In this document: positions 1 to 63,883 of the stretch, piece by piece
How the letters are laid out: each line of letters starts with the position of its first letter
Position numbering within the stretch: position 1 is the stretch's first letter
Source: an uncultured Legionellales bacterium
GTDB lineage: Bacteria > Pseudomonadota > Gammaproteobacteria > Eutrophobiales > Eutrophobiaceae
DNA: 63,883 nt
Assembly (NCBI GenBank): GCA_913045195.1
Contig: CAJWQR010000004.1
Coordinates: 1-63,883 of the forward strand
Direction: 5' to 3'
The notes under the pieces: model-generated
What the model saw: only the letters and a program-made list of their open reading frames with translations
Databases searched by the model: none
Told to the model about the DNA's origin: nothing
Program-made: the position numbers and the translations under genes

Positions 1-1395
1 ATCATCTGAATCAATGTCTTTTGATTTGAATATTTTCTTTGTTTTTTTCTTTATTAACTTTGTTGTACTTCTAGGGATTATGCTTGCCTTTTTAAATGTT
101 TCTAGTATATCTTCTGCATGCAAGCGTGATTGCTTTAATCCATGTTGCAATTCTATTTCTTCTTCTTCTGTAAATTTATTAAATCCTAATTTATGCATTA
201 AAGGCCTAATAGTAGATGCATTTATTAATAATGAAAAAAGTACAACGCCGAGTGTTACATAAATTAGAGTTTCACGCCCTGGCATATCAAAAGGTATGGA
301 TAAGACAATTGCAATTGCTAGTCCTCCTTTCAATCCGCCCCACCACATGATGTGTCTCTCATTGGCGCTAACTTTAGGTAAATCGAATACCTTCACAGTA
401 GCAGGAACTAAGCCATATACCCCGACTGCTCGGGCAATTAATACTAGTATAATTGCAAGGAAAATTGTTCCGGCGTGTGTGAAAAGTAGAGAAACATCAA
501 CAGATAACCCGACCAATAAAAATAAAAGTGAATTACAAACTAAAGCTAAAACATCCCATGTTTCATCAACTGTTTCCTTTTCTCTTTTGGGTATACGGCT
601 CACACCTAGAAGACCTAATGTTATGGCTGAAGAAACAACTGCCATAACTCCCGAAACGTGCATTATATGTTCAGAAATTGCAAAGCTACTATACGCTAAA
701 ACAATTGACATAATAAGATATGCGCTTATATTTGCTCGTACTAGACGAAGTAATTCACAAACAATAATTCCTACTGCTATGCCAACAAATAATCCACCAA
801 AAAATACTTTAGAAAATTCTGCGATTGCGATATAAAAATCGAATACCCCAAACTGCTCCCATATTGATATACCAAGCAAAATATTAAATAAAACAATAGC
901 TGTTGCATCATTTAATAATGATTCACCTTCAACAAGAATTGTTAATCGATGAGGTGCGCCTAATTCTTTAAATAATGAAATAACAGCAACAGGATCCGTT
1001 GCAGATATTAATGCACCAAAGATTAATGCATAAATAATATTAAAATCTTGAATAAACCATAAACCTAGCCCAATAATAGCAGTAGAAATTAATAATGCAG
1101 GGATAGCAAGAATTAATATTGGAATAATATCCTTCATTAAGGATCGAGCATCAAGATTGATCGCTGATTCAAAGATTAATATAGGCAGAAATAAGAACAA
1201 AACTAAATCAGGGCTTAACTGAAAATCAAGTAAAAAATTAAGTTCGGGATTCTGACGTGCAAGCGAACCAAAAAATATACCTAAAATGACAAGAAAAACT
1301 GTATAGGGTATCGGAACATAACTGCATACAGCAGCAGCAACCATTGAGATAGTTAATAAACCCATTACAACTAGTATAATTTCGGATAATGGCAT
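1..1395 (-). CDS. Na+/H+ (cation:proton) antiporter, CPA1/NhaP-type; the 3' end runs off the window start
   Basis: The ORF is open to the window edge, so it is absent from the ORF track. My minus-strand translation from ATG 1393-1395 gives MPLSEIILVVMGLLTISMVAAAV... with many hydrophobic helices. It contains GALISATDPVAVISLFKELGAP, as in CPA1 exchangers. A charged soluble tail is still open at base 1. Confidence 0.75.
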   Translation of the reverse strand, partial: MPLSEIILVVMGLLTISMVAAAVCSYVPIPYTVFLVILGIFFGSLARQNPELNFLLDFQLSPDLVLFLFLPILIFESAINLDARSLMKDIIPILILAIPALLISTAIIGLGLWFIQDFNIIYALIFGALISATDPVAVISLFKELGAPHRLTILVEGESLLNDATAIVLFNILLGISIWEQFGVFDFYIAIAEFSKVFFGGLFVGIAVGIIVCELLRLVRANISAYLIMSIVLAYSSFAISEHIMHVSGVMAVVSSAITLGLLGVSRIPKREKETVDETWDVLALVCNSLLFLLVGLSVDVSLLFTHAGTIFLAIILVLIARAVGVYGLVPATVKVFDLPKVSANERHIMWWGGLKGGLAIAIVLSIPFDMPGRETLIYVTLGVVLFSLLINASTIRPLMHKLGFNKFTEEEEIELQHGLKQSRLHAEDILETFKKASIIPRSTTKLIKKKTKKIFKSKDIDSDD

Positions 1396-1428
1396 AATCT
1401 TTGCCCAAAATATTATTATTACAAAATA

Positions 1429-2343
1429 TTAGATTGTAACTGATTCTCTCGAAAATCTACTAAGTATTATTACTATCAACAAACCAAAAATCATCATAGT
1501 TATCGAATAAAATACTTGTTCGCTTAATAGTTCAGGAATTTGCGGTCGTGATGAAGTCATTATTTCCTTGTTCTGAATAATTTCGTAAAAACGATTCTGA
1601 AATGGCCAAATTACATATAATGAAGCTATCAATAATCCAGTCATAAAAAGAATAGTTTGCTGATAAAAGTATTTTAATATGTATGAAATTAAACGACTAA
1701 AGACAATTAGCCCCGTTATAACACCAAAAATAAAGGGGACTATAATATAAAGTTCAATATGGCCTATTGCATTTAAAATATAAGCATATTTTTTCATCAT
1801 CAACAAAACAAATGATCCAGAAACGCCCGGCAATAACATAGCCGATATTGCAACTATTCCACAAATAAAAATAAACCAGTTATCATCAGGCGTTGATGAT
1901 GGCGTTAAACTAATAAAATAAACGCCAAAAAAAAGACCAAATAACAAGAAAATAAAATATTTTGATATTAAATTAGTGCCTAATCTATATAAAAATAATA
2001 TTATTGAGCCCAATACTAAACCAAAAAATAAACCATAAATAATTTCTGAATGAGTCCGAACTAGTATAGGTAATGGAATAATCCGTGTAAAAAAGAATAT
2101 TGCACTTAAAATACCTAGCCCCAAAGGGATTAAAAAATTAAAATCTGGTCTCTGTAATACGCCCTTAAAATTTAATGAAAAAATCATGCTTAACCATTTA
2201 CTATCAAATGATTTTATTGCATTAATAAGTTTTGGGTAAATACCGAGTATAAAAGCTATTGTGCTGCCACTAACACCAGGAATAACATCAGCTGAGCCAA
2301 TACAAAAACCTTTTATTATTAAATTTAATTTTTTTAAAAACAT
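1429..2343 (-). CDS. DUF368 family polytopic membrane protein (family linked to undecaprenyl-phosphate recycling)
   Basis: 304 aa and very hydrophobic. It has two PGVSGS motifs (VIPGVSGSTIAF and LLPGVSGSFVLL) characteristic of DUF368. Confidence 0.8.
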   Translation of the reverse strand: MFLKKLNLIIKGFCIGSADVIPGVSGSTIAFILGIYPKLINAIKSFDSKWLSMIFSLNFKGVLQRPDFNFLIPLGLGILSAIFFFTRIIPLPILVRTHSEIIYGLFFGLVLGSIILFLYRLGTNLISKYFIFLLFGLFFGVYFISLTPSSTPDDNWFIFICGIVAISAMLLPGVSGSFVLLMMKKYAYILNAIGHIELYIIVPFIFGVITGLIVFSRLISYILKYFYQQTILFMTGLLIASLYVIWPFQNRFYEIIQNKEIMTSSRPQIPELLSEQVFYSITMMIFGLLIVIILSRFSRESVTI

Positions 2344-2358
2344 AAAATGTAAATATTT

Positions 2359-3429
2359 TTATTTTGCATGGTATTTCATACTTAAATCATGAACTGCTTC
2401 AATTAGAACTTCAACGTTCTCTGGATCAATATCTGGTGTTATTCCATGCCCAAGATTAAATATATGCCCTGGGCCTCTGCCATAACTGCCCAAAATTGAT
2501 TCAACTTCTTTAACAATCGTTTCTTTCTTTTCCTTTAACACTGCTGGATTCATATTGCCCTGTAACGCAACACGGTCTCCGACTTTTCTTCTTGCCTCTC
2601 CTATATTGCATTGCCAATCAAGACTTATAGCATCACAACCAGTTTTTGCTATATCATCAACCCATAAATGAGAGCCTTTTGTAAATAATATAACTGGTAC
2701 TGTTAGTCCATTAAACTTATTTTCTAAATGATCACAAATTTTCTTCATATAAAAAAGTGAGAATTCCATATAAGCAGATGTTGTTAAAATCCCTCCCCAA
2801 GTATCAAAAATCATTATAGCTTGTGCGCCCGCATTTATTTGCGCATTTAGATAAAGTATCACCGACTCCGAAAGGTGGTTAAGTAATAGATGTAAAGCAT
2901 CTGGATCTTCTTGTAACATTTTTTTTGCCTTAATAAATTCTTTACTTGACCCTCCCTCAATCATATAAGTTGCTAGCGTCCATGGACTACCGGAAAACCC
3001 AATCAATGGAATACTGCCACTTAATTCGCCTCTCACAAGCCGAATAGCGTCCATGACATACCTTAATTCATTTTCTGGGTCCGGAAGGGGAAGATTCTTT
3101 ATATCGTTTAAACAACTAATCGAGTTTTCAAATTTAGGTCCGACCGATTCAATTAATTTTAAACCTAAACCCATTGCATCAGGAATGGTAAGAATATCTG
3201 AAAATATGATGGCAGCATCTAATTGAAAACGATCGATTGGTTGCAAAGTAACCTCACAAGCTAATTCGGGCGTTTGGCATAAGGTAAGAAAATCTCCCGC
3301 TTTCAAGCGTGTTGCTCGATATTCGGGTAAATAGCGGCCCGCTTGTCGCATTATCCATACAGGAGTTATGTCAACAGGCTTTCGAAGTAGCGCCTTAATT
3401 AAGCGATCATTTTTTAGTGTTGCAGACAT
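2359..3429 (-). CDS. hemE: uroporphyrinogen decarboxylase
   Basis: 356 aa. It has the N-terminal signature [16 protein letters not shown] and a full-length HemE-like sequence. Confidence 0.95.
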
Positions 3430-3564
3430 TATGAAAGTTATAAGTAAATCGATGAATTCATTCTTTATTGAATCATACTGTATTCAGCGTGTGATTACAT
3501 CGACAACTTATATTTATGCGTTAGAATAAACTTCTATAAATATTAACTATCAAGTGAGGTTATT

Positions 3565-3915
3565 ATGCTGATTCCAGTGAGTGAATTGGTTGCTGCTGCT
3601 AAATCTAATTGCGACTGTTTTGATCATGTTCAGGCAAAACTATTTTTTGATAGAAATGAAAAAGTTATTATTATCGATGTTAGAGAACCGAAGGAGCTAG
3701 AAGTATCCAAACTAAAAGATTCCATAAATATCCCTCGTGGCCTTTTAGAAATGAAAATTACAGAAATTTGCGATAAAGATAATACGCCCATACTTATCCA
3801 CTGTAGAACCGGCGGACGAGCCTCTTTATCTGCGCATGCGCTACAAATAATGGGTTACTCAAATGTTCACGTTATTGACGCAAAGTATGATGACATCAAA
3901 ATAACATTCGGATAA
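3565..3915 (+). CDS. single-domain rhodanese-like sulfurtransferase
   Basis: 116 aa with the active-site loop HCRTGGRAS. A GAGG sequence lies upstream of the ATG. Confidence 0.8.
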   Translation: MLIPVSELVAAAKSNCDCFDHVQAKLFFDRNEKVIIIDVREPKELEVSKLKDSINIPRGLLEMKITEICDKDNTPILIHCRTGGRASLSAHALQIMGYSNVHVIDAKYDDIKITFG

Positions 3916-3930
3916 ATAAAAACAACGATA

Positions 3931-5376
3931 CTAGACGAGCGCGGGTAAGTCTGTTTGACCCATAAGGTATTTATCAATCCCTGCTGCTGCAGATCTGCCT
4001 TCCGCGATCGCCCAAACAATTAGGCTTTGTCCGCGTCTCATATCACCAGCAGAGAATATTCCTTCAACATTAGTCATCCATGTTTTTTTGTCTGTAATGA
4101 CATTACCGCGATCATCGAGATCAACTCCGAGCTGCTGCAACATACCTGTTTTTTCTGGACCAGTAAATCCCATTGCCAACAAAGCCAAATCACAAGGTAA
4201 TTCTTGAGCACTTCCTCTTACTTCTTCAAATGTAATCTGACCATTGAGATTTCTCACTTCTACTTTTGTAACTTGTAACGCCTTAACATTCCCTTTGCCA
4301 TCATCAATGAACTTTTTTGTTGATACAGAATAAACTCGCTCAACACCTTCTTCATGAGCAGATGCTACCCTAAAAATACGTGGCCATTCTGGCCATGGAT
4401 TATCTTCTGCTCTTACATTCGGAGGTTTTGATAAGATCTCAAGTTGATGTGCTGATTTTGCGCCTTGACGATTTACTGTACCTAAACAATCGGCGCCGGT
4501 ATCGCCTCCGCCAATAATAACGACATGTTTTCCTTTGGCATTAATAAAGTTATTTGGTTTAGCATCACCTTCGCAAACTTTATTCTGCATTGGAAGATAG
4601 TCCATCGCTTGGTGAATGCCTTTTAAATCTCGGCCTTCAACAATTAGTTCACGCGATTCGCATGCACCGCCAGTTAATAACATTGCGTCAAAGTTTTTTT
4701 GCAAATCACTTATTTTTATTTCTGTCCCTACATTGCAATTAGTTTTAAATACCACGCCTTCATCAACTAATTGTAGTAACCTTCTGTCAAGACGTTTCTT
4801 TTCCATTTTGAATTCAGGGATTCCATAACGAAGTAAACCACCAATACGGTCATCGCGTTCAAAAACAGTAACATGGTGTCCAACACGCGCCAATTGCTGA
4901 GCTGCCGCTAAACCAGCAGGGCCAGAACCAACAATGGCGATCTTTTTTTCAGTTTTATTTTCTGCAATCTCTGGTTTTATCCAGCCGTTTTCCCAAGCTT
5001 TATCTATAATCGAAAGTTCAACTGCTTTTATTGTTACAGGCTCATCGTTAATTCCTAATACACAAGACCCTTCACAGGGAGCTGGACATAAAGTACCGGT
5101 AAATTCTGGAAAGTTATTGGTTTCATGTAATCGATTTATCGCATCGAGCCATTGGTTGCGATAAACTAAATCATTCCAATCGGGGATGAGATTCCCTAAA
5201 GGACAGCCCTGATGACAAAAGGGTATACCACAATCCATACAACGAGCAGCCTGTTTTTTTAAGGGTTCGACGGGCCATGTTTCCATAACTTGATTCCAGT
5301 CATGCAAACGTTTTTCTACTGGTCGGTAGGGTTGTTTTTCCCTCTTAAACTCGATGAACCCTGTTACTTTACCCAT
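3931..5376 (-). CDS. gltD: glutamate synthase (NADPH) small subunit
   Basis: It has the [16 protein letters not shown] FeS motifs and the [10 protein letters not shown] and GGGDTGADC nucleotide folds. I moved the start to ATG 5374-5376 ([10 protein letters not shown]...), which overlaps the gltB stop (ATGGGTAA). The track ORF extends to 5439. Confidence 0.9.
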
Positions 5377-8300
5377 GTGCGGCCTCCATAACAGCCTCAT
5401 CTTCTGATGCACCCGTTTCCTGCGCTTTTCTAATAGCATTTAAAACACGTTTATAGTCTTTTGGCATGATTTTAATAAATTTTGACTGATAACGATCCCA
5501 ATTATTTAAAATATTTTTCGCAACAGTGCTTTTTGTAAAATTAATATGTTTTATAAGTAATGTTTTTACGGTCTGACAATCCTCGTCGTCTATTAATTCG
5601 TCTAAGTCAACCATTCCCTTGTTACAATTAATTTCAAAATCTCCATGCTCATCTAAGACATAAGCTATACCGCCTGACATTCCCGCGGCAAAATTACGGC
5701 CAGTTTTTCCAATAACAACGACTCGTCCTCCCGTCATATATTCGCAACCATGATCACCGATTCCTTCAACAACCGTATTAACACCGCTATTTCTAACACA
5801 AAAACGTTCGCCAGCAATTCCTCGAAAATATGCTTCGCCCTGAGTTGCGCCGTAAAGAACGACATTACCAATAAGAATATTTTTTTCTGCAACAAAAGTA
5901 GATTTTAATGGGGGGTATACAATAATTTTACCGCCTGATAACCCCTTGCCAATATAGTCATTCGCATCACCCTCAAGTGTTAAGGTAACACCCTTAGGAA
6001 CAAATGCGCCAAAACTCATACCTGCCGATCCCTTAAAATGAATTTTTATTGTATCTTCGGGAAGCCCTTCACTCCCAAAACGCTTTGTAATCTCATAACC
6101 AAGTATTGTGCCAGTCGTCCGGTTAGTATTTCTGATTTGCATCGTAATATTAACTTTCTTACTTTTATCTAATGCTTCCTCACACAATGGAACTAATTTT
6201 GTAACATCAAGTGATTTTTCCAAACCATGTTCCTGTTTGTTAACGCAATAAATTTGATCGTCTGCACGTGGTTCCGGTTTGTAGAGTATTTTTGAAAAAT
6301 CGAGTCCCTTTGCCTTCCAGTGATCAGTTGCTTTTCTAACGTCTAATTTATCAACCTGTCCAATCATTTCATTAACCGTCCTAAAACCAAGTTGGGCCAT
6401 ATAATCACGAACTTCTTGTGCAATAAATTTAAAAAAGTTTTCGACAAACTCAGGCTGACCTAAAAACTTTTTAGTAAGTTCTGGATTTTGAGTAGCCACG
6501 CCAACAGGGCAAGTATTTAAATGGCAAACGCGCATCATAATGCAACCCATAACGACTAGTGGCGCAGTTGAAAAACCAAATTCTTCTGCGCCTAACAGAG
6601 CTGCAATAACAACATCCCGTCCAGTTTTAAGTTGCCCATCGGTTTGCACAACGATACGATCTCTTAATCCATTTTGAACAAGAACCTGCTGTGTCTCCGC
6701 AACGCCCAGTTCCCAAGGTAGTCCAGCATGTTTAAGCGAGCTTATTGGTGATGCGCCTGTGCCACCATCATAACCAGAAATTAGAACAACATCGGAGTGG
6801 GCCTTTGCAACACCAGCAGCTACTGTACCAACCCCCACTTCAGCGACTAACTTGACGTGAATACGTGCATTAGGATTTGAATTTTTCAGGTCATGTATGA
6901 GTTGTGCTAAATCCTCAATTGAATAAATATCATGATGCGGCGGAGGTGAAATTAAACCGACGCCGGCCGTAGAATGACGTACCTTTGCAATCCATGGATA
7001 AACTTTAGTTCCTGGTAGCTGTCCTCCTTCACCAGGTTTTGCACCCTGAGCCATCTTGATTTGTAGATCATCGGCATTTGCCAAATATTCGCTTGTCACA
7101 CCAAAACGTCCCGAAGCTATTTGTTTAATTGCGCTTCTTCTTGAATCTCCATTTTTATCTCTGACATATCGATCTGGATCTTCACCCCCTTCACCAGTGT
7201 TCGATTTACCACCAATACGATTCATAGCAATTGCTAGGGTTTCATGTGCCTGTTTGCTAATTGAACCATATGACATAGCCCCCGTTGAAAAACGTTTCAT
7301 AATATTTTCAATTGGCTCAACTTCATCAACTGAAATTGAGTTTTTGGCAAATTTAAATTCAAATAAACCTCTGAGTGTTGCTAAATTTTCATTTTGCTCA
7401 TCAACTAATGAGGTATATTCTCTAAAAATCTCGTATTGACCCGAACGAGTAGCGTGTTGTAATTTAAAAACCGTATCAGGGTTAAAAAGATGGTATTCGC
7501 CATCACGACGCCATTGGTATTCTCCTCCCCATTCCAATTCTCGTTGTTTAATTTCGCGAACTGGATAGGCATTGTTATGACGTTGACTTATTTCTTTTGC
7601 TATCACGTCAAGACCAATGCCGCCAATACGGGATGCTGTCCAAGTAAAGTATTGGTCAACAAATTCTTTTTCAAGACCAATTGCTTCAAAGGCTTGAGCA
7701 CCACAGTATGACTGTACTGTGGAGATTCCCATCTTCGACATTATTTTGACCAGTCCTTTATTTATTGCTGCGATAAAATTCTCTACCGCTTCGCTATGCT
7801 CCATGTTCAACAAATGATTTTTTCTAACTAAATCCCCCAAGGATTCAAACGCAAGATATGGGTTGATGGCTCCTATACCGTAGCCTAAAAGTACGGCAAA
7901 GTGATGCGTTTCTCTTGGTTCACCTGATTCAAGAATTATTCCGATTTGTGTGCGTTTACCATTCCGAATTAGGTGATGATGCACGCTAGCTGTAGCCAAT
8001 AAAGCTGGTATAGCTGTTTTATTCTCATCAATATTACGATCAGAAAGAACAACAAAGCTATAACCCTCCTCAATTGCAATATCAACTTCGTTACAAACTT
8101 CTTTTAATGCTTTATCTAAACCTGTAGCGCCTTTTTTAACTGGATATAAAATTGGAATTGTTTTCGTTTTAAACTCAGGAAAATCTACATTTTTTATCTT
8201 AGCCAATTCTTCATTCGTTAAAATTGGAGAATTGATCTTAATTCTTCGACAACTTTCCGCGGTTGGTTTTAATAAATTACTTTCTGGCCCAATAGTTGTC

Positions 8301-9952
8301 GCCACCTGAGTTACTAATACTTCTCTTATGCCATCTAAAGGTGGGTTAGTTACCTGTGCAAACAACTGTTTAAAATAATCGTAAAGAAGACGTGAACGAT
8401 TTGACAATACTGCTAAGGCAGCATCTGTCCCCATTGAACCAGTTGGCTCCATACTATTTTTTGCCATTGGCGCCATGAGAATTTTTAAATCTTCATAGGT
8501 ATAACCAAATATTTGCTGGCGCTGAAGTAGAGTTCCCGAATTGAGATAAGAAATTTCCTTGGGAATTGACAACTTTTCAATTGGTACCAAATTTTTTTCA
8601 AGCCATTTTCGATATGGTTCAGCAGTAACAAACTCTTTTTTCAATTCTGCATCATCTATAATACGGCCTTGTTTTGTATCTACCATAAAAATACGGCCAG
8701 GATGTAATCGTTCCTTTATTGCTACATTTTCCGGTGCTATATCTAAAACACCGACTTCAGATGCCATAACAACCATGTCATCTTTTGTCACATAATAGCG
8801 TGATGGTCTGAGACCGTTTCTATCGAGCACAGCGCCAATAACTTCACCGTCGGTAAAAGCAATGGATGCTGGACCATCCCAAGGTTCCATCAGACAAGCA
8901 TGGTATTCATAAAAATCTTTTCTTTCTTGGTCCATTGTTTCATGTCCTGACCAAGCTTCTGGAATCATCATTAACACTGCATGAGGTAATGGACGACCCG
9001 ACATATATAAGAATTCCATTACGTTATCAAAAATTGCAGAATCGCTACCACCCTCCGTGATAATTGGAAATATTTTTTTTATATCATCTCCAAATAATTC
9101 CGACTCACATAATGATTCACGTGCACGCATCCAATTACTATTTCCGCGTACGGTATTAATTTCTCCGTTGTGTGAGATATATCTAAATGGATGTGCGAGT
9201 CGCCATTCCGGCATTGTATTGGTTGAAAAACGTTGGTGAACAAGCGCCAATGCTGATTCAACATCTGGGTCAGAAAGATCCGGGAACATTGGTTCAAGCT
9301 GGGTACCAGTTAGCATCCCCTTATACAAAAAAGTACGATATGACAATGAAGGAATATAAAATAAATTCTGTTCAGTCATACCAGAATTCCAAATTAAATT
9401 TTCAACCCGCTTACGAATAACATAAAGTTTACGGTCAAAAGCTGCTGAATCTAATTCACTATTTTTGCCGATAAAGATTTGTTTAAAAGTCGGCTCCCCT
9501 TCTCTTGCTGTTGGTCCCAATAATGAATCATTGGTGGGGACATCTCGCCAACCTAGTAATTCTTGGTTTTCTTCTAAAATTATCTTCTCAAAGATTTCTT
9601 GGCAACGTTGCAATTGAGATTTATCTAAAGGTAAGAAAACCATACCTGTCCCATAGTCCTCATCATAAGGTAATTCTATTTTGATATCTGCGCAAACACG
9701 TTTAAAAAATTTATGTGGTTTTTGAATAAGAATACCGACACCGTCACCTGTGTTTTCTTCGCATCCACACGCGCCACGATGTAATAAATTCTTAAGAATA
9801 GTTAAAGCATTATCTACTATTTTATGGGACTGACGGCCCTTCATATCGACAACAAACCCAACACCGCATGCATCACTTTCTGTCTGCGGCTCATATAAAC
9901 CTTGTTGTACTTGAATTTTTTTCATATAGAGTCTATTCCGCCTATCAAACAT
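5369..9952 (-). CDS. gltB: glutamate synthase large subunit
   Basis: 1527 aa. It has the N-terminal amidotransferase Cys (DACGVGFV), FMN and 3Fe-4S regions, and the C-terminal GXGXG barrel. An alternative start is M10 (9925). Confidence 0.95.
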
Positions 9953-10188
9953 ATGAGAAAAGTTATGTGCTGATTACCAAGAAAATCACATTCTAAGGAA
10001 ACTCCTAAAAATGTAGTTTTTTATTGTTATAAAATTCTAGTCGAGCTTTCCGTGCTAGACACAAAAGGGCTGAAATTATAATAAAGCACTGTGTTTATGT
10101 CACGATACATCATCCACAAATTAACGAAAATATTTTGTGCATTAACCATATTTTAACATATTTATCAATAAGTTAGCCTATAATCGGA

Positions 10189-11109
10189 CTATTTAAGCAG
10201 CTCTTTTATACTCTTAACCGTTCTCACCCAAGGTTTTATTTTTCTGGCTTTTTGGGGTAATTTTTCAATTTCAGCTCGCGCTAAATCACTATCATCATAT
10301 AGACCATAAACTAGAATATAACGCTTTTCTCCAAACACAGGTGCTGAAAACCTAATAATTTGATCATCATTATCAAAAAATTCCAAATAATTTTTGATAG
10401 TTTCTTCCTTAATAGCGCTGATTAATTGTAGTACATATTTTTCTGGCTCTTGATTAACCAACCAATTTATATCTTTTTTAAAATTATTAGTAATTTCAAT
10501 CTTTTCTTTGCTTTCAATTACAGGAAGAGTACTGTTTGATGTTTCAATATCTTCATTTTTATTTTTATCATTTAATTGTGTTAAAACTTCTTCATTGGGA
10601 TTCTGCGTGCTATCAATTGCTGTCTGGTTATCATCATGATTTAAATCTGAAATTACAGTTGCAGATAATTCAGTATCGCTGGGCGGCTCCATAACTTCCT
10701 TCATGGCAATCAATAGGCTTTCATCCAATTTTGCTTTATTTTCAATCTTTTCTGGTAATTTTATTTTTAATGTCTGTTTTATATTCTCATCCTCCAATCT
10801 AAATGGAAGCATTGTATAGATATAAAGTAATACAAATATCGACAGTAATAATAATAAATAAAATAATTTATATTTCGTTAACAACAAAATATTATTTAAA
10901 ATTAAATGATTTTTAGTTTTTTTTGTCTTTTTTACTGGGTCATCTAAATATTGTAAGCATAAAATATCAACTCTATCTGCAATCCCATTGGATAAACGGT
11001 ATATTTTATTTACAATTTTATCTGTAAAGATATTTTCATCAGATAATGTATTGCTTATATATTTCTCTTGAATATATAATTTTACTTCATGTTCATTTAA
11101 CACTGACAT
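10189..11109 (-). CDS. DamX-like membrane protein with a C-terminal SPOR domain; the N-terminus resembles only the tail of an ExeA-type AAA+ domain
   Basis: It has one TM segment (LFYLLLLLSIFVLLYIYTML). The C-terminus YVLQLISA...RYILVYGLYDDSDLARAEIEKLP is SPOR-like. It lies downstream of aroK-aroB, as damX does in enterics. Confidence 0.6.
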   Translation of the reverse strand: MSVLNEHEVKLYIQEKYISNTLSDENIFTDKIVNKIYRLSNGIADRVDILCLQYLDDPVKKTKKTKNHLILNNILLLTKYKLFYLLLLLSIFVLLYIYTMLPFRLEDENIKQTLKIKLPEKIENKAKLDESLLIAMKEVMEPPSDTELSATVISDLNHDDNQTAIDSTQNPNEEVLTQLNDKNKNEDIETSNSTLPVIESKEKIEITNNFKKDINWLVNQEPEKYVLQLISAIKEETIKNYLEFFDNDDQIIRFSAPVFGEKRYILVYGLYDDSDLARAEIEKLPQKARKIKPWVRTVKSIKELLK

Positions 11110-11126
11110 GTAGAAATAAAAATCCT

Positions 11127-12275
11127 TTATTTGTTCTCACTAATTCTTTTGTATTCAGATAGGGCAAAACGATCTGTCATGCCAGCTATGTAATCAGCAA
11201 TTATTCTGGCCTTCCTCTGTTCGTCTTTAATTTGTGAATCTTTTGTAATTTTCATATGAAGCTCATCTGTTAGAAAAATTGGCTGCTCCATATAAATATT
11301 AAAAAGGTATTTAACTGTTTCGGCTGCTTGTTGCGACATAAGGTTAACTTGTTCGTGCTGATATAGATTTTTTCGTAAAATTTTCTTTAAATTGTTATGT
11401 TCCTTTTCGGTTGTTTGACTCATCTTAATTAATGATTTACTGCATTCGCGAATAGAATCAACGCTTGCAGGTTTATATTTACCAATTAAGTCCCTACTGG
11501 TCTCAATAAGGTCACTAACAATGTAATCTATCATTCTTCTAACAATCTCGTGTCTAATTTTTCTTTCATTTAGATCCTTCCATTTTTTCACTACTTCCCT
11601 ATAGTTACTTTCAACAAATTTTGATTCTCTTAGTGAGTCGATATTTAGTAAGTTAGCCCTTAAACCATCATCAATGTCATGATTATTGTATGCAATTTCG
11701 TCGGCAATGTTTGCAATTTGTGCTTCTAGGCTTGGTTTATTTTTCTTAATAAAGCGCTGACCTAATTCGCCTAACCCCAATGCATTTTTTTTAGAACAAT
11801 GCTTTAAAATACCCTCTCTTGTTTCATAAGTTAGATTCAGTCCTGGAAAATCTGCATAACGTTCCTCCAGTAAATCAACTATTCTTAAAGATTGTAAATT
11901 ATGCTCAAACCCGCCGAAATCCTTCATACAATTATTTAAAGCATCCTGCCCTGCATGCCCAAATGGCGTATGCCCAAGATCATGTGCGAGGCATATTGCC
12001 TCTGTAAGATCTTCATTTACATCAAGAGCACGTGCAATTGTTCTACCTATTTGGGCAACTTCTATGGAATGTGTTAATCGGGTGCGAAACATATCTCCTT
12101 CATGATTGACAAATACTTGTGTTTTATATTCTAAGCGACGAAACGCTGAGGAATGAATAATGCGATCACGATCGCGTTGAAATTCATTCCTATAGTTTGA
12201 TTGGCCTTCATTATATGCTCTTCCTTTGGACTCATTAGGTAGTGCAGCAAAGGTTGCTAATTCTCTTACTGCCAT
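11127..12275 (-). CDS. dGTP triphosphohydrolase-like HD-domain protein
   Basis: 382 aa. HD motifs HSIEVAQIGR...AHDLGHTPFGHAG are typical of the Dgt-like family. Confidence 0.9.
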   Translation of the reverse strand: MAVRELATFAALPNESKGRAYNEGQSNYRNEFQRDRDRIIHSSAFRRLEYKTQVFVNHEGDMFRTRLTHSIEVAQIGRTIARALDVNEDLTEAICLAHDLGHTPFGHAGQDALNNCMKDFGGFEHNLQSLRIVDLLEERYADFPGLNLTYETREGILKHCSKKNALGLGELGQRFIKKNKPSLEAQIANIADEIAYNNHDIDDGLRANLLNIDSLRESKFVESNYREVVKKWKDLNERKIRHEIVRRMIDYIVSDLIETSRDLIGKYKPASVDSIRECSKSLIKMSQTTEKEHNNLKKILRKNLYQHEQVNLMSQQAAETVKYLFNIYMEQPIFLTDELHMKITKDSQIKDEQRKARIIADYIAGMTDRFALSEYKRISENK

Positions 12276-12282
12276 GAAGTCC

Positions 12283-13362
12283 TCAACATAAAAAGTTTTT
12301 AATTGTTTCCTTCAATGCTTTTTCAGAATAATCTGATGTCACAAATGCTTCTCCAATATTTTTTAGTAATACCAAATGCAAAATACCGTCCCTAGATTTT
12401 TTATCTACCTTCATATTTTCAAAAATTTGATTAAATTCTGCATCGTTATGAACTTTTATAGGTAGAGCAGCTCGCTCTAGTAATAATTGAATTCTATCAA
12501 ACTGACTTTGCTCAAAGAAACCTAATCTCTTTGATAAATCAGCTGCCATTAACATCCCACAACCAACCGCCTCTCCATGTAGCCATTCTTTGTAGGATAG
12601 AGCTGTCTCTATTGCATGGCCAAATGTATGTCCTAAATTTAATATAGCTCTATACCCAGTTTCTCTCTCATCTTCCGCAACAACCTCAGCTTTATTAATA
12701 CATGAACGCTCAATTGCATATGCTAAAACTTGATTATCGCGTTCTATTAAAGGGTTAATATTCTCTTCAAGCCAAGAAAAGAATTTTTCATCTCTGATTA
12801 ACCCATACTTAATTATTTCAGCTAAGCCTGCTGCAAACTCTCTGTCAGGTAATGTGGCTAAAACAGATGTGTCAGAAAAAACGGCGTGCGGTTGATGAAA
12901 AGCGCCAATCATATTTTTTCCTAATGGATGGTTGACGGCCGTTTTGCCTCCCACGGAGGAATCAACTTGAGCGAGTAAAGTGGTTGGTATTTGTATAAAT
13001 TTTACACCCCGCTGATAACATGATGCAGCAAACCCTGTTAAGTCACCGACTACTCCACCTCCCAGAGCAATCAGTATGCATGTTCGACTAAATTTTCTTT
13101 CTAATAATTGAGTAATAATTTGGTTTAAACTGTCGAGGGATTTATAAGTCTCTCCATCGGGTAATATAAATACTTCATAATCAAAATTGACCAAGTGCTT
13201 TTCAATGGCTTTTAGGTATAGTGGCGCGACCCTCTCATTGGTGACAACTAATACTTGCTTGCTTGTAATATACTGATTAAATATTTTTTTATCAGATAGT
13301 ATTGAATTGCCAATATGGATGGAATAACCGCGCTCACCTAAATCAACTTTTATTATTTTCAT
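12283..13362 (-). CDS. aroB: 3-dehydroquinate synthase
   Basis: 359 aa with GGGVVGDLTGFAA and HTFGHAIE motifs. It overlaps aroK by 4 nt. Confidence 0.95.
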   Translation of the reverse strand: MKIIKVDLGERGYSIHIGNSILSDKKIFNQYITSKQVLVVTNERVAPLYLKAIEKHLVNFDYEVFILPDGETYKSLDSLNQIITQLLERKFSRTCILIALGGGVVGDLTGFAASCYQRGVKFIQIPTTLLAQVDSSVGGKTAVNHPLGKNMIGAFHQPHAVFSDTSVLATLPDREFAAGLAEIIKYGLIRDEKFFSWLEENINPLIERDNQVLAYAIERSCINKAEVVAEDERETGYRAILNLGHTFGHAIETALSYKEWLHGEAVGCGMLMAADLSKRLGFFEQSQFDRIQLLLERAALPIKVHNDAEFNQIFENMKVDKKSRDGILHLVLLKNIGEAFVTSDYSEKALKETIKNFLC

Positions 13363-13880
13363 GTTTTTTCAATTATTTTTAATATTTCACGAATGATCTC
13401 TTGGGTAGATAGAATATCCGTGTTTATTGTTTCGTTTGCTACTGAGCTGTATATAGGCTCTCTCTCAAAAAGGATTTCTTTTATCTTACTTAATCGGTTA
13501 TCGCCCTGTAATAAGGGACGAATTTTATCGCTAGAAGTTCTATTAAATATTTTCTCAGCTGATGATTTAAGATAAATAATGATTCCATTATCGGTTAACA
13601 ACTCTCTATTTTTTTGAATTAGAATGGTTCCGCCGCCCGTTGATAAAACTATATTTCTTAATAAAACAAGCTCGGAAATTATTTTCGTCTCACGCTCTCT
13701 AAACCCAGCCTCCCCCTCAATTTCAAAAATTAATGGGATATCAGCTCCCGTTGTTTTTTTTATTTCATAGTCAGAATCGAAAAATTTTCTTGATGTTTTG
13801 CTTGCTATTTTTTTGCCAATGGTTGTCTTTCCGGCGCCCATCGGACCAATCAAAAAAATATTATTAGACTGATTCACCAT
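13359..13880 (-). CDS. aroK: shikimate kinase
   Basis: 173 aa with P-loop GPMGAGKTTIGK and STGGG. Confidence 0.95.
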   Translation of the reverse strand: MVNQSNNIFLIGPMGAGKTTIGKKIASKTSRKFFDSDYEIKKTTGADIPLIFEIEGEAGFRERETKIISELVLLRNIVLSTGGGTILIQKNRELLTDNGIIIYLKSSAEKIFNRTSSDKIRPLLQGDNRLSKIKEILFEREPIYSSVANETINTDILSTQEIIREILKIIEKT

Positions 13881-13948
13881 TAAATTAAATTATATTGTAT
13901 TTTCAGCTCTAGTTTGAATAAATAAAACATTTCTTCATTATACAACGC

Positions 13949-13979
13949 AAAAAGGGTATAGCCGTTATGGATATACCCC
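13949..13979 (-). terminator. putative rho-independent terminator after pilQ
   Basis: On the minus strand, GGGGTATA...TATACCC forms a stem of about 7 bp with a rather large loop, followed by TTTTT. It lies 24 nt downstream of the pilQ stop. Confidence 0.45.
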
Positions 13980-14002
13980 TTATTTATGTTTAATGTTGTT
14001 GG

Positions 14003-16132
14003 TTATTTTAGTTTAAGACTATCTTTTAATATTTTTGGTGTGATAAATATTAACAATTCAGATTTTGTCTTATCGATATCAGTTCTTTTAAATAGGAACC
14101 CGACATAAGGGAGGTCCCCAAAGAAAGGTACCCTGTCGATAGTTTTTCTATCGGATGATGTGTAAACACCACCTAAAACAACCGTTTCTCCATTAGAGAC
14201 CAGCACCTGAGTTGTAACGCTACGCGTATTGATTGCTGGAACACCGAGTACTGTAGTCCCGCTCACCGTATCCTGATTAACCTGTAAATCCATGATGATA
14301 CGGTCATCAGGGGTAATTTGTGGCGTCACGCGCAAGCTAAGTACGGCATCCTGAAATGATACGGAGGTAGCACCGCTAGATGATGCCTCTTGAAACGGAA
14401 TCTGTACGCCAGACTCTATAACTGCCTCGGTTTGGTTCGCTGTAATGACGCGGGGGCTTGCGATATCCTCGCCCCTGCCTTCGGCAATCAGAGCTGATAA
14501 TTCCAACTGCAGTAAATACGAACCAACCTTACCAATTGCTAGTGCCAACCCCGCAGCATCTGCAGGTGTCGCCGGCAAACTCACAATCAAATTCTCCACT
14601 GTATCCACACCAAAAGTAGTCAAAGTACCGAAATCTGTAACCCCAGCTTTAGAGCCACCAATTCCAATAAAAGGGTCAGCTTCTGCGGCGGTGCCAATAA
14701 CACCCCTTGCAGTTTGTCCCTGCTTGGTGTGCTTGGAATAGCCAAACCTAACACCCACATCCTTGGCAAAAGATTCGTCTGCATTCACAATGCGCGACTC
14801 AATTAATACCTGTCTCACAGGAACATCCAATTTCAATATTAATTCTCTTATTGCCTGTAGACTGGTTGCCACATCTTGCACAATCAGCGTATTTGTTCTT
14901 TGGTCAATTGAAACAGTCCCGCGCTCTGATGTTAGTTTATTATCACCCGCTACAATCAAACCCGATAAATCTGTGGCATTTGCGTAATTGATTTGCATAA
15001 ACTCAGTTCTTAATGGCGCCAACTCTTCAATTTGTTGATTGGCTTCAAGCTCAACACGTTCACGTGCCGTAAGCTCCTCCTGCGGGGCAACCATAACAAC
15101 ATTGCCATTTTGACGCATGCCCAAGCCTCTTGATTTTAAGATAATATCAAGCGCCTGATCCCAAGGAACATTTTTTAAACGCAGTGTTACGTTGCCACCT
15201 ACAGCATCACTAGTCACCATATTTAATCCTGTAAAATCAGCAATCAACTGCAAAACAGCTCTTACCTCAATATTTTGGAAATTAAGCGATAGACGCTCGC
15301 CGGTATAACCCAATTTTTCTTTCTTTTGTGCGGCTTTTTCTTCCTTTGTTAATGGCTTAAATTCAATTGTGTAATTATCGCCAGCTTGATACGCGATATG
15401 GTCATAATCTTCTGAAATAGAACTAATAATCATTGTGGTGTTATTGCCGCTAGCAGCCGTATCTATTTCTTTCACCGGAGTAGCAAAATCTATCACGTCT
15501 AATTTTCTATCTAATCGAGGCGGTAATTGTGTTTCGATAAAATCAATTACAACATTTCCGCCTTCAACTCTCATATCAATTGGTATTGAGGGATTTGACA
15601 ATTTAACGATGACTCTTCCTTCACCGTTTTCTCCTCTCTTAAAGTCTATATTTTCAATGCTTGCCGCCACTGAAGAAATTGATGTCTCATCGCTCGTTAT
15701 ACCTGAATATGATTTATTTGAAGAATCGCTTGATGCAACAACACCGCTACCTAAATTTAGAATTACGGTGTTACCGCTCACTTCCACCGAGTAAGAAACT
15801 GAACGTGTTAAATTAATCACAACACGAGAGCGCCCTTTTGCCTCAACTGCATTAAGACTATTCGCCATACCTATGCCGATTGTTTGGGACTTTTTGCTTA
15901 GGTTCAATGATATGTTGGGCAAATCAAGAACTACTCTTGCTGGGTTATCGACACTGAAACTTAATGGTTCGTTTGGTAAAATCTCAGAAAATTCCAATTT
16001 AATCTGTACTCTTTCCCCTGACAATGACGAAGTATTAATTTTATCCAACGTGACAACATTAGCGGAAAAAACACCTAAACTAACGCTGAATAGCAATGTC
16101 GAGAGAAATATTTTATCTATGTATTTATTCAT
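14003..16132 (-). CDS. pilQ: type IV pilus secretin
   Basis: 709 aa with a signal peptide and AMIN-like N-terminal repeats. The secretin C-domain reads ...VPFFGDLPYVGFLFK. Confidence 0.95.
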   Translation of the reverse strand: MNKYIDKIFLSTLLFSVSLGVFSANVVTLDKINTSSLSGERVQIKLEFSEILPNEPLSFSVDNPARVVLDLPNISLNLSKKSQTIGIGMANSLNAVEAKGRSRVVINLTRSVSYSVEVSGNTVILNLGSGVVASSDSSNKSYSGITSDETSISSVAASIENIDFKRGENGEGRVIVKLSNPSIPIDMRVEGGNVVIDFIETQLPPRLDRKLDVIDFATPVKEIDTAASGNNTTMIISSISEDYDHIAYQAGDNYTIEFKPLTKEEKAAQKKEKLGYTGERLSLNFQNIEVRAVLQLIADFTGLNMVTSDAVGGNVTLRLKNVPWDQALDIILKSRGLGMRQNGNVVMVAPQEELTARERVELEANQQIEELAPLRTEFMQINYANATDLSGLIVAGDNKLTSERGTVSIDQRTNTLIVQDVATSLQAIRELILKLDVPVRQVLIESRIVNADESFAKDVGVRFGYSKHTKQGQTARGVIGTAAEADPFIGIGGSKAGVTDFGTLTTFGVDTVENLIVSLPATPADAAGLALAIGKVGSYLLQLELSALIAEGRGEDIASPRVITANQTEAVIESGVQIPFQEASSSGATSVSFQDAVLSLRVTPQITPDDRIIMDLQVNQDTVSGTTVLGVPAINTRSVTTQVLVSNGETVVLGGVYTSSDRKTIDRVPFFGDLPYVGFLFKRTDIDKTKSELLIFITPKILKDSLKLK

Positions 16133-16206
16133 AATAGTCTTTAGTGTTTCCCAAATATATCAAATCTAATTGTTATTATCATGGCGTTTGTCCAATTTAA
16201 AAACAT

Positions 16207-16782
16207 TTACTCTATAAGCGGTAATAAGGCCTGTCTTTCTCCATACCGTCCGCTGTTATCTTTAATAATTTCTCTTACTTCAATTTGTTCTTCCTGTATA
16301 GAAGTAATTTTCCCTATATTTAAACCGATGTAATTACCAGTTTTTACGCGATGAACAATACCGCCGGGGTCGATTACAATCCCCCAATGATTATCCTCGT
16401 TTTGAAGTGTCCCAACCATTTTTATACTATCTAGTTCGAACCCCTCCAATTCTTCTCTATTACGATTTTGAATTTCATTTCTCATCTCTTCAGTTAAACC
16501 ATCATCAACGGGGCCTTCTGACTCCTCAATGGCAAGCGACTGTTCCACGACATAGAATCTTTTAAATGGATTGCGTGCCCCTAATTTTCCAGATTCATAG
16601 AGATATGCTTCGTAGGGTTTTACCTCTGGTAAAGGCTCGAGACGTCCTCCCGGCTTAGACATAATCTTAGATACTTGTTTTTCAAGATCGCTCATATCAT
16701 TAGAAACGCAGCCAGCAATTCCTAGGATAGCTAACACAACCATAGTTAATCTTATGCATCTATTTGAGAGAATAAAACTCAT
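16207..16782 (-). CDS. pilP: type IV pilus assembly lipoprotein PilP
   Basis: It has a lipobox (LGIAGC) and sits between pilO and pilQ. Confidence 0.8.
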   Translation of the reverse strand: MSFILSNRCIRLTMVVLAILGIAGCVSNDMSDLEKQVSKIMSKPGGRLEPLPEVKPYEAYLYESGKLGARNPFKRFYVVEQSLAIEESEGPVDDGLTEEMRNEIQNRNREELEGFELDSIKMVGTLQNEDNHWGIVIDPGGIVHRVKTGNYIGLNIGKITSIQEEQIEVREIIKDNSGRYGERQALLPLIE

Positions 16783-17384
16783 TATTCTTCATCCTCTTCT
16801 AGCGCACGATACGTTTTTGCAATTGTTTTCATTTGAAGCAACAAAGCTCCAGAATCTTTCGTTGTTTTAGAGGTGATATTAATATCATGAGTGGTAACGA
16901 TTCTCGGTAATTGCGCTAAACCACTAATGAATTCACCAAATTGATGATAATCACCAACAACATCAATTGATATAGGTAAAACCGCATAAAATTCTTTTGG
17001 ATTTTCTTGTTTTGGCTCAAACAATTTAAATTCAAGTCCCGCAGCTAAACCCGTTTGCGATATATCTACCAACAAACCTGCCACTTCTGTTTGATTTGGT
17101 AATTGACGTACCATATCCCCAAAAGATATTTCCATCTCTTTCATCTGTTCTTTTAAAGCATTAAGATTTGCTGCCTTCCTTTGTTTTATCGTAAGTACAT
17201 CTATTGTCTCTTTTTCTTTCCTCTCCAAACCCGCCAGCTCATCACGTTTTTTTGTTATATCGAAATGCCATCCAGCGAAAAGTAACGCAAAAAACATGAG
17301 CGTATAGATAACCGCCTGAATGGCTTTTGGCCACATGCCGGGATTATTTGGATCTAAATTTTTTAGGTCATCAGCAAAACTCAT
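16782..17384 (-). CDS. pilO: type IV pilus assembly protein PilO
   Basis: 200 aa with a single TM helix followed by a coiled coil, in the conserved operon position. Confidence 0.85.
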   Translation of the reverse strand: MSFADDLKNLDPNNPGMWPKAIQAVIYTLMFFALLFAGWHFDITKKRDELAGLERKEKETIDVLTIKQRKAANLNALKEQMKEMEISFGDMVRQLPNQTEVAGLLVDISQTGLAAGLEFKLFEPKQENPKEFYAVLPISIDVVGDYHQFGEFISGLAQLPRIVTTHDINITSKTTKDSGALLLQMKTIAKTYRALEEDEE

Positions 17385-17968
17385 GACTCCTCATCCCCTT
17401 CCTCTTTGTCAGCACTCGGCATAACTTGTTCAAACGTAAGCATAAATTCATTTACAGTCTTAGTGGTGCTGCCCTGTCCTTTATTAGACTCTTTAATAAC
17501 TTTTAGTTTTGCACCTTTTATCCACTCCGACTGCTCTATTTTTCTCATAAATGAAGAAACACGTGCATTGGACTGCGCTTCTCCAGTAATAGTTATTTTT
17601 GGACCCTGTTGTTTCAAATCAACTATAGACAGACCCTCGGGTAAACTCCTCACCAACTCATCAAATAAATGAACAATTAGTGGTCGGTCACGCTGTAATG
17701 ATTCAATTGCCATCATGCGTGAGAGTAAGGCTTCCTTTTTCTTTTCTAGCTCCTTAATTTCTGTAATTTTCTTATCGACCTCTTTAATTCTTTTATCAAT
17801 GTAACCAATTCGGGTATTTTGGCGTTCTATTAATTGTGAGTGATAGAAATGAACAGCCCCAACAGTAAGAGCTGCAAAAAGCGCAACCAAACCTAACATA
17901 ACTAAGAATTCATTAAGTAAGTCCTTACGTCTTTCTTCACGCCACGGGAGTAAGTTTATTTTTGCCAT
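17381..17968 (-). CDS. pilN: type IV pilus assembly protein PilN
   Basis: MAKINLLPWREERR is the canonical PilN N-terminus. I placed the start at ATG 17966-17968, overlapping the pilM stop. The track ORF extends to 17998. Confidence 0.85.
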   Translation of the reverse strand: MAKINLLPWREERRKDLLNEFLVMLGLVALFAALTVGAVHFYHSQLIERQNTRIGYIDKRIKEVDKKITEIKELEKKKEALLSRMMAIESLQRDRPLIVHLFDELVRSLPEGLSIVDLKQQGPKITITGEAQSNARVSSFMRKIEQSEWIKGAKLKVIKESNKGQGSTTKTVNEFMLTFEQVMPSADKEEGDEES

Positions 17969-19029
17969 TAACCTTTTCCCCTCATTGCTAAACCGCACGC
18001 AATCATTAGGGCTGGGGCATCATTTGCTAACATCTTTTTATTTACTTTTGAAGAAATGTGCATTTTCGAAAATGGATTTGCAATTATCGTCTTGATTTCA
18101 AGCCTGGGCTCAACCATATCAACAAGTCCAGAAATTGACGCACAACCGCCTGCAAGAATTAAAATATCAATATCCGTTATTTGACTCGAAGAATAAAAGA
18201 ACTGAAGTGCTCTTGAAATTTCTGAAGCAATATTCTCTTTAAATGGCTCTAGCACTTCGGGCTCATAATCCTCTGGCAATGAGCCTTGTTTTTTTGCTAA
18301 CGCAGCTTCCTCAATAGACAAACTATATCGACGTTGAATTTCCTCCGTTAATTGCATACCGCCAAATGCTTCTTCACGAGAATAAGTTACTTTAAAATTT
18401 TCCAAGACACTAAAGGTCGTTGACCTAGAACCAATATCAGCAACAGCAATAACGTCCGTTGAAATTCCACTTGGAAAGTTTTTAGCTATCAATTCAATTG
18501 TATTTTCTATTGTAAACGCTTCTATATCGACTACCTTTGCCCTTAGCCCCCCCAATTCTAGAGAAGCAACAACATTGTCAACGATTTCACTACGTGCTGC
18601 GGCCAATAAAACATTTGAATTTTCTGAGTCCTCTTGAGGCTCATCTAATACTTCGAAATCTATAGAAACTTGATCTAACGGGAAGGGTATGTGCTGGTCA
18701 GCTTCGATTTGAATCTGGCTTTCCATATCCTCATCAGATAAACCAGATGGCATACTAATTACCTTCGTAATAACAGAAGAACCTGCAACACAAATAGCAG
18801 CGTTTTTTGTTTTTGTACCAGATTTATCAACAACCAACGCAACAGTCTCGCCGACTTGTTCAATATCGTTTATAGTCTTTTCTGACACTGAATTTGGTGC
18901 TAGTGGTTCAACAGCGTAACTTTCAACTTGATAATCTGAACCACGCTCACTAAGCTCGAGCAACTTTACCGCTGTCTCGCTAATATCAATACCCAAAATT
19001 GGTGCCGATTTTTTTCTAAATGGAAACAC
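17968..19029 (-). CDS. pilM: type IV pilus assembly ATPase-fold protein PilM
   Basis: 353 aa with an actin-like fold. The N-terminus reads ILGIDISETAVKLLEL. Confidence 0.9.
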   Translation of the reverse strand: MFPFRKKSAPILGIDISETAVKLLELSERGSDYQVESYAVEPLAPNSVSEKTINDIEQVGETVALVVDKSGTKTKNAAICVAGSSVITKVISMPSGLSDEDMESQIQIEADQHIPFPLDQVSIDFEVLDEPQEDSENSNVLLAAARSEIVDNVVASLELGGLRAKVVDIEAFTIENTIELIAKNFPSGISTDVIAVADIGSRSTTFSVLENFKVTYSREEAFGGMQLTEEIQRRYSLSIEEAALAKKQGSLPEDYEPEVLEPFKENIASEISRALQFFYSSSQITDIDILILAGGCASISGLVDMVEPRLEIKTIIANPFSKMHISSKVNKKMLANDAPALMIACGLAMRGKG

Positions 19030-19202
19030 TAATTTTCCCTTTCTAAGTCATTAGGTTATATGAGATATGTATAATACTACATAAAGTAATTTTAACTAGT
19101 ATCACAATATAATCTTTTGTCTAAGGATTGAGGGAGTAAAATCCATTATTTATATCTAAAATCATAATATATCTGGATATTTTATATACATATAAACACA
19201 AC

Positions 19203-21644
19203 ATGCTGCGTTTTTTCTTCAATTTTATACAATCAATGGTGTTCTTTGGTCTAGGCACATTGCTGATTATTTCTCTATATATTATGCCAAAACTACCAGA
19301 TATAGAGACATTGAAAGATATAAAAATGCAAGTTCCTTTACGTGTTTATAGTGCGGATATGTCTCTTATTGCTGAATTTGGTGAAAAACGTCGTACCCCA
19401 GTAAAAATCGATGAAATTCCTCCCAAGCTGATTGAAGCATTTCTAGCCGCTGAAGATGATCGTTTTTATGTTCATCCCGGTGTTGATTGGCAAGGTTTAG
19501 TAAGAGCTTCCTACTCCCTAATAAAAACTGGTACAAAGAAACAGGGAGGCAGTACGATCACGATGCAAGTTGCGAGAAATTTTTTTCTTAGCCATGAAAA
19601 AACATATCTCAGAAAACTGAATGAAATTTTTCTCGCATTTAAAATTGAACGCGAACTAAGTAAAAAAGAAATTCTTGAATTATATCTAAACAAAATATAT
19701 TTAGGCCAAAGAGCTTATGGAGTTGCGGCGGCGGCACAAGTTTATTATGGAGTAAATATTGATTCATTAACTCTTTCACAAATTGCTACAATAGCTGGGC
19801 TACCTAAAGCACCTTCAAAATCAAATCCAATTACAGATCCAAGTCGTGCTCTAATTCGCAGAAATTATGTTTTACAGAGGATGTTGGATCTTTCATATAT
19901 ATCAAATGATGTATTTGAAGAAACAAAAAAAAATCCGATTAGCGCATCATTACATGTCATCTCGCCAGACATTGAGGCACATTATCTAGCAGAAATGGTA
20001 AGAAACAAATTGGTTCGGGAATTTGGAGAAGACGCATATACCAACGGTTTAGTAGTTACAACAACTATTCGTGATCACAATCAAGTAGCTGCTAATAAAG
20101 CATTAAGAGACGCGTTACTGAATTACGACAAAAGACATGGTTATCGAGGATCTGAACAATTTATAGATGATATTGAATTAAAAAGCGAAAAAGATATTAT
20201 CAGCCTACTAAAAACTTTTCCTATATTGAGTAACCTTCGTCCAGGACTGGTCACGAGCGTTAACGATGAATCTATAAATGTGTATGTCCTGGATATAGGT
20301 AACATAAAAATTAATTGGGAGGGTTTAAAATGGGCAAGAAAATATATTTCTGAAAATAAAAGAGGGGCAAAACCTAAAACGGCAAATGAATTTCTAAAGT
20401 CCGGAGATATAGTGCGTTTACTCAAAACTGAAAACAACGAATGGGCCCTATCACAGATTCCAGATGTTGAAGGCGGGTTAATTTCTATTTCGCCCAATGA
20501 CGGGTCTATATTTGCTTTGGTTGGCGGGTTCAATTACTTCAAGAATAAATTCAATCATGTCACTCAAGCGAAGAGACAGGCGGGCTCCGGATTTAAACCA
20601 TTTATATATTCTGCCGCAATTGAAGCAGGCAAAACTGCCGCTACAATAATTAATGATGCCCCTGTCGTATTTGAAGATCCTGGTATTGAGGATGAATGGA
20701 GACCAGAAAATTATAGCAGGAAAAGCCATGGCCCAACTCGAGTAAGAGAAGCACTAACGCATTCGCGCAACTTGGTATCAATAAGATTATTGCATTCTAT
20801 CGGTATTCCATTTGCACTCGAACATATTAAAAAATTTGGGTTTGATATTGAACAACTTCCAAAAAATCTTTCTCTAGCATTGGGAAGCGCAGAATTATCG
20901 CCTTGGGAATTGGTGAGGGGCTATTCAGTGTTTGCTAACGGAGGTTTTTTAATCGAACCTTATTTTATAAACGAGATTAAAACTTATGATGATCAAATTA
21001 TTTTTCGCGCTAATCCGTCGGTAGTATGTAATCAGTGTATAAATATACGACAAAATACATCGCCAAAGAAAAAAAGTGTTGATGAATTAGAAGAAGATGT
21101 AGCCGAACTAATCTATGATACTGGCTATGTAAATACCCTGTATTCTCCACGAGTAGTAGACGCTAAAAATATCTGGATTATGAATTCAATAACACGGGAT
21201 GTTATAAAACATGGCACAGGCAGACGGGCATTAGAACTACAACGTAGTGATCTTTCTGGAAAAACAGGCACAACAAATGATCAACATGATGCTTGGTTTT
21301 CAGGATTTAATTCAAATATAGTTACTGTAAGTTGGGTTGGCTTTGATAAATTTAGACCTCTAGGTACACGTGAAACTGGCGGGCGTGCTGCATTGCCAAT
21401 GTGGATTGATTATATGCGAGCTGCTCTTAAAGATATGCCGCAATCGCTTATGCAAAGACCAAAAGGTTTAATTACCGTTCGCATAGACGCTAATACTGGG
21501 GGGGCTGCAAATGCCGATAATCCAGATGCTATATTCGAAATATTTAGATTGGAGAATGCCCCAAAATCATTAGACAAAAAAAAGCAATCTGACCTTTTAT
21601 TGCAAGATGATGGAGTCATGTCTATCCCAGAACAATTATTTTAG
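19203..21644 (+). CDS. mrcA: penicillin-binding protein 1A (bifunctional transglycosylase/transpeptidase)
   Basis: 813 aa. Glycosyltransferase motifs EDDRFYVHPGVD and GGSTITMQ are present, along with the transpeptidase motifs SGFKP and KTGTTN. It is divergent from pilM, as in many gammaproteobacteria. Confidence 0.95.
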   Translation: MLRFFFNFIQSMVFFGLGTLLIISLYIMPKLPDIETLKDIKMQVPLRVYSADMSLIAEFGEKRRTPVKIDEIPPKLIEAFLAAEDDRFYVHPGVDWQGLVRASYSLIKTGTKKQGGSTITMQVARNFFLSHEKTYLRKLNEIFLAFKIERELSKKEILELYLNKIYLGQRAYGVAAAAQVYYGVNIDSLTLSQIATIAGLPKAPSKSNPITDPSRALIRRNYVLQRMLDLSYISNDVFEETKKNPISASLHVISPDIEAHYLAEMVRNKLVREFGEDAYTNGLVVTTTIRDHNQVAANKALRDALLNYDKRHGYRGSEQFIDDIELKSEKDIISLLKTFPILSNLRPGLVTSVNDESINVYVLDIGNIKINWEGLKWARKYISENKRGAKPKTANEFLKSGDIVRLLKTENNEWALSQIPDVEGGLISISPNDGSIFALVGGFNYFKNKFNHVTQAKRQAGSGFKPFIYSAAIEAGKTAATIINDAPVVFEDPGIEDEWRPENYSRKSHGPTRVREALTHSRNLVSIRLLHSIGIPFALEHIKKFGFDIEQLPKNLSLALGSAELSPWELVRGYSVFANGGFLIEPYFINEIKTYDDQIIFRANPSVVCNQCINIRQNTSPKKKSVDELEEDVAELIYDTGYVNTLYSPRVVDAKNIWIMNSITRDVIKHGTGRRALELQRSDLSGKTGTTNDQHDAWFSGFNSNIVTVSWVGFDKFRPLGTRETGGRAALPMWIDYMRAALKDMPQSLMQRPKGLITVRIDANTGGAANADNPDAIFEIFRLENAPKSLDKKKQSDLLLQDDGVMSIPEQLF

Positions 21645-21672
21645 TAATCCGTCATGACAAATCTTTTTATTT

Positions 21673-23883
21673 ATGACAGCTAAAAATATTTTCTTAAGTG
21701 TTGCCATACCAACACCACTAAGACGTCTATTCGATTATCTGCCTGTGGAAATCACAGACCATAGAATACTTCAGCCAGGCCTAAGAGTTTCAGTGTCATT
21801 TGGTAAACGCAAAAATATTACTGGCATTATTGTTGCCATTAACAATAAAACTAATCACCCCCGACATAAATTAAAAAAAATTAACTGTATTATTGATGAC
21901 AAACCTATAGTAAATATTGAGCATTTAAATTTTTTGAATTGGGCGAGCAACTATTATCACTATCCTATTGGAGAAGTAATTTATAACGCTTTGCCTATAT
22001 TATTAAGAAAGAATAACTCGATAACCGATTATGAATATTACTATTGGTCTCTATCAAATAAACAATCCTCATCTGATATAAATTCAAAAAATATTTCATT
22101 AGTACAAATTAAAATACTTAACTATTTTCAGAAGAATAAAACGCCAATTAATGAATTTGAACTATATAAAATTTTCCCTAGAGCAAAACGCTCACTTCTT
22201 GCCCTTGAAAAAGTAGGATTAATAAAGAAAGAAACTGAAAAGAAACTAGAAAATTCAACAAAAATAAATAAAAGGTCTATTAAACTAAATGAGAATCAAA
22301 ATACTGCTATTAATAAAATTCTTGATTTAATAAACACCAATTCAGTTTTCTTACTTGATGGGATAACTGGTAGTGGTAAAACTGAAGTCTATATGTCAGT
22401 CATGGAATCCGTTATTAAGTCTAAAAAACAATGTTTGGTTTTATTGCCAGAGATTGGCTTAACCCCACAACTAATACAACGTTTTAAAGATCGATTTAAA
22501 GTACATATGGCTATACAACATTCTGGTCTTTCCGCTAGCGAAAGGCTTAAATATTGGCAAGATGCAAAAACAGGTAAAGCAAAAATTGTATTGGGAACAC
22601 GTTCTGCCGTTTGGACACCCCTCCTAAATCCCGGTATCTATATTGTAGATGAAGAACATGACCTTTCTTACAAACAACATAGTGGCTTCCAATACTCGGC
22701 GAGAGATTTGATGATTGTTCGTGCGAATCGAGATGGTGTCCCCGCAATATTAGGCTCTGCTACCCCTTCATTAGAAACAATTCATAACACTGAAAAAAAT
22801 CGATATATACACTTAGTTTTACCTGTTAGGGCTGGTGTTGCAAAACAACCTAAATATAAATTACTCGACATAAAAAATAAAAAAATGCACGGGCCATTGT
22901 CACAAATACTCATTAATGAAATCGATAAAAATTTAAAAACTAATAATCAAATACTGTTATTTCTAAATAGAAGAGGTTATGCAACACATCTTTACTGTCA
23001 TCATTGTTGCTGGAAAGCAGAATGTGACAGGTGTGAAATACCCCTTACCTATCATAAATCTAATAATCGTCTTAATTGCCATCACTGTGGCTCATCTAAG
23101 AAAAATATAAAAAACTGTCCTTTATGTGCGTCAGAGTTACTTCGACTTGGGCATGGAACTGAGAGAATTGAAGAGGTACTCTCAAAAATATTCCCTAAAT
23201 CGAATATTGCGAGGATTGATCGTGATACAACACAAAAAAAAGATTCGATGGACAAATATCTAAGTAAAGTACACTCCGGTCAAATTGATATTTTAATCGG
23301 TACCCAAATGATCGCAAAAGGACATCATTTTCCTAAAGTTACTTTGGCTGCAATTGTTGATGCGGATCGTGGATTATTCTCCACTGACTTTCGTGCTGGC
23401 GAAAGATTAGCGCAACTCTTTATGCAAGTGAGTGGTCGAACGGGGAGAGGTGAAAGAGAAGGCATGGTTATTGTGCAAACATATAATCCTGAACATCAGT
23501 TATTTCATAACCTAATTAAACATGGATATAATTATCTTGCTAAATCATTATTGAAAGAAAGAAAATGTTCATCATTACCGCCATATTCATACATGGCGTT
23601 ATTAAGGGTAGAAGCGCATAATATTGAAGAGATAAAACACTTTATTAAACATGCTAGTATACAATTGAAACAGTTATCAAAAAATAAGTTGCTATTGTTT
23701 GGTCCAATCCCAGCCATAATAGAAAAACATGGCGGACGCTTTCGCTACCAATTAATTATTCAAGCAACGAATAGAAAAATTTTACATGAACATCTGGATA
23801 AATGGTTAGAAAATCTTGAAAAAACAAAAAATTCAAAAAAAGTTCGCTGGTCATTAGATATAGACCCACAAGATATGAACTAA
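21673..23883 (+). CDS. priA: primosomal replication protein N' (helicase PriA)
   Basis: 736 aa with Walker A GITGSGKTEVY, DEEHD, and the Cys-rich zinc region CHHCCW..CDRC..CHHCG..CPLC. Confidence 0.95.
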   Translation: MTAKNIFLSVAIPTPLRRLFDYLPVEITDHRILQPGLRVSVSFGKRKNITGIIVAINNKTNHPRHKLKKINCIIDDKPIVNIEHLNFLNWASNYYHYPIGEVIYNALPILLRKNNSITDYEYYYWSLSNKQSSSDINSKNISLVQIKILNYFQKNKTPINEFELYKIFPRAKRSLLALEKVGLIKKETEKKLENSTKINKRSIKLNENQNTAINKILDLINTNSVFLLDGITGSGKTEVYMSVMESVIKSKKQCLVLLPEIGLTPQLIQRFKDRFKVHMAIQHSGLSASERLKYWQDAKTGKAKIVLGTRSAVWTPLLNPGIYIVDEEHDLSYKQHSGFQYSARDLMIVRANRDGVPAILGSATPSLETIHNTEKNRYIHLVLPVRAGVAKQPKYKLLDIKNKKMHGPLSQILINEIDKNLKTNNQILLFLNRRGYATHLYCHHCCWKAECDRCEIPLTYHKSNNRLNCHHCGSSKKNIKNCPLCASELLRLGHGTERIEEVLSKIFPKSNIARIDRDTTQKKDSMDKYLSKVHSGQIDILIGTQMIAKGHHFPKVTLAAIVDADRGLFSTDFRAGERLAQLFMQVSGRTGRGEREGMVIVQTYNPEHQLFHNLIKHGYNYLAKSLLKERKCSSLPPYSYMALLRVEAHNIEEIKHFIKHASIQLKQLSKNKLLLFGPIPAIIEKHGGRFRYQLIIQATNRKILHEHLDKWLENLEKTKNSKKVRWSLDIDPQDMN

Positions 23884-23894
23884 GCAATTAATTA

Positions 23895-24554
23895 ATGAGC
23901 AATATAATCAAAAACTCTCTGCTATTTCTATTTACCTCCCTATTGGTAATAAATATTTCGTCTGCGTCAAGTAATGAACTTGAAGTTAAAATAAGTAATG
24001 ACATTGACTTTATTGATGTAAAGCATAAAGGAAAAGAAATTAGAATTCAGAGAAACCAGTCGCCTAATAATTTAGTTAATCCTGAGTATGCAAAAACCTC
24101 AAGAAAATGCCCGCCATTTTGTATACAGCCACATAATCTTGGGCGGGGTGTTGAGACGGTTGGAGAATTGGAATTGTTAAACTATCTAAGAAAAATCTCC
24201 AGTGGAGATAATTCTATTCTAATTATTGATTCACGTACGGAGGATTGGGTTAGAAAGGGTACCATTCCAGGATCAATCAATATTCCTTGGGTTTTATTAA
24301 AGCCAGAAGCCGGGGCTGACCCTTTCCAAATAGCAGAGATTCTAGAAAAAAAATTTGGCGTAATGAATATTGAAGGATTATGGAATTTTTCAAATGTAAA
24401 AACACTAGTACTCTTTTGCAATGGCATATGGTGTGGCCAATCACCTTCCAATATCAAAACATTACTCAGGTTTGGTTATCCGGCTGAAAAACTTAAATGG
24501 TATCGTGGTGGTATGCAGAACTGGGAAATTCTTGGATTAACTGTAGTTAAATAG
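23895..24554 (+). CDS. secreted rhodanese-domain protein
   Basis: It has a signal peptide (LLFLFTSLLVINISSASS) and a rhodanese fold with the loop FCNGIWCGQS. Confidence 0.7.
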   Translation: MSNIIKNSLLFLFTSLLVINISSASSNELEVKISNDIDFIDVKHKGKEIRIQRNQSPNNLVNPEYAKTSRKCPPFCIQPHNLGRGVETVGELELLNYLRKISSGDNSILIIDSRTEDWVRKGTIPGSINIPWVLLKPEAGADPFQIAEILEKKFGVMNIEGLWNFSNVKTLVLFCNGIWCGQSPSNIKTLLRFGYPAEKLKWYRGGMQNWEILGLTVVK

Positions 24555-24627
24555 GCCGCTCTAATCAACTTCTCTTGTTTTATTAAAACTAATACAATAA
24601 CGCCACTTTTTTTCTGAGATGGTTTAA

Positions 24628-26376
24628 TTGAAAAAACAACTCCAAGCATTACTTGACCAATCCCTACGAGTACTCGAATCCGAGGGAATGGTAATCACAG
24701 TTAAACAAGACGACATTAAAATTGAGTACAGCCGTGATCCATTACATGGTGATTTTGCTAGTAATTTAGCCATGGTATTAGCGAAATCTTGTAACTGTAA
24801 CCCGCGTGAATTAGCAAATAGAATTACTGAAAACCTCCCAAAATCAGATTTAATAAAACGAACTGAGATTGCGGGCCCTGGATTTATTAACTTTTTTCTA
24901 AATCAGAATTCATATCAATCTGTAGTGCTCGAAATTTTAGAAAAAGGTGAAACATATGGAAATTCTAAAATCGGAGATAATCAATCGACATTAATTGAAT
25001 TTGTTTCAGCAAACCCAACTGGTCCTCTACATATCGGTCATGGTAGAGGAGCTGCTTACGGCGCCGCAATAGCTAATTTGCTTAAAAAAACTGGCTTCAA
25101 TATTCATTGTGAATATTATGTAAATGATTCCGGCAGACAGATGGATATCCTAACAGTTAGCGCTTGGATGCGTTACCTGCAACAACATGATAAAGAAATT
25201 TGTTTCCCGGAAAATGCCTATAAGGGTCATTATATAACGGATATTGCTGCTGACTTAAAAAATAAATATGCGAATAAATTTGTAACTCCCCATAAAGATA
25301 TTCTGGATTTACTAGATAAAAAAGAAGAAGCAGATATAAAAATTGATAAATTAATTAAGCATTGCGCCAGCATACTTGGGATGGAAAATTATCGTCTCAT
25401 TTTAGAAACATGCCTAGATTCAATACTATCTTCTATTAAAAATGATCTGAGTGAATTTGGTGTTGAATTTAATAATTGGTATTCTGAATATTCTCTGCTT
25501 AAAAACAATTCAGTTAATCAATGTATTGCAAAACTAAATGACAGATCTTGGGTTTATCAAAAAGATGGGGCTGAATGGTTCCGCTCTAGTAAGCTTGGAG
25601 ACGAAAAGGACCGTGTGCTAGTAAGGGAAAATGGTCAAAAAACTTATTTTGCCTCTGATATTGCATATCATCTTTCTAAATTTGAACGTGGTTATAAAAA
25701 GATAATAAATATTTGGGGTGCTGATCATCATGGATATATTGAAAGAATTAAGGCCTCAATGAAAGCCCTTGATTATCCTCCCGAGGCAATAAGAATATTA
25801 CTTGTGCAATTTGCAACGCTCTTTAGAGGTAAAGAAAAATTACAAATGTCCACGAGATCGGGTGAATTTATTACTTTGAAAGAATTAATAAATGAAGTTG
25901 GCAAAGATGCTGCTCGCTTTTTCTATATAATGAGAAAGAACGAACAGCATTTAGATTTTGACTTAGAACTCGCTAAATCTGAATCAAATGATAATCCGGT
26001 ATATTACATTCAATACGCACACGCGAGAATTTGTAGTGTATTCCGCCAAATGAATGAGAAAGGATATACTTTTTTCCAATCAAAAAAACTTTCAGATTTA
26101 TCAACATTAACAGAAGATCATGAAATTAAATTACTTAGATCTCTCGCTAAATATCCTGATGTAATCGAAAACGCGGCTGTTGCCTTTGAGCCGCATCAAC
26201 TAGCATATTATTTAAAAGATCTTGCAAACGATTTTCATACTTACTATAACGTTAACCAAATCTTAGTTGAAGATGATTTAATTAGGAATGCACGCTTATC
26301 ACTTGTAGATGCTACAAGACAGGTGATAAGAAACGGATTATTACAATTAGGGGTAAGTTCTCCAGAGAAAATGTAA
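24628..26376 (+). CDS. argS: arginine--tRNA ligase
   Basis: 582 aa with a TTG start. It has the class I HIGH motif (PTGPLHIGHGRGA) and a KMSTR-like QMSTRSG. Confidence 0.95.
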   Translation: MKKQLQALLDQSLRVLESEGMVITVKQDDIKIEYSRDPLHGDFASNLAMVLAKSCNCNPRELANRITENLPKSDLIKRTEIAGPGFINFFLNQNSYQSVVLEILEKGETYGNSKIGDNQSTLIEFVSANPTGPLHIGHGRGAAYGAAIANLLKKTGFNIHCEYYVNDSGRQMDILTVSAWMRYLQQHDKEICFPENAYKGHYITDIAADLKNKYANKFVTPHKDILDLLDKKEEADIKIDKLIKHCASILGMENYRLILETCLDSILSSIKNDLSEFGVEFNNWYSEYSLLKNNSVNQCIAKLNDRSWVYQKDGAEWFRSSKLGDEKDRVLVRENGQKTYFASDIAYHLSKFERGYKKIINIWGADHHGYIERIKASMKALDYPPEAIRILLVQFATLFRGKEKLQMSTRSGEFITLKELINEVGKDAARFFYIMRKNEQHLDFDLELAKSESNDNPVYYIQYAHARICSVFRQMNEKGYTFFQSKKLSDLSTLTEDHEIKLLRSLAKYPDVIENAAVAFEPHQLAYYLKDLANDFHTYYNVNQILVEDDLIRNARLSLVDATRQVIRNGLLQLGVSSPEKM

Positions 26377-26951
26377 TGCCACGAGATTATAAAAATATAA
26401 AAAATAATATATCAGAGCCCAAAATAAAAAATACCAGTAATCTATTTGCTTTTTTAATTGGATTGGTGTTGGGCACATTTGCAACCAGTATTTATTTTAA
26501 TCAAAATGAAAAAATGTATGATGTAAAATCGTCATTTGATGAAAATCATTCAGATAAGGAAAATGAAAATATTGAAACTATAAACACAAAAGAAATAATG
26601 TTCGATTTTCCAACAATTCTAGAAGAAAGAACAGTAGAAGAAGTTACTGAAAAAATATACCCAGAAACACAAATAAATATTGATAAAAGTGAAAAAATTA
26701 CGAAATATATTATTCAAGTTGGTTCTTTTAAAAATTTTGAATCGGCGGATGCTATAAAAGCAAAACTTGCTTTTTCAGGGCTATCTGCATATATAGAAAA
26801 AACAAATATAATTGGTATAGGTATTAGCTTTCGTGTTTTCGTTGGGCCATTTATAGATAAAGAAAAGAAGGACACTGCGGAAAAAATACTGGCAGCTAAT
26901 AACATAGACTCTGTAACTATAGAACAGAAAATTGAAAATAAACAAATGTAA
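26376..26951 (+). CDS. SPOR-domain membrane protein (FtsN/DedD-like)
   Basis: It has one TM segment (LFAFLIGLVLGTFATSIYF). The C-terminus YIIQVGSFKNFESADAIKAKL...FRVFVGPF is SPOR-like. Its start overlaps the argS stop. Confidence 0.75.
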   Translation: MPRDYKNIKNNISEPKIKNTSNLFAFLIGLVLGTFATSIYFNQNEKMYDVKSSFDENHSDKENENIETINTKEIMFDFPTILEERTVEEVTEKIYPETQINIDKSEKITKYIIQVGSFKNFESADAIKAKLAFSGLSAYIEKTNIIGIGISFRVFVGPFIDKEKKDTAEKILAANNIDSVTIEQKIENKQM

Positions 26952-27150
26952 TTTGATACAAAAAATAAAAATTTACTATTGAATTAAGCTGCAAAATCAT
27001 AATTCCACATACCAATAAGTTGAACTGCGTCACTAAATCTCAAAGTCCCTTAGTAATAAACCATTAAATTCTGATATTTTGTTACCCTGTAGTAATAAGA
27101 AATTGGCTTTTACATAGAATTTAGACTCAGCAAATGGATATGATTTTATA

Positions 27151-27525
27151 ATGAGCGAATATAAACGAACCGTTGTTCTCGTTGATGATAATGTAACTTC
27201 TCATAAGTTTTTTCAACGAAGTGTTGAAAATTTATCAATTGACCTCAAAACTTATGTGGGCATAGAGGCGGCAATGGAATATCTTGCCAATAATAAGCCC
27301 AGTTTGCTTTTCCTAAATATTATTATGCCAGATAAAAACGGGCTAACCTTCCTTGAGGAATTAAGAAAAATGCCTCTCCATAGTGATACTAGAGTGATAA
27401 TGATTACATCTAAGGATTATAGCCAAGATCGAACGATTGCTTTTGAGCTAGGAGCGCTTGATTTTATTGTTAAACCAATGTCAATGCGATCTATTACCAG
27501 TATAATGCTCGAGTATATAAAATAA
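27151..27525 (+). CDS. stand-alone response-regulator receiver (CheY-like)
   Basis: 124 aa. Receiver residues are recognisable in VLVDDN, FLNIIMPDKNG, ITSKD and VKP. Confidence 0.85.
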   Translation: MSEYKRTVVLVDDNVTSHKFFQRSVENLSIDLKTYVGIEAAMEYLANNKPSLLFLNIIMPDKNGLTFLEELRKMPLHSDTRVIMITSKDYSQDRTIAFELGALDFIVKPMSMRSITSIMLEYIK

Positions 27526-27570
27526 TAATAATTTGTTTAATCCATTTAATACTTACTAGAAATTTAAAGT

Positions 27571-28482
27571 ATGGCAAAATCTTATATCCGCTTTTGGGGT
27601 GTACGGGGTTCTTATACCGCACCATTTAAAACCCACCTAGAAGTAGGCGGTAATACACCCTGCGTTGAAATCAATATAGATGACCATGTGCTTATTTGTG
27701 ATGCTGGGACAGGTATTATACCTTTTGGAAATAAATTAATATATGATGACAAACATAAAGAGCTGCTAATATTATTATCGCATTTTCATTGGGATCATAT
27801 TTCCGGCCTACCCTTCTTCGTCCCCGCATTTCATTCAAAATACAATATCAGTTTCTTTGGTCCTGGAGATTCAAAAGAAGTAATAAAAAAATATATTGAT
27901 AACCAAATGAAAGCGCCTTACTTTCCTGTAGGCACTGAGGAGTGGTTGGCAAAAATATCTTATCTCGACCCAAAACAAAAAAAACTAGCTTATGGTCCGA
28001 TGGAAATTTCATATTACAGCGCTCACCACCCGGGAATAACGTATGGATACAAGATAAAAGCCAAAAACAAAACCATAATATATATCCCAGATAATGAATG
28101 CTTATTTCTAGATAAATCAATCAAAGAAAAATTGAAGGGTTTTACTGAGGAAGAAACAACCATGTTTACGGAAATGAATCGTGAAGAGTATCAAGCGGAA
28201 GTTAATACAATAGCTAATACTGATATATTAATTCATGATGCGCAATATACCCCTCAAGACTACGAAAAGAAAAAAGGCTGGGGTCACTCTTGCTATATCG
28301 ACGTAGTTAATATGGCGATTGATGCTAAGGTTAAGAATCTATTTTTATTTTCACATGACCCAAATAATGATGATGAAACAGTAAGTAATATCCACAGAGA
28401 ATGCCAAAATATTATTACAGAAAAAAAATCATCATTAAGATGTCATATTGCAAAAGAAGTTCTAGAAATTAGTCTGGACTAA
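27571..28482 (+). CDS. MBL-fold metallo-hydrolase
   Basis: 303 aa with the HFHWDH motif followed by further His/Asp ligands. It is paired with the receiver gene upstream. Confidence 0.8.
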   Translation: MAKSYIRFWGVRGSYTAPFKTHLEVGGNTPCVEINIDDHVLICDAGTGIIPFGNKLIYDDKHKELLILLSHFHWDHISGLPFFVPAFHSKYNISFFGPGDSKEVIKKYIDNQMKAPYFPVGTEEWLAKISYLDPKQKKLAYGPMEISYYSAHHPGITYGYKIKAKNKTIIYIPDNECLFLDKSIKEKLKGFTEEETTMFTEMNREEYQAEVNTIANTDILIHDAQYTPQDYEKKKGWGHSCYIDVVNMAIDAKVKNLFLFSHDPNNDDETVSNIHRECQNIITEKKSSLRCHIAKEVLEISLD

Positions 28483-28491
28483 TAATCTGAA

Positions 28492-28689
28492 ATGAAGGTT
28501 TTACTAAATGGCTCCTCTTACTCAATAGAAGATAATTGCTCGGTTGTCGCCTTAATTAAAAATCTAGAACTAAATGGAAAATATGCTATCGAAATAAATC
28601 AAACTATTATTCCAAGAAGTAAATACAGCAATCAAAAAATAAATAGTGGAGATAAAATTGAAATTGTTCAAGCTATTGGTGGTGGATAG
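28492..28689 (+). CDS. thiS: sulfur-carrier protein ThiS
   Basis: 65 aa ending in GG, immediately upstream of thiG. Confidence 0.85.
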   Translation: MKVLLNGSSYSIEDNCSVVALIKNLELNGKYAIEINQTIIPRSKYSNQKINSGDKIEIVQAIGGG

Positions 28690-28718
28690 CATTACATCTG
28701 TCAATGTAAAAGATACTT

Positions 28719-29510
28719 ATGACAAACTCTCATACGGATAAATTTACAATTGCGGATTCTAAATATTCCTCTAGATTACTAGTCGGTACCGGAAAGTATA
28801 AGAATTCAGAACAAACAAAATCTGCTATTGATAAAAGCGGTGCCGAAATTGTAACTGTGGCGATTAGGCGTACTAATCTTGGTCAGAAAAAAAATGAACC
28901 AAATCTACTTGATATAATTCCGCCTGATAAATATACAATTCTACCTAACACCGCGGGTTGCTACGATGCTGCATCTGCGGTCAGAACTTGTCAGTTGGCT
29001 AGAGAACTACTAAATGGCCATGATTTAGTCAAACTTGAAGTATTGGCTGATGAAAAAACACTTTTCCCCGACATCACACAAACTTTAGATGCTGCGAAAA
29101 AACTTATAGATGATAATTTTAAAGTTATGGTCTACACCACCGATGACCCAATTATCGCTAAACGTTTGGAAGAGATTGGTTGTGTTGCCGTTATGCCGCT
29201 CGCGGCACCAATTGGTTCCGGTCTTGGTATTCAGAACCCCTATAATATTCGCACTATAGTTGAAAATGCATCCGTACCAATAATTGTAGATGCGGGCGTA
29301 GGTACAGCATCAGATGCATCAATTGCTATGGAGCTGGGGTGTGATGGCGTGTTAATGAACACAGCTATTGCAGAAGCTAAAAATCCTACACTAATGGCAA
29401 GTGCAATGAAAAAGGCGATTCAAGCAGGAAGAGAGGCCTATCTTGCCGGACGCATGCCAAAACGCGCCTATGCAAGCGCTTCTTCCCCGATTGATGGCCG
29501 TTTTTTTTAA
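28719..29510 (+). CDS. thiG: thiazole synthase
   Basis: 263 aa. It contains RLLVGTGKY...VTVAIRR...LPNTAG and is ThiG-like over its full length. Confidence 0.95.
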
Positions 29511-29540
29511 TCAATTTTTCACGCCGCTCGAGTAAGAATA

Positions 29541-30239
29541 TTGATTTTCATAAAAAATAATATAGCAAGCACGCGTCCAATAAGAAGCTATGTAAAGCGT
29601 GAAGGACGGCTCACAAAATCACAGCTTCATGGTTTAAATAATTACTGGATTAAATATGGACTTGAATACAACTCTAAAATAATTAATTTTGAAAAAATTT
29701 TTAAAAGCCATGGCCCAATAATTCTGGATATTGGTGTTGGTGCAGGAGAATCAACTATTAATCATGCAAAATTACATCCAGAAAATAATTATTTAGCAGT
29801 TGAGGTACACCGACCAGGAATAGGGCAATTATTAAATAAAATAGAATCGGCCGCTCTAAAGAACATAAAAATTATTCAATATGATGTCATGGATATTCTT
29901 AACAAACAAATACCCAACCGTTCTTTAAGTCAGGTCTTTATCTTCTTCCCCGACCCATGGCCTAAAAAAAGACACCACAAACGTCGTCTTGTTAGCCAAA
30001 AACTAATAAAACTTCTAAAAGAAAAACTTGTTACCCATGGTCGCTTACACATTGCAACTGACTGGAAAGATTATGCAGAATATATTATAGAGCTTGCTAG
30101 TAATGATTCGGGGTTAATTAATTTAGCTGGTGAGAATAATTTTTCGCCAAGACCGCTATGGAGAACTGAAACACGCTATGAATGCCGAGGTAAAAAATTA
30201 GAGCATAAGGTTTGGGATTTTTGTTATGGCTTAAAATGA
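29541..30239 (+). CDS. trmB: tRNA (guanine-N7)-methyltransferase
   Basis: It has RSYVKREGRLTKSQ, the SAM-site sequence LDIGVGAGES, and FFPDPWPKKRHHKRR. The start codon is uncertain; the track uses TTG. Confidence 0.9.
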   Translation: MIFIKNNIASTRPIRSYVKREGRLTKSQLHGLNNYWIKYGLEYNSKIINFEKIFKSHGPIILDIGVGAGESTINHAKLHPENNYLAVEVHRPGIGQLLNKIESAALKNIKIIQYDVMDILNKQIPNRSLSQVFIFFPDPWPKKRHHKRRLVSQKLIKLLKEKLVTHGRLHIATDWKDYAEYIIELASNDSGLINLAGENNFSPRPLWRTETRYECRGKKLEHKVWDFCYGLK

Positions 30240-30243
30240 GATT

Positions 30244-30918
30244 TTAAAAAACAACTCCATCAAAAGAATAAACTGCCTCAAATTCTTCCGAATTTTGATT
30301 TGGCTTCTGACTATTAGGTTTTGCCACCGTCAAGAGATGTTTAATTCCAAATTCTCTAGCAGTTCTCAATACAGTCAAATTATCATCAATTAGTAAAGTC
30401 TTGTTTTCATCAAATGGAATTTTGAATTTTAATTTTTCCCAAAAAGCATTTTCTTCTTTTGCGTGACCAATTGAATGAGAACTAATTATCTCACTAAAAA
30501 AAGTATCAATCCCTGTTTCTTCGGTTTTCATTCTAATCAGTTTCTCATGCGCATTGGTAACCATTATTAGTGAAAGATCTGAATCATTTAAACGCCGTAA
30601 GAATGACTCTGCATGGGGCCTGTATTTGATTAGATGTTGAACATCCGCTTTCAATGCAAATACATCAAAATTTAGTTTTTGAGTCCAAAAATCAAGACAA
30701 TACCAAGAAAGTGTCCCCGATTCCTTTTCATACCAATCCAGTAACTTAACCTTGGCTTCCTGAGTACTCATATTATTCTTTTTGGCCCATTGTTCGGGTA
30801 AGTATTCTTGCCAAAAATAATAATCGAAATACAAATCGAGCAGTGTGCCGTCCATATCAAATAGCACGGTTTTTATCTCTTTCCAGTTAATTATAGGTTC
30901 CATGTTGTCTAAAGACAT
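30244..30918 (-). CDS. HAD-superfamily hydrolase (YrfG-like nucleotidase)
   Basis: 224 aa with HAD motif I (LFDMDGTLLD) and motifs II to IV (VTNA, IDDN). Confidence 0.8.
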   Translation of the reverse strand: MSLDNMEPIINWKEIKTVLFDMDGTLLDLYFDYYFWQEYLPEQWAKKNNMSTQEAKVKLLDWYEKESGTLSWYCLDFWTQKLNFDVFALKADVQHLIKYRPHAESFLRRLNDSDLSLIMVTNAHEKLIRMKTEETGIDTFFSEIISSHSIGHAKEENAFWEKLKFKIPFDENKTLLIDDNLTVLRTAREFGIKHLLTVAKPNSQKPNQNSEEFEAVYSFDGVVF

Positions 30919-30963
30919 ATAAAATAGATTTTAATTAATGTTTAGGATAACAAAGCCAAACAA

Positions 30964-31776
30964 ATGAATAAAATAGATCATAATAATCTACCTGAGTTAC
31001 TATTAGAGGTAGATAAAATAGCTCGTAAGGCTGGCAGAAAAATATTAGAAATTTATGAAACAGATTTCTCTGTTACTAGTAAAGAAGACAATTCACCACT
31101 AACAGCAGCAGATACTGCGGCACATGAAATAATTTTCCATTGTCTTTCAAAGCTCGCCCCAACCATACCAATTCTATCAGAAGAATCTTCACATATTGAT
31201 TTTTCCGAAAGAAAGAAATGGTCGCAATACTGGCTCGTTGACCCGCTTGACGGAACACGTGAGTTTATTAAAAAAAATGGTGAATTCTCAGTCAATATAG
31301 CACTAATCGATGGGAATCAATCTGTATTAGGAGTCGTTTATATCCCCGTCATTGATACAAGTTATATAGCAACCACAGATTATGGCGCCTATAAATGTTA
31401 TGAAAAAAATAAAAAGAGAAGAATATCAGTTAGAAAAACAAATAAAAATGATATTACGGTTGCTGGTAGTCGTTCTCATGGAAATGAAAAACAAAGATCT
31501 TTCATTTCTAATTTGAAAAATGCAACAATTCTATCAATTGGTAGTTCACAAAAGTTCTGTCTTGTTGCAGAAGGTGAAGCTGACATATATCCGCGGTTTG
31601 GCCCTACTTCTGAATGGGATACAGCTGCAGCCCAGTGTGTCGTTGAAGAATCCGGCGGTAGTGTCGTCGATGAAAATTTTAATCCAATTAAATATAATAT
31701 AAAGGACTCATTAATTAATCCTTCGTTTTTTGTTATCGCTGATATGAGTTTCAATTGGAATAAATTTATTAATTAA
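30964..31776 (+). CDS. cysQ: 3'(2'),5'-bisphosphate nucleotidase
   Basis: 270 aa with the inositol-monophosphatase family motifs SEE...WLVDPLDGTREF and WDTAA. Confidence 0.9.
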   Translation: MNKIDHNNLPELLLEVDKIARKAGRKILEIYETDFSVTSKEDNSPLTAADTAAHEIIFHCLSKLAPTIPILSEESSHIDFSERKKWSQYWLVDPLDGTREFIKKNGEFSVNIALIDGNQSVLGVVYIPVIDTSYIATTDYGAYKCYEKNKKRRISVRKTNKNDITVAGSRSHGNEKQRSFISNLKNATILSIGSSQKFCLVAEGEADIYPRFGPTSEWDTAAAQCVVEESGGSVVDENFNPIKYNIKDSLINPSFFVIADMSFNWNKFIN

Positions 31777-31796
31777 TAAAAAACTATTTTACCTAA

Positions 31797-32468
31797 ATGA
31801 AAATTAAAATTTTAATTATTAAAACTTTAATGCTACTTATGTATATACCTGTAAGTGCAGATATGATGTACACCGCTGAAGTAACCGCGAGTTCATTAAA
31901 TATTAGATCTATCCCTAGTAATGAAGGGCGAATCATTGGTTCTTTATATAGAGGACAAAAAATTTTAGTGGCGCCGATGTCAACTGAATGGGTAAAAACT
32001 ATCATCGAAGGAAATGAGACTGGTTATGTTTCATCGATATACTTAAAAATGGTCAACTCAGACTCCATTAAAGAATTAAGTCATATTGATAATGATAAAA
32101 AAAAATGTAATCTTAAATTGGATAATGTTCATTTAAGTATCATAGATGTCAACATGCAATGTAAAGACAGTATAATAATAGATGGATATGAGTCTTGTAG
32201 TGCAAAATTTGATGTGGTTGTCGATTCATATTGCGATGAGATGGTAGACGTTGATATTAATTGTAATGCTGAATTTAAATACAGTACGAATGATGGTTTT
32301 ACCCCGTATATGACAACAGAAAGCAATGTGGGCACTGTCTATACAAAAAGCGGTAAAGGTAATGCCGTTATAGAAGTGAAATTAATACCTTTGACCGCAT
32401 CAGAGCCTGTTGTAAAAGTTGAGCTTGTAAATGGGATGTGCTCTGTTACCGCAACAAATTATTTTTGA
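31797..32468 (+). CDS. secreted protein with an SH3b-like domain and a Cys-rich C-terminal half (hypothetical)
   Basis: It has a signal peptide. SSLNIRSIPSNEGRIIGSLYRGQKILV...WVKTIIEGNETGYVSSIYL resembles a bacterial SH3 domain. The rest has no match I recognise. Confidence 0.55.
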   Translation: MKIKILIIKTLMLLMYIPVSADMMYTAEVTASSLNIRSIPSNEGRIIGSLYRGQKILVAPMSTEWVKTIIEGNETGYVSSIYLKMVNSDSIKELSHIDNDKKKCNLKLDNVHLSIIDVNMQCKDSIIIDGYESCSAKFDVVVDSYCDEMVDVDINCNAEFKYSTNDGFTPYMTTESNVGTVYTKSGKGNAVIEVKLIPLTASEPVVKVELVNGMCSVTATNYF

Positions 32469-32657
32469 TGCATTTTAAATTCTTAATCAGCCTGATAATA
32501 GAGAATATATGCATCCACCTGAAAAACCCGATCATAACTATCAAACTTTTTGCGTCACTTAACAAAGGAGTTTAGATTCTACTTGAAATCTATTCTATAA
32601 AAACAGAATATACGATTTAGCTAATATAAAAAATATAAATTTTAGGGATATTACCTA

Positions 32658-33071
32658 GTGAAAAAAATTCTATTTTTGATAATTTTATCAATCTCAAATT
32701 GGGCATATGCTGATTTATATGTATGTTCAATAGTCAATGTAGCTGGCTTGAATGACAATGGATATTTCGTTACTCATGGCTGGAAAGGAAATTATGTAAA
32801 GAGGCAATTTACTATTGATAATGAGTCTGGAAGTATTCTGAATACAACGGCTCTAAAAACTAGACTAAGTAATGGCGACAAGGATAATAAACCGGTTGTT
32901 ATCTCTACGAATAAAGATGATAACTCACTAAAAATTTTCACACATTTTAAAAACGATGGAACTTACGCATTATTTCAAATGAATGATTTTGATAAGGAGA
33001 GTATTGATAAACCCTATTTCTACCACACAGAAATTGGTATGATTTTATCTGGTACTTGCAAAATTAAATAA
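32658..33071 (+). CDS. small secreted hypothetical protein
   Basis: GTG start and signal peptide KKILFLIILSISNWAYA. I recognise no family. Confidence 0.45.
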   Translation: MKKILFLIILSISNWAYADLYVCSIVNVAGLNDNGYFVTHGWKGNYVKRQFTIDNESGSILNTTALKTRLSNGDKDNKPVVISTNKDDNSLKIFTHFKNDGTYALFQMNDFDKESIDKPYFYHTEIGMILSGTCKIK

Positions 33072-33098
33072 ATAGTTATGCTATAGCGCTTGAAACAC

Positions 33099-33878
33099 TT
33101 ACTTATTGTAACCGCATAGGGCGTGTAGCGCATCTTTGTCTTTAATTGATAATATCTTTTTATCTACATCTAGTAATTCAGTTCTCTTAAATTTAGTGAA
33201 AACACGGCTCACCGTTTCAACTGCAAGACCTAAGTAATTACCTATTTCCTGCCTAGACATTGGTAAATTAAATACTGTAGATGAGTAACCAAGCTTTGCA
33301 AATCGATTAGATAAACTCATTATGAATATTGCTAGCTTTTCATCAGCCGTTCTTTTGCTAAGCGTAAGGATCAAATCATGCTCAGTTGATATTTCATCGC
33401 TTAGTAATCTGAACATTTGATCTTGAAATTCGGGTATTTCCGCGCAAATTAAACTCATTTTTTCGAAAGGTAATTTACAATACGATAATGTTTCGAGTGC
33501 TATTGCATAGCATATGTATTTTTCCTTGTTTATGGCATCAAAACCAATAACTTCGCCGGGGAAATAAAAACCTATAATTTGTTCTTCGCCATTTTTATCG
33601 AGAACATATACCTTTACTGAACCAGTACGAATTGCAAATAATGACTTAAAATCATCACCAGGAAGATATAAGTGATTGCCTTTTGCTATAGGGGGAGAAT
33701 TTTTAATAATATAATCAAGTTTATCTAAATTCTCTTTTTTCAAACCTCGCGGCAAACATAACTCACTTAAACTGCAGGTTACACAAGAAACCCTAGGACT
33801 TCTAAAAATACTTCTTCCAGCAATTTCCTTTGTATTTTCTTTTGTTATCGTCATTATGCAAGATTCCATTTTTGGCAA
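33099..33878 (-). CDS. fnr: oxygen-sensing CRP/FNR-family regulator (Fnr/Anr type)
   Basis: The N-terminal cluster C-x2-C-x5-C (SCVTCSLSELC) and a central Cys in ALETLSYCKLPF align with E. coli FNR C20/C23/C29/C122. It has a cNMP-like barrel and the recognition helix ETVSR (the E--SR motif that reads TTGAT). The true start is probably an internal ATG (MESC...). Confidence 0.9.
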   Translation of the reverse strand: MPKMESCIMTITKENTKEIAGRSIFRSPRVSCVTCSLSELCLPRGLKKENLDKLDYIIKNSPPIAKGNHLYLPGDDFKSLFAIRTGSVKVYVLDKNGEEQIIGFYFPGEVIGFDAINKEKYICYAIALETLSYCKLPFEKMSLICAEIPEFQDQMFRLLSDEISTEHDLILTLSKRTADEKLAIFIMSLSNRFAKLGYSSTVFNLPMSRQEIGNYLGLAVETVSRVFTKFKRTELLDVDKKILSIKDKDALHALCGYNK

Positions 33879-33952
33879 AATAGATTGAGTATGTTTTAAC
33901 CTATTTCATTTCTCTTAAACGTCCAAATCTACTGAAATTATCCTTTTCCCAA

Positions 33953-33966
33953 TTGATCTAGATCAA
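33953..33966. promoter_or_regulatory. FNR box A, TTGATCTAGATCAA (perfect), upstream of fnr
   Basis: It matches TTGAT-N4-ATCAA exactly and lies within the 18-bp palindrome AATTGATCTAGATCAATT. It sits about 75-90 nt upstream of the fnr start candidates. Confidence 0.7.
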
Positions 33967-34106
33967 TTATTGGGGAGGTAATTATATAACCAAGCAAAAA
34001 TAGCGCCACCGAAAGCACCGTTTATATAGTGAAATACAGGGGATGGCAGACGCTTTTTAGCAAGCCTCCTAAAATCTTGAAAATTGTGGCAGTTTGTCAG
34101 TCTCAT
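33963..34106 (-). pseudogene. possible N-terminal remnant of an FMN-dependent alpha-hydroxy-acid (L-lactate) dehydrogenase gene
   Basis: MRLTNCHNFQDFRRLAKKRLPSPVFHYINGAFGGA resembles the LldD/glycolate oxidase N-terminus (DYR..A..RLP...FHYMDGGA). The reading frame then stops about 15 codons later, with no rest of the gene. Confidence 0.3.
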
Positions 34107-34265
34107 AATAGTTATTGTAGTGTAAATAAGTATTAAATTTATTGTTATCAACCTAACATATCAAGATATGCCTACCCAATTCGTAAAATTAAAATAACAA
34201 TATACATAAATAAAGTAATAATACTATAAGATACTGATTATAATAGTTTTTTTTTATTTGTCGTC

Positions 34266-34279
34266 TTGATTAAGATCAA
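34266..34279. promoter_or_regulatory. FNR box B, TTGATTAAGATCAA (perfect), promoter of the 34371-40110 operon
   Basis: The consensus match is perfect. TATATT at 34302-34307 sits where the -10 of a class II FNR promoter is expected (box centre about -41.5). The ATG lies about 57 nt downstream of the implied TSS, and GGGAGG precedes the ATG. Confidence 0.7.
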
Positions 34280-34370
34280 ATTGCTAAGAATACAAATCCT
34301 ATATATTTACCCTTTAATCTAGCATCAGAAGAAAGTGATTTAAATTTAATGCGCAAACGGGAGGTATAAA

Positions 34371-36059
34371 ATGGCGTCCATTACTCACCTCACGAAACCG
34401 CAACGTTGGGATTCTCCTTATGATCCTGAAATGAGTGAAAAAGATGTTGCGTGGCTCATGGATCAACCCGAAATTATTACTCTTGATGCCGAAGCTTACC
34501 CCGAGCACACACCGCTAAAGGGTATTCTTAAAAATGACACGCGACTCCTACATTATAAAGTTGGTGACATCATCGTTCGAGAAGGTGATTATGGAAATTC
34601 AGCATTCTTAATTTTAAGCGGTAGAGTACGGATTTTTGCTGATAGTTACCCAAGCCTCCTATTAGGGCGTGATAAAAGTACAAAAAAGGGATTCCTTGAT
34701 ACGATAAGTCAAATCTGGACCAACTCGAAAATTCCCGAAGCCCGAGATACAAATAGCTACAAAGCACAGACAGTATGTGATGATCAAAAAATAAAAAATT
34801 ATAAATACAGCACTACAAACCGAATTTTTATCGAAGATATTTCTGAAGTTTTAAAAAAGTTCCATACCATTGAAAAAGGTAAGAGTGAATTATTTGGAGA
34901 ATTGGCTGCGCTTGGTAGAGTTCCTAGAACCGCAACCGTGTTTGCCGAAACTGAGACAACACTTTTAGAAATACGTTGGCAAGGGATCCGGGAAATTCGA
35001 CGATACAATGAAGCCTTTAGACACACAATTGATCAGTGTTATCGGGAAAATGCACTAACCATTCATCTACGCGAAACAGAACTTTTTTCTGAGCTTGACG
35101 AAAATACTTTAAGCAAAATTGCTAATGAAACATTATTTGAAACCTATGGAGGATTTGATTGGTATATTAGTTTTCAGCGCCTGCGCTCTTCTGGTCAATG
35201 GGGTGTCGAACACGAACCAGTGATTGCTCAACAGAATGATTATGCAGACGGCTTGTTGATGATCCGCGCCGGATTTGCACGTGTATCCATTGAATACGGA
35301 AGCGGTCAACGCACCCTTACTTATCTCAGCTCGGGTGATACTTTTGGTTATGAAGAACTTTTTGCTACCTGGGAAAGTGGTAGTCCAGTAAATCTTAAAG
35401 CTTCCTTGACTGCGCTCGGTTACGTGGATGTCCTGCGCGTACCGGGGCGAATCTTAGAGGAATACGTCTTTCCTAAAATTAAATCTTTAGCGTCTATAAA
35501 AACTGAGGCTAATACTAAAACTTTAGTAGATGATGCAATGCTAGAATGGGCGGTAGAAGAACGCTTTATTAACGCCACTAAATCCATGTTAATTGACCTT
35601 AATCGTTGCGTTCGTTGTGATGATTGTGTTCGTGCATGTGCCTCAACACATAATGGAAATCCTCGCTTTATTCGTCATGGTAAAACTTTTAATCATTGGA
35701 TGGTGGTAAATGCATGTATGCATTGTTCTGATCCAGTTTGCATGATTGGTTGTCCTACCGGAGGCATCTATCGTAACGAAATTGATGGAACTGTTGTTAT
35801 CAATGATGATGTTTGTATTGGTTGCTCAAACTGTGCCACAGCATGTCCCTACAACAATATTCAAATGGTTAAAATTAGGAGTGAATCGGGTGAAGAATTA
35901 TTCGATCGCGAAACAAACAAACCAATTCTCAAAGCAACAAAATGTGATCTCTGTTCGACAACTCCAGGCGGTCCTGCCTGTGTGCGCGCCTGCTCACACG
36001 ATGCTCTGAGTCGTGTTGATTTTCGTCGGGAAATGTTTGTGGATGATGATACATTATGA
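34371..36059 (+). CDS. cytoplasmic fusion protein: two cyclic-nucleotide-binding domains plus a DmsB/NrfC-type four-cluster [4Fe-4S] ferredoxin domain
   Basis: cNMP motifs are GDIIVREGDYGNSAFLILSGRVRIF...ELFGELAALGRVPRTATVFA, plus a second, more divergent barrel. Sixteen Cys fall in four motifs: CVRCDDCVRAC, CMHCSDPVCMIGCP, CIGCSNCATACP and CDLCSTTPGGPACVRAC (aa 413-541). There is no signal or Tat motif. Confidence 0.8.
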   Translation: MASITHLTKPQRWDSPYDPEMSEKDVAWLMDQPEIITLDAEAYPEHTPLKGILKNDTRLLHYKVGDIIVREGDYGNSAFLILSGRVRIFADSYPSLLLGRDKSTKKGFLDTISQIWTNSKIPEARDTNSYKAQTVCDDQKIKNYKYSTTNRIFIEDISEVLKKFHTIEKGKSELFGELAALGRVPRTATVFAETETTLLEIRWQGIREIRRYNEAFRHTIDQCYRENALTIHLRETELFSELDENTLSKIANETLFETYGGFDWYISFQRLRSSGQWGVEHEPVIAQQNDYADGLLMIRAGFARVSIEYGSGQRTLTYLSSGDTFGYEELFATWESGSPVNLKASLTALGYVDVLRVPGRILEEYVFPKIKSLASIKTEANTKTLVDDAMLEWAVEERFINATKSMLIDLNRCVRCDDCVRACASTHNGNPRFIRHGKTFNHWMVVNACMHCSDPVCMIGCPTGGIYRNEIDGTVVINDDVCIGCSNCATACPYNNIQMVKIRSESGEELFDRETNKPILKATKCDLCSTTPGGPACVRACSHDALSRVDFRREMFVDDDTL

Positions 36060-36874
36060 ATTCCATCCGTATGTATCACATTTTAATTTGGCTGATTGCT
36101 GGAATCATCTTTGGTTTATTAGCAATTAAAGATCAATCAATTCATGCGCGCCTTGGAAATCCAAGTGAACTGACTGGTTATTGCTTGCTCGTAACTATAG
36201 TCTTCTTGGCGTTTTTTAATATTCGTAAACGTTTATCAATGTTACCAATGATCGGTAAAGCTTCAACTTGGTTTATGCTGCATACCGTGGGTGGTTTTTT
36301 TGTTTTGGCTGTTTATTGGCTTCATACAAAGACAATTTGGCCTACAGGTATGTATGAAAAATCTCTGGCTATTTTATTTTACCTTACTGTGACTAGTGGG
36401 ATCATTGGTTACCTTATTCAGCAGATCTATCCAAAACTTTTGACACAAACTGGCGTTGAAGTCATTTTTGAACGTATCCCTCTCCGTATAAGCAAACTAC
36501 GTCAAAAAGCTGAAGAAACGATGCTTAAGTGTTGCAATAAAAGTGGAGTAGAAACACTTGGCAAACACTATCTGGATACATTGCAGTGGTTTTTCGCAGA
36601 ACCTAGATTTACATTTCAACACCTGATCGGTAGTCAACGCAGCCAGCAATGGATTCAGCATCAAGATAATGCAGTTCGCCGTTATCTTAATATAGATGAA
36701 CAAAAGTATCTTAATGAACTGAGTCAGCTCGCTTATCAAAAAAATATTATTGATATTCATTATACCTTGCAGGGTGCGATGAAATGCTGGCTACTTATAC
36801 ATATTCCACTAACCTCAGCATTAATGTTGCTGTCCTTTTGGCATTTTCTCGTTGTTAACGTGTACGCGTTATGA
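36056..36874 (+). CDS. 5-TM integral membrane protein with two H-x13-H pairs (putative diheme b-type cytochrome)
   Basis: 272 aa. TM3 is FMLHTVGGFFVLAVYWLHT (H76/H90) and TM5 is WLLIHIPLTSALMLLSFWHFLV (H249/H263). It has 4-nt ATGA overlaps with both neighbours. I recognise no family. Confidence 0.6.
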   Translation: MNSIRMYHILIWLIAGIIFGLLAIKDQSIHARLGNPSELTGYCLLVTIVFLAFFNIRKRLSMLPMIGKASTWFMLHTVGGFFVLAVYWLHTKTIWPTGMYEKSLAILFYLTVTSGIIGYLIQQIYPKLLTQTGVEVIFERIPLRISKLRQKAEETMLKCCNKSGVETLGKHYLDTLQWFFAEPRFTFQHLIGSQRSQQWIQHQDNAVRRYLNIDEQKYLNELSQLAYQKNIIDIHYTLQGAMKCWLLIHIPLTSALMLLSFWHFLVVNVYAL

Positions 36875-38796
36875 CAGAGAAAAATCATTCTGATTTTGAT
36901 CAAAGTGCTTACGAAAGACCAAGCAACAAATATATATGTGGACGAGCTGCTGAATGGGGGGTGCCTTGCAGAGCCGGTCCTAATTTCGATGGCACGTGTG
37001 GATGTGTCGCCGAGTGCGAACCTTTCTTTGTAAATGGGCGTTGGGAATGTCGCCGACCTCAGGTTGATGGAGGTCCTTGTAAAAACGGGCCGAGCCCTGA
37101 GGGTATTTGTGGTTGTACACAATCGCCATGCGTACCACGACGTACAATGCGTTGGTATCGTGGTAGATTATCAATCATCGCTGCAGGAATTATAGTTGCA
37201 TTGCTTGCTGCTTTTACTCATCTTTCCAACGAGAAAAATATTTTTTCAGATGGCTTTCGAATTGGCGCGTTAGATGCCGGAGAATTGACGGACGGACATA
37301 CCGGATTCTTTGAAACGTTAGAGTGTAAAACCTGCCATACAGCACACGAATCAAAACTAACAACATGGTTAATGGCTGTTATCACTGATAGTGATGTTGC
37401 TATAACTAAGGCCTGCGTTAACTGTCATTTATTCGAGGGGGAAGCAACATCGCCGCATAATGCAGTTTTTCCTGCCGATAAAAATATTATAAAAACCGAA
37501 TGCACTATATGCCATAACGAACATAAAGGAGTTAGTGCTGATATTTCTAGTTTAAGTGACGAACAATGTGCATCTTGTCATGAAAAAAAGTTTACTAATT
37601 TTAGTACAGGTCATTCTGATTTTTCGGAAGAATTCCCATATTTTAGACGCACAGCGATCAACTTTGATCACACAACACATCTTACGAAATACTTTCAAGA
37701 TGAGCGTATGAAAAAAGATAAGCGTAAACCCGAAGACGCTCCTGCCGAATGTATAACCTGTCACCAAAACGAATCCGAAGAACGTAACATTAAGCCTCTG
37801 GGTTATGAAAAAATCTGTGCTACTTGTCACACTAACCAAATTCTAAAACGTAAATTAGTGTTTCTACGTTTACCAGAATTCAACGAACCTGATATTGATC
37901 GTGAAGTCGCCATCGAGCTTTGTGGTCCGAATGAAGACGCAGAAGATGAGAACGCTGAAGATTATGAAAGTGTTTCGGTCGACGAGATGAGTGTTATTAC
38001 TTCTTATCTAATGGGTCTAACACCTGATGATCCAGAAAAATATAGTAAAGCTTTTCAAAACTTGATGTTAGGAATGATGGAAGACGGGATATCGCCATTA
38101 ATTGAAATGCTTGAAGAAAACGGGGTTAGACTTAATGCAAATCAATTATTAACTGGACTTAATCCCGAAGCAGCAAAACGCATGGCTTGTGCCTGGGCTA
38201 TGAACTTAGAATACGAGCTCCCTGCCAGTCCTGCTTTTGGTGGATGGTATGGAGATCTTCTTGAATTTATTTACCAACCAAACGGCCATGCCGACATTGT
38301 TATTAAAAGGTGGCTGGATTTTGCGGTTATCGCGGGAGGAGATAATGAAGAGATGATTGAGCGGGCAGAGGTAATGAGGGAATATTTATTGTCAAAAAAA
38401 GATGGGCCTGGAGCTTGCGTAAAATGTCACGCCATTACGCGTGATAAAAAAGAAGGGAAACTACGTATCGAATGGCAATACCATCAAAATGAAAACAGTA
38501 GTTATCAATCTTTTTCTCACCAACGCCATCTCCGTCTTGTCGATCCACAGGGTGTTAAGCTTTCTGATCCCAATCAAGGTTGCGCTAAGTGTCACAAACT
38601 TAATGCTGATGCTGCATATGATTCAAGCTTCGAAGATTATAATCCGATGACATATTCAAGTAACTTTATTTCAATAGAAAAGAAAACTTGTAGTCAATGT
38701 CATGCCAAAGGTCGAATTCGAGAAGATTGTCAGCTCTGTCATAACTACCATAAGGGTTTCGATTTTACTGATCGCGTAACCAGAAATAAAAATTAA
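36871..38796 (+). CDS. inner-membrane-anchored multiheme cytochrome c (10 CxxCH) with an N-terminal cytoplasmic Cys-rich domain
   Basis: 641 aa. The N-terminal 90 aa contain 10 Cys, followed by RRTMRWYRGR and a TM segment (LSIIAAGIIVALLAAF). After that come CKTCH, CVNCH, CTICH, CASCH, CITCH, CATCH, CVKCH, CAKCH, CSQCH and CQLCH. Confidence 0.85.
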   Translation: MTEKNHSDFDQSAYERPSNKYICGRAAEWGVPCRAGPNFDGTCGCVAECEPFFVNGRWECRRPQVDGGPCKNGPSPEGICGCTQSPCVPRRTMRWYRGRLSIIAAGIIVALLAAFTHLSNEKNIFSDGFRIGALDAGELTDGHTGFFETLECKTCHTAHESKLTTWLMAVITDSDVAITKACVNCHLFEGEATSPHNAVFPADKNIIKTECTICHNEHKGVSADISSLSDEQCASCHEKKFTNFSTGHSDFSEEFPYFRRTAINFDHTTHLTKYFQDERMKKDKRKPEDAPAECITCHQNESEERNIKPLGYEKICATCHTNQILKRKLVFLRLPEFNEPDIDREVAIELCGPNEDAEDENAEDYESVSVDEMSVITSYLMGLTPDDPEKYSKAFQNLMLGMMEDGISPLIEMLEENGVRLNANQLLTGLNPEAAKRMACAWAMNLEYELPASPAFGGWYGDLLEFIYQPNGHADIVIKRWLDFAVIAGGDNEEMIERAEVMREYLLSKKDGPGACVKCHAITRDKKEGKLRIEWQYHQNENSSYQSFSHQRHLRLVDPQGVKLSDPNQGCAKCHKLNADAAYDSSFEDYNPMTYSSNFISIEKKTCSQCHAKGRIREDCQLCHNYHKGFDFTDRVTRNKN

Positions 38797-38832
38797 ATAT
38801 CAATATTGTTTATGTAAGACCGGGAGTTAAAA

Positions 38833-40110
38833 ATGGAAATAGATATGCTAATTGATTTATCCGTTATCTCATTTTTAGGGATGTTAACGATCTATATCGG
38901 TAACTGGATCTTAATTAACAATCGACGATCCACTTGGACACGTCGTAATTATGAGATGAATCGACAGCGTTTACAGATCGAGATCGATCTCATTACCGAT
39001 CGTCGAAAAGTTGAGCAAAAAAAATCTGATCATTCCTGGAACGGTTTTCGTAAATTTGAGATCAGTGATAAAGTAAAGGAGGCAAAAGGTATTTTTTCCT
39101 TCTACCTGAAACCACATGATCGTAAACCCTTACCACCATTCGAGCCAGGCCAATTCCTTACTTTTAATCTTCATATTCCGGGCCAAAAAAAACCCGTCAT
39201 TCGATGTTATTCATTATCTGATAGCCCTAATCATCCTGATTACTATCGTGTGACAATTAAGCGTGAACCACCACATAATAAACCAAACATTTTGCCTGGA
39301 TTAGCCTCTAGCTTCTTTCATGATCAATTAAAAATTGGTGATATCGTCGATGTCAAAGCACCGTCAGGACACTTTTTCTTAGATATGTCTTCACACAAAC
39401 CTATTGTATTAATTGGTGGTGGAATTGGTTTAACGCCTGGTCTTAGTATGCTCAATTCCGTCATTGAATCTGGATCACTACGCGAAACACATTTCTTCTA
39501 CGGTGTTCGAAATGGTAAATATCATGCTTTCAAAAAACATTTACAAAAAACTACTCTGGAAAATGAAAACATCCATCTTCATGTCTGTTATTCTGAAGCA
39601 GGTGAAGATGACATAATAGATAAGGATTATCATTATGGTGAAAAAATTAGTGTTGATTTATTAAAACAGCATCTTAAATCCAGTAATTATGAATTCTATC
39701 TTTGCGGACCACCGTCGATGATGGGATCCCTTGTTGAGGAACTTGAAGCCTGGAATGTTCCAGTTAACAGTATTCATTTTGAAGCTTTCGGTCCGGCTAC
39801 GGTCAAAAAAACATCAACTGAAGATAATAAAAAAAGTGTTTCTGGTGCTGAAACTGTCAATGTTAAGTTTGCGCGTTCTAACAAAACAACATCATGGGAT
39901 GCAACTCAAGGATCTATTCTAGAACTTGCCGAAGCAAATGGCATTGTAAATATTATAGCTGGTTGTCGCGCTGGAAATTGTGATAGCTGTATTACGGCAA
40001 TCATGGACGGCGAGGTCAAATATCTTAATCCTCCAGGCTCACCGGCAGAAGATGGGTCCTGTCACACATGTATTTCAGTACCAAAATCAGACATAGTGAT
40101 CGATGCTTAG
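38833..40110 (+). CDS. membrane-anchored ferredoxin-NAD(P)H reductase-like flavoprotein with a C-terminal plant-type [2Fe-2S] domain
   Basis: It has an N-terminal TM segment followed by an RR-rich stretch. Motifs present are FAD RCYSLS, NAD(P)H GGGIGLTP, LCGPPSMM, and C-x4-C-x2-C (CRAGNCDSC) with a distal CHTC. Confidence 0.8.
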   Translation: MEIDMLIDLSVISFLGMLTIYIGNWILINNRRSTWTRRNYEMNRQRLQIEIDLITDRRKVEQKKSDHSWNGFRKFEISDKVKEAKGIFSFYLKPHDRKPLPPFEPGQFLTFNLHIPGQKKPVIRCYSLSDSPNHPDYYRVTIKREPPHNKPNILPGLASSFFHDQLKIGDIVDVKAPSGHFFLDMSSHKPIVLIGGGIGLTPGLSMLNSVIESGSLRETHFFYGVRNGKYHAFKKHLQKTTLENENIHLHVCYSEAGEDDIIDKDYHYGEKISVDLLKQHLKSSNYEFYLCGPPSMMGSLVEELEAWNVPVNSIHFEAFGPATVKKTSTEDNKKSVSGAETVNVKFARSNKTTSWDATQGSILELAEANGIVNIIAGCRAGNCDSCITAIMDGEVKYLNPPGSPAEDGSCHTCISVPKSDIVIDA

Positions 40111-40216
40111 TAATGAATAACAACTCTTGCTTGTCAACAAAACACAGATCTTAATGTAATTTTATACATCAGATATGATGAAATTATTTAGGCACTCACT
40201 AAAATAGGTAAAATAA

Positions 40217-41155
40217 TTAGCATTGTTTTAGGTTTTCCTCGTCTGGACCTGCGCAAGGAATCAGCTTACCAACCAAGCCTGAAAGATCCTTTTCCTTGAT
40301 CGCTTTCATCATTTCACGAGCATTAGTGTCACTTGGTGATTTAATTAGTGCTGCTGCCTCAGGTATAACTTTCAAGATTGCCGCAGCATCAGAAACACGT
40401 TTCAATTGTTCTTCTTTGTATTTTTCATTCTTAGCTTCGGATGCTGCTCTACTGGCGGAAACTAATTTTGCAGCCTGTCCTGCGATAAACAAATTAGCTA
40501 ATTGAGCCTTGGAACGTTTATCTTCCCAGTGACTCATTTTGCCTTGAGAAAACATAACAATCTCAAAGGAATGATTAATTGGGTGTTCCGCTTCTAACAT
40601 TTTACCGAATGCCTCTTCATTGATCTCTTGCCGCGCTAAACCATGACATTTCGCACAATTAACGGCAAGGTCATAATGCATTGAAGCCCAAATTAACCCG
40701 CCAGCAGTAGAATCATTAATCCGTTTGACTTTATGATCTTGAGCCTCTTGTTCTTTCTTAACTTTTTTTCCACCGTAATCAGAGTGAACTGATTCCCAGT
40801 CTGACGAGGCACCGTGACAATTTTCACAGGATGGACCATTCTTTACTTTGGGTTTGTCGTCAGCCTTTTTCTGTTTTGTTGAATAGTGGCAAATAATGCA
40901 ATCTTTGTTCCGTTTCATTCCCTTCTTAGTGCCCACAGCTTCGGCAATTTTCTTCGCATTTTTCTCTTTATGTGCCGTGCGATAGGATGTGAAGTGCTTG
41001 GTTTTCTCCCAAGATTTATATATATCCTCGTGACATTCCTCGCAACTTTCTGGGCCCTGATAATAAGGTTCAGCGATTACAATTGGTATGTGTACGAATG
41101 TTGCAACGAGTATAGTAAATAAAAATAATGTATGTCTGGTTATTGAAACAGGCAT
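40217..41155 (-). CDS. secreted tetraheme cytochrome c (c554-like N-terminal part, helical C-terminal part)
   Basis: It has a signal peptide. The four heme motifs are CEECH, CIICH, CENCH and CAKCH. Confidence 0.8.
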   Translation of the reverse strand: MPVSITRHTLFLFTILVATFVHIPIVIAEPYYQGPESCEECHEDIYKSWEKTKHFTSYRTAHKEKNAKKIAEAVGTKKGMKRNKDCIICHYSTKQKKADDKPKVKNGPSCENCHGASSDWESVHSDYGGKKVKKEQEAQDHKVKRINDSTAGGLIWASMHYDLAVNCAKCHGLARQEINEEAFGKMLEAEHPINHSFEIVMFSQGKMSHWEDKRSKAQLANLFIAGQAAKLVSASRAASEAKNEKYKEEQLKRVSDAAAILKVIPEAAALIKSPSDTNAREMMKAIKEKDLSGLVGKLIPCAGPDEENLKQC

Positions 41156-41175
41156 ACTTCCCTCCCCTTTTTTTT

Positions 41176-43548
41176 CTAAAAAATGAAATTTATTTTAGTC
41201 CGTATACCATATGCAGGATCACCTGTTGATTCCTGTTCAACAATAAAACCGCCGACTTCAAAAAAGACATGTTGTCCTAATGCATGTGAATAGCGTACTG
41301 CTCCACCATAACGATTGACTGTGCTTGAGGAATTATCAATTTTTCCGCCAACCTCAAAAATAAGATTACGACGAAGCGCTGGAGAGAAAAACATTTGATA
41401 GCCAAGTGAACCGCCAAAAGCATCACTAGCAAAGTTGTTGATTGGTGCTCCAGCTAAACCATTACTAGTAAATAACAGCCCTGTAATAGATAAAGGACCA
41501 CCGGCACTACGAGCTGCCGTTGCATAATCACCGAATGCTTTAAACGCATTCAAATACAAAATATTATCAGTCCTTTTTGGCGCGAAGGAAAAACTGGTAT
41601 AGAGTAAAGTTCCATCAGTTGCATGTGCATTCTCATTATCTGGTGTATATGAATGGAGAAAGCGAAATTGTGTATCAACGTCGTGTTCAAATAAAATAAA
41701 GGGGCGAAGCATACTAACCCCGAAATTTACCTGGTCACTATTAGTATCAGTGGTATCAATATAAGTTGCATCGATTTCAAACGTTGAATGAGCAACATCG
41801 ATTGCCGAAAAGATGCCGTATAATTCGGCACGGTCATCATCAACATTATTACTACGATCAATGTTACCAAAAGCAAAAAACCCACCAATTCGTGCAAAAT
41901 TAGTTCCGCTAAAAGGAATTGTGCTTCTAGTGACGGCAAATGAATCCATTGTATCGTTAATCAGCATACCACCTTGAACAATAACAGGTTGACGTCCAAA
42001 AGCGATTTCATAATCGAGTGGTAACCGACCATCCATATCAAGCTTCGGAAACATTTCAGATAATTCACCCTCAAAAAAGGCGGTAGTCAACCGAACGTTA
42101 TGATTGTTAATATATCCACTATCACCGGGTGAAAATGAATACTCTGACTTAGCCCCGTTTTCACGTGTCAACGGAGAGACGCCGACCAAAATCCGTTCGG
42201 TACCGCTGAGAGTTAAATTCAGAAAAAGGTCCATTGTCGTAACCCATGCTGAATCGACATCATTAACACCATCATCGGTAACCTCTAGTCCGGTATTAAG
42301 ATTACCAAATAATAATAAGCCTGGTGAAACAACCATTCCAGTAGGTAGTTCGAACTCATAGGCGTACGGACCTTGATTTACATAGTCCTGCCATAATTCG
42401 AAAAATGGTTCTGGGCGTTGCGGTAAATCTTGTTGTTCTTTGAGTGTAATCATCTCATCTGAGTAACGCGAACTGCTTTCGTTGAGTTTTGTATTCTCAT
42501 AAGTGGATTCTTCTTTTGTATTCTCTCCTTCTCTTTCCTCTGTGGATACCGCTTCCGCAGAATCTAAAGCGCTCTCCTCAGTGGTTTCTAATTCCACTAC
42601 CAGATATTGTTCTTCTTCTAACAGGATACTGTCTTTCTTCTGGGTTCTTATATCTGGCGTTTCCTCTTGGATTTTTGCCTCTAGTGTTTTCTCTTGTGCT
42701 ATTAACCACTGGTCTTCAATCCTCTGCATCGAGATAAGTTTTCTGACATCATCACTATAATTATCAGACTGATAGTTTTGTTTAAACTCAACATCGGCAT
42801 AATCTTCTCCGTGTATTTTGATCTTTGTGTCAGTAAGTGTAACTTTTATAAAACGAGGAGAAAGTATTCGTTTATGACGTTGTTTTTCCCATTTTCTTCG
42901 ACTTAACTTTTTTGGCGGGACAAAACTTTCTGCATAAGCTGCAAGATAAGCATCAATGTTTTGGGCAGACCAAACATTTGACCAATGATTTAATGCTTCT
43001 TCGATAGTTTCATTGACTGGAATAACTTCTTTTTCAATCGATACAACATTTTCTTTAATATCTCTGGAGATAGTATCTGGTGCTTTCTTTTGGGTTATTA
43101 AATTTTCAGTTTCTGTGTTATTAGTTGCGATTACTTTTTCTTTAACAATCAACCATTGCTCATCAACTTTCTGCATTGATAGTCGTTTCTTGACTTCATC
43201 AGTATAAGTATCTGATTGGTAATTTTGTGTAAACTCAACATCTGCATAATTTTCTTCATACTGATTTATCTTTAAATCAGATAAGACTACCTTGATATAA
43301 CTTGGTGTTAGCAGTCTTATCTTTCTCTCACTCTCCCATGCTTTGCGGCTTTTTCCTTTTGGAGGGGTAAATTGCTCAGCATAACTATCAAGGTAGAGAT
43401 CAACTTTTTGTGAAGACCAGGCTTTTGTCCAATTGTTTACTGAAGACTCAATGTCGGCATATGCAAATTGTATACAAGTAAAAAAAACAAGGGTGCTAAA
43501 AAATATTGGGGTACTTATTTTTTTTATTTGATGATTGATTAAAAACAT
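41176..43548 (-). CDS. secreted 790-aa protein: two tandem NTF2/SnoaL-like domains, an acidic linker, and a C-terminal outer-membrane beta-barrel-like domain
   Basis: It has a signal peptide (FFSTLVFFTCIQFAYA). Repeats aa 38-139 and 187-288 are about 55% identical by hand alignment. The C-terminal ~415 aa show alternating amphipathic strands and end ...YGIRTKINFIF (terminal Phe, as in OMPs). There is no CxxCH. Confidence 0.6.
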   Translation of the reverse strand: MFLINHQIKKISTPIFFSTLVFFTCIQFAYADIESSVNNWTKAWSSQKVDLYLDSYAEQFTPPKGKSRKAWESERKIRLLTPSYIKVVLSDLKINQYEENYADVEFTQNYQSDTYTDEVKKRLSMQKVDEQWLIVKEKVIATNNTETENLITQKKAPDTISRDIKENVVSIEKEVIPVNETIEEALNHWSNVWSAQNIDAYLAAYAESFVPPKKLSRRKWEKQRHKRILSPRFIKVTLTDTKIKIHGEDYADVEFKQNYQSDNYSDDVRKLISMQRIEDQWLIAQEKTLEAKIQEETPDIRTQKKDSILLEEEQYLVVELETTEESALDSAEAVSTEEREGENTKEESTYENTKLNESSSRYSDEMITLKEQQDLPQRPEPFFELWQDYVNQGPYAYEFELPTGMVVSPGLLLFGNLNTGLEVTDDGVNDVDSAWVTTMDLFLNLTLSGTERILVGVSPLTRENGAKSEYSFSPGDSGYINNHNVRLTTAFFEGELSEMFPKLDMDGRLPLDYEIAFGRQPVIVQGGMLINDTMDSFAVTRSTIPFSGTNFARIGGFFAFGNIDRSNNVDDDRAELYGIFSAIDVAHSTFEIDATYIDTTDTNSDQVNFGVSMLRPFILFEHDVDTQFRFLHSYTPDNENAHATDGTLLYTSFSFAPKRTDNILYLNAFKAFGDYATAARSAGGPLSITGLLFTSNGLAGAPINNFASDAFGGSLGYQMFFSPALRRNLIFEVGGKIDNSSSTVNRYGGAVRYSHALGQHVFFEVGGFIVEQESTGDPAYGIRTKINFIF

Positions 43549-43552
43549 TTTT

Positions 43553-45424
43553 TTACCTTTTAATCTTAACTGTTTCCGTGGTTTCCCATAAATTTATACT
43601 TAGATCGACTACCCGTTTCGCCAACTCACGTAAAGAGAAGTTATAATCAAGCCCCACTTGGGAATTGACGTGTATAAAGTAGCCCGGCAACTGTTGGGCA
43701 ATCAACTTCATACTTATCGTATAGGTCTCATCCGATTTTAATAAATCTGGATCAATGGAATATTTTGCCCATCGATATCCACCTGGCTCGATACTATTTT
43801 TCTTTGTGCGAACCATGTTTGGACGCATATGTATTGCGGTCGGATTTGGTGGTGGGCGAATAAATGGCCGTGTCGTCTGTGAGAAATTTATAAATCGTAT
43901 TTGAGTACGTTCACCACCCCAAAAAGTCCCAACCATAAAATGACTCATCAAATTAAATAATTGTTTGTCGTATTTTAATTCGCCGTTGCGAACATATCGG
44001 GAGTATCTTTCGCGGAGGTCACCGTTTGGGTCGCGATCACCAGACTTAAAAACAACATTACCTTGACTATCCTTTACCGTGATCTGGAAAAATACCATTC
44101 GTTCGTGAATAAAACCCGATGGCGCATTATGACCCAACACGGCATTTCTAAGTTTAATGCGGAACTTTAAGCCGTCCTTTATATTCGAATCGTCGATAAC
44201 TACATCTTCGACCTTATAACCAGCTTTCATTACTGCATCTCTTTGACCCTTTGCCCAATTAAGTAACTCGAACTGTTCATCTAAGATTTCACGAGCCTCG
44301 TAACGCAAGTCCTGATCCTGCCAAAATTCCGGAAATTTATTATCATCGGTAACATTGTCCTCGAACTCATCTGTACCCCAGCCTTTTTTGTGTTCAAATT
44401 CCATCCATTGCTCATAAGTTGCTAACTCCACTGCATCTGGATTATGTGGAAAGATACCGGGATGCAGTACCGAAAAATCCGGACCTGCAAAATAATGATT
44501 CGACAAACGCCGATGTTTGGTCTCAACCTTACCTACTATCGCGGCTGGACCTTTATCAAACCCCTTATTTTCACCCGGGACCTTACCCATATGGCAATCT
44601 TGGCAAGTTACGCCATCGGCTGCTGACTTCGAGGTTCTATACTCATCGAAAGTTTCCTCATTATGAAAGCCAGTTGGTAATCTGGAAGCATGACAATTAC
44701 CACAAAATCTTGAGGCTCTTAGAAAAGGATATTCCTCAACTCGTTTATGAATTGCTCGTCCTTTCTTGCCAGGTTCAGTTACCAAAGACAGTCTGGAGTC
44801 TTGTTCAGCCTCTGCTTGAATTTCGTTATTGGTTGGCCCGAAAATAGGACTAAAAATATCGCCTTCAGTAATCATTGCACGGGCACTTCGCTTACCATAT
44901 TTTTTATCAAACCGATGGCAAACAACGCAAGTTACACCTTCAACTACTGGCCCCAAAAAATCCTCCCCTTCACGAGCAAATTGTGCTCGTTTCAGATTGG
45001 AAATTTGCATAAGTCCAAGTACAGCAGCAATTGGTGCATGGCAACGGGAACAAGTATCAGCCGAGGTACCGTTAGACTTGCCTAAGACTGAATTTTCTAC
45101 CGAAACAAAAAAGGGACTTAGATTGCCATAGGCATGACTTGATGCTGACCATTGACGAAATTGAACTGGATGACAAACCTTACATTCAAAGGCTGAAGGA
45201 AATCGCTTATTTTGAAACAAATCCTCGTGCGCCTTATCGACAACCTCTTCTGCCTCGACAACCTCTTCTGCCTCGACAACCTCTTCTGCCTCGACAACCT
45301 CTTCTGCCTCGACAACCTCTTCTGCCTCGACCGAACCGGCAACTAATATCGCCAACGACAGAAGCATTGCAGCAACAAAATCAGATTCACATATTTTTAG
45401 CCTTTTAAAACAAAGACATAACAC
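43553..45424 (-). CDS. secreted pentaheme cytochrome c with an N-terminal (EEVVEA)n repeat
   Basis: GTG start preceded by GGGAGGG, with a signal-like N-terminus. The five heme motifs are CKVCH, CSRCH, CVVCH, CGNCH and CQDCH. The large C-terminal half has no heme motifs. Confidence 0.8.
   Translation of the reverse strand: MLCLCFKRLKICESDFVAAMLLSLAILVAGSVEAEEVVEAEEVVEAEEVVEAEEVVEAEEVVDKAHEDLFQNKRFPSAFECKVCHPVQFRQWSASSHAYGNLSPFFVSVENSVLGKSNGTSADTCSRCHAPIAAVLGLMQISNLKRAQFAREGEDFLGPVVEGVTCVVCHRFDKKYGKRSARAMITEGDIFSPIFGPTNNEIQAEAEQDSRLSLVTEPGKKGRAIHKRVEEYPFLRASRFCGNCHASRLPTGFHNEETFDEYRTSKSAADGVTCQDCHMGKVPGENKGFDKGPAAIVGKVETKHRRLSNHYFAGPDFSVLHPGIFPHNPDAVELATYEQWMEFEHKKGWGTDEFEDNVTDDNKFPEFWQDQDLRYEAREILDEQFELLNWAKGQRDAVMKAGYKVEDVVIDDSNIKDGLKFRIKLRNAVLGHNAPSGFIHERMVFFQITVKDSQGNVVFKSGDRDPNGDLRERYSRYVRNGELKYDKQLFNLMSHFMVGTFWGGERTQIRFINFSQTTRPFIRPPPNPTAIHMRPNMVRTKKNSIEPGGYRWAKYSIDPDLLKSDETYTISMKLIAQQLPGYFIHVNSQVGLDYNFSLRELAKRVVDLSINLWETTETVKIKR
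45238..45331. repeat. perfect 18-bp tandem repeat, 5.2 copies (CGACAACCTCTTCTGCCT on the + strand)
   Basis: Copies are identical at 45238, 45256, 45274, 45292 and 45310, plus a partial sixth. The repeat is in frame and encodes EEVVEA x5 just after the signal peptide of the pentaheme cytochrome. Confidence 0.95.
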
Positions 45425-45521
45425 ACCATCCCTCCCACCTCAACAGAAACCATCGAGCCCGAAAATATGAAGCCGCCTTTATAAGTGAAATTTACTTTAC
45501 AAGAACTTATTTGCTTGAGAA

Positions 45522-45535
45522 TTGATTCTAGTCAA
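45522..45535. promoter_or_regulatory. FNR box C, TTGATTCTAGTCAA (1 mismatch), promoter of the 45424-40217 operon
   Basis: It lies about 100 nt upstream of the GTG start. TAAAGT on the minus strand sits near the expected -10 position. Confidence 0.55.
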
Positions 45536-45659
45536 GTTAACAGAAGATAATATGTGCGATTTCTTGTACAAAACAAAAAATATGGGGTAAATAACAACCA
45601 TTATTATTTAAATTTCTTCAGGTATATCAGGTATATAGAAAATTAAGGAAATGCGGGTT

Positions 45660-46760
45660 TTAGTCTTCAATGGCAGTTAATTTATTCAATATTACACGCT
45701 TAACAGGCCAAATATTATTAGCAAGTTTTAGGATTATTTTCCTTAAAAATCTTGCTTTAGATGTTTCATTTGTATACAAACAAACAATTCCATTCGTTGC
45801 CAAATATAATGGATATGATACTCGTCTGTGTATGGATTGATAATTTGTTAATACACTAGGGTAACCAATATCTATTTTCTTCTCTAAAGCATTTTTTATT
45901 TCTTTTGCTAGTGCATTTTGTCCTTTAAGACCAAGATTAAATCCATGGGCCGTTACAGGATGCATCCCAACAGCAGCATCTCCAATTAATGCAAAACGTG
46001 TTGACACAAATCTATTCGCATATACTGCAATAAGTGGATAAGCGAAACGTTTGCTTATTAGTTTCATATTGCCTAGACGAAATTTAAATTGTGCTGAGAC
46101 TTCTTTATTAAATTTATTCTCGGCAATATTTAATATTTTGTTGTGTTGATTTGAAGGAGCCGTTATGACAATAGAAGATTGATTTTCTGTCAGCGGTAAA
46201 ACTGCTAGTGTTCTTCCGTAATAAAAACACTCATAAGCAATATCAAAATGAGGTTCTTCATGTTGCATTCGACATACGACACAAATTTGTCCAAAATCTA
46301 GCGTTCTGGCAGATATTCCTTCGCCACGACGAGTCTCAGAAAAACGACTATCGGCCGCAATAATTAAACGTGTTTCGATTATTTTACCATTTGATAAGGT
46401 AATAGTAGCTGCTTCTGGATTTCTATTTATTGATGTAACGGTAGTATCGGTAATTAATTCAATGTTAGAGAAATTTTTAATTTCATCATAATACGCCTTC
46501 CGTATTAAGTGATTAGAAATTAAATAACCCAATTCATCGCAACCTGCCTTGCGATGATCAAAATGTAAGAAATATGGTGAATAACCATTAAGAACTCTTG
46601 CTTCTTTTATAGGGGATTTAGAGATATTTGGAATTCTTCCCCACACACCAGCCTCTTTTAATAATTTAACTGAGAAATGTGTTAATGCAATATCTCGACC
46701 ATCATACTCAGGGTCTGCTAAGATATTTTCATTTAATTTCTCCACTATCGAAATATTCAA
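45660..46760 (-). CDS. FAD-dependent monooxygenase, UbiH/UbiF/VisC (COQ6) family; the N-terminus is unresolved
   Basis: It contains the family motifs ...LIGDAAVGMHPVTAHGFNLG.... The track start is a TTG. The 27 in-frame codons upstream (to 46841) encode DITIIGAGPAGLSFARSLA, the expected Rossmann GxGxxG, but contain no ATG, GTG or TTG. Confidence 0.8.
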   Translation of the reverse strand: MNISIVEKLNENILADPEYDGRDIALTHFSVKLLKEAGVWGRIPNISKSPIKEARVLNGYSPYFLHFDHRKAGCDELGYLISNHLIRKAYYDEIKNFSNIELITDTTVTSINRNPEAATITLSNGKIIETRLIIAADSRFSETRRGEGISARTLDFGQICVVCRMQHEEPHFDIAYECFYYGRTLAVLPLTENQSSIVITAPSNQHNKILNIAENKFNKEVSAQFKFRLGNMKLISKRFAYPLIAVYANRFVSTRFALIGDAAVGMHPVTAHGFNLGLKGQNALAKEIKNALEKKIDIGYPSVLTNYQSIHRRVSYPLYLATNGIVCLYTNETSKARFLRKIILKLANNIWPVKRVILNKLTAIED

Positions 46761-46859
46761 ATCAGTGTTTGCAAGAGAGCGTGCAAAACTGAGACCAGCT
46801 GGCCCGGCACCAATAATTGTTATATCATTTTTAATAACTTTTCACTTCCTGGAAATTAT

Positions 46860-47222
46860 CTATTCGTTTTCTCTAAAATGCTCATCATTAGGACAAAATG
46901 AATAGTCTTCCTCAAAACTATCATCATCTTCTAACATTTCTAGGCATTTTTCTTTTGATTCGCATTCTTTGCAATTTACTAAGTGCTCTTCAATTTCATC
47001 TACCTTAAATTTTTCAAGATATTTATTAATATCAATATTTCTTTTCTGCAACATGGCATAAAAAGGTAGTTTTTCTAATTTTATCTTCAAATTATTTCGA
47101 AACTTTTTTGTAACTTTAATATGCCCTTTTATCGCAATAATTACTGTTACACTAATGATTAGAAGAATTAATATAAGAAATAAAATAAAAGCTGCTGAAA
47201 TAAACACAAAGTTACGCTCCAA
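46860..47222 (-). CDS. small membrane-anchored protein with a C-terminal Cys motif (hypothetical)
   Basis: 120 aa with a TTG start and one N-terminal TM segment. The C-terminal region reads ..VNCKECESKEKCLEML..FCP. It may be DUF6455-like, but that is unverified. Confidence 0.45.
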   Translation of the reverse strand: MERNFVFISAAFILFLILILLIISVTVIIAIKGHIKVTKKFRNNLKIKLEKLPFYAMLQKRNIDINKYLEKFKVDEIEEHLVNCKECESKEKCLEMLEDDDSFEEDYSFCPNDEHFRENE

Positions 47223-47264
47223 ATAGTAGATTTTTTATGATTACATAGTTCTATTTTGCTGAAT

Positions 47265-47278
47265 TTGATTTTGATCAA
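47265..47278. promoter_or_regulatory. FNR box D, TTGATTTTGATCAA (perfect)
   Basis: The consensus match is perfect. It lies only 43 nt upstream of the TTG start at 47222, between the cox-assembly genes and the small Cys protein/UbiH-like pair. Confidence 0.6.
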
Positions 47279-47319
47279 AAAATAAAATTATATTTTTATA
47301 GCTCAATGTATAATTCCCT

Positions 47320-47934
47320 TTATCCAAGCCAATTCTTTGTGGCCATAATCAATCTCTCTAAGTCTTTCAGTATATTTTCACTGCTTATTCCATGTGAATA
47401 ATGCATCATAAGATTTCCTTTCGGATCAATTAAATAAATTCCGTTATTATTTATTTCTTCAAAGTTGGCAAAATTAGAAACAAAATCACTAAAGAAAGGC
47501 TGTGCTTCTGTAATAATAACCATCTTTGGATACTTTGAAATTGTCTTCAAATATTCATCTGTAATAGTTGTTCCGCTCAAAACTAATATTCTTTGCAAAT
47601 AACGCATATCCTCGCCTAGTGCGAGTCGAATTTGATTAAAATCATATATATCTTGCTGACAAGTTTTACTGCAATTACCTTCATTCAATTTAACAAGAGT
47701 CCACAAACCATCAAGATTTAACGCTGGAAATTCACGCTCATCTATGGTCTTAAGATTTTCAAATCTTACAGGATGTTGCGGGTTGATGAGTTCGCCTTGA
47801 TTTACTTGTTGTTTTGGTAAAAAATCAGGATGATTATAAAAAAACCATGATGCGGTCATTGGGAATGCGCATATTACAATTAAAATCCATAATTCAAATC
47901 TGAATTTATTGTTTTTTGTCTGATATTCGTTCAT
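47320..47934 (-). CDS. membrane-anchored thioredoxin-fold/SCO-like protein of the cox assembly cluster (hypothetical)
   Basis: It has an N-terminal TM segment and a CSKTC (C-x3-C) motif in a context resembling SCO copper chaperones. It overlaps the SURF1 gene by 4 nt. Confidence 0.45.
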   Translation of the reverse strand: MNEYQTKNNKFRFELWILIVICAFPMTASWFFYNHPDFLPKQQVNQGELINPQHPVRFENLKTIDEREFPALNLDGLWTLVKLNEGNCSKTCQQDIYDFNQIRLALGEDMRYLQRILVLSGTTITDEYLKTISKYPKMVIITEAQPFFSDFVSNFANFEEINNNGIYLIDPKGNLMMHYSHGISSENILKDLERLIMATKNWLG

Positions 47935-48674
47935 TGATTTATCCTTGTTGTATTATTTTTTTGAACAATAGATAACCCTAAATAAACTAAAATAGTAATA
48001 ACGGCAAAGACAAACCACTGTATTGCATAACCTATATGCATAAAATATTTTGCATTAAACGCTGGCCATTGACGGATAAAACTATTCTGATCTTCGGGTG
48101 ATTGCTGTATAAAAAATGGTAAAACCTTAGCATCATGTTGTGCAGTATAATAATCTATATCGAGGAATGGCCAGCGCTCACCCCAATCACGCTCAATATC
48201 AGTAGAAGGCAATTTTATAAATGGTGGGGGCGTAGAAAAAACGATGGTGCCATTAACTTTTATTTTTCCTTTGGGTGTATAAACAGCTGGTAATTTTTCT
48301 CCATTTCCATCCATTTTAACCCAACCTCTGTTTACAAAAACCTGTAAATTCTCTGTGCCATCAATCAATAATGGGGTTAGCACTTCATAGCCGATATCAT
48401 TTTGATATTTCTTTCCATCAAGATAAATATTATTTTCGTATAGATATTTTCCACTAACAATAGCTTTGCGAAAACGATATTTAGGTTTTGAATCTTCTAC
48501 TTCATTAAGAATTAATGGCGGTAAATTACTGGAGTATTTTATCTCTTCTTCAATTTTTTGTTTCTCGCTTGCACGATATAACTGCCAGAAGCCTAATTTA
48601 ACAAACACACCTACGAGTATTAACATAACTATAATTAGCGTCACATTTATTCGAAAATAATAACGATCAAACAT
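47931..48674 (-). CDS. SURF1-family cytochrome oxidase assembly protein
   Basis: 247 aa with two terminal TM helices. The N-terminal LGFWQLYRASEK signature is present, and the gene sits in the cox operon. Confidence 0.8.
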   Translation of the reverse strand: MFDRYYFRINVTLIIVMLILVGVFVKLGFWQLYRASEKQKIEEEIKYSSNLPPLILNEVEDSKPKYRFRKAIVSGKYLYENNIYLDGKKYQNDIGYEVLTPLLIDGTENLQVFVNRGWVKMDGNGEKLPAVYTPKGKIKVNGTIVFSTPPPFIKLPSTDIERDWGERWPFLDIDYYTAQHDAKVLPFFIQQSPEDQNSFIRQWPAFNAKYFMHIGYAIQWFVFAVITILVYLGLSIVQKNNTTRINQ

Positions 48675-48747
48675 TAAAATATATCTAATCCAATATATAC
48701 AAGCGTTACTAGAAAAATATACTTAAAGAGATGTTTGCCTGCATTGG

Positions 48748-48957
48748 CTAGGAGGGCGAAATGATGCCAAAGAAAGCTCCTCCAATTAGTAGAATAAACA
48801 AAATTAGTGCAAGTGTTACTCGTTTTGATAATGCTTGCACGACTCTTGTTTTATCCTTATCGCCATGGTCTTTTGTTAAATAGTACATTGCTTCCACAAG
48901 GGCAAATACAACCAACAATAATATTATGAGCGCAGGTAGCTTAAAAGTTAGTGTCAT
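48748..48957 (-). CDS. small two-TM membrane protein of the cox cluster (DUF2909-like)
   Basis: 69 aa with two hydrophobic helices. It lies between coxC and SURF1, as in other gammaproteobacterial aa3 clusters. Confidence 0.4.
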   Translation of the reverse strand: MTLTFKLPALIILLLVVFALVEAMYYLTKDHGDKDKTRVVQALSKRVTLALILFILLIGGAFFGIISPS

Positions 48958-49019
48958 TTTTGTGCTCCCATTTTTTTTACAAAGTAATTTTTGAATTCGT
49001 TAGTCAATCAAAGATTGAG

Positions 49020-49886
49020 TTAAAGCATATAAACTAGAAAAAATAAAGCCAACCAAACAACATCAACAAAGTGCCAATACCAAGCGACCGCTTCAAAACC
49101 AAAATGGCTCTTCGGACTAAAATGCCCTTTAATGCTTCGCCCAAGAATTGAAGCCAGCATGATTGATCCAGTAATAACATGTAATCCATGGAAACCCGTT
49201 AATATGTAAAATGTTGAACCATAAACACCCGAACGTAATGTTAAATTTAAATGTTCATAGGCATCCTGATATTCCCAAGCCTGCATTACAACAAAAATTA
49301 GACCCAATATTATCGTTGTTATTAAACCTCCGACTAACAATTTACGATTCTCAGTCTTTAAACCCCAATGTGCCCAGGTAATTGTTGCGCCACTCGTCAA
49401 GAGAATGAATGTATTTAGTGCGGGAATGCCCCATGCCTCCATGGGTGAGAATCCCTCGCCCACAGCGCCAGGTCCAGCAGTCGGCCATTGCGCATCAAAT
49501 TGATTATAAAGAAAGTCATGGGTAGCTGAGAGGTAACCGGTACCACCTAACCACTCCACTGACACATTACGGATATACCACAAAGAAGCAAAAAAGCTTA
49601 TGAAAAAAAAGACTTCAGAAGCGATAAACCAGATCATTCCTTGACGAAAAGCACTATCTACTTTCTTGCTATGAAGCCCCAAGTTGTTCTCTTCAATGAC
49701 ATCCCCAAACCATTCAAATAAAAGATAGGTAAAAAGTAAAATACCAGCTAATAAAAATATACCGCCAAAAAAGAGATCATTAATAATTAATGCAAGCCCA
49801 AGAAGCGTACTAAAAACTGAAGTAGCAGTAATAAATGGCCAGGGGCTTGGATTTGGTATGTAATAATCCTCTTGTTTTGCAGTCAT
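49020..49886 (-). CDS. coxC: cytochrome c oxidase subunit III
   Basis: 288 aa with 7 TM helices. It ends in the COX3-like sequence ...GFHGLHVITGS...WYWHFVDVVWL. Confidence 0.9.
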   Translation of the reverse strand: MTAKQEDYYIPNPSPWPFITATSVFSTLLGLALIINDLFFGGIFLLAGILLFTYLLFEWFGDVIEENNLGLHSKKVDSAFRQGMIWFIASEVFFFISFFASLWYIRNVSVEWLGGTGYLSATHDFLYNQFDAQWPTAGPGAVGEGFSPMEAWGIPALNTFILLTSGATITWAHWGLKTENRKLLVGGLITTIILGLIFVVMQAWEYQDAYEHLNLTLRSGVYGSTFYILTGFHGLHVITGSIMLASILGRSIKGHFSPKSHFGFEAVAWYWHFVDVVWLALFFLVYML

Positions 49887-49901
49887 ATCTTTTACCTCTT
49901 G

Positions 49902-50555
49902 TTAAGATGTCTCTTTGTCTAAGCTATAAAACAATGGTATTTCTTTAAAATAAATGTCTGTTAAATAGTTCTTTGTTTTCTTAATTTGTCTTTCATTAGA
50001 ATATTTCTTCATCGAGTCAGTGTCAGCATTCATAACTGTATAAGAAAGAGTCAATGAATTAATTTTATCGGGTAACGATGTTGAAACAACAAAACGTATT
50101 AACATCTCTTTTGATTCTTGTGCTTCGAGAAGTTGTTTCTGAAAACAAAAACATTCTACTTTATTAAAATAAGTATTTGCGTCCCATGGCAGGAGATTTG
50201 GAATTGCTTGCGCAATTATACTCTCATCAGCAAAATTCTTTGCCAAAAAGATTACATTATTAGGCTCCCCTGTTTTTACTTTTATTTCTTTTATTGAGGG
50301 AGTAAATTTCCAAGGTAAACCACGAGTGATAGTAGAATCAAACTTAACTATGACATAGCGACTTTGTTTGCTTGTATCCTCAACTGCTGCTTTCTCTGTC
50401 GTCAAGTTACCACCCAACGTTTGAATTCCGGCAAGATTGCAGAACAATGTATATAATGGTGCCATTGCAAAGCCAAAGCCGAACATAACAATAACGATTC
50501 CTGTCAATACTATAACAGTACGATTATTATTTTTTACATTTGGCTCTCGTTTCAT
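49902..50555 (-). CDS. ctaG: cytochrome c oxidase assembly protein CtaG/Cox11
   Basis: It has one TM helix and the copper-binding motif ECFCFQKQ. Confidence 0.85.
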   Translation of the reverse strand: MKREPNVKNNNRTVIVLTGIVIVMFGFGFAMAPLYTLFCNLAGIQTLGGNLTTEKAAVEDTSKQSRYVIVKFDSTITRGLPWKFTPSIKEIKVKTGEPNNVIFLAKNFADESIIAQAIPNLLPWDANTYFNKVECFCFQKQLLEAQESKEMLIRFVVSTSLPDKINSLTLSYTVMNADTDSMKKYSNERQIKKTKNYLTDIYFKEIPLFYSLDKETS

Positions 50556-50557
50556 CT

Positions 50558-52150
50558 CTATTTTATTTCTGGTGTTTTAGACCAACTGTGAAATTCAGGG
50601 GGTGATGAAAGTTCCCATTCTAAACCCTTTGCACCTTCCCAGACTTTTCCATCAGCTTTTTTCCCGCCACGGATAGTCTTAATGATAATGTAAAGAAAAA
50701 TCAAATGACTAAGACCATAAATAAAGGAACCGATACTTGAAATCACATTGAATTCAGTAAATATTAAATTGTAATCAACGATACGCCTTGGCATTCCGGC
50801 TAAACCTAAAAAATGTTGAGGAAAAAAGGTAAGGTTAAAACCAATAATGCTTGTCCAAAAAAATAACTTTCCGAGTTTTTCGTCATACATATAACCAGTC
50901 CACTTGGGAATCCAATAAAATACACCGGCAAGAAGACCAAACAACGCGCCAGGAATTAAGGCATAATGAAAATGCGCAACGACAAACATGCTATCGTGAT
51001 ACTGAATATCGCCTGGGATTACTGCAACCATTACGCCAGTAAATCCCCCAAAAGAAAACATTAAAATTATACCGATCGCAAATAACATTGGCGTTTCAAA
51101 TGTCATTGAACCCCGCCACATCGTAGCAATAAAATTAAATATCATAAGACCAACTGGTATTGATATTAGTATTGTCCCAATCATAAAATAAGTCACAGCA
51201 CCCAATGACATCCCTATTGTGTACTGATGATGAGCCCAAACGAGCATCCCGATTAAACCGATTGACATCATAGAAAAAACGGTAGAACGATATCCGAAAA
51301 GCGGTTTACGTGAAAAAGTCGCGATAATCGAACCAACTATACCCATAGAAGGAAGCAGCAAGACATACACCTCGGGATGACCAAAAAACCAAAATAAATG
51401 TTGAAATAAAACGGGATCGCCCCCGCCTGCTGCATTAAAAAAGCTCGTACCAAAATTTCGGTCAAACAACAACATTGTTACAGCGCCGGCTAATATCGGC
51501 ATAATTAAAATTAAAAGAAATGCAGTAACCAGCCAGGACCAAACAAAAATTGGCATTTTCATTAATGTCATTCCTGGGGCGCGATTCCCTAATATCGTTA
51601 CAATAATATTGATCGACGCCAAAATTGAAGAAATCCCTAAAAGGTGGACAGTAAAAATAAGAAAGTCCATTGACATGCCAACCTGAAGAGATAATGGTGG
51701 ATACAGAGTCCATCCTGTATTCACCATTGTGCCTCCTCCTGGGATGAAAGGAACAATAAAAGCGAGAACCAACATAATGGCCGCGGCTGGTAAAAACCAA
51801 AAACTAAGATTATTCATTCTGGGTAATGCCATGTCCTGCGCACCAATCATTAAAGGTATCATCCAATTCGCCATGCCTGCTGCTGCAGGCATTACTGCTC
51901 CGAAAACCATAATTAATGCATGATTAGTTACTAAAGAATTATATAAATCTGGGGAAGTGAGTTGTATGCCCGGCATAAACAGCTCGGCCCGAATGACTAA
52001 AGCGCTAGCGCCACCGAGAAATAACATAATCAATGCAAAGATCATATACATTGTGCCAATATCTTTATGATTAGTACTGCAAACCCAACGCCTCCATCCT
52101 GTTGGCTTGGCATGTTCTATGTGACTGTGTAACACAGCTTCGTTAGTCAT
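50558..52150 (-). CDS. coxA: cytochrome c oxidase subunit I (aa3-type)
   Basis: 530 aa containing ...WFFGHPEVYVL... and the heme/CuB histidines. Confidence 0.95.
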   Translation of the reverse strand: MTNEAVLHSHIEHAKPTGWRRWVCSTNHKDIGTMYMIFALIMLFLGGASALVIRAELFMPGIQLTSPDLYNSLVTNHALIMVFGAVMPAAAGMANWMIPLMIGAQDMALPRMNNLSFWFLPAAAIMLVLAFIVPFIPGGGTMVNTGWTLYPPLSLQVGMSMDFLIFTVHLLGISSILASINIIVTILGNRAPGMTLMKMPIFVWSWLVTAFLLILIMPILAGAVTMLLFDRNFGTSFFNAAGGGDPVLFQHLFWFFGHPEVYVLLLPSMGIVGSIIATFSRKPLFGYRSTVFSMMSIGLIGMLVWAHHQYTIGMSLGAVTYFMIGTILISIPVGLMIFNFIATMWRGSMTFETPMLFAIGIILMFSFGGFTGVMVAVIPGDIQYHDSMFVVAHFHYALIPGALFGLLAGVFYWIPKWTGYMYDEKLGKLFFWTSIIGFNLTFFPQHFLGLAGMPRRIVDYNLIFTEFNVISSIGSFIYGLSHLIFLYIIIKTIRGGKKADGKVWEGAKGLEWELSSPPEFHSWSKTPEIK

Positions 52151-52188
52151 GATTTATAATGTCCTCCAAAACAGATATAAAATAATAA

Positions 52189-53316
52189 TTAATCCGATGT
52201 TTTAACATCACTTGGCTGAATTATATCGCCAGTATCATTTCCCCAGGCATTACGCTCATAAGTAATGACCGCGGCAAGCTCGAGTTCATTTAATAAATTG
52301 TTCCACGCAGGCATACCAGTTGAGACCTTGCCTTCTAAAACTATTTTTATATGCTCATCCAGTGGTCCATTTACGATCTTACTTCCTTTAAGTGCTGGAA
52401 ATACGGGATTAAGGCCTTCACCTTCTAATTGATGGCATGCAGAACAATGTTTGTTATAAACCGATCGTCCTTTTTCCATGAGCTCATCCATGCTCCACTC
52501 TTTATCAGAAGATGCCTCTTCGGCTTTTGCCAACATAATATTTTTTTGCTGTGCCACCCAATCGCTAAACTTTTCTTGGTCAACTGCCTCAATGACAATT
52601 GGCATGCGTGCATGCCATGCGCCACATATTTCAGCACATTGACCACGATATATCCCTTCCTTATTAATATCCGCCCACGTCTCTGTAATATACCCGGCGA
52701 TAGCATCTTTTTTCATACCCAATTGCGGAACCCAAAAAGAATGAATAACATCTGCAGATGTATGTAAGAAACGAACCTTTGTATTAATCGGTAAAACAAG
52801 ACGATTATCGACGTCACGTAAATACAGATCGTCTGATGGTTCTTTTGGAATATAACGACTTTCAACCGTGACACCATGGTCTATATATTCATATTCCCAC
52901 CACCATTGATGTCCTATTACCTTTACATCCATCATGTTCTCATCCTTCGGTATGAGCCATAAGTTTTCCAAAACACGTTCTGCTTTACCTGCAATACCAA
53001 GATCAACACCTAAAACCAAAACTGGTACAAGAACCCATGCCCAGCGACCAAATACACCTTTATGAAATTCCTGATCAGCTTTATAACCAACACTTTTTCT
53101 ATGAAAAATGATTGAATAAATTACAATACTAAAAACAACTACCAATAACGCAGATATGATTCTTACCGTATTCATATGAATGTCGTAAATATCGCGTGCA
53201 TTCTCTGTTACTGGTTCAGGAAAATTTAGCCCATATTCGGCAAACACATTAATACAATAAACAAACAAAAATAATGTTGTTGTTATCTTAAAAAATAGCT
53301 TTATAAAACTACTCAT
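52189..53316 (-). CDS. coxB: cytochrome c oxidase subunit II with a fused C-terminal monoheme cytochrome c domain
   Basis: It has the CuA motif HSFWVPQLG...CAEICGAWHARM and a C-terminal CSACH. Confidence 0.9.
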   Translation of the reverse strand: MSSFIKLFFKITTTLFLFVYCINVFAEYGLNFPEPVTENARDIYDIHMNTVRIISALLVVVFSIVIYSIIFHRKSVGYKADQEFHKGVFGRWAWVLVPVLVLGVDLGIAGKAERVLENLWLIPKDENMMDVKVIGHQWWWEYEYIDHGVTVESRYIPKEPSDDLYLRDVDNRLVLPINTKVRFLHTSADVIHSFWVPQLGMKKDAIAGYITETWADINKEGIYRGQCAEICGAWHARMPIVIEAVDQEKFSDWVAQQKNIMLAKAEEASSDKEWSMDELMEKGRSVYNKHCSACHQLEGEGLNPVFPALKGSKIVNGPLDEHIKIVLEGKVSTGMPAWNNLLNELELAAVITYERNAWGNDTGDIIQPSDVKTSD

Positions 53317-53378
53317 AAATAGTTCTCTCTTTTTTTTATAAATAAAAAAATTTAAAGTTAATAATTATGATAAAAAAA

Positions 53379-54119
53379 CTAAAATCTATAACCGATTCCA
53401 ATACCAACAATCCAAGGGTTAACATCAACATCAACATTTAATACGTTACCGGCAAGAGCGCCACTAGTGACACCTAATTTAGCTGAAGTATCAATATCAA
53501 TATATTTAACATCTAAATTAAGGTACCAGCTTTCACTGATGTCATAATCCATGCCTGCCTGTATTGCATATCCCCAGACATTTTCTGTTGAAACTTTAAT
53601 GCCGCCTCCAAAAGCTGTTTCTGCGGTAGTTGTTGCGTTGTCAGCAAGAAACGCTGTGTAATTTATTCCAGCCCCAAGGTAAGGTCGGAAAGTATTTTCT
53701 GGGAGAAAATGATATTGGAATGTTACTGTAGGGGGTAATACCCAGGTATCAAATAACTTCGTCCCGTCTGTCACGCCAAGCGCTGCAAGTGTGGCTGTGC
53801 TTGTACCATCGACACTAATATCATGATTTGATACCCCAGCAATTACCTCAATTCCCCAATGTGAACTCAACATGTAAGTGATATCAATTTCGGGAACAAG
53901 ATTATTATCCACGGTAACACCAGAACCCTGACCCGTAGTATTGTTCAATACGGTTGTAGTGCTACTATCATCGGGAACAATGGCTAAGCCTCTTAACCTT
54001 AACTTCCAATCCTTTGCATCAAAAGCGAAACTCTGAGCTGAAAATAACGATAACGATAACGATAATAGGAGCACTTTTTTCATAAGTTGTCTCATTGTGC
54101 TCATATATTTTAGATTCAT
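53379..54119 (-). CDS. ompW: outer-membrane protein OmpW
   Basis: It contains WKLRLRGLAIVPDDSS and ends in the C-terminal GIGIGYRF. The likely true start is MKKVLLL... at 54083, which gives a signal peptide. Confidence 0.85.
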   Translation of the reverse strand: MNLKYMSTMRQLMKKVLLLSLSLSLFSAQSFAFDAKDWKLRLRGLAIVPDDSSTTTVLNNTTGQGSGVTVDNNLVPEIDITYMLSSHWGIEVIAGVSNHDISVDGTSTATLAALGVTDGTKLFDTWVLPPTVTFQYHFLPENTFRPYLGAGINYTAFLADNATTTAETAFGGGIKVSTENVWGYAIQAGMDYDISESWYLNLDVKYIDIDTSAKLGVTSGALAGNVLNVDVDVNPWIVGIGIGYRF

Positions 54120-54174
54120 TAAAAGATGTCTTGAAAAATCCTTTATAGATTAAGGTAGCAAACGTTTTAAAAAT

Positions 54175-54188
54175 TTGATCTAAATCAC
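54175..54188. promoter_or_regulatory. FNR box E1, TTGATCTAAATCAC (1 mismatch), ompW side
   Basis: It is in the 290-nt divergent region. TATAAA on the minus strand lies about 30 nt toward ompW. Confidence 0.5.
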
Positions 54189-54206
54189 TTTAGATATATT
54201 TTAGAT

Positions 54207-54220
54207 TTGATCTAGATCAG
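54207..54220. promoter_or_regulatory. FNR box E2, TTGATCTAGATCAG (1 mismatch)
   Basis: This is the middle box of three in the ompW / phyH-hemN divergent region. It contains the palindrome TGATCTAGATCA. Confidence 0.5.
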
Positions 54221-54278
54221 TTTCGTGGAAAACATTTTCTTTTTTATACTCTCGGATAGAGATAAATTTCAACTGCTA

Positions 54279-54292
54279 TTGATTTTGATCAA
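54279..54292. promoter_or_regulatory. FNR box E3, TTGATTTTGATCAA (perfect), phyH-hemN side
   Basis: The consensus match is perfect. CAAAAT lies near the expected -10 position. The ATG at 54410 lies about 80 nt beyond the implied TSS. Confidence 0.65.
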
Positions 54293-54409
54293 TCAATCCC
54301 TCCCTCCTTACCCTCAAAATCATCATATATGCCGCTGCATAGTGCCGGGATTAAAATTTCAAAATATTAACATCGTAACGGAAACAGTTAGTTAAGGCGG
54401 AGATACGAA

Positions 54410-55198
54410 ATGTCTAATAAAACCAATAGTCGTAAAATTAGCAGTAATCAGATAAAGGAATTTAGGCAAAAAGGATTTGTTGTATTAAAAAGATTTTTTA
54501 CTAAGGCAGTGATGGAAAAAATCTCTGCTCATTTGGATAAACTGCGGGATGAGGAGCCCATGGAAGGCCAAGAAGCAAAATACTATGAGGAAAGCCCAAT
54601 CACTGGTGAGCATATTCTGGTACGTATTGAGAATATTCTTGGCGATCACAATACCGAACTTACTGACCTTCTTCTTCCTCCTGACGCTATTGAGTGCTTA
54701 ACCGACCTTCTTGGTGAACCACCTGTACTATTTAAGGAAAAAATCAACTACAAACTCCCCGGCTGCCGAGCTGACAAGCTACATCAGGATCAGGCTGCCG
54801 GGTGGAATGCATACGGTGACTTCTACATCTCCATGGGTATTGCAGTTGATAAAAATAGAAAAGAAAACGCAGCGTTGAGTTTCATGAATTCGGGAAACTA
54901 CGAACGTAAACTTATGTCAAAAGAATGGGAGCCTTTATCGAAAGATGATCCTCCGTATACTCCCAAAGACGAATATGTGCTACTTGAGGCCGACCCGGGA
55001 GATGTTATCTTTTTTGATGCTTTCGTACCACACGGCTCACCCCCCAACACCAGCAATAAAAGCAGAAGAAATATCTTCCTAACTTTCAATAGAGAGTCCG
55101 ACGGAAACAAAAGAATTCAATACTATAAAGACAAATGGTCAAACTACGCGCCAAATCAGAAAAAAGATGCGCGTTCGAATAAATCATTCAGAGTTTAA
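54410..55198 (+). CDS. phytanoyl-CoA dioxygenase (PhyH) family Fe(II)/2-oxoglutarate oxygenase
   Basis: 262 aa. The PhyH-like N-terminus is FRQKGFVVLKRFF. The HxD facial-triad element is LHQDQA and the distal His is in VPHGSPPN. Confidence 0.75.
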   Translation: MSNKTNSRKISSNQIKEFRQKGFVVLKRFFTKAVMEKISAHLDKLRDEEPMEGQEAKYYEESPITGEHILVRIENILGDHNTELTDLLLPPDAIECLTDLLGEPPVLFKEKINYKLPGCRADKLHQDQAAGWNAYGDFYISMGIAVDKNRKENAALSFMNSGNYERKLMSKEWEPLSKDDPPYTPKDEYVLLEADPGDVIFFDAFVPHGSPPNTSNKSRRNIFLTFNRESDGNKRIQYYKDKWSNYAPNQKKDARSNKSFRV

Positions 55199-55220
55199 TT
55201 GCTTGGGGCATATCCATCTT

Positions 55221-56603
55221 ATGGATTTATTATCGCTAGACAAGAAACTAGTTAAAAAATACGACCTAAATGGTCCTCGTTATACGTCTTATCCTACTGC
55301 AAATATGTTTACAAAAGATTTCGGGGCAGACGAATTGTGTGCGGCGATTACAGCATCCAACCAATTTTGTTTACCTAAACCTTTATCGCTCTACGTGCAT
55401 CTCCCATTTTGTAACACTGTATGTTTTTATTGTGCATGCAATAAAATTATTACAGCAAACAAGAAACATATTACCCCTTATCTTAAAGACCTTTATAAAG
55501 AAATAATAATGAAAGGGAAAATTTTCGACAAGGATCGTAAAGTAGAACAAATCCATTTTGGTGGTGGGACACCAACTTATCTTAATAAACTACAATTAAC
55601 CCAACTAATGGATGTATTAAATAATAACTTCAATTTACTTGATGATGATTCCGGTGACTATTCTATTGAGATTGACCCAAGAAAATTGAAATCAGAAACG
55701 ATAACACTATTAAGAAATCTTGGATTTAACCGAGTAAGTATAGGAGTGCAAGATTTTGATTCGGAGGTACAGGCAGCTATTAATCGTATCCAAACATACG
55801 ATGAAACACTTTCTATAATTAATGAAGCTAGAAAACGTAATTTTAAATCAGTTAATATAGACTTAATTTACGGGCTTCCCAAACAAACAATAAAAAGTTT
55901 TACTGAAACCATTAGAAAAGTTATTAATATAAACCCGGATCGTATTGCAATATATAATTTTGCTTACCTTCCGAATTTATTCAAAACCCAACGACAAATT
56001 AAAAAAGAAGATTTACCGACACCAGAGATCAAGCTTAAAATATTTAACGAAACCATCAGATTATTAACAAGTGCTGGTTATATTTATATTGGAATGGATC
56101 ATTTTGCGAAGAAAAATGATGCGTTAGCAATTGCACAAGATCAAGGTAAATTGCATAGAAATTTTCAAGGGTACTCAACAAATTCCGACTGCGACGTTAT
56201 TGGTTTTGGGATTACGGGCATAAGCAAAATAAATAACACCTATTCGCAAAATCTAAAATCGCTTGAAGAATATCATGCAATAATTAGCGATAAACAAACC
56301 CCCGTTCTTCATGGCTATCAATTAACCTTTGATGATGAAATAAGAAGAGAAGTTATTTCTCAATTAATGTGTCATTTCAAAATAGAATTTGATGATATTG
56401 AATATATGTATGAAATTAATTTTAATGACTATTTTTCAAATGAATTAAATATTCTAACTTCATATGAAAATGATAGATTACTCACAATAAATTATAATTC
56501 TATTAAAATTTCACCCAAAGGCAGACTGTTAATCAGAAACATCTGCACAGTTTTTGATGCTTATTTTGGTAAGAACATTATTAGTTACTCTAAAACGATT
56601 TAA
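55221..56603 (+). CDS. hemN: oxygen-independent coproporphyrinogen III oxidase (radical SAM)
   Basis: It contains GPRYTSYPTA, the radical-SAM motif CNTVCFYCAC, and GGGTPTYL. I placed the start at ATG 55221 (MDLLSLDKK...). The track ORF starts at 55167, inside phyH. Confidence 0.9.
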   Translation: MDLLSLDKKLVKKYDLNGPRYTSYPTANMFTKDFGADELCAAITASNQFCLPKPLSLYVHLPFCNTVCFYCACNKIITANKKHITPYLKDLYKEIIMKGKIFDKDRKVEQIHFGGGTPTYLNKLQLTQLMDVLNNNFNLLDDDSGDYSIEIDPRKLKSETITLLRNLGFNRVSIGVQDFDSEVQAAINRIQTYDETLSIINEARKRNFKSVNIDLIYGLPKQTIKSFTETIRKVININPDRIAIYNFAYLPNLFKTQRQIKKEDLPTPEIKLKIFNETIRLLTSAGYIYIGMDHFAKKNDALAIAQDQGKLHRNFQGYSTNSDCDVIGFGITGISKINNTYSQNLKSLEEYHAIISDKQTPVLHGYQLTFDDEIRREVISQLMCHFKIEFDDIEYMYEINFNDYFSNELNILTSYENDRLLTINYNSIKISPKGRLLIRNICTVFDAYFGKNIISYSKTI

Positions 56604-56610
56604 TATCAAA

Positions 56611-56781
56611 ATGACTAAAATAACTACAAGCACTTATATGGTAATAATTTCTCTCCTATGTGTAATAGTCTATCTGCTGGGTGTTTTAGATGCTAACAAA
56701 GCTGTTGCTGAAAAAAGCTTATGGGAATGTGAAAATCCTGACAGAAAGAAAACCAGAGATGAGTACAATAATAATGGTTGA
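56611..56781 (+). CDS. small membrane protein (hypothetical)
   Basis: 56 aa starting from the internal ATG just after the hemN stop. It has one TM segment (YMVIISLLCVIVYLLGVL). I recognise no family. Confidence 0.3.
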   Translation: MTKITTSTYMVIISLLCVIVYLLGVLDANKAVAEKSLWECENPDRKKTRDEYNNNG

Positions 56782-56985
56782 ATTTTTAATTAACAGATAG
56801 ATATAATTTTATGAAAAACCCATCTTATTAATACAAAACAAATAAAATAATTCATATTAGTCACAATGAAATGGTTAAAAATAACCATTGTCGAAAATAA
56901 TATGGCTAATAAAGACCAATTTTAATAATTATATAGTTTTATACTTACATAAAATCTCTGTAAAAAAAATTTCTTTGTTTGTGAA

Positions 56986-56999
56986 TTGATCTTGATCAA
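56986..56999. promoter_or_regulatory. FNR box F1, TTGATCTTGATCAA (perfect)
   Basis: The consensus match is perfect, in the 310-nt AT-rich region upstream of the TonB-dependent receptor. Confidence 0.6.
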
Positions 57000-57037
57000 T
57001 TAATTTTAACTAAAAAAAACTTTTTGTAGTAATTGAT

Positions 57038-57051
57038 TTGATCTAGATCAT
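57038..57051. promoter_or_regulatory. FNR box F2, TTGATCTAGATCAT (1 mismatch)
   Basis: It lies 52 nt downstream of F1. The implied TSS is near 57086, which favours the receptor start at M21 (57153). Confidence 0.55.
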
Positions 57052-57092
57052 CTCTTTTAAAGGTAAAAAATAATTTAACTGTTTTTGGCACA

Positions 57093-59225
57093 ATGATTGC
57101 TCATTTAACTAGTAGTTATAATTTTAATTTAATAAAGAGAGTGAAAATAAAGATGTTAAAAAATGTTAATGTATTCTTCTGCCTATTGTTATCGCCTATT
57201 TTTTTAATATTGCTTTTCGGGAATTCCCCAGCAATTGCGGATAGCCTGTTATCTCAAAAACAAAATATTAACTTGAATGATGTTGTTGTCACAGCTACAC
57301 GATCTGATAAATCCTATTATGATGTTCCAGCTGCAATTGGTGTTGTAGATGAATATGATATTGGTTTTGGCAAACAAAAATTAGGTCTCGATGAAGCACT
57401 TGTTAAATTACCTGGTTTGTTTATGCAAAATCGCTATAACTTTGCACAAAGCTTAAAGATATCAATACGTGGCTTTGGTGCCCGCGCTAACTTTGGTACC
57501 CGAGGCGTTAAGCTCTATCAAGATGGGATTCCAATGACAACAGTTGATGGACAAGGTGCGCTAGAAGATATTGATTTAAATTCAATAAATCGTATAGAGG
57601 TTATCCGAGGGCCTGCTTCTTCGCTCTATGGTAGCTCATCGGGCGGGGTGATTAACTTTTTCACTGGCGACGAAGATTCTGTCGAGCCCTATGTTGAGGG
57701 CAACTTTAGTATTGGGCAATACCAAAGCTACATCAGCAGTATCAAAACAGGAGGAGAAATAGAAAAATTAAATTATTTTCTTAATCTATCCCATCTCGAT
57801 TTCGAAGGTTACCGTCAACATAATGGAGTACGTAATACAAAATTTAATTCAAAATTCAAATATAAAATTAACAACTCCTCTGAATTCACGACTATTTTTA
57901 CTGCCTATGATGCACCACAATCAGATGATCCCGGCGGGATTAATCAGGCATCTGTTGATGCTGATCGTCGCCAGGCAAGAAGTAATAATGTGGACCTCAA
58001 TTCAGGAGAAAATATAGACCAACAAAAGTTGGGCTTCATCTATCGAAATCAAATAACAGAAAATCAAGAATTAATTTTAAGACACTATTATTTAATGAGA
58101 AATTTTGTCGGGTTATTACCTCTTGCAGGAAACGGGTGGGTACAATTTGAACGGTTTCAACTTGGAGGTGGTGCGCAATATAGTATTTTTAATAATTTAT
58201 TAGGGCATGATAACCAAATGATTATTGGGTTTGAAATAGATTCTCAGGAAGATGACAGGCAACGCTATCAAAATAATAATGGCTCGCAAGGGTCGCAACA
58301 ATTAAATGAATTACAAAACGGTGATTCACTCGGATTCTATTTTCGTGATGAAATTTCATTATCAGAGGCACTTGAACTATCACTAGGTATCAGATACGAC
58401 GAAGTTACGCTTGGTGTCGATGATATTTTTCTAAGCGATGGGAACCAAACCAGTGAGCTAAAATTTGAAGAACTTAGTCCAATGTTTGGCTTATCGTGGA
58501 AAATTAACCCGAAAGTAAATATTTACGGAAATATTTCAAGTGTTTTTGAAACACCGACTTTTACTGAATTAACTGGTGTTGCAACCGGTGGCTTTGCTAA
58601 TGTCTCCGCACAAAAAGCATTAAATTATGAGGTAGGCATTAAAGGTAATATTAGTTCGCGTGCGAATTATGATTTTGCTGTTTACCGTATTGACGTTGAA
58701 GACGAAATCATTAATACCTCAAATGTTGATGGTCGTACCTTTTTTAATAATGCAGATACAACAAGAAATGGTGCTGAAGCAACTATCTCGTTTATTCCTT
58801 TTACTGGCACAAACATGCTGATGTCATATACTTATAATGATTTTACTTTCGATAATTTTCCTGCTTCAGTTTGTACAACCTGCGCAGGGGATGATTTGCC
58901 TGGTTTGCCGACACATAATTTCTATACGGAGTTAAGCTATACACATCCCTCCGGCTTTTTTTCCAGTATTGATTTCCAATTTGTCAGTAATATGTATCTA
59001 GATAATGACAATACCGTTCAGAATAGACCTTATGGTGTATCAAATTTGCGGGGGGGTTATATAAAAACAATTGGCGATATGGAAATTACACCCTACATAG
59101 GCATAAACAACCTCTTCGATAAAAAATACATAGGAAACGTACGCATCAATGCATTTGGAGGCCGTTTTTTTGAGCCTGCTCCTGAATTAAATATTTATGC
59201 TGGAATTACGATACGATTTAATTAA
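57093..59225 (+). CDS. TonB-dependent outer-membrane receptor (substrate unknown)
   Basis: It has a plug domain (DVVVTATRS..., IEVIRGPASSLYGSSSGGVINF) and a 22-strand-type barrel region. The likely start is MLKNVNVFF... at 57153, which gives a signal peptide. Confidence 0.9.
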   Translation: MIAHLTSSYNFNLIKRVKIKMLKNVNVFFCLLLSPIFLILLFGNSPAIADSLLSQKQNINLNDVVVTATRSDKSYYDVPAAIGVVDEYDIGFGKQKLGLDEALVKLPGLFMQNRYNFAQSLKISIRGFGARANFGTRGVKLYQDGIPMTTVDGQGALEDIDLNSINRIEVIRGPASSLYGSSSGGVINFFTGDEDSVEPYVEGNFSIGQYQSYISSIKTGGEIEKLNYFLNLSHLDFEGYRQHNGVRNTKFNSKFKYKINNSSEFTTIFTAYDAPQSDDPGGINQASVDADRRQARSNNVDLNSGENIDQQKLGFIYRNQITENQELILRHYYLMRNFVGLLPLAGNGWVQFERFQLGGGAQYSIFNNLLGHDNQMIIGFEIDSQEDDRQRYQNNNGSQGSQQLNELQNGDSLGFYFRDEISLSEALELSLGIRYDEVTLGVDDIFLSDGNQTSELKFEELSPMFGLSWKINPKVNIYGNISSVFETPTFTELTGVATGGFANVSAQKALNYEVGIKGNISSRANYDFAVYRIDVEDEIINTSNVDGRTFFNNADTTRNGAEATISFIPFTGTNMLMSYTYNDFTFDNFPASVCTTCAGDDLPGLPTHNFYTELSYTHPSGFFSSIDFQFVSNMYLDNDNTVQNRPYGVSNLRGGYIKTIGDMEITPYIGINNLFDKKYIGNVRINAFGGRFFEPAPELNIYAGITIRFN

Positions 59226-59258
59226 TGACCGATTTTTTATTGACCTCTTCATCCTCTT

Positions 59259-59287
59259 TAGCCAAGCGAAAGCTTGGTTATTTTTTT
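59259..59287 (+). terminator. rho-independent terminator after the TonB-dependent receptor
   Basis: TAGCCAAGC-GAAA-GCTTGGTTA forms a 9-bp stem including one G-U pair, with a GNRA loop, followed by TTTTTTT. Confidence 0.8.
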
Positions 59288-59313
59288 GATGCACGAGAAG
59301 TTTATTTCAATCA

Positions 59314-60495
59314 ATGAGACCTTCAAATATAAACAAAATAACTCTGTTTAATTTAGGTTTTAGACCATTTTTTTTAGGTGCATCTTTGTTTTCAATCATA
59401 ACGATCATTTTATGGGTGGCAGTATATAATTATCAGTTCCCAATTCCGATTGAGAATATTTTGATATCTCAATGGCATGCTCATGAAATGATATATGGGT
59501 ATTGTTTTGCCGTTATTGCCGGTTTTCTCCTAACCGCAGTAAAAAATTGGACTGGTCTACAAACTTTACATGGAATCCCATTATTTATTCTTTTTATCTT
59601 ATGGTTAATTGGGCGTGTACTATTTCTTTTTGGAACAAAACTGCTATTAGTTGCTGCTTTTTTTGATATTACTTTTTCAGTTTTTTTGGGTTTTGCTATA
59701 GCTTTTCCAATAATAAAGGTAAAGCAGTGGAGGCAGTTAGGAATCCTATCTAAAATAATTTTATTTGCAGTTGGGAATATCTGTTTTTACGCCGGAGCTT
59801 TAAACTACCTTGATAACGGTGTACACCTGAGTATTTATGGCGGACTATATTTAGTTATCGCTTTAATAATGGTGATTAGTCGTCGGGTGATTCCTTTTTT
59901 TATACAAAGAGGTGTTGATTATAATCTTGAAATAATAAATTTTAGATCGGTTGATATTTTAAATATCATTTTCTTGTTAGTTTTCCTTTTTTCTGAACTA
60001 TTTCTTTCTAATCAAACACTTAGTTCAAGCATGGCATTTGGGTTATTTGTAACAAATACGATTAGACTTTATTTTTGGCATACAAGGGGGATATGGGTAG
60101 TTCCCTTTCTTTGGAGTTTATATATATCGTTAGTATTTATAGATATCGGTTTTTTATTATTCGCGATGATGCCTTTTCTTAGTATTTCAAAATTTATCGC
60201 TATCCATGCTTTCGCGTTTGGTGGTGTCGGCATTATTACATTGAGTATGATGGCTCGCGTTTCTCTTGGGCATACAGGAAGAAGTATAAAGACTCCTTCA
60301 AAACTAATTAAAAACGCACTATTTTTATTAACACTAGGGGCGATCGTTCGGGTTATTTTTCCCCTAGTAAATACAAATCATTATTTAATATGGATTTTTA
60401 TTTCACAAATTTTTTGGATAACAGCATTTCTTTTATTTGCGATTGTCTATATACCTATTCTCACTAAAGAACGTATTGATGGTAAATTAGATTAA
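59314..60495 (+). CDS. nnrS: NnrS-family heme/copper membrane protein
   Basis: 393 aa with about 12 TM helices. It contains PFFLGASLFS...WHAHEMIYGY...TAVKNWTG, typical of NnrS. Confidence 0.85.
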   Translation: MRPSNINKITLFNLGFRPFFLGASLFSIITIILWVAVYNYQFPIPIENILISQWHAHEMIYGYCFAVIAGFLLTAVKNWTGLQTLHGIPLFILFILWLIGRVLFLFGTKLLLVAAFFDITFSVFLGFAIAFPIIKVKQWRQLGILSKIILFAVGNICFYAGALNYLDNGVHLSIYGGLYLVIALIMVISRRVIPFFIQRGVDYNLEIINFRSVDILNIIFLLVFLFSELFLSNQTLSSSMAFGLFVTNTIRLYFWHTRGIWVVPFLWSLYISLVFIDIGFLLFAMMPFLSISKFIAIHAFAFGGVGIITLSMMARVSLGHTGRSIKTPSKLIKNALFLLTLGAIVRVIFPLVNTNHYLIWIFISQIFWITAFLLFAIVYIPILTKERIDGKLD

Positions 60496-60530
60496 ACAAA
60501 ATAAAATTATTAATAACCAATATACTTGAA

Positions 60531-60737
60531 TTAGCCATCAGGTTCTTTGTCAATCATAGCAGTGATCGCCCAACCAGTTTCCGGTTTCATCTGACCATTT
60601 ACAACAAAAACATGTAAACGTTTTTTATCATCGATTGCAAACATAGGAATAATATTTTTTTCATACTCCTTCAGGTATTGTTCAAATGTAAATTCGTCAC
60701 TTAGTTGAGTGCTTTTTATGTCAGCCTGATTTCTCAA
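60531..60737 (-). CDS. small hypothetical protein
   Basis: 68 aa with a TTG start, soluble-looking, no family recognised. FNR-like box G lies about 70 nt upstream. Confidence 0.35.
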   Translation of the reverse strand: MRNQADIKSTQLSDEFTFEQYLKEYEKNIIPMFAIDDKKRLHVFVVNGQMKPETGWAITAMIDKEPDG

Positions 60738-60807
60738 ACGATATGGAAGGTTACCGTAATCAACATCCTAACAATTAGGAAACTTCCTGTTTAGATTTGA
60801 TGATGTA

Positions 60808-60821
60808 CTGATCTAGATCAT
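60808..60821. promoter_or_regulatory. FNR-like box G, CTGATCTAGATCAT (2 outer mismatches), with an extra TTGAT half-site at 60797-60801
   Basis: The core palindrome TGATCTAGATCA is identical to that in boxes A, E2 and F2. It could serve either the minus-strand small ORF or the plus-strand GC-rich element. Confidence 0.4.
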
Positions 60822-60855
60822 TATTTATATTTTTTATTCACATAAGATTTGTATT

Positions 60856-61090
60856 GCAGTAACGATTGAATGCAGATTCTAGTGGCGCCGCGGGTAGCAT
60901 CGCAATATATGTACGGTGACTGGTCTTGTGTAAGCGGGTTTGCCCACCGTATGGTTCTAATTTGCTGACACTTTCCCTTGACAGCACCAGCGTTGCTATC
61001 AGTGGTGTCACGACCTTAACTCTGGCTGATGTTGGTGGTACAACCACCTCATCTCCTGAAGACTGATGAATAAAACATAAGAGAGATTTC
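60856..61090 (+). ncRNA. candidate structured RNA or leader (unclassified; strand uncertain)
   Basis: By hand count it is about 46% GC over 60841-61080 (27, 29, 30 and 25 G+C per 60 nt), against 23-28% in the flanking lines. Several hairpins are visible: TACGGTG/CACCGTA at 60912-60951, GCTGACA/TGACAGC at 60964-60985, CACCA/TGGTG at 60985-61007, and GGTGGT-aca-ACCACC at 61034-61048. I find no convincing ORF. Confidence 0.3.
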
Positions 61091-61093
61091 GTT

Positions 61094-61222
61094 ATGGATA
61101 TCAAGCAATCTAAATTAACATTTACTAAAAAGAATTTTAATACATTTTGGTCGAGAATGATTTTGAGTATATTAATAGGTATGTCTATTATTACTGTGCT
61201 TTTTTTGATCCAACATAACTAA
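61094..61222 (+). CDS. possible 42-aa single-TM peptide
   Basis: The sequence is MDIKQSKLTFTKKNFNTFWSRMILSILIGMSIITVLFLIQHN. AAGAGAG lies 8 nt upstream of the ATG. It immediately follows the GC-rich element. Confidence 0.3.
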   Translation: MDIKQSKLTFTKKNFNTFWSRMILSILIGMSIITVLFLIQHN

Positions 61223-61245
61223 AGTATTATTCGTGTATAGAAAAA

Positions 61246-63651
61246 TTAATTATTATGGTTTCCTTCTAATACCGCAAATTCTAGTGTTACTTTTTCCGGC
61301 GGCAAGCAAAGATCATTATTGCACGCTTGTAACTGGAGCTGCAGATCAAGTTTTGTGAACTTGGATGAATTCCTGTTTGAACGTGGCCATAAATTAGCTG
61401 TTAGCATTACGTTACCTTCGTAGAGCGCTAATGCTTCATTTTCAAAATTTAATTTCTTTATAGTTGGTTCTGGATATTTAACATTGCTTAGGGCCCAGTC
61501 TTCATTTCCATCTGCAATCGTTAGTTTCACTGGTATTAAGTAATCTTGAAGCGGCTTATTTGAGTTTATATGCCAGTCTGAAGCTATTTTTAATTTTATT
61601 TGAAGAGTTTTATTTGAGTCTTGAAATTGAGATTTAATTTTTATAGATCCTCGACCGGCATAATCAATAGAACCAGAAATACCGTTAATATATTCATCTA
61701 TCGCAGAAAGCATATAGGGGTAACTATCAGGTCTTTTGTCAATATCAAATGAAAAACTATTTAACATCTGACTAACATAATCCTGATATTGATAATTAAA
61801 AACACGCTGTGAAAGTTTAATCAAAACATGCATCGCTATGGAATTTCCTGAAGGTATAGCATGATCATAAATATCAATTGGCTGTATAAAAAGTGATTCT
61901 TCAGTACCCATTCTAAAAATACCCCCTTCGCTATCCCAAAATTTATCGATCATGGCGTCTGTTAATAATATAGCCCTGTCTAACCAAACTTGTTCCCCTG
62001 TAACATCATAAAGCGTAATCATTGCCTCTGAAAAACTGGCGTAGTCTTCCTGTGCGGCAGGAATTGAAATACTTCCGTTTAAATTCACTCGCCATAATTG
62101 ATGGTCTGCAGTTAGTTGTTTATCCCATAAATATTCAGCCGATCTTTTTGCGGCGACAAGATAATCATCCTTATTTAAAACTTGCGACGCTTTAGCCAAC
62201 GCAGTAATAACGAAGCCATTCCAAACAACAATTATCTTGTCATCTCGAAGAGGTTTGCTGCGTTTATCACGGATTTTTTTTAAATTACCCCTTATAAATT
62301 CAATTCTTTCTGATAAATTATTTGCTCTTGAGTTTTTTATTTCAAACTCTTCATGTGAAACCGGCATAAAAAGAATGTTTTTGCCATTGAAATTACCTGT
62401 ATTAGTTATACCAAAATATTCAAAGACTAATTTTGTATCTTCAGGATTAAGTAAGGATTTGATTTCATCAGATGACCAAATAAAATAAGCACCTTCCATT
62501 TCCTCGCTATCAGCATCTGTTGCCGAGTAATAAACGCCCTCGGGAGACATCATGTCATCCAGCACATAATCTAGAATTTGCTGTGAGATTCTCCTATAGA
62601 ATTGCTTACCTGTAAGGTGATATGCATAAAGATATACCCGCGCTAAATTTGCCTGGTTATATAGCATCTTCTCAAAATGTGGTATTTGCCATTCTGCGTC
62701 AGTTGAATAGCGATGAAAACCGCCGCCGATCTGATCATAAATTCCGCCCTGGGCCATTTTTTCTAAAGTGTGTTCAACCATTGTAAGTATTTCCTCATTA
62801 CCTTTGCGCTCTACCATTTGCAATAAAAATAGTAAATTTGTTTCATTAGGAAATTTTATCGGCCCATCAAATCCTCCATTTAATGGATCGTAACGATGCA
62901 AAATATTTTCCGATGCCTTGCGTAATACACTTTCATCGATGGTTGTTATTTCATTTCTTATTTTCATTCTTTCGTGTACGGCAATTGATAGTTCATTGGC
63001 GCTAAGAATAATTTTTTCTTGCTCATACTCCCATGTATGAGTAATACTTTTTAATAAACTAAGAAATTGATCTGGGGGTAGATAAATTTCAGAATAAAAA
63101 GGATGCCCATTGGCTAGCAAAAAGCTTGAAATTGGCCATCCTCCACTCCCTTTTATCAACTCAACAACGGTCATATATAGTTTATCAACATCGGGGCGCC
63201 GTTCCCGATCTACTTTGATAGCGATAAAGTTTTCGTTTAAGTATCGTGCTATTTCAATATCATCAAAGCTTTCTCTTTCCATAACATGACACCAATGACA
63301 AGTTGAGTAGCCTATAGAAAGAAAAATGGGTTTATTTAACTTCTTAGCAAGTGCAAAAGCTTCATCGTTCCATGAATACCAATTAACAGGATTATGCGCA
63401 TGCTGTAATAAATAAGGTGATTCCTCGAAAATTAATCGATTGGTATAAAGTGGTTGGTTATTTTTGTCTAGATGTTTAGTTCTTAAAGGATACTTTGTTT
63501 TCATGCTGTCGACAGATTTTTGTAAATTGTTTTGATACTCATTTGAAAATTTTTCAGCTCCTGGTAAATTTTCTGCATATGATATGTTAAACGGAAATAT
63601 CCAAATTAGATAATTGATTATTATACTTAGAATAAAAGTTGATACTTTCAT
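61246..63651 (-). CDS. periplasmic thioredoxin-domain protein (DUF255/YyaL-like with a six-hairpin domain) fused to a C-terminal DsbD-alpha-like domain
   Basis: It has a signal peptide and the DUF255 motif [17 protein letters not shown]. The long alpha/alpha-toroid-like middle contains [15 protein letters not shown]. The C-terminus ...[15 protein letters not shown] resembles the DsbD N-terminal domain Cys motif. Confidence 0.75.
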
Positions 63652-63709
63652 GTGATTACTCGAATCTGAAAAATCATACTAAATTTATAACTAATTTAGT
63701 GCTAAAAAT

Positions 63710-63723
63710 TTGATCTGGATCAG
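63710..63723. promoter_or_regulatory. FNR box H, TTGATCTGGATCAG (1 mismatch), divergent region
   Basis: It is centred about 65 nt upstream of the ATG at 63651 (minus strand) and about 85 nt upstream of the ATG at 63802 (plus strand). Confidence 0.5.
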
Positions 63724-63801
63724 CGTTTAACTTAGTAATATCTGATTTAATTCACTTAGTCATACTTAACTTCTAATAATTAATCAAGACAGAGAAAAGA
63801 C

Positions 63802-63883
63802 ATGAATCAGGATAATTTTAATATTGAGATTCGTCAATTTCCAAAAAAAGTAGGAGTTACATCTCAAAGAGAAATCACGAATA
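63802..63883 (+). CDS. 5' end of an unidentified gene (runs off the window)
   Basis: The frame from ATG 63802 is open to the window end: MNQDNFNIEIRQFPKKVGVTSQREITN.... AGAGAAAAG lies upstream. The fragment is too short to name. Confidence 0.4.
   Translation, partial: MNQDNFNIEIRQFPKKVGVTSQREITN

Follow-up and report, generated by a model that had tools for sequence, protein, structure and literature searches.

PtdE, a protein joining tandem cyclic-nucleotide-binding-type domains to a four-cluster ferredoxin module, as a candidate electron wire and regulatory input of the Ptd complex

The closest described system is the gene cluster ptdABCDEFG, which was named from MAGs of the alphaproteobacterial order UBA11136 in a preprint of 2023/24, where its function was called "completely unknown" (bioRxiv 10.1101/2023.11.21.568154). 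In the same work PtdE was defined by a cyclic-nucleotide-binding domain and 4Fe-4S motifs counted as two clusters, transcription of the ptd genes was reported in an oxygen-deficient zone, and the cluster was noted in nitrite oxidisers (bioRxiv 10.1101/2023.11.21.568154). When the literature was searched for work on the ptd system, whether under a different name or characterising it, only this preprint was returned (bioRxiv 10.1101/2023.11.21.568154).

The products of ptdABCDEFG in UBA11136 are, respectively, a pentahaem cytochrome, a putative porin, an FAD/NAD(P) oxidoreductase, a tetrahaem cytochrome, a cNMP/Fe-S protein, a membrane protein and a decahaem cytochrome. The same set was found in the window, i.e., the whole stretch of 63,883 nucleotides from an uncultured Legionellales bacterium that was analysed here (Table 1). 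Unlike the UBA11136 cluster, the window copy lies on a low-GC chromosome, taken as gammaproteobacterial from matches to its Fnr, PilMNOPQ/HofQ-type and other housekeeping proteins, and its genes are reordered as EFGC and ABD, two arms that converge and are each preceded by an FNR box. By its domain architecture and this gene set, the ORF at 34371..36059 is identified as PtdE of ptdABCDEFG, and its product is 56-70% identical to Alphaproteobacteria/Rhodospirillaceae MAG proteins that stand in ptd synteny. A database search returned 4346 PtdE homologues. The family comprises 582 clusters at 50% identity (E<=1e-30), and the cNMP/four-cluster fusion is present in at least 559 species genomes from many phyla. 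Isolates that carry ptdE include Kordiimonadales IMCC3096 and Minwuia. The original prediction for this DNA had called the fusion unusual, which does not agree with these numbers or with the earlier description of PtdE. It had also said that it would be refuted if the architecture belonged to a common family already characterised as having some role other than regulation; the family is indeed common and already named, but it is not a characterised one.

Table 1. Positions of the ptd genes, the domains of PtdE and the neighbouring regulatory features in the window
Feature	Position	Strand	Description
fnr	33099..33878	-	Fnr-type regulator divergent from ptdE; NCBIfam PRK11161 264.6 bits vs cut-off 228
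FNR box TTGATTAAGATCAA, perfect	34266..34279		~98 bp upstream of ptdE ATG
ptdE	34371..36059	+	562 aa; predicted cytoplasmic; tandem cNMP-type domains and four-[4Fe-4S] ferredoxin module
CNB-A, N-terminal half, aa ~50-92	34518..34646	+	beta1-beta4, GDYGNSAF motif; from alignment to PKG cNMP domains
CNB-A insertion, aa ~93-161	34647..34853	+	family-specific, ~70 aa, beta4-beta5 loop; from PKG alignment
CNB-A, C-terminal half, aa ~162-206	34854..34988	+	beta5-beta8 with phosphate-binding cassette; from PKG alignment and conservation
CNB-B, aa ~238-372	35082..35486	+	cNMP-type barrel, lengthened non-canonical cassette; Pfam best stretch 284-364
Four-cluster ferredoxin module, PtdE aa ~405-552	35583..36026	+	Fer4_11 and related Pfam matches
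ptdF	36056..36874	+	272 aa, five-helix membrane protein; putative transmembrane di-haem b carrier
ptdG	36871..38796	+	641 aa decahaem cytochrome c, 10 CXXCH, one TM helix aa 100-118
ptdC	38833..40110	+	425 aa reductase with membrane anchor, FAD and NAD(P)H domains and a [2Fe-2S] domain at the C-terminus; presumed electron input
ptdD	40217..41155	-	312 aa periplasmic tetrahaem cytochrome, 4 CXXCH, c554-like, signal peptide
ptdB	41176..43548	-	790 aa secreted protein; putative porin (called porin in preprint bioRxiv 10.1101/2023.11.21.568154)
ptdA	43553..45424	-	623 aa pentahaem cytochrome, 5 CXXCH, signal peptide
FNR-like box TTGACTAGAATCAA (minus strand), one mismatch	45522..45535		upstream of ptdA; TAAAGT at matching -10 offset

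The ptdE ORF starts with an ATG preceded by a GGGAGG ribosome-binding site. In the Pfam search, PtdE matched cNMP_binding in three stretches at 83.5 bits against a gathering cut-off of 27.5, as well as Fer4_7, Fer4_9, Fer4_10 and Fer4_11, and both halves of the predicted fusion, two cNMP-type domains and a four-cluster module with 16 Cys, proved to be real. The tandem CNB-A/CNB-B fold matched PKG and PKA-R (Foldseek E ~1e-14), and the fold matches also included trypanosome PKA-R, which is cAMP-independent and nucleoside-bound. The structure model of PtdE was used for the CNB fold alone, as the Fe-S module and the CNB-A insertion, both with pLDDT <50, are modelled too poorly for domain interfaces.

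In the N-terminal half of CNB-A, the residues G72, D73, Y74, G75, S77 and A78 are invariant or nearly so among homologues. The gap between the two halves of this barrel is ~77 aa in PtdE and ~6 in PKG, and therefore the insertion is ~70 aa long, close to the "about 80 aa" first estimated. It contains a conserved helix and the motif QxWTN..IPE.RD. Its residues E123, R125 and D156 are invariant in 95 close homologues, and among the distant representatives E123 was retained in 99/109 and R125 in 101/115. The phosphate-binding cassette (PBC) of CNB-A, FGELAALGRVPRTATV, covers aa 175-190 of PtdE (nt 34893-34940). The spacing of 9 between Glu177 and Arg186 is canonical and the same as in PKA, PKG and HCN, and the cassette is invariant in the 95 close homologues, which bears out the clear cassette that had been recognised in the first barrel. 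Among 150 PtdE representatives with <50% identity, G176 was found in 138/140, E177 in 118/140 and R186 in 122/141. The profile search that had been suggested as a check thus supported the cNMP domains, with the PBC arginine and glycine aligned and conserved, and the strong conservation of the PBC seen in these alignments of the PtdE family is new here. The cassette pattern G-E-x-A-L-(x4)-P-R-[ST]-A is present in CNB-A (G176, E177, R186, T187 and A188) and absent from CNB-B. In the CNB-B cassette of this clade, Thr347 takes the place of the Arg and the conserved Glu is 18 residues off, not 9; searched alone against the PDB, CNB-B gave no match at E<=1. Judged from its sequence, CNB-A most likely binds cAMP or cGMP. 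Cyclic-nucleotide gating of PtdE is plausible, and it is made more so by other family members, which attach FHA signalling domains to the PtdE subunit. No cyclase or phosphodiesterase gene was seen adjoining the ptd cluster within the window.

The ferredoxin module contains the Cys groups 413/416/419/423, 449/452/457/461, 482/485/488/492 and 525/528/537/541. Their spacings, CX2CX2CX3C, CX2CX4CX3CP, CX2CX2CX3CP and CX2CX8CX3C, are those given in the original prediction, and 16/16 of these Cys are conserved at 92-100% in the 95 close homologues and the 150 representatives with <50% identity. PtdE is predicted to bind four clusters, compared with two in the preprint count, and this assignment is new here. 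The closest solved relatives of the Fe-S module were HycB3/HycB4 (7qv7), ArrB (6cz7) and HycB (7z0s), and the cytoplasmic HycB-type ferredoxins matched best by sequence (E 1.6e-22). The NCBIfam equivalogs DmsB, NrfC, HybA, DsrO, HydN and AegA matched PtdE with 44-67 bits, below their cut-offs of 200-1003. Neither a twin-arginine motif nor a signal peptide was found in the PtdE sequence, in agreement with the absence of both noted before and with a cytoplasmic protein. The earlier comparison with Tat-exported subunits is not supported, since the best solved Fe-S relatives, HycB3/HycB4 and HycB, are cytoplasmic. For a C-terminal helix-turn-helix, Pfam gave no HTH_Crp_2 or Crp match in PtdE; the product of the neighbouring fnr has both. 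A CRP/FNR-type transcription factor identity for PtdE was rejected because the protein is without an HTH domain.

The start and stop codons of ptdE/ptdF and of ptdF/ptdG overlap as ATGA, and on the evidence of these overlaps ptdE is translationally coupled to ptdF and ptdG. Of 87 other loci, 85 have PtdF and 84 have PtdG, the exceptions lying where a contig ends; PtdD (79/87), PtdC (71/87) and PtdA (66/87) were also present. The ptd synteny was seen in Omnitrophota, Nitrospinota, Verrucomicrobiota, Planctomycetota and Proteobacteria. The ATGA overlaps together with the synteny of PtdF and PtdG across loci suggest that PtdE is a subunit of a complex, and the former view that it has no catalytic partner had to be given up. 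Among the ptd cluster genes, no molybdopterin catalytic subunit and no NrfD/DmsC-type membrane subunit were found, and an Rfam scan of 33000-46000 detected no riboswitches or other RNAs. Two natural PtdE-PtdF fusions, P0127 and P0147, aligned to PtdF at E=2e-35 and 3e-38, respectively; the P0127 locus is without a separate ptdF, and a PtdG-like gene comes after the fusion. From these natural fusions, we infer that PtdE is in physical contact with PtdF. In some other ptd clusters, FHA domains are added to the PtdE subunit. The PtdE-PtdF fusions and these FHA-bearing variants are both new here.

The presumed electron input, PtdC, has the Pfam domains FAD_binding_6, NAD_binding_1 and Fer2 in addition to a TM anchor, and its relatives are flavohaemoglobin reductase, phthalate dioxygenase reductase and NqrF; a weak match to a ferric reductase NAD-binding domain was also seen. 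In a few long loci, e.g., L027, PtdC was missing within 10 kb, and hence PtdC may not be the sole donor. The N-terminal module of PtdG is predicted to be cytoplasmic and has 8 conserved Cys. Weak matches to MtrC/MtrF domain II/IV were observed in PtdG and PtdA. Over its C-terminal ~430 aa, PtdB is conserved with the putative porins encoded by ptd clusters elsewhere, and its N-terminus bears Cds6_C NTF2-like domains.

PtdF is composed of five helices and a cytoplasmic domain of ~115 aa. It contains two H-x13-H pairs, H76/H90 and H249/H263, and these four residues are 100% conserved in 83 orthologues (MAFFT) and do not vary among 35 database homologues. By the helix pattern and the topology of the fusions, each pair has one His close to either face of the membrane. 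PtdF thus shows the arrangement looked for in the NOX and ferric reductase family, two bis-His pairs 12-14 residues apart on two TM helices. No Pfam match was found for PtdF at E<=1, a profile search of the PDB gave nothing better than E=0.7, and the best fold match of the PtdF model (pLDDT 82) in the PDB had E=0.57, with no NOX/FRD structure among the matches. Since the Pfam, PDB sequence and PDB fold searches were all null, the ferric reductase-like identity of PtdF given in the preprint was dropped, leaving the argument from the His pairs; that the searches lend no support to "ferric reductase-like" is new here. With no Pfam, PDB-sequence or PDB-fold relative to draw on, haem binding is read from the histidine pattern, which is consistent with a PtdF holding two b-type haems.

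The box before ptdE reads TTGAT-N4-ATCAA and is centred 29.5 bp upstream of the -10-like hexamer TATATT at 34302-34307, which corresponds to the geometry of a class II FNR box (-41.5), and the ptdE transcript is predicted to start near 34314. The ptdE promoter was not flagged in a sigma-70 promoter scan, as would be expected of an activator-dependent promoter without a -35 element, and the geometry was judged by hand. The fnr gene has its own perfect FNR box at 33953-33966, and it is adjacent to ptdE in 0/87 other loci. The FNR control assumed in the original prediction is plausible given the perfect box before ptdE. The predicted class II FNR boxes before both ptd arms are new here, and the whole ptd cluster appears to be switched on by FNR at low oxygen in this gammaproteobacterium.

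On balance, we propose as the somewhat more probable role of PtdE that it is the cytoplasmic NAD(P)H-to-transmembrane di-haem electron wire and regulatory input of the Ptd complex, gating included. PtdC would take electrons from NAD(P)H via FAD and its [2Fe-2S] cluster, and the four [4Fe-4S] clusters of PtdE would relay them from PtdC to PtdF, whose two b-type haems would carry them across the inner membrane. From PtdF, the electrons would pass to the ten c-haems of PtdG and the periplasmic tetrahaem PtdD, and from there to the outer membrane with the pentahaem PtdA and PtdB, the putative porin. An outward electron flow is suggested by general bioenergetics, namely by the redox potentials typical of such cofactors and by the membrane potential, and the ptd cluster probably exports electrons from NAD(P)H across the cell envelope. 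The route would bypass the quinone pool and would thus conserve no energy, acting as an outlet for electrons or as a reductase supply. Regulation would enter through the N-terminal half of PtdE, in which CNB-A would bind cAMP or cGMP, and CNB-B and the ~70 aa insertion would relay the signal by altering the docking of the Fe-S module on its partners or the transfer to them. The full proposal is a quinone-independent NAD(P)H-to-surface route built of a flavin, five Fe-S clusters, a transmembrane di-haem protein of a new type and 19 c-haems, with its flux switched by a cyclic nucleotide on PtdE; in this complete form we hold it only tentatively and consider it more doubtful than the role of PtdE itself.

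The main competitor, which we regard as rather unlikely, keeps the same complex and wire and makes the cNMP-type domains ligand-free, acting as a scaffold, a dimerisation element or a docking adaptor for the Fe-S module on PtdF, PtdG or PtdC. It would account for the degenerate CNB-B cassette and for the cyclase or phosphodiesterase not found nearby, and the large conserved insertion, disordered in the model, is suggestive of a protein-protein interface. Pseudo-receptor CNB domains do exist, e.g., the cAMP-independent trypanosome PKA-R among the fold matches. However, CNB domains known not to bind a ligand are without the Arg and Glu of the cassette, whereas even PtdE relatives below 50% identity retain G176, E177, R186, T/S at 187 and A188, spaced exactly as in the canonical cassette, and scaffolding alone is therefore a hard explanation. 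The same cassette bears on the reading in which CNB-A does not bind a 3',5'-cyclic mononucleotide but, for example, a nucleoside, a cyclic dinucleotide or some other phosphorylated metabolite, and would report metabolic state and not a second messenger. Haem, 2-oxoglutarate and nucleosides are ligands for which barrels of the CRP/FNR type and PKA-like barrels have been adapted, and the nucleoside-bound trypanosome PKA-R is among the fold matches. The beta4-beta5 region, in which the CNB-A insertion sits, borders the base-binding side in other CNB proteins. Nevertheless, the Gly-Glu...Arg-Thr-Ala cassette, which is specific for a ribose cyclic phosphate, is intact with canonical spacing, and we find such a ligand improbable.

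The remaining alternatives concern the wire. Porin-cytochrome systems can work in either direction, and the Ptd complex could run inwards, with electrons from external or periplasmic donors passing through the cytochromes, PtdF and PtdE to NAD(P)+ via PtdC. This would suit chemolithoautotrophs, which depend on reverse electron flow: the cluster was found here in Nitrospinota and was noted earlier in nitrite oxidisers (bioRxiv 10.1101/2023.11.21.568154). Electron transfer from c-haems to [4Fe-4S] clusters of low potential and to NAD(P)+ is, however, uphill both in redox potential and electrically, the cytoplasm being negative. The ptd cluster codes for no subunit that could couple energy, be it NrfD-like or ion-translocating, and we consider an inward route improbable. 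Still less likely is a PtdE that is mainly a redox sensor, in which the clusters would respond to oxygen or to the redox state and would act together with the CNB domains to control how active the rest of the complex is, without carrying the bulk electron flux. FNR-type sensors do combine signalling domains with Fe-S clusters, and some PtdE variants have FHA domains, but four clusters in the DmsB/HycB arrangement are those of a dedicated long-range wire, the PtdE-PtdF fusions put this wire at the membrane carrier, and if PtdE is left out no path is apparent between PtdC and PtdF. The original reading of PtdE as an orphan, stand-alone ferredoxin wire, a rare fusion with no partner, has in its favour only the absence of a molybdopterin-type catalytic subunit; the conserved coupled partners, the thousands of homologues and the prior description of PtdE already refute it, and we give it almost no credence.

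If PtdE is the gated wire proposed here, Ptd would be the first system in which a second messenger gates an electron-transfer wire, and it would provide a direct post-translational control point on a process that would otherwise drain reducing power. Its hosts would be abundant bacteria of marine and fresh waters poor in oxygen; among the carriers of ptd are Nitrospinota and those alphaproteobacteria whose transcripts are dominant in a marine oxygen-deficient zone. It would then matter for the cycles of iron, manganese and nitrogen where waters are low in oxygen, as well as for the redox balance of bacteria.

Parts of the Ptd system resemble several well-known proteins. Like PKA regulatory subunits and PKG, PtdE has two consecutive cNMP barrels and an FGE-L-A-L...P-R-T-A-T-V cassette with identical Glu-Arg spacing. 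It differs from them in that its effector is a four-cluster ferredoxin and not a kinase or a kinase-inhibitor segment, in the ~70 aa insertion in CNB-A, and in the lengthened CNB-B cassette, which is without Arg in this clade. Four Cys groups like those of PtdE are found in HycB3/HycB4 of HDCR (7qv7), HycB of formate hydrogenlyase (7z0s), HydN and the N-terminus of AegA, which are cytoplasmic wires between modules. Unlike these HycB-type ferredoxins, PtdE is joined to domains of a sensor type, is accompanied by neither a hydrogenase nor a formate dehydrogenase, and is proposed to pass its electrons on to a haem protein in the membrane. The four-cluster Fer4_11 fold and the Cys spacing are also common to PtdE and DmsB, NrfC, PsrB and HybA of the complex iron-sulfur molybdoenzymes, from which PtdE is set apart by the lack of a Tat signal, a molybdopterin subunit and an NrfD/DmsC-type quinol-interacting membrane subunit.

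The logic proposed for Ptd, from NAD(P)H to a flavin, two stacked bis-His b-haems and an outside acceptor, is that of NOX and MsrQ/Fre, and with His pairs 13 residues apart in two helices PtdF resembles NADPH oxidase and ferric-reductase-domain proteins. In Ptd, however, separate proteins are used, and a [2Fe-2S] and four [4Fe-4S] clusters would stand between flavin and haem; PtdF has five helices as opposed to six in the ferric reductase domain, with no detectable sequence or fold relationship. Multihaem cytochromes together with an outer-membrane protein, which is putative in Ptd, are shared with MtrCAB, PioAB/MtoAB and Geobacter Pcc. Whereas porin-cytochrome conduits with CymA, ImcH or CbcL have a quinol-oxidising subunit, Ptd has none, and its inner-membrane entry is apparently fed from NAD(P)H via Fe-S clusters and bears a second-messenger-type domain.

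The open reading frame of the original prediction was present, and nearly all the molecular details of that observation were borne out by Pfam matches, alignments and the Cys groups. Its product, PtdE, scored 83.5 bits against Pfam cNMP_binding (cut-off 27.5), spread over three stretches, and also matched the 4Fe-4S dicluster families Fer4_7, Fer4_9, Fer4_10 and Fer4_11. Scores against the curated NCBIfam families DmsB, DsrO, HydN, HybA, NrfC and the AegA N-terminus were only 44-67 bits against cut-offs of 200-1003 bits, which places PtdE outside these families.

The fusion had been regarded as unusual, which the searches contradicted. A word-indexed search returned 4346 homologues, of which the top 120 all spanned the full length and shared the domain set. 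An exhaustive search of 50%-identity representatives gave 582 clusters at E<=1e-30, and with one genome scanned per species, PtdE turned up in at least 559 species. The matches listed include alphaproteobacteria (Rhodospirillales, Kiloniellales, Minwuia, Xanthobacteraceae and Kordiimonadales, with the isolate IMCC3096, which has a complete genome), Gamma- and Betaproteobacteria, Nitrospinota, Verrucomicrobiota, Planctomycetota, Elusimicrobia and Poribacteria, and the cluster was also found in one Omnitrophota MAG. The architecture had already been reported as PtdE, in a cluster whose name, ptdABCDEFG, refers to its penta-, tetra- and deca-haem members (bioRxiv 10.1101/2023.11.21.568154); the haem counts of 5, 4 and 10 in the window agree with this definition. 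A full-text literature search returned no second paper using the ptd names or describing the system under another name. The window's ptdE is a gammaproteobacterial, FNR-wired addition to a known, named family that is biochemically untouched. The nearest PtdE relatives, one protein of 92% identity aside, are alphaproteobacterial MAG proteins of 65-70% identity, and the cluster (34000-46000) has a GC content of 38-40% compared with 31-36% in flanks whose genes look gammaproteobacterial. This contrast is compatible with horizontal acquisition.

PtdE had also been thought to lack a partner. ATGA overlaps join ptdE to ptdF and ptdF to ptdG, and in 87 fetched loci ptdE was followed by the membrane protein in 85 and the decahaem cytochrome in 84, the misses lying at contig ends. 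Of these loci, 79 had the tetrahaem protein, 71 the reductase, 66 the pentahaem protein and 53 the putative porin. E, F and G make up the smallest conserved core, which usually also includes C. In the window, the gene next after ptdG encodes PtdC (425 aa), with a TM anchor, FAD_binding_6, NAD_binding_1 and a C-terminal Fer2; its FAD/NAD part was nearest to flavohaemoglobin reductase, and the whole protein most resembled phthalate dioxygenase reductase and NqrF. The opposite, convergent arm on the minus strand encodes two cytochromes, one tetrahaem and c554-like and the other pentahaem, and a secreted protein of 790 aa.

Several features of these proteins were observed beside the core. The repeats at the start of PtdG have eight Cys conserved at 92-100% in 69 orthologues and no Pfam match; since they precede the single TM helix and follow a positive-inside stretch, they should be cytoplasmic, where they might hold a metal or an Fe-S cluster or serve as the docking site for PtdE. 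PtdA carries an acidic repeat right behind its signal peptide. The N-terminal Cds6_C NTF2-like domains of PtdB scored 99 bits. Orthologues from other loci cover just the C-terminal ~430 aa of PtdB, so its N-terminal region may have been added to the putative porin in a lineage-specific way.

Locations of features in the window and of family variants
Feature	Position	Strand	Remarks
Perfect FNR boxes	33953, 34266, 47265, 54279, 56986		window-wide scan
FNR box ahead of ptdE	34266-34279		centre 34272.5
TATATT	34302-34307		-10 place
ptdE transcription start (predicted)	near 34314	+	57 nt before ATG
ptdE	34371-36059	+	ATG start, GGGAGG upstream, 562 aa
CNB-B position 347	35409-35411	+	cassette equivalent
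ptdF	36056-36874	+	272 aa, five hydrophobic helices
ptdG	36871-38796	+	641 aa, ten CXXCH motifs
PtdG repeats (aa 23-87)	36937-37131	+	two repeats C-x9-C-x9-C-x5/6-C
ptdB	41176-43548	-	putative porin
PtdA repeat (aa ~35-60)	~45245-45322	-	tandem (EEVVEA)n
ubiM; aa3 oxidase operon with assembly genes	45660-46760; 47320-53316	-	directly beside ptd cluster
PtdE variant examples	L088 7001-9532; L089 7001-9565		loci; also proteins P0166, P0189, P0191, P0210, P0216

The four Cys motifs were exactly as originally described (413/416/419/423, 449/452/457/461, 482/485/488/492 and 525/528/537/541), and each of the 16 residues was 92-100% conserved. Sixteen conserved Cys in four groups indicate four [4Fe-4S] clusters, and not the two given in the published description (bioRxiv 10.1101/2023.11.21.568154).

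Alignment with PKG divided CNB-A, the first cNMP-type domain, into residues ~50-92, corresponding to beta1-beta4, and residues ~162-206, corresponding to beta5-beta8 with the phosphate-binding cassette. The halves are separated by ~77 aa in PtdE and ~6 aa in PKG, giving an insertion of ~70 aa, close to the ~80 aa originally proposed. The cassette, FGELAALGRVPRTATV (residues 175-190), is canonical and of the PKA/PKG/HCN type, with a Glu-to-Arg spacing of 9. Among 95 homologues of 56-92% identity, F175, G176, A179, A180, G182, R183, P185 and R186 were invariant and E177 was at least 90% conserved; the insertion was likewise conserved, with E123, R125 and D156 invariant. More distantly, the 150 representatives below 50% identity retained G176 in 138/140, E177 in 118/140 and R186 in 122/141. 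The insertion was modeled with very low confidence, which fits a segment that needs a partner in order to fold.

CNB-B, the second domain, was matched by Pfam (best stretch 284-364) and is recognizable yet atypical. Its cassette exceeds the canonical length by nine residues, and position 347 is Thr in the window's clade and Arg in 99 of 143 members of the wider family; a working second site may persist in other lineages and have disappeared from this clade. No solved-structure relative was found in the PDB with CNB-B as the sole query.

PtdE-PtdF fusions occur in three independent representatives (P0124, P0127 and P0147). PtdF matched C-terminal extensions of fusion proteins with E=2e-35 and 3e-38, and at the P0127 locus a separate ptdF is absent and a PtdG-like gene comes next. 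The fusions fix the topology, with the PtdF N-terminus cytoplasmic. H76, H90, H249 and H263 were 100% conserved in 83 orthologues and form two H-x13-H pairs in helices 3 and 5; this topology puts H76 and H249 nearer the cytoplasmic side of the membrane and H90 and H263 nearer the periplasmic side, an arrangement that suggests a transmembrane conduit with two haems. The confident model (pLDDT 82) contained a cytoplasmic helical domain of ~115 aa between helices 4 and 5. PtdF had no Pfam match, and no relative was detected by sequence or fold in Pfam and the PDB (best fold E=0.57); a ferric reductase domain was set aside on these grounds. PtdF seems to represent a type of putative di-haem membrane protein not yet described. 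Besides the fusions, the family includes FHA-FHA-PtdE (P0125, two N-terminal FHA domains in full ptd context), a protein with an internal FHA domain (P0242), and a group with an N-terminal extension of ~340 aa that had no Pfam match. The accumulation of signalling modules (FHA, CNB) on a single subunit points to PtdE as the control point.

We propose that NAD(P)H would reduce the FAD and [2Fe-2S] of PtdC, the membrane-tethered electron input, from which electrons would pass through the four [4Fe-4S] clusters of PtdE, the two b-haems of PtdF and the ten c-haems of PtdG to PtdD and on to PtdA/PtdB at the outer membrane. Such a path would skip the quinone pool and conserve no energy at this step. 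On established bioenergetics and typical midpoint potentials, outward flow is favored, being downhill and assisted by the membrane potential. The same complex could be read as carrying electrons inward, which would be uphill in redox potential and membrane potential alike, and the cluster lacks a gene for an ion-coupling subunit. With outward flow, a ligand-gated Fe-S subunit makes sense, because an uncontrolled path would drain reducing power. Control would most likely be exerted by cAMP or cGMP binding to CNB-A, the signal being passed via CNB-B and the insertion. As a pointer to the ligand the Arg-Thr pair of the cassette is ambiguous: it resembles PKG and CNG channels but also occurs in cAMP-binding bacterial domains.

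The proposed FNR control is probable. A perfect FNR box, TTGATTAAGATCAA, lies ahead of ptdE, with TATATT exactly in the -10 place for a class II (-41.5) promoter; upstream of the ptdA arm, TTGACTAGAATCAA has one mismatch, with TAAAGT at the same -10 offset. The fnr gene runs divergently from ptdE and carries a perfect box of its own. Since fnr adjoined ptdE in 0/87 other loci, this arrangement is particular to the lineage of the window. Across the window, 38 FNR-type boxes (TTGAT-N4-ATCAA, <=1 mismatch) were observed compared with 8.6 expected, and the window holds many probable promoters of the FNR regulon. Other perfect boxes lie near aa3 oxidase accessory genes, the OmpW and hemN region and a TonB-dependent receptor gene. 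With ubiM (ubiquinone hydroxylase) and the aa3-type cytochrome c oxidase operon directly beside the cluster, genes for aerobic and low-oxygen electron transport are neighbors.

From its sequence, PtdE is a cytoplasmic wire that looks regulated and is probably controlled by FNR; this part of the original interpretation stood, and rarity and missing partners did not. The architecture was already reported, and the family is large and ecologically prominent. Added here are the four clusters, the intact cassette, the putative di-haem partner with no known fold relative, the Rosetta-stone fusions and the FHA variants; together they open second-messenger gating of an electron conduit to direct tests. 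By fold, CNB-A and CNB-B matched the CNB-A/B tandem of PKG I-beta and of the PKA regulatory subunits (E ~1e-14), an arrangement PtdE has in common with them. The nearest solved relatives of the Fe-S module were HycB3 and HycB4 of hydrogen-dependent CO2 reductase (E 1.6e-22 and 2e-18) and HycB of formate hydrogenlyase, with NrfC, NarH and FdnH ranking below. No Tat signal was found on inspection of PtdE, which is normal for its branch of the fold, because these HycB-type relatives are cytoplasmic wire ferredoxins.

Follow-up and report, generated by a model that had tools for sequence, protein, structure and literature searches.

In current views of extracellular electron transfer, multiheme cytochromes reside wholly in the periplasm or outside the cell and are fed by the quinone pool. 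Here we ask what a cysteine-rich segment might be doing on the other side of the membrane, at the N-terminus of a decaheme c-type cytochrome (PtdG) encoded in a 63,883-nucleotide stretch of DNA (hereafter, the window) from an uncultured Legionellales bacterium. With an NAD(P)H flavoprotein, a four-cluster Fe-S protein and a putative di-heme b protein as its neighbours, this eight-cysteine (Cys8) head points to another design: a quinone-bypassing conduit that would be put together, and perhaps controlled, from the cytoplasm. The ptd cluster concerned is widespread (marine oxygen-deficient-zone Alphaproteobacteria, Nitrospinota, Verrucomicrobiota and Planctomycetota) and transcribed in situ, and the head both provides a small (~95 aa) expressible handle on the wiring of the Ptd complex and defines a new domain family for annotation.

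Translation of 36871-38796 (forward strand) confirmed the original prediction of ten Cys before a single transmembrane (TM) helix (aa 23, 33, 43, 45, 49, 60, 70, 80, 82 and 87) and ten CxxCH sites beyond it, with the interval 36937-37131 running exactly from codon C23 through codon C87. PtdG has one hydrophobic segment, and all ten CxxCH sites lie C-terminal of it within one polypeptide (aa 152-624), as expected of a decaheme cytochrome. A total of 116 PtdG homologues were found, and all heme Cys and His residues were invariant in a 23-sequence alignment. No Rfam families were found in the window. The features of the locus are collected in Table 1.

Table 1. Coordinates of ptdG, its predicted domains and the other ptd genes in the window.
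Feature	Position	Strand	Description and basis
ptdG	36871..38796	+	641-aa membrane-anchored decaheme c-type cytochrome; ORF, motifs, Pfam multiheme domains
Cys-rich head of PtdG, aa 1-99, predicted cytoplasmic	36871..37167	+	Conservation; AF2 head-only model
Y-E-R-P motif, aa 14-17	36910..36921	+	Ahead of Cys4 unit 1; Y14/R16/P17 nearly invariant
Cys4 unit 1, aa 19-52	36925..37026	+	C23, C33, C43, C49; homologous to unit 2; holds motif copy 1
Cys4 unit 2, aa 56-90	37036..37140	+	C60, C70, C80, C87; hhalign to unit 1; holds motif copy 2
Basic juxtamembrane stretch RRTMRWYRGR, aa 90-99	37138..37167	+	R94, R97 nearly invariant; family-wide positive-inside bias
Single TM helix, aa ~100-118	37168..37224	+	Predicted N-in/C-out signal anchor; hydropathy, AF2 helix at aa 93-119
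Decaheme domain, predicted periplasmic	37225..38793	+	CxxCH at aa 152, 182, 211, 233, 294, 316, 516, 571, 607, 620
ptdF	36056..36874	+	272-aa, 5-TM membrane protein; putative transmembrane di-heme b
ptdE	34371..36059	+	Cytoplasmic; cNMP-binding domains and C-terminal four-group ferredoxin-type Cys region; Pfam, NCBIfam, synteny
ptdC	38833..40110	+	N-terminally TM-anchored FNR-like FAD/NAD(P)-binding protein with C-terminal plant-type 2Fe-2S; Pfam, NCBIfam, synteny
ptdD	40217..41155	-	Periplasmic tetraheme c554-like cytochrome; four CxxCH, Pfam, synteny
ptdB	41176..43548	-	Putative outer-membrane porin; two N-terminal NTF2-like (Cds6_C) repeats; Pfam, synteny
ptdA	43553..45424	-	Pentaheme cytochrome; five CxxCH, Pfam, synteny

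We assign the decaheme gene to ptdG on the basis of gene content and of orthologues in metagenome-assembled genomes (MAGs) from the habitats of the 2024 preprint in which the ptdABCDEFG cluster was named (Elbon et al., bioRxiv 10.1101/2023.11.21.568154). All seven ptd genes lie within 34371-45424 of the window, the gene content expected around ptdG, and correspond to the cluster of the preprint (penta-, tetra- and deca-heme cytochromes, a porin, an FAD/NAD(P) oxidoreductase, a cNMP/4Fe-4S protein and a ferric-reductase-like membrane protein); the role of ptdB is the one assigned there (bioRxiv 10.1101/2023.11.21.568154). Marine Alphaproteobacteria MAGs, including some from oxygen-deficient waters, encode PtdG orthologues with 53-58% identity (for example, ETNP3_MAG_51, 53%). 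Across 74 genome loci from Alphaproteobacteria, Nitrospinota, Verrucomicrobiota, Planctomycetota and Acidobacteriota, nearly all loci long enough to be informative had ptdE, ptdF and ptdG side by side in this order, ptdF always directly preceded ptdG, ptdC was nearby in most, and the ptd neighbours seen in the window recurred in most. The cytoplasmic Fe-S and flavoprotein neighbours proposed at the outset were thus borne out by synteny and by the domains of PtdE and PtdC, the former with 16 Cys in four ferredoxin-type groups and the latter matching the ferric-reductase NAD-binding family PF08030. In PtdF, H76/H90 and H249/H263 form two H-x13-H pairs that were invariant in 71 orthologues and sit at matched membrane depth; its Pfam matches, to the 2-heme cytochrome clan, were weak and all fell below threshold (DUF4405, E ~1e-3; Ni_hydr_CYTB; Ferric_reduct, E 0.69) and no match to PDB sequences was obtained. 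In the preprint, PtdG is a 'periplasmic deca-heme protein', described only as periplasmic: the terms 'cysteine', 'N-terminal' and 'zinc' are absent from its text, the head is unmentioned there, and no text on PtdG was found in its supplements (10.1101/2023.11.21.568154). What is new relative to the preprint is the head, its duplication and its variants, and the literature searched agrees with the expectation that cytoplasmic Cys-rich heads are not standard on multiheme cytochromes.

The conserved entity within the head is a tandem duplicate of a ~37-aa unit with four Cys in each copy (C23/33/43/49 and C60/70/80/87; unit consensus [YWF]-x-C-[GR]-R-x4-G-x-P-C-x2-G-P-x3-G-x-C-x5/6-C-x-P), the two units aligning to one another by hhalign with a probability of 97.9% (E 4.8e-13). 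The shorter, 14-residue pattern originally noticed, PC-x2-GP-x3-G-x-CGC, does occur twice in the window protein (PCRAGPNFDGTCGC, motif copy 1, aa 32-45, nt 36964-37005; PCKNGPSPEGICGC, motif copy 2, aa 69-82, nt 37075-37116), but the second Cys of its CGC is not conserved, and the true unit has 37 aa and four Cys. Among 240 two-unit heads, C23, C33 and C49 were invariant, as were all four Cys of unit 2 (C60, C70, C80 and C87), and C43 was present in 239 (one Gly). Conservation of the Cys pattern among homologues therefore holds for the eight core Cys but not for the remaining two: C45 is confined to the window's cluster of at least 90% identity, other lineages having Gly or Ala there, and position 82 is Cys in 63 of the 240 heads (26%); an extra Cys occupies position 81 in 32% of them. 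The Gly, Pro and Arg residues flanking the core Cys were nearly invariant in two-unit heads, and the same heads retained Y14 (239/240), R16 (239/240) and P17 (233/240). Given that Cys makes up 0.96% of residues in 16 other ORFs of the window, the probability of at least 10 Cys in 65 aa is ~7e-10, which, together with retention of the pattern across phyla, argues that the Cys richness of the head is not due to chance.

Whether the head is made at all, and on which side of the membrane it lies, bear on any role that might be proposed for it. An in-frame stop at 36856-36858 makes the ATG at 36871 the earliest possible start, and translation of the head is supported by its conservation down to ~25% overall identity and by the overlap of this start with the stop of the upstream ptdF (ATGA); metatranscriptome contigs cover the ptdF/ptdG junction and the head (36771-37021 and 36907-37057). 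An annotation artefact, with the true start at M93 (MRWYRGR-LSIIAAG..., Sec-signal-like) and the upstream 92 codons untranslated, would agree with one public gene call in the window's cluster of at least 90% identity (P0265, 549 aa), which begins at M93, and with several further database entries that begin inside or after the head, but we find it scarcely credible, as the ATG overlaps the ptdF stop, M93 is replaced by Leu in most homologues, across phyla, strong constraint at the protein level marks the 92 codons (their Cys, Gly and Pro are invariant), and the 'separate' 69-aa ORF of one locus (L077) is in frame with the cytochrome. The lack of a conserved initiator Met and the constraint on the upstream codons likewise weigh against a cleavable Sec signal beginning at M93. 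Many PtdG database entries have had their N-terminus cut off by gene callers. A Tat-signal reading of the 'RR' was rejected, the twin Arg at 90-91 being unconserved. As for sidedness, Ccm-type attachment requires the heme domain to be periplasmic, and a single TM helix separates it from the N-terminus, which places the latter on the opposite side; across 200 family members, net charge was +4.5 N-terminal and -0.2 C-terminal of the TM helix, with more Lys and Arg on the N-terminal side in 98.5%. The positive-inside rule and periplasmic heme attachment together indicate that the head is probably cytoplasmic, and the original reading of the basic stretch before the TM helix agrees with this family-wide charge bias. 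An exported, disulfide-rich domain, its Cys held in four or five disulfides, would account for a C-x9-C spacing superficially like that of twin-CX9C proteins and for weak HMM matches to extracellular Cys-rich domains (SRCR and ephrin; E 0.18-1.1); it is nevertheless very improbable, in view of the opposed periplasmic heme domain, the strong positive-inside bias throughout the family, the lack of an N-terminal signal peptide preceding the head and the lack of a helical hairpin in its AF2 model.

The head resembled no family or fold against which it was compared. Pfam and NCBIfam scans of whole PtdG returned nothing for aa 1-120, the head by itself had zero Pfam matches at E <= 10, and a head profile searched against PDB sequences gave only marginal, Cys-compositional matches (LEU3, E 0.008, 19 bits; SRCR; ephrin). 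An AF2 model of the head alone was confident (mean pLDDT 79.8; 77-93 over aa 20-92) with almost no regular secondary structure, as expected of a metal-organised mini-domain, and found no Foldseek match (best PDB entries LIM2, E 2.6, and CHORD, TM 0.24-0.31); the full-length PtdG model was of low confidence (pLDDT 62.9), making its Foldseek search meaningless. The motif thus remained as unrecognised after these Pfam, NCBIfam, PDB-sequence and Foldseek searches as it had been in the original prediction. Specific classes fared no better: with no CxxC in the head and no Pfam match at E <= 10, neither the CxxCxxCxxxC(P) pattern nor a Fer4 profile of ferredoxin-type [4Fe-4S] sites is present; a minimum core Cys spacing of 5 and no recognisable fold speak against a zinc ribbon, treble clef or zinc knuckle; Gly/Pro-rich loops, no AF2 helical hairpin and a location that is cytoplasmic by topology speak against twin CX9C (CHCH) proteins; and the fungal Zn2Cys6 pattern CX2CX6CX5-12CX2CX6-8C is absent from the head. 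Like LIM, CHORD, Zn2Cys6 and zinc-ribbon domains, the head is built of short, loop-rich Cys4-type modules, and LIM2, CHORD and the Zn2Cys6 of LEU3 were its top but non-significant Foldseek or HMM matches, yet it differs from small zinc domains in having no CxxC knuckles or His ligands (Foldseek E >= 2.6, TM <= 0.31).

The head was present in 593 clusters at 50% identity and, among the 150 head matches listed, every full-length protein was a multiheme cytochrome of the PtdG family. Exactly ten CxxCH occurred in 102 of these full-length proteins, and matches with few or no CxxCH were fragments or frameshifted. Within the matches and loci covered, the head occurred solely with this cytochrome family and gene cluster. 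Natural variation in the number of units was also found. One-unit heads have exactly four Cys (C-x9-C-x9-C-x9-C; P0034 and P0038, loci L038-L040, L042 and L046), an argument for one self-contained site with four ligands per unit. Truly headless PtdG (L072, L074, L075 and L076; P0103-P0109) is still encoded behind ptdE and ptdF, and both variants occur in otherwise complete ptdE-ptdF(-ptdC) clusters, so that the head is not indispensable to such complexes, a result that tempers the idea of a docking module. Five further 'headless' entries (P0102, P0110, P0114, P0099 and P0100) were rejected as real losses, being truncated gene calls. Co-inheritance of the head with ptdC was also rejected, because headless L076 retains ptdC. 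A search of PtdE, PtdF and PtdC from headless clades for domains or indels that might make up for the loss found none. The headless clades are the most divergent (~25-36% identity across alignable parts), and loss of the head may reflect a remodelled complex rather than dispensability; five PtdF residues (W95, R149, E153, T167 and L211) were conserved in head-bearing clades only, a pattern inseparable from overall divergence.

The eight invariant, predicted cytoplasmic Cys and the confident, loop-rich model suggest that the head binds metal, most likely with one metal centre per unit, wrapped by the four Cys of that unit. The core spacing of 9/9/5-6, with no CxxC knuckle, is atypical for structural Zn(Cys)4, and a larger Fe-S cofactor would suit it equally well. 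In the mechanism that we propose, the head would fold autonomously in the cytoplasm as two ~37-aa units in tandem, held at the inner face of the membrane because only about ten basic residues separate it from the TM helix. The most likely packing partner of that helix would be PtdF (a putative di-heme b subunit, its gene being coupled to ptdG in translation), which would place the head beside the ~120-aa cytoplasmic insertion of PtdF and the docking site of the four-cluster Fe-S protein PtdE. There it could act as a 'foot' that clamps PtdG to the cytoplasmic module (PtdE/PtdF and possibly PtdC) of a quinone-independent wire, along which electrons would pass from NAD(P)H to FAD/2Fe-2S (PtdC), 4 x [4Fe-4S] (PtdE), two hemes b (PtdF), ten hemes c (PtdG), PtdD and PtdA/B. 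Both the contact with PtdF/PtdE and an accessory role are inferred. The wire would be complete without the head (four Cys groups in PtdE; FAD/NAD and 2Fe-2S in PtdC) and headless PtdG keeps its partners, which favours such an accessory role. We therefore lean, at close to an even call, towards an undescribed PtdG domain of two metal-wrapping units that serves as a membrane-proximal structural or regulatory foot and not as an indispensable relay.

The main competitor to this accessory foot, possible but on balance doubtful, is a redox relay, in which the units would bind redox-active Fe-S clusters (or rubredoxin-like Fe(Cys)4) and carry electrons between the heme b on the cytoplasmic side of PtdF and PtdE/PtdC. 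This would fit the four invariant Cys of each unit, which sit on Gly/Pro-rich wrap-around loops that end in C-x-P, the conserved aromatics (Y14 and W58) and the lack of CxxC zinc knuckles; every other cytoplasmic ptd subunit is an Fe-S or flavin electron carrier, and the head lies a few residues from the membrane surface, where the inner heme of PtdF would be; however, no ferredoxin, HiPIP or other Fe-S family was matched by sequence or fold, PtdE by itself offers a four-cluster wire, and a copy number of 2, 1 or 0 with unchanged partners is hard to square with fixed electron-transfer distances and favours an accessory part, in docking or regulation, rather than an obligatory relay. A relay would imply PtdG cofactors on both sides of the membrane. 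In its fullest form, which we likewise consider rather unlikely, PtdG would be a hybrid iron-sulfur/c-type cytochrome, joining two redox-active cytoplasmic Fe-S (or Fe-Cys4) centres to ten periplasmic hemes in one polypeptide through one TM helix; if so, Fe-S binding by the Cys4 unit would involve a new fold and, with the hemes b of PtdF, a quinone-independent wire would run from NAD(P)H- or ferredoxin-level donors in the cytoplasm to the cell exterior. Less probable again is a sensor or switch, with Cys4 sites (Zn-thiolate or labile Fe-S) that sense the redox state of the cytoplasm, O2/NO or the availability of metal and gate Ptd electron flow, perhaps together with the cNMP domains of PtdE: regulatory-type, CRP/FNR-like cNMP-binding domains are already fused to an electron carrier in the cluster, the head is dispensable in some clades and variable in copy number, and its carriers inhabit oxic-anoxic interfaces (for example, marine oxygen-deficient zones), but the invariance of all eight Cys would be expected equally of a purely structural site, and no known sensor family was matched.

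The accessory foot that we favour can be set against several known electron-transfer systems. The DsrMKJOP, Hmc, Tmc and Qrc complexes combine multiheme cytochrome c in the periplasm with di-heme b in the membrane and an Fe-S protein in the cytoplasm, and Ptd resembles them in its periplasmic c-type cytochrome anchored by one TM helix, its membrane hemes b (predicted in PtdF) and its cytoplasmic Fe-S subunit. In those complexes, however, the Cys-rich portion in the cytoplasm belongs to a CCG-domain protein of its own (DsrK/HdrD-like), the cytochrome subunit has, to our knowledge, no cytoplasmic cofactor domain, and the membrane subunit is NarI- or NrfD-like, whereas that of Ptd would be ferric-reductase-like. 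In NOX/ferric-reductase-domain (FRD) proteins and MsrQ-Fre, an FNR-like NAD(P)H/FAD module feeds two bis-His hemes b stacked across the membrane. PtdF has H-x13-H pairs on two TM helices that may be of this kind but reaches no Pfam threshold and has five TM helices instead of six, and Ptd differs from both NOX/FRD and MsrQ-Fre in the addition of an Fe-S protein and of a decaheme cytochrome with a Cys8 head. A further parallel is RseC, which carries an N-terminal cytoplasmic four-Cys motif, CX5CX2CX5C, and is associated with the Rsx/Rnf-type SoxR-reducing system (PMC11729352). The RseC motif differs from the PtdG head in Cys spacing, shows no detectable homology to it and is neither duplicated nor fused to a cytochrome, but the two are alike in architecture, each being a small cytoplasmic Cys4 module (in PtdG, by prediction) that is tethered to a TM segment and accompanies a membrane electron-transfer complex (PMC11729352).

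Translation of ptdG gives a 641-aa protein in which ten cysteines (aa 23, 33, 43, 45, 49, 60, 70, 80, 82 and 87) precede the only hydrophobic segment and all ten CxxCH motifs lie beyond it, as the original prediction had stated with coordinates spanning exactly the C23 to C87 codons. Ten cysteines within 65 residues would be expected by chance with P ~7 × 10−10 (background Cys frequency 0.96%, from the 16 other open reading frames of the window), and no second copy of this Cys-rich head was found in the window. The duplicated 14-residue motif (PC-x2-GP-x3-G-x-CGC) is likewise present in both copies, but its 'CGC' is not conserved in homologues.

Features of the ptd cluster and of PtdG in the window
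Feature	Position (nt)	Position (PtdG aa)	Strand	Description
ptdE	34371-36059		+	cNMP-binding domains; 16 Cys in four ferredoxin-type groups
ptdF	36056-36874		+	5-TM membrane protein; four invariant His
ptdG	36871-38796		+	641-aa protein
PCRAGPNFDGTCGC	36964-37005	32-45	+	14-residue string, seen in PtdG translation
PCKNGPSPEGICGC	37075-37116	69-82	+	14-residue string, seen in PtdG translation
RRTMRWYRGR		90-99	+	basic stretch just ahead of hydrophobic segment
TM helix		~100-118		only hydrophobic segment of PtdG
Ten CxxCH		152-624		all C-terminal of TM segment
ptdC	38833-40110		+	TM-anchored; FNR-like FAD/NAD domains and 2Fe-2S domain
ptdD	40217-41155		-	four hemes
ptdB	41176-43548		-	porin
ptdA	43553-45424		-	five hemes

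A word-indexed search with full-length PtdG returned 116 relatives, and an exhaustive phmmer search with aa 1–125 returned 593 cluster representatives (50% identity) at E ≤ 1e-3, 443 of them at E ≤ 1e-10. Across 240 two-unit heads, C23, C33, C43, C49, C60, C70, C80 and C87 were invariant (sole exception, one Gly at C43), with Y14, R16, P17, G24, G36, P37, G41, P51, R62, G67, G73, P74, G78, P89, R94 and R97 nearly so. Retention of the Cys pattern among homologues, proposed earlier as a check, thus held for these eight core residues and not for C45 and C82: position 45 is a fixed Cys only in the window's lineage (at least 90% identity), being Gly or Ala elsewhere, and extra Cys occur at position 82 in 26% and position 81 in 32% of sequences. 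Because positions 45 and 82 vary, 'CGC' is not the conserved feature; the true unit is ~37 aa long ([YWF]-x-C-[GR]-R-x4-G-x-P-C-x2-G-P-x3-G-x-C-x5/6-C-x-P) and occurs as two tandem copies, unit 1 (aa 17–53) and unit 2 (aa 54–91) matching in profile–profile alignment with 97.9% probability (E = 4.8e-13). The original observation is confirmed and sharpened.

Heme attachment at CxxCH motifs occurs in the periplasm (Ccm and Sec biogenesis). Among 200 family members, net charge was +4.5 over the 15 residues N-terminal of the TM helix and −0.2 on its C-terminal side, with more Lys/Arg on the N side in 98.5%. From the single TM helix, the periplasmic hemes and this charge bias, we infer that the head is cytoplasmic, as had been argued from the basic stretch; a periplasmic disulfide domain is very improbable.

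The ATG at 36871 is the earliest possible start (in-frame stop at 36856–36858) and shares an ATGA overlap with the upstream gene's stop codon. Several database entries that seem to lack the head come from truncated gene calls, including an M93 start (codon 37147–37149) in the window's own cluster, and M93 is not conserved; that the head is a mis-start artefact is scarcely credible. Public PtdG calls are often shortened (homologues P0265, P0102, P0110, P0114, P0099 and P0100; genome locus L077, 9777–9986), internal-Met starts leaving a remainder that resembles a common Sec signal peptide, and other calls separate the head as a small ORF of its own, so the head is under-represented in protein databases. 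In one alphaproteobacterial ptdG (L037, 9959–10813) the head is split between two frames (9959–10180 and 10184–10813), either through misassembly or because the gene is a frameshifted pseudogene.

Among the 150 matches listed from the exhaustive head search, 102 of the 147 newly returned proteins had exactly ten CxxCH, other full-length proteins had 6–14, and matches with few or none proved to be short fragments or metagenomic calls with frameshifts. Natural variants of the head were also found. P0034, P0038 and loci L038–L040, L042 and L046 have a single unit with exactly four Cys (C-x9-C-x9-C-x9-C). PtdG is truly headless in P0103–P0109 and loci L072, L074, L075 and L076, where only a short basic N-terminal tail leads into the TM helix.

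Across 74 loci (Alphaproteobacteria, Nitrospinota, Verrucomicrobiota, Planctomycetota and Acidobacteriota), ptdE-ptdF-ptdG were adjacent and in the same order in nearly every sufficiently long locus, with ptdC nearby in most, and marine metatranscriptome contigs covered the ptdF/ptdG junction and head. In verrucomicrobial loci L051–L071, ptdA, ptdB and ptdD are absent near ptdE-F-G and ptdC lies upstream of ptdE; related homologues P0051, P0053, P0059, P0060 and P0068 are 730–1100 aa long, some with TPR domains, and together these suggest a different periplasmic or outer partner. The porin-like PtdB in the window carries two N-terminal Cds6_C/NTF2-like repeats (aa ~33–290), matches in most other loci being limited to the C-terminal ~430 aa (barrel part), and pentaheme PtdA has a tandem acidic (EEVVEA)n repeat after its predicted signal peptide. 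The flanks (1–33000 and 45600–63883) are ordinary chromosomal sequence (gltBD, pilQ, mrcA, priA, argS, ubiM, an aa3-type cytochrome oxidase and a TonB-dependent receptor); GC content is 36%, many marine/seawater metagenomes contain near-identical DNA, and neither rRNA nor any other Rfam family was detected in the window.

Four His are invariant in 71 PtdF orthologues (H76/H90 in TM3, H249/H263 in the last TM), each pair being H-x13-H, at matching depths in a 5-TM, N-in topology that would fit two stacked b-hemes. Pfam profile matches to the 2-heme cytochrome clan were all below threshold; with no Pfam family above it, PtdF looks like an undescribed branch of di-heme b/ferric-reductase-like proteins. 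A ~120-aa cytoplasmic insertion (aa 125–245) between TM4 and TM5 is conserved. PtdE, an unusual fusion of an electron carrier to two or three cNMP-binding domains, has four ferredoxin-type Cys groups (413/416/419/423, 449/452/457/461, 482/485/488/492 and 525/528/537/541), resembling four-cluster DmsB/NrfC/HybA proteins; it had been credited with two 4Fe-4S clusters (bioRxiv 10.1101/2023.11.21.568154).

Given eight invariant Cys, a reducing compartment and a loop-rich but confidently modelled mini-domain, the head most plausibly ligates metal, and each unit probably forms a separate four-ligand site, since one-unit variants retain exactly four Cys; the original interpretation, a metal-binding docking or sensing module, is partly supported. 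With only ~10 basic residues between it and the TM helix, the head must sit at the membrane surface; that helix most plausibly packs against PtdF, so that the head would be next to PtdF and hence to the PtdE docking site. Electrons would pass from FAD via 2Fe-2S, four 4Fe-4S clusters and two hemes b to ten hemes c, a chain complete without the head, and no compensating change in PtdE, PtdF or PtdC was seen in one-unit or headless clades, which retain these partners. On both grounds, an accessory 'foot' with a structural or regulatory role is tentatively our preferred reading. An obligatory Fe–S relay, against which the same two points count, is less likely, but stays in play because the Cys spacing (9/9/5–6, without CxxC) is atypical of Zn(Cys)4 sites; less probable still is a redox or metal sensor. 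The head offers a direct way to test how a putative electron conduit, widespread and expressed in the environment, is wired, and is therefore moderately to highly interesting.

The cluster ptdABCDEFG, including ptdG, was named in bioRxiv 10.1101/2023.11.21.568154, which terms PtdG a periplasmic deca-heme protein and whose text lacks 'cysteine', 'N-terminal' and 'zinc'; literature searches turned up no subsequent publication about the cluster. An AF2 model of aa 1–120 (40-sequence alignment; mean pLDDT 79.8, head block 77–93) has scant regular secondary structure beyond an aa 51–60 hairpin and the TM helix. That the motif was unfamiliar is borne out: Pfam, NCBIfam and a profile search of the PDB gave nothing significant for the head, and the best Foldseek matches of its model in the PDB were E = 2.6 (LIM2) and TM 0.31 (CHORD). 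As judged from profiles and model, the head constitutes a domain family that has no described relative. The PtdG family and cluster are thus already named, although uncharacterised, and the head itself is undescribed; what is new is a small Cys4-repeat domain and, with it, a multiheme cytochrome of novel architecture.
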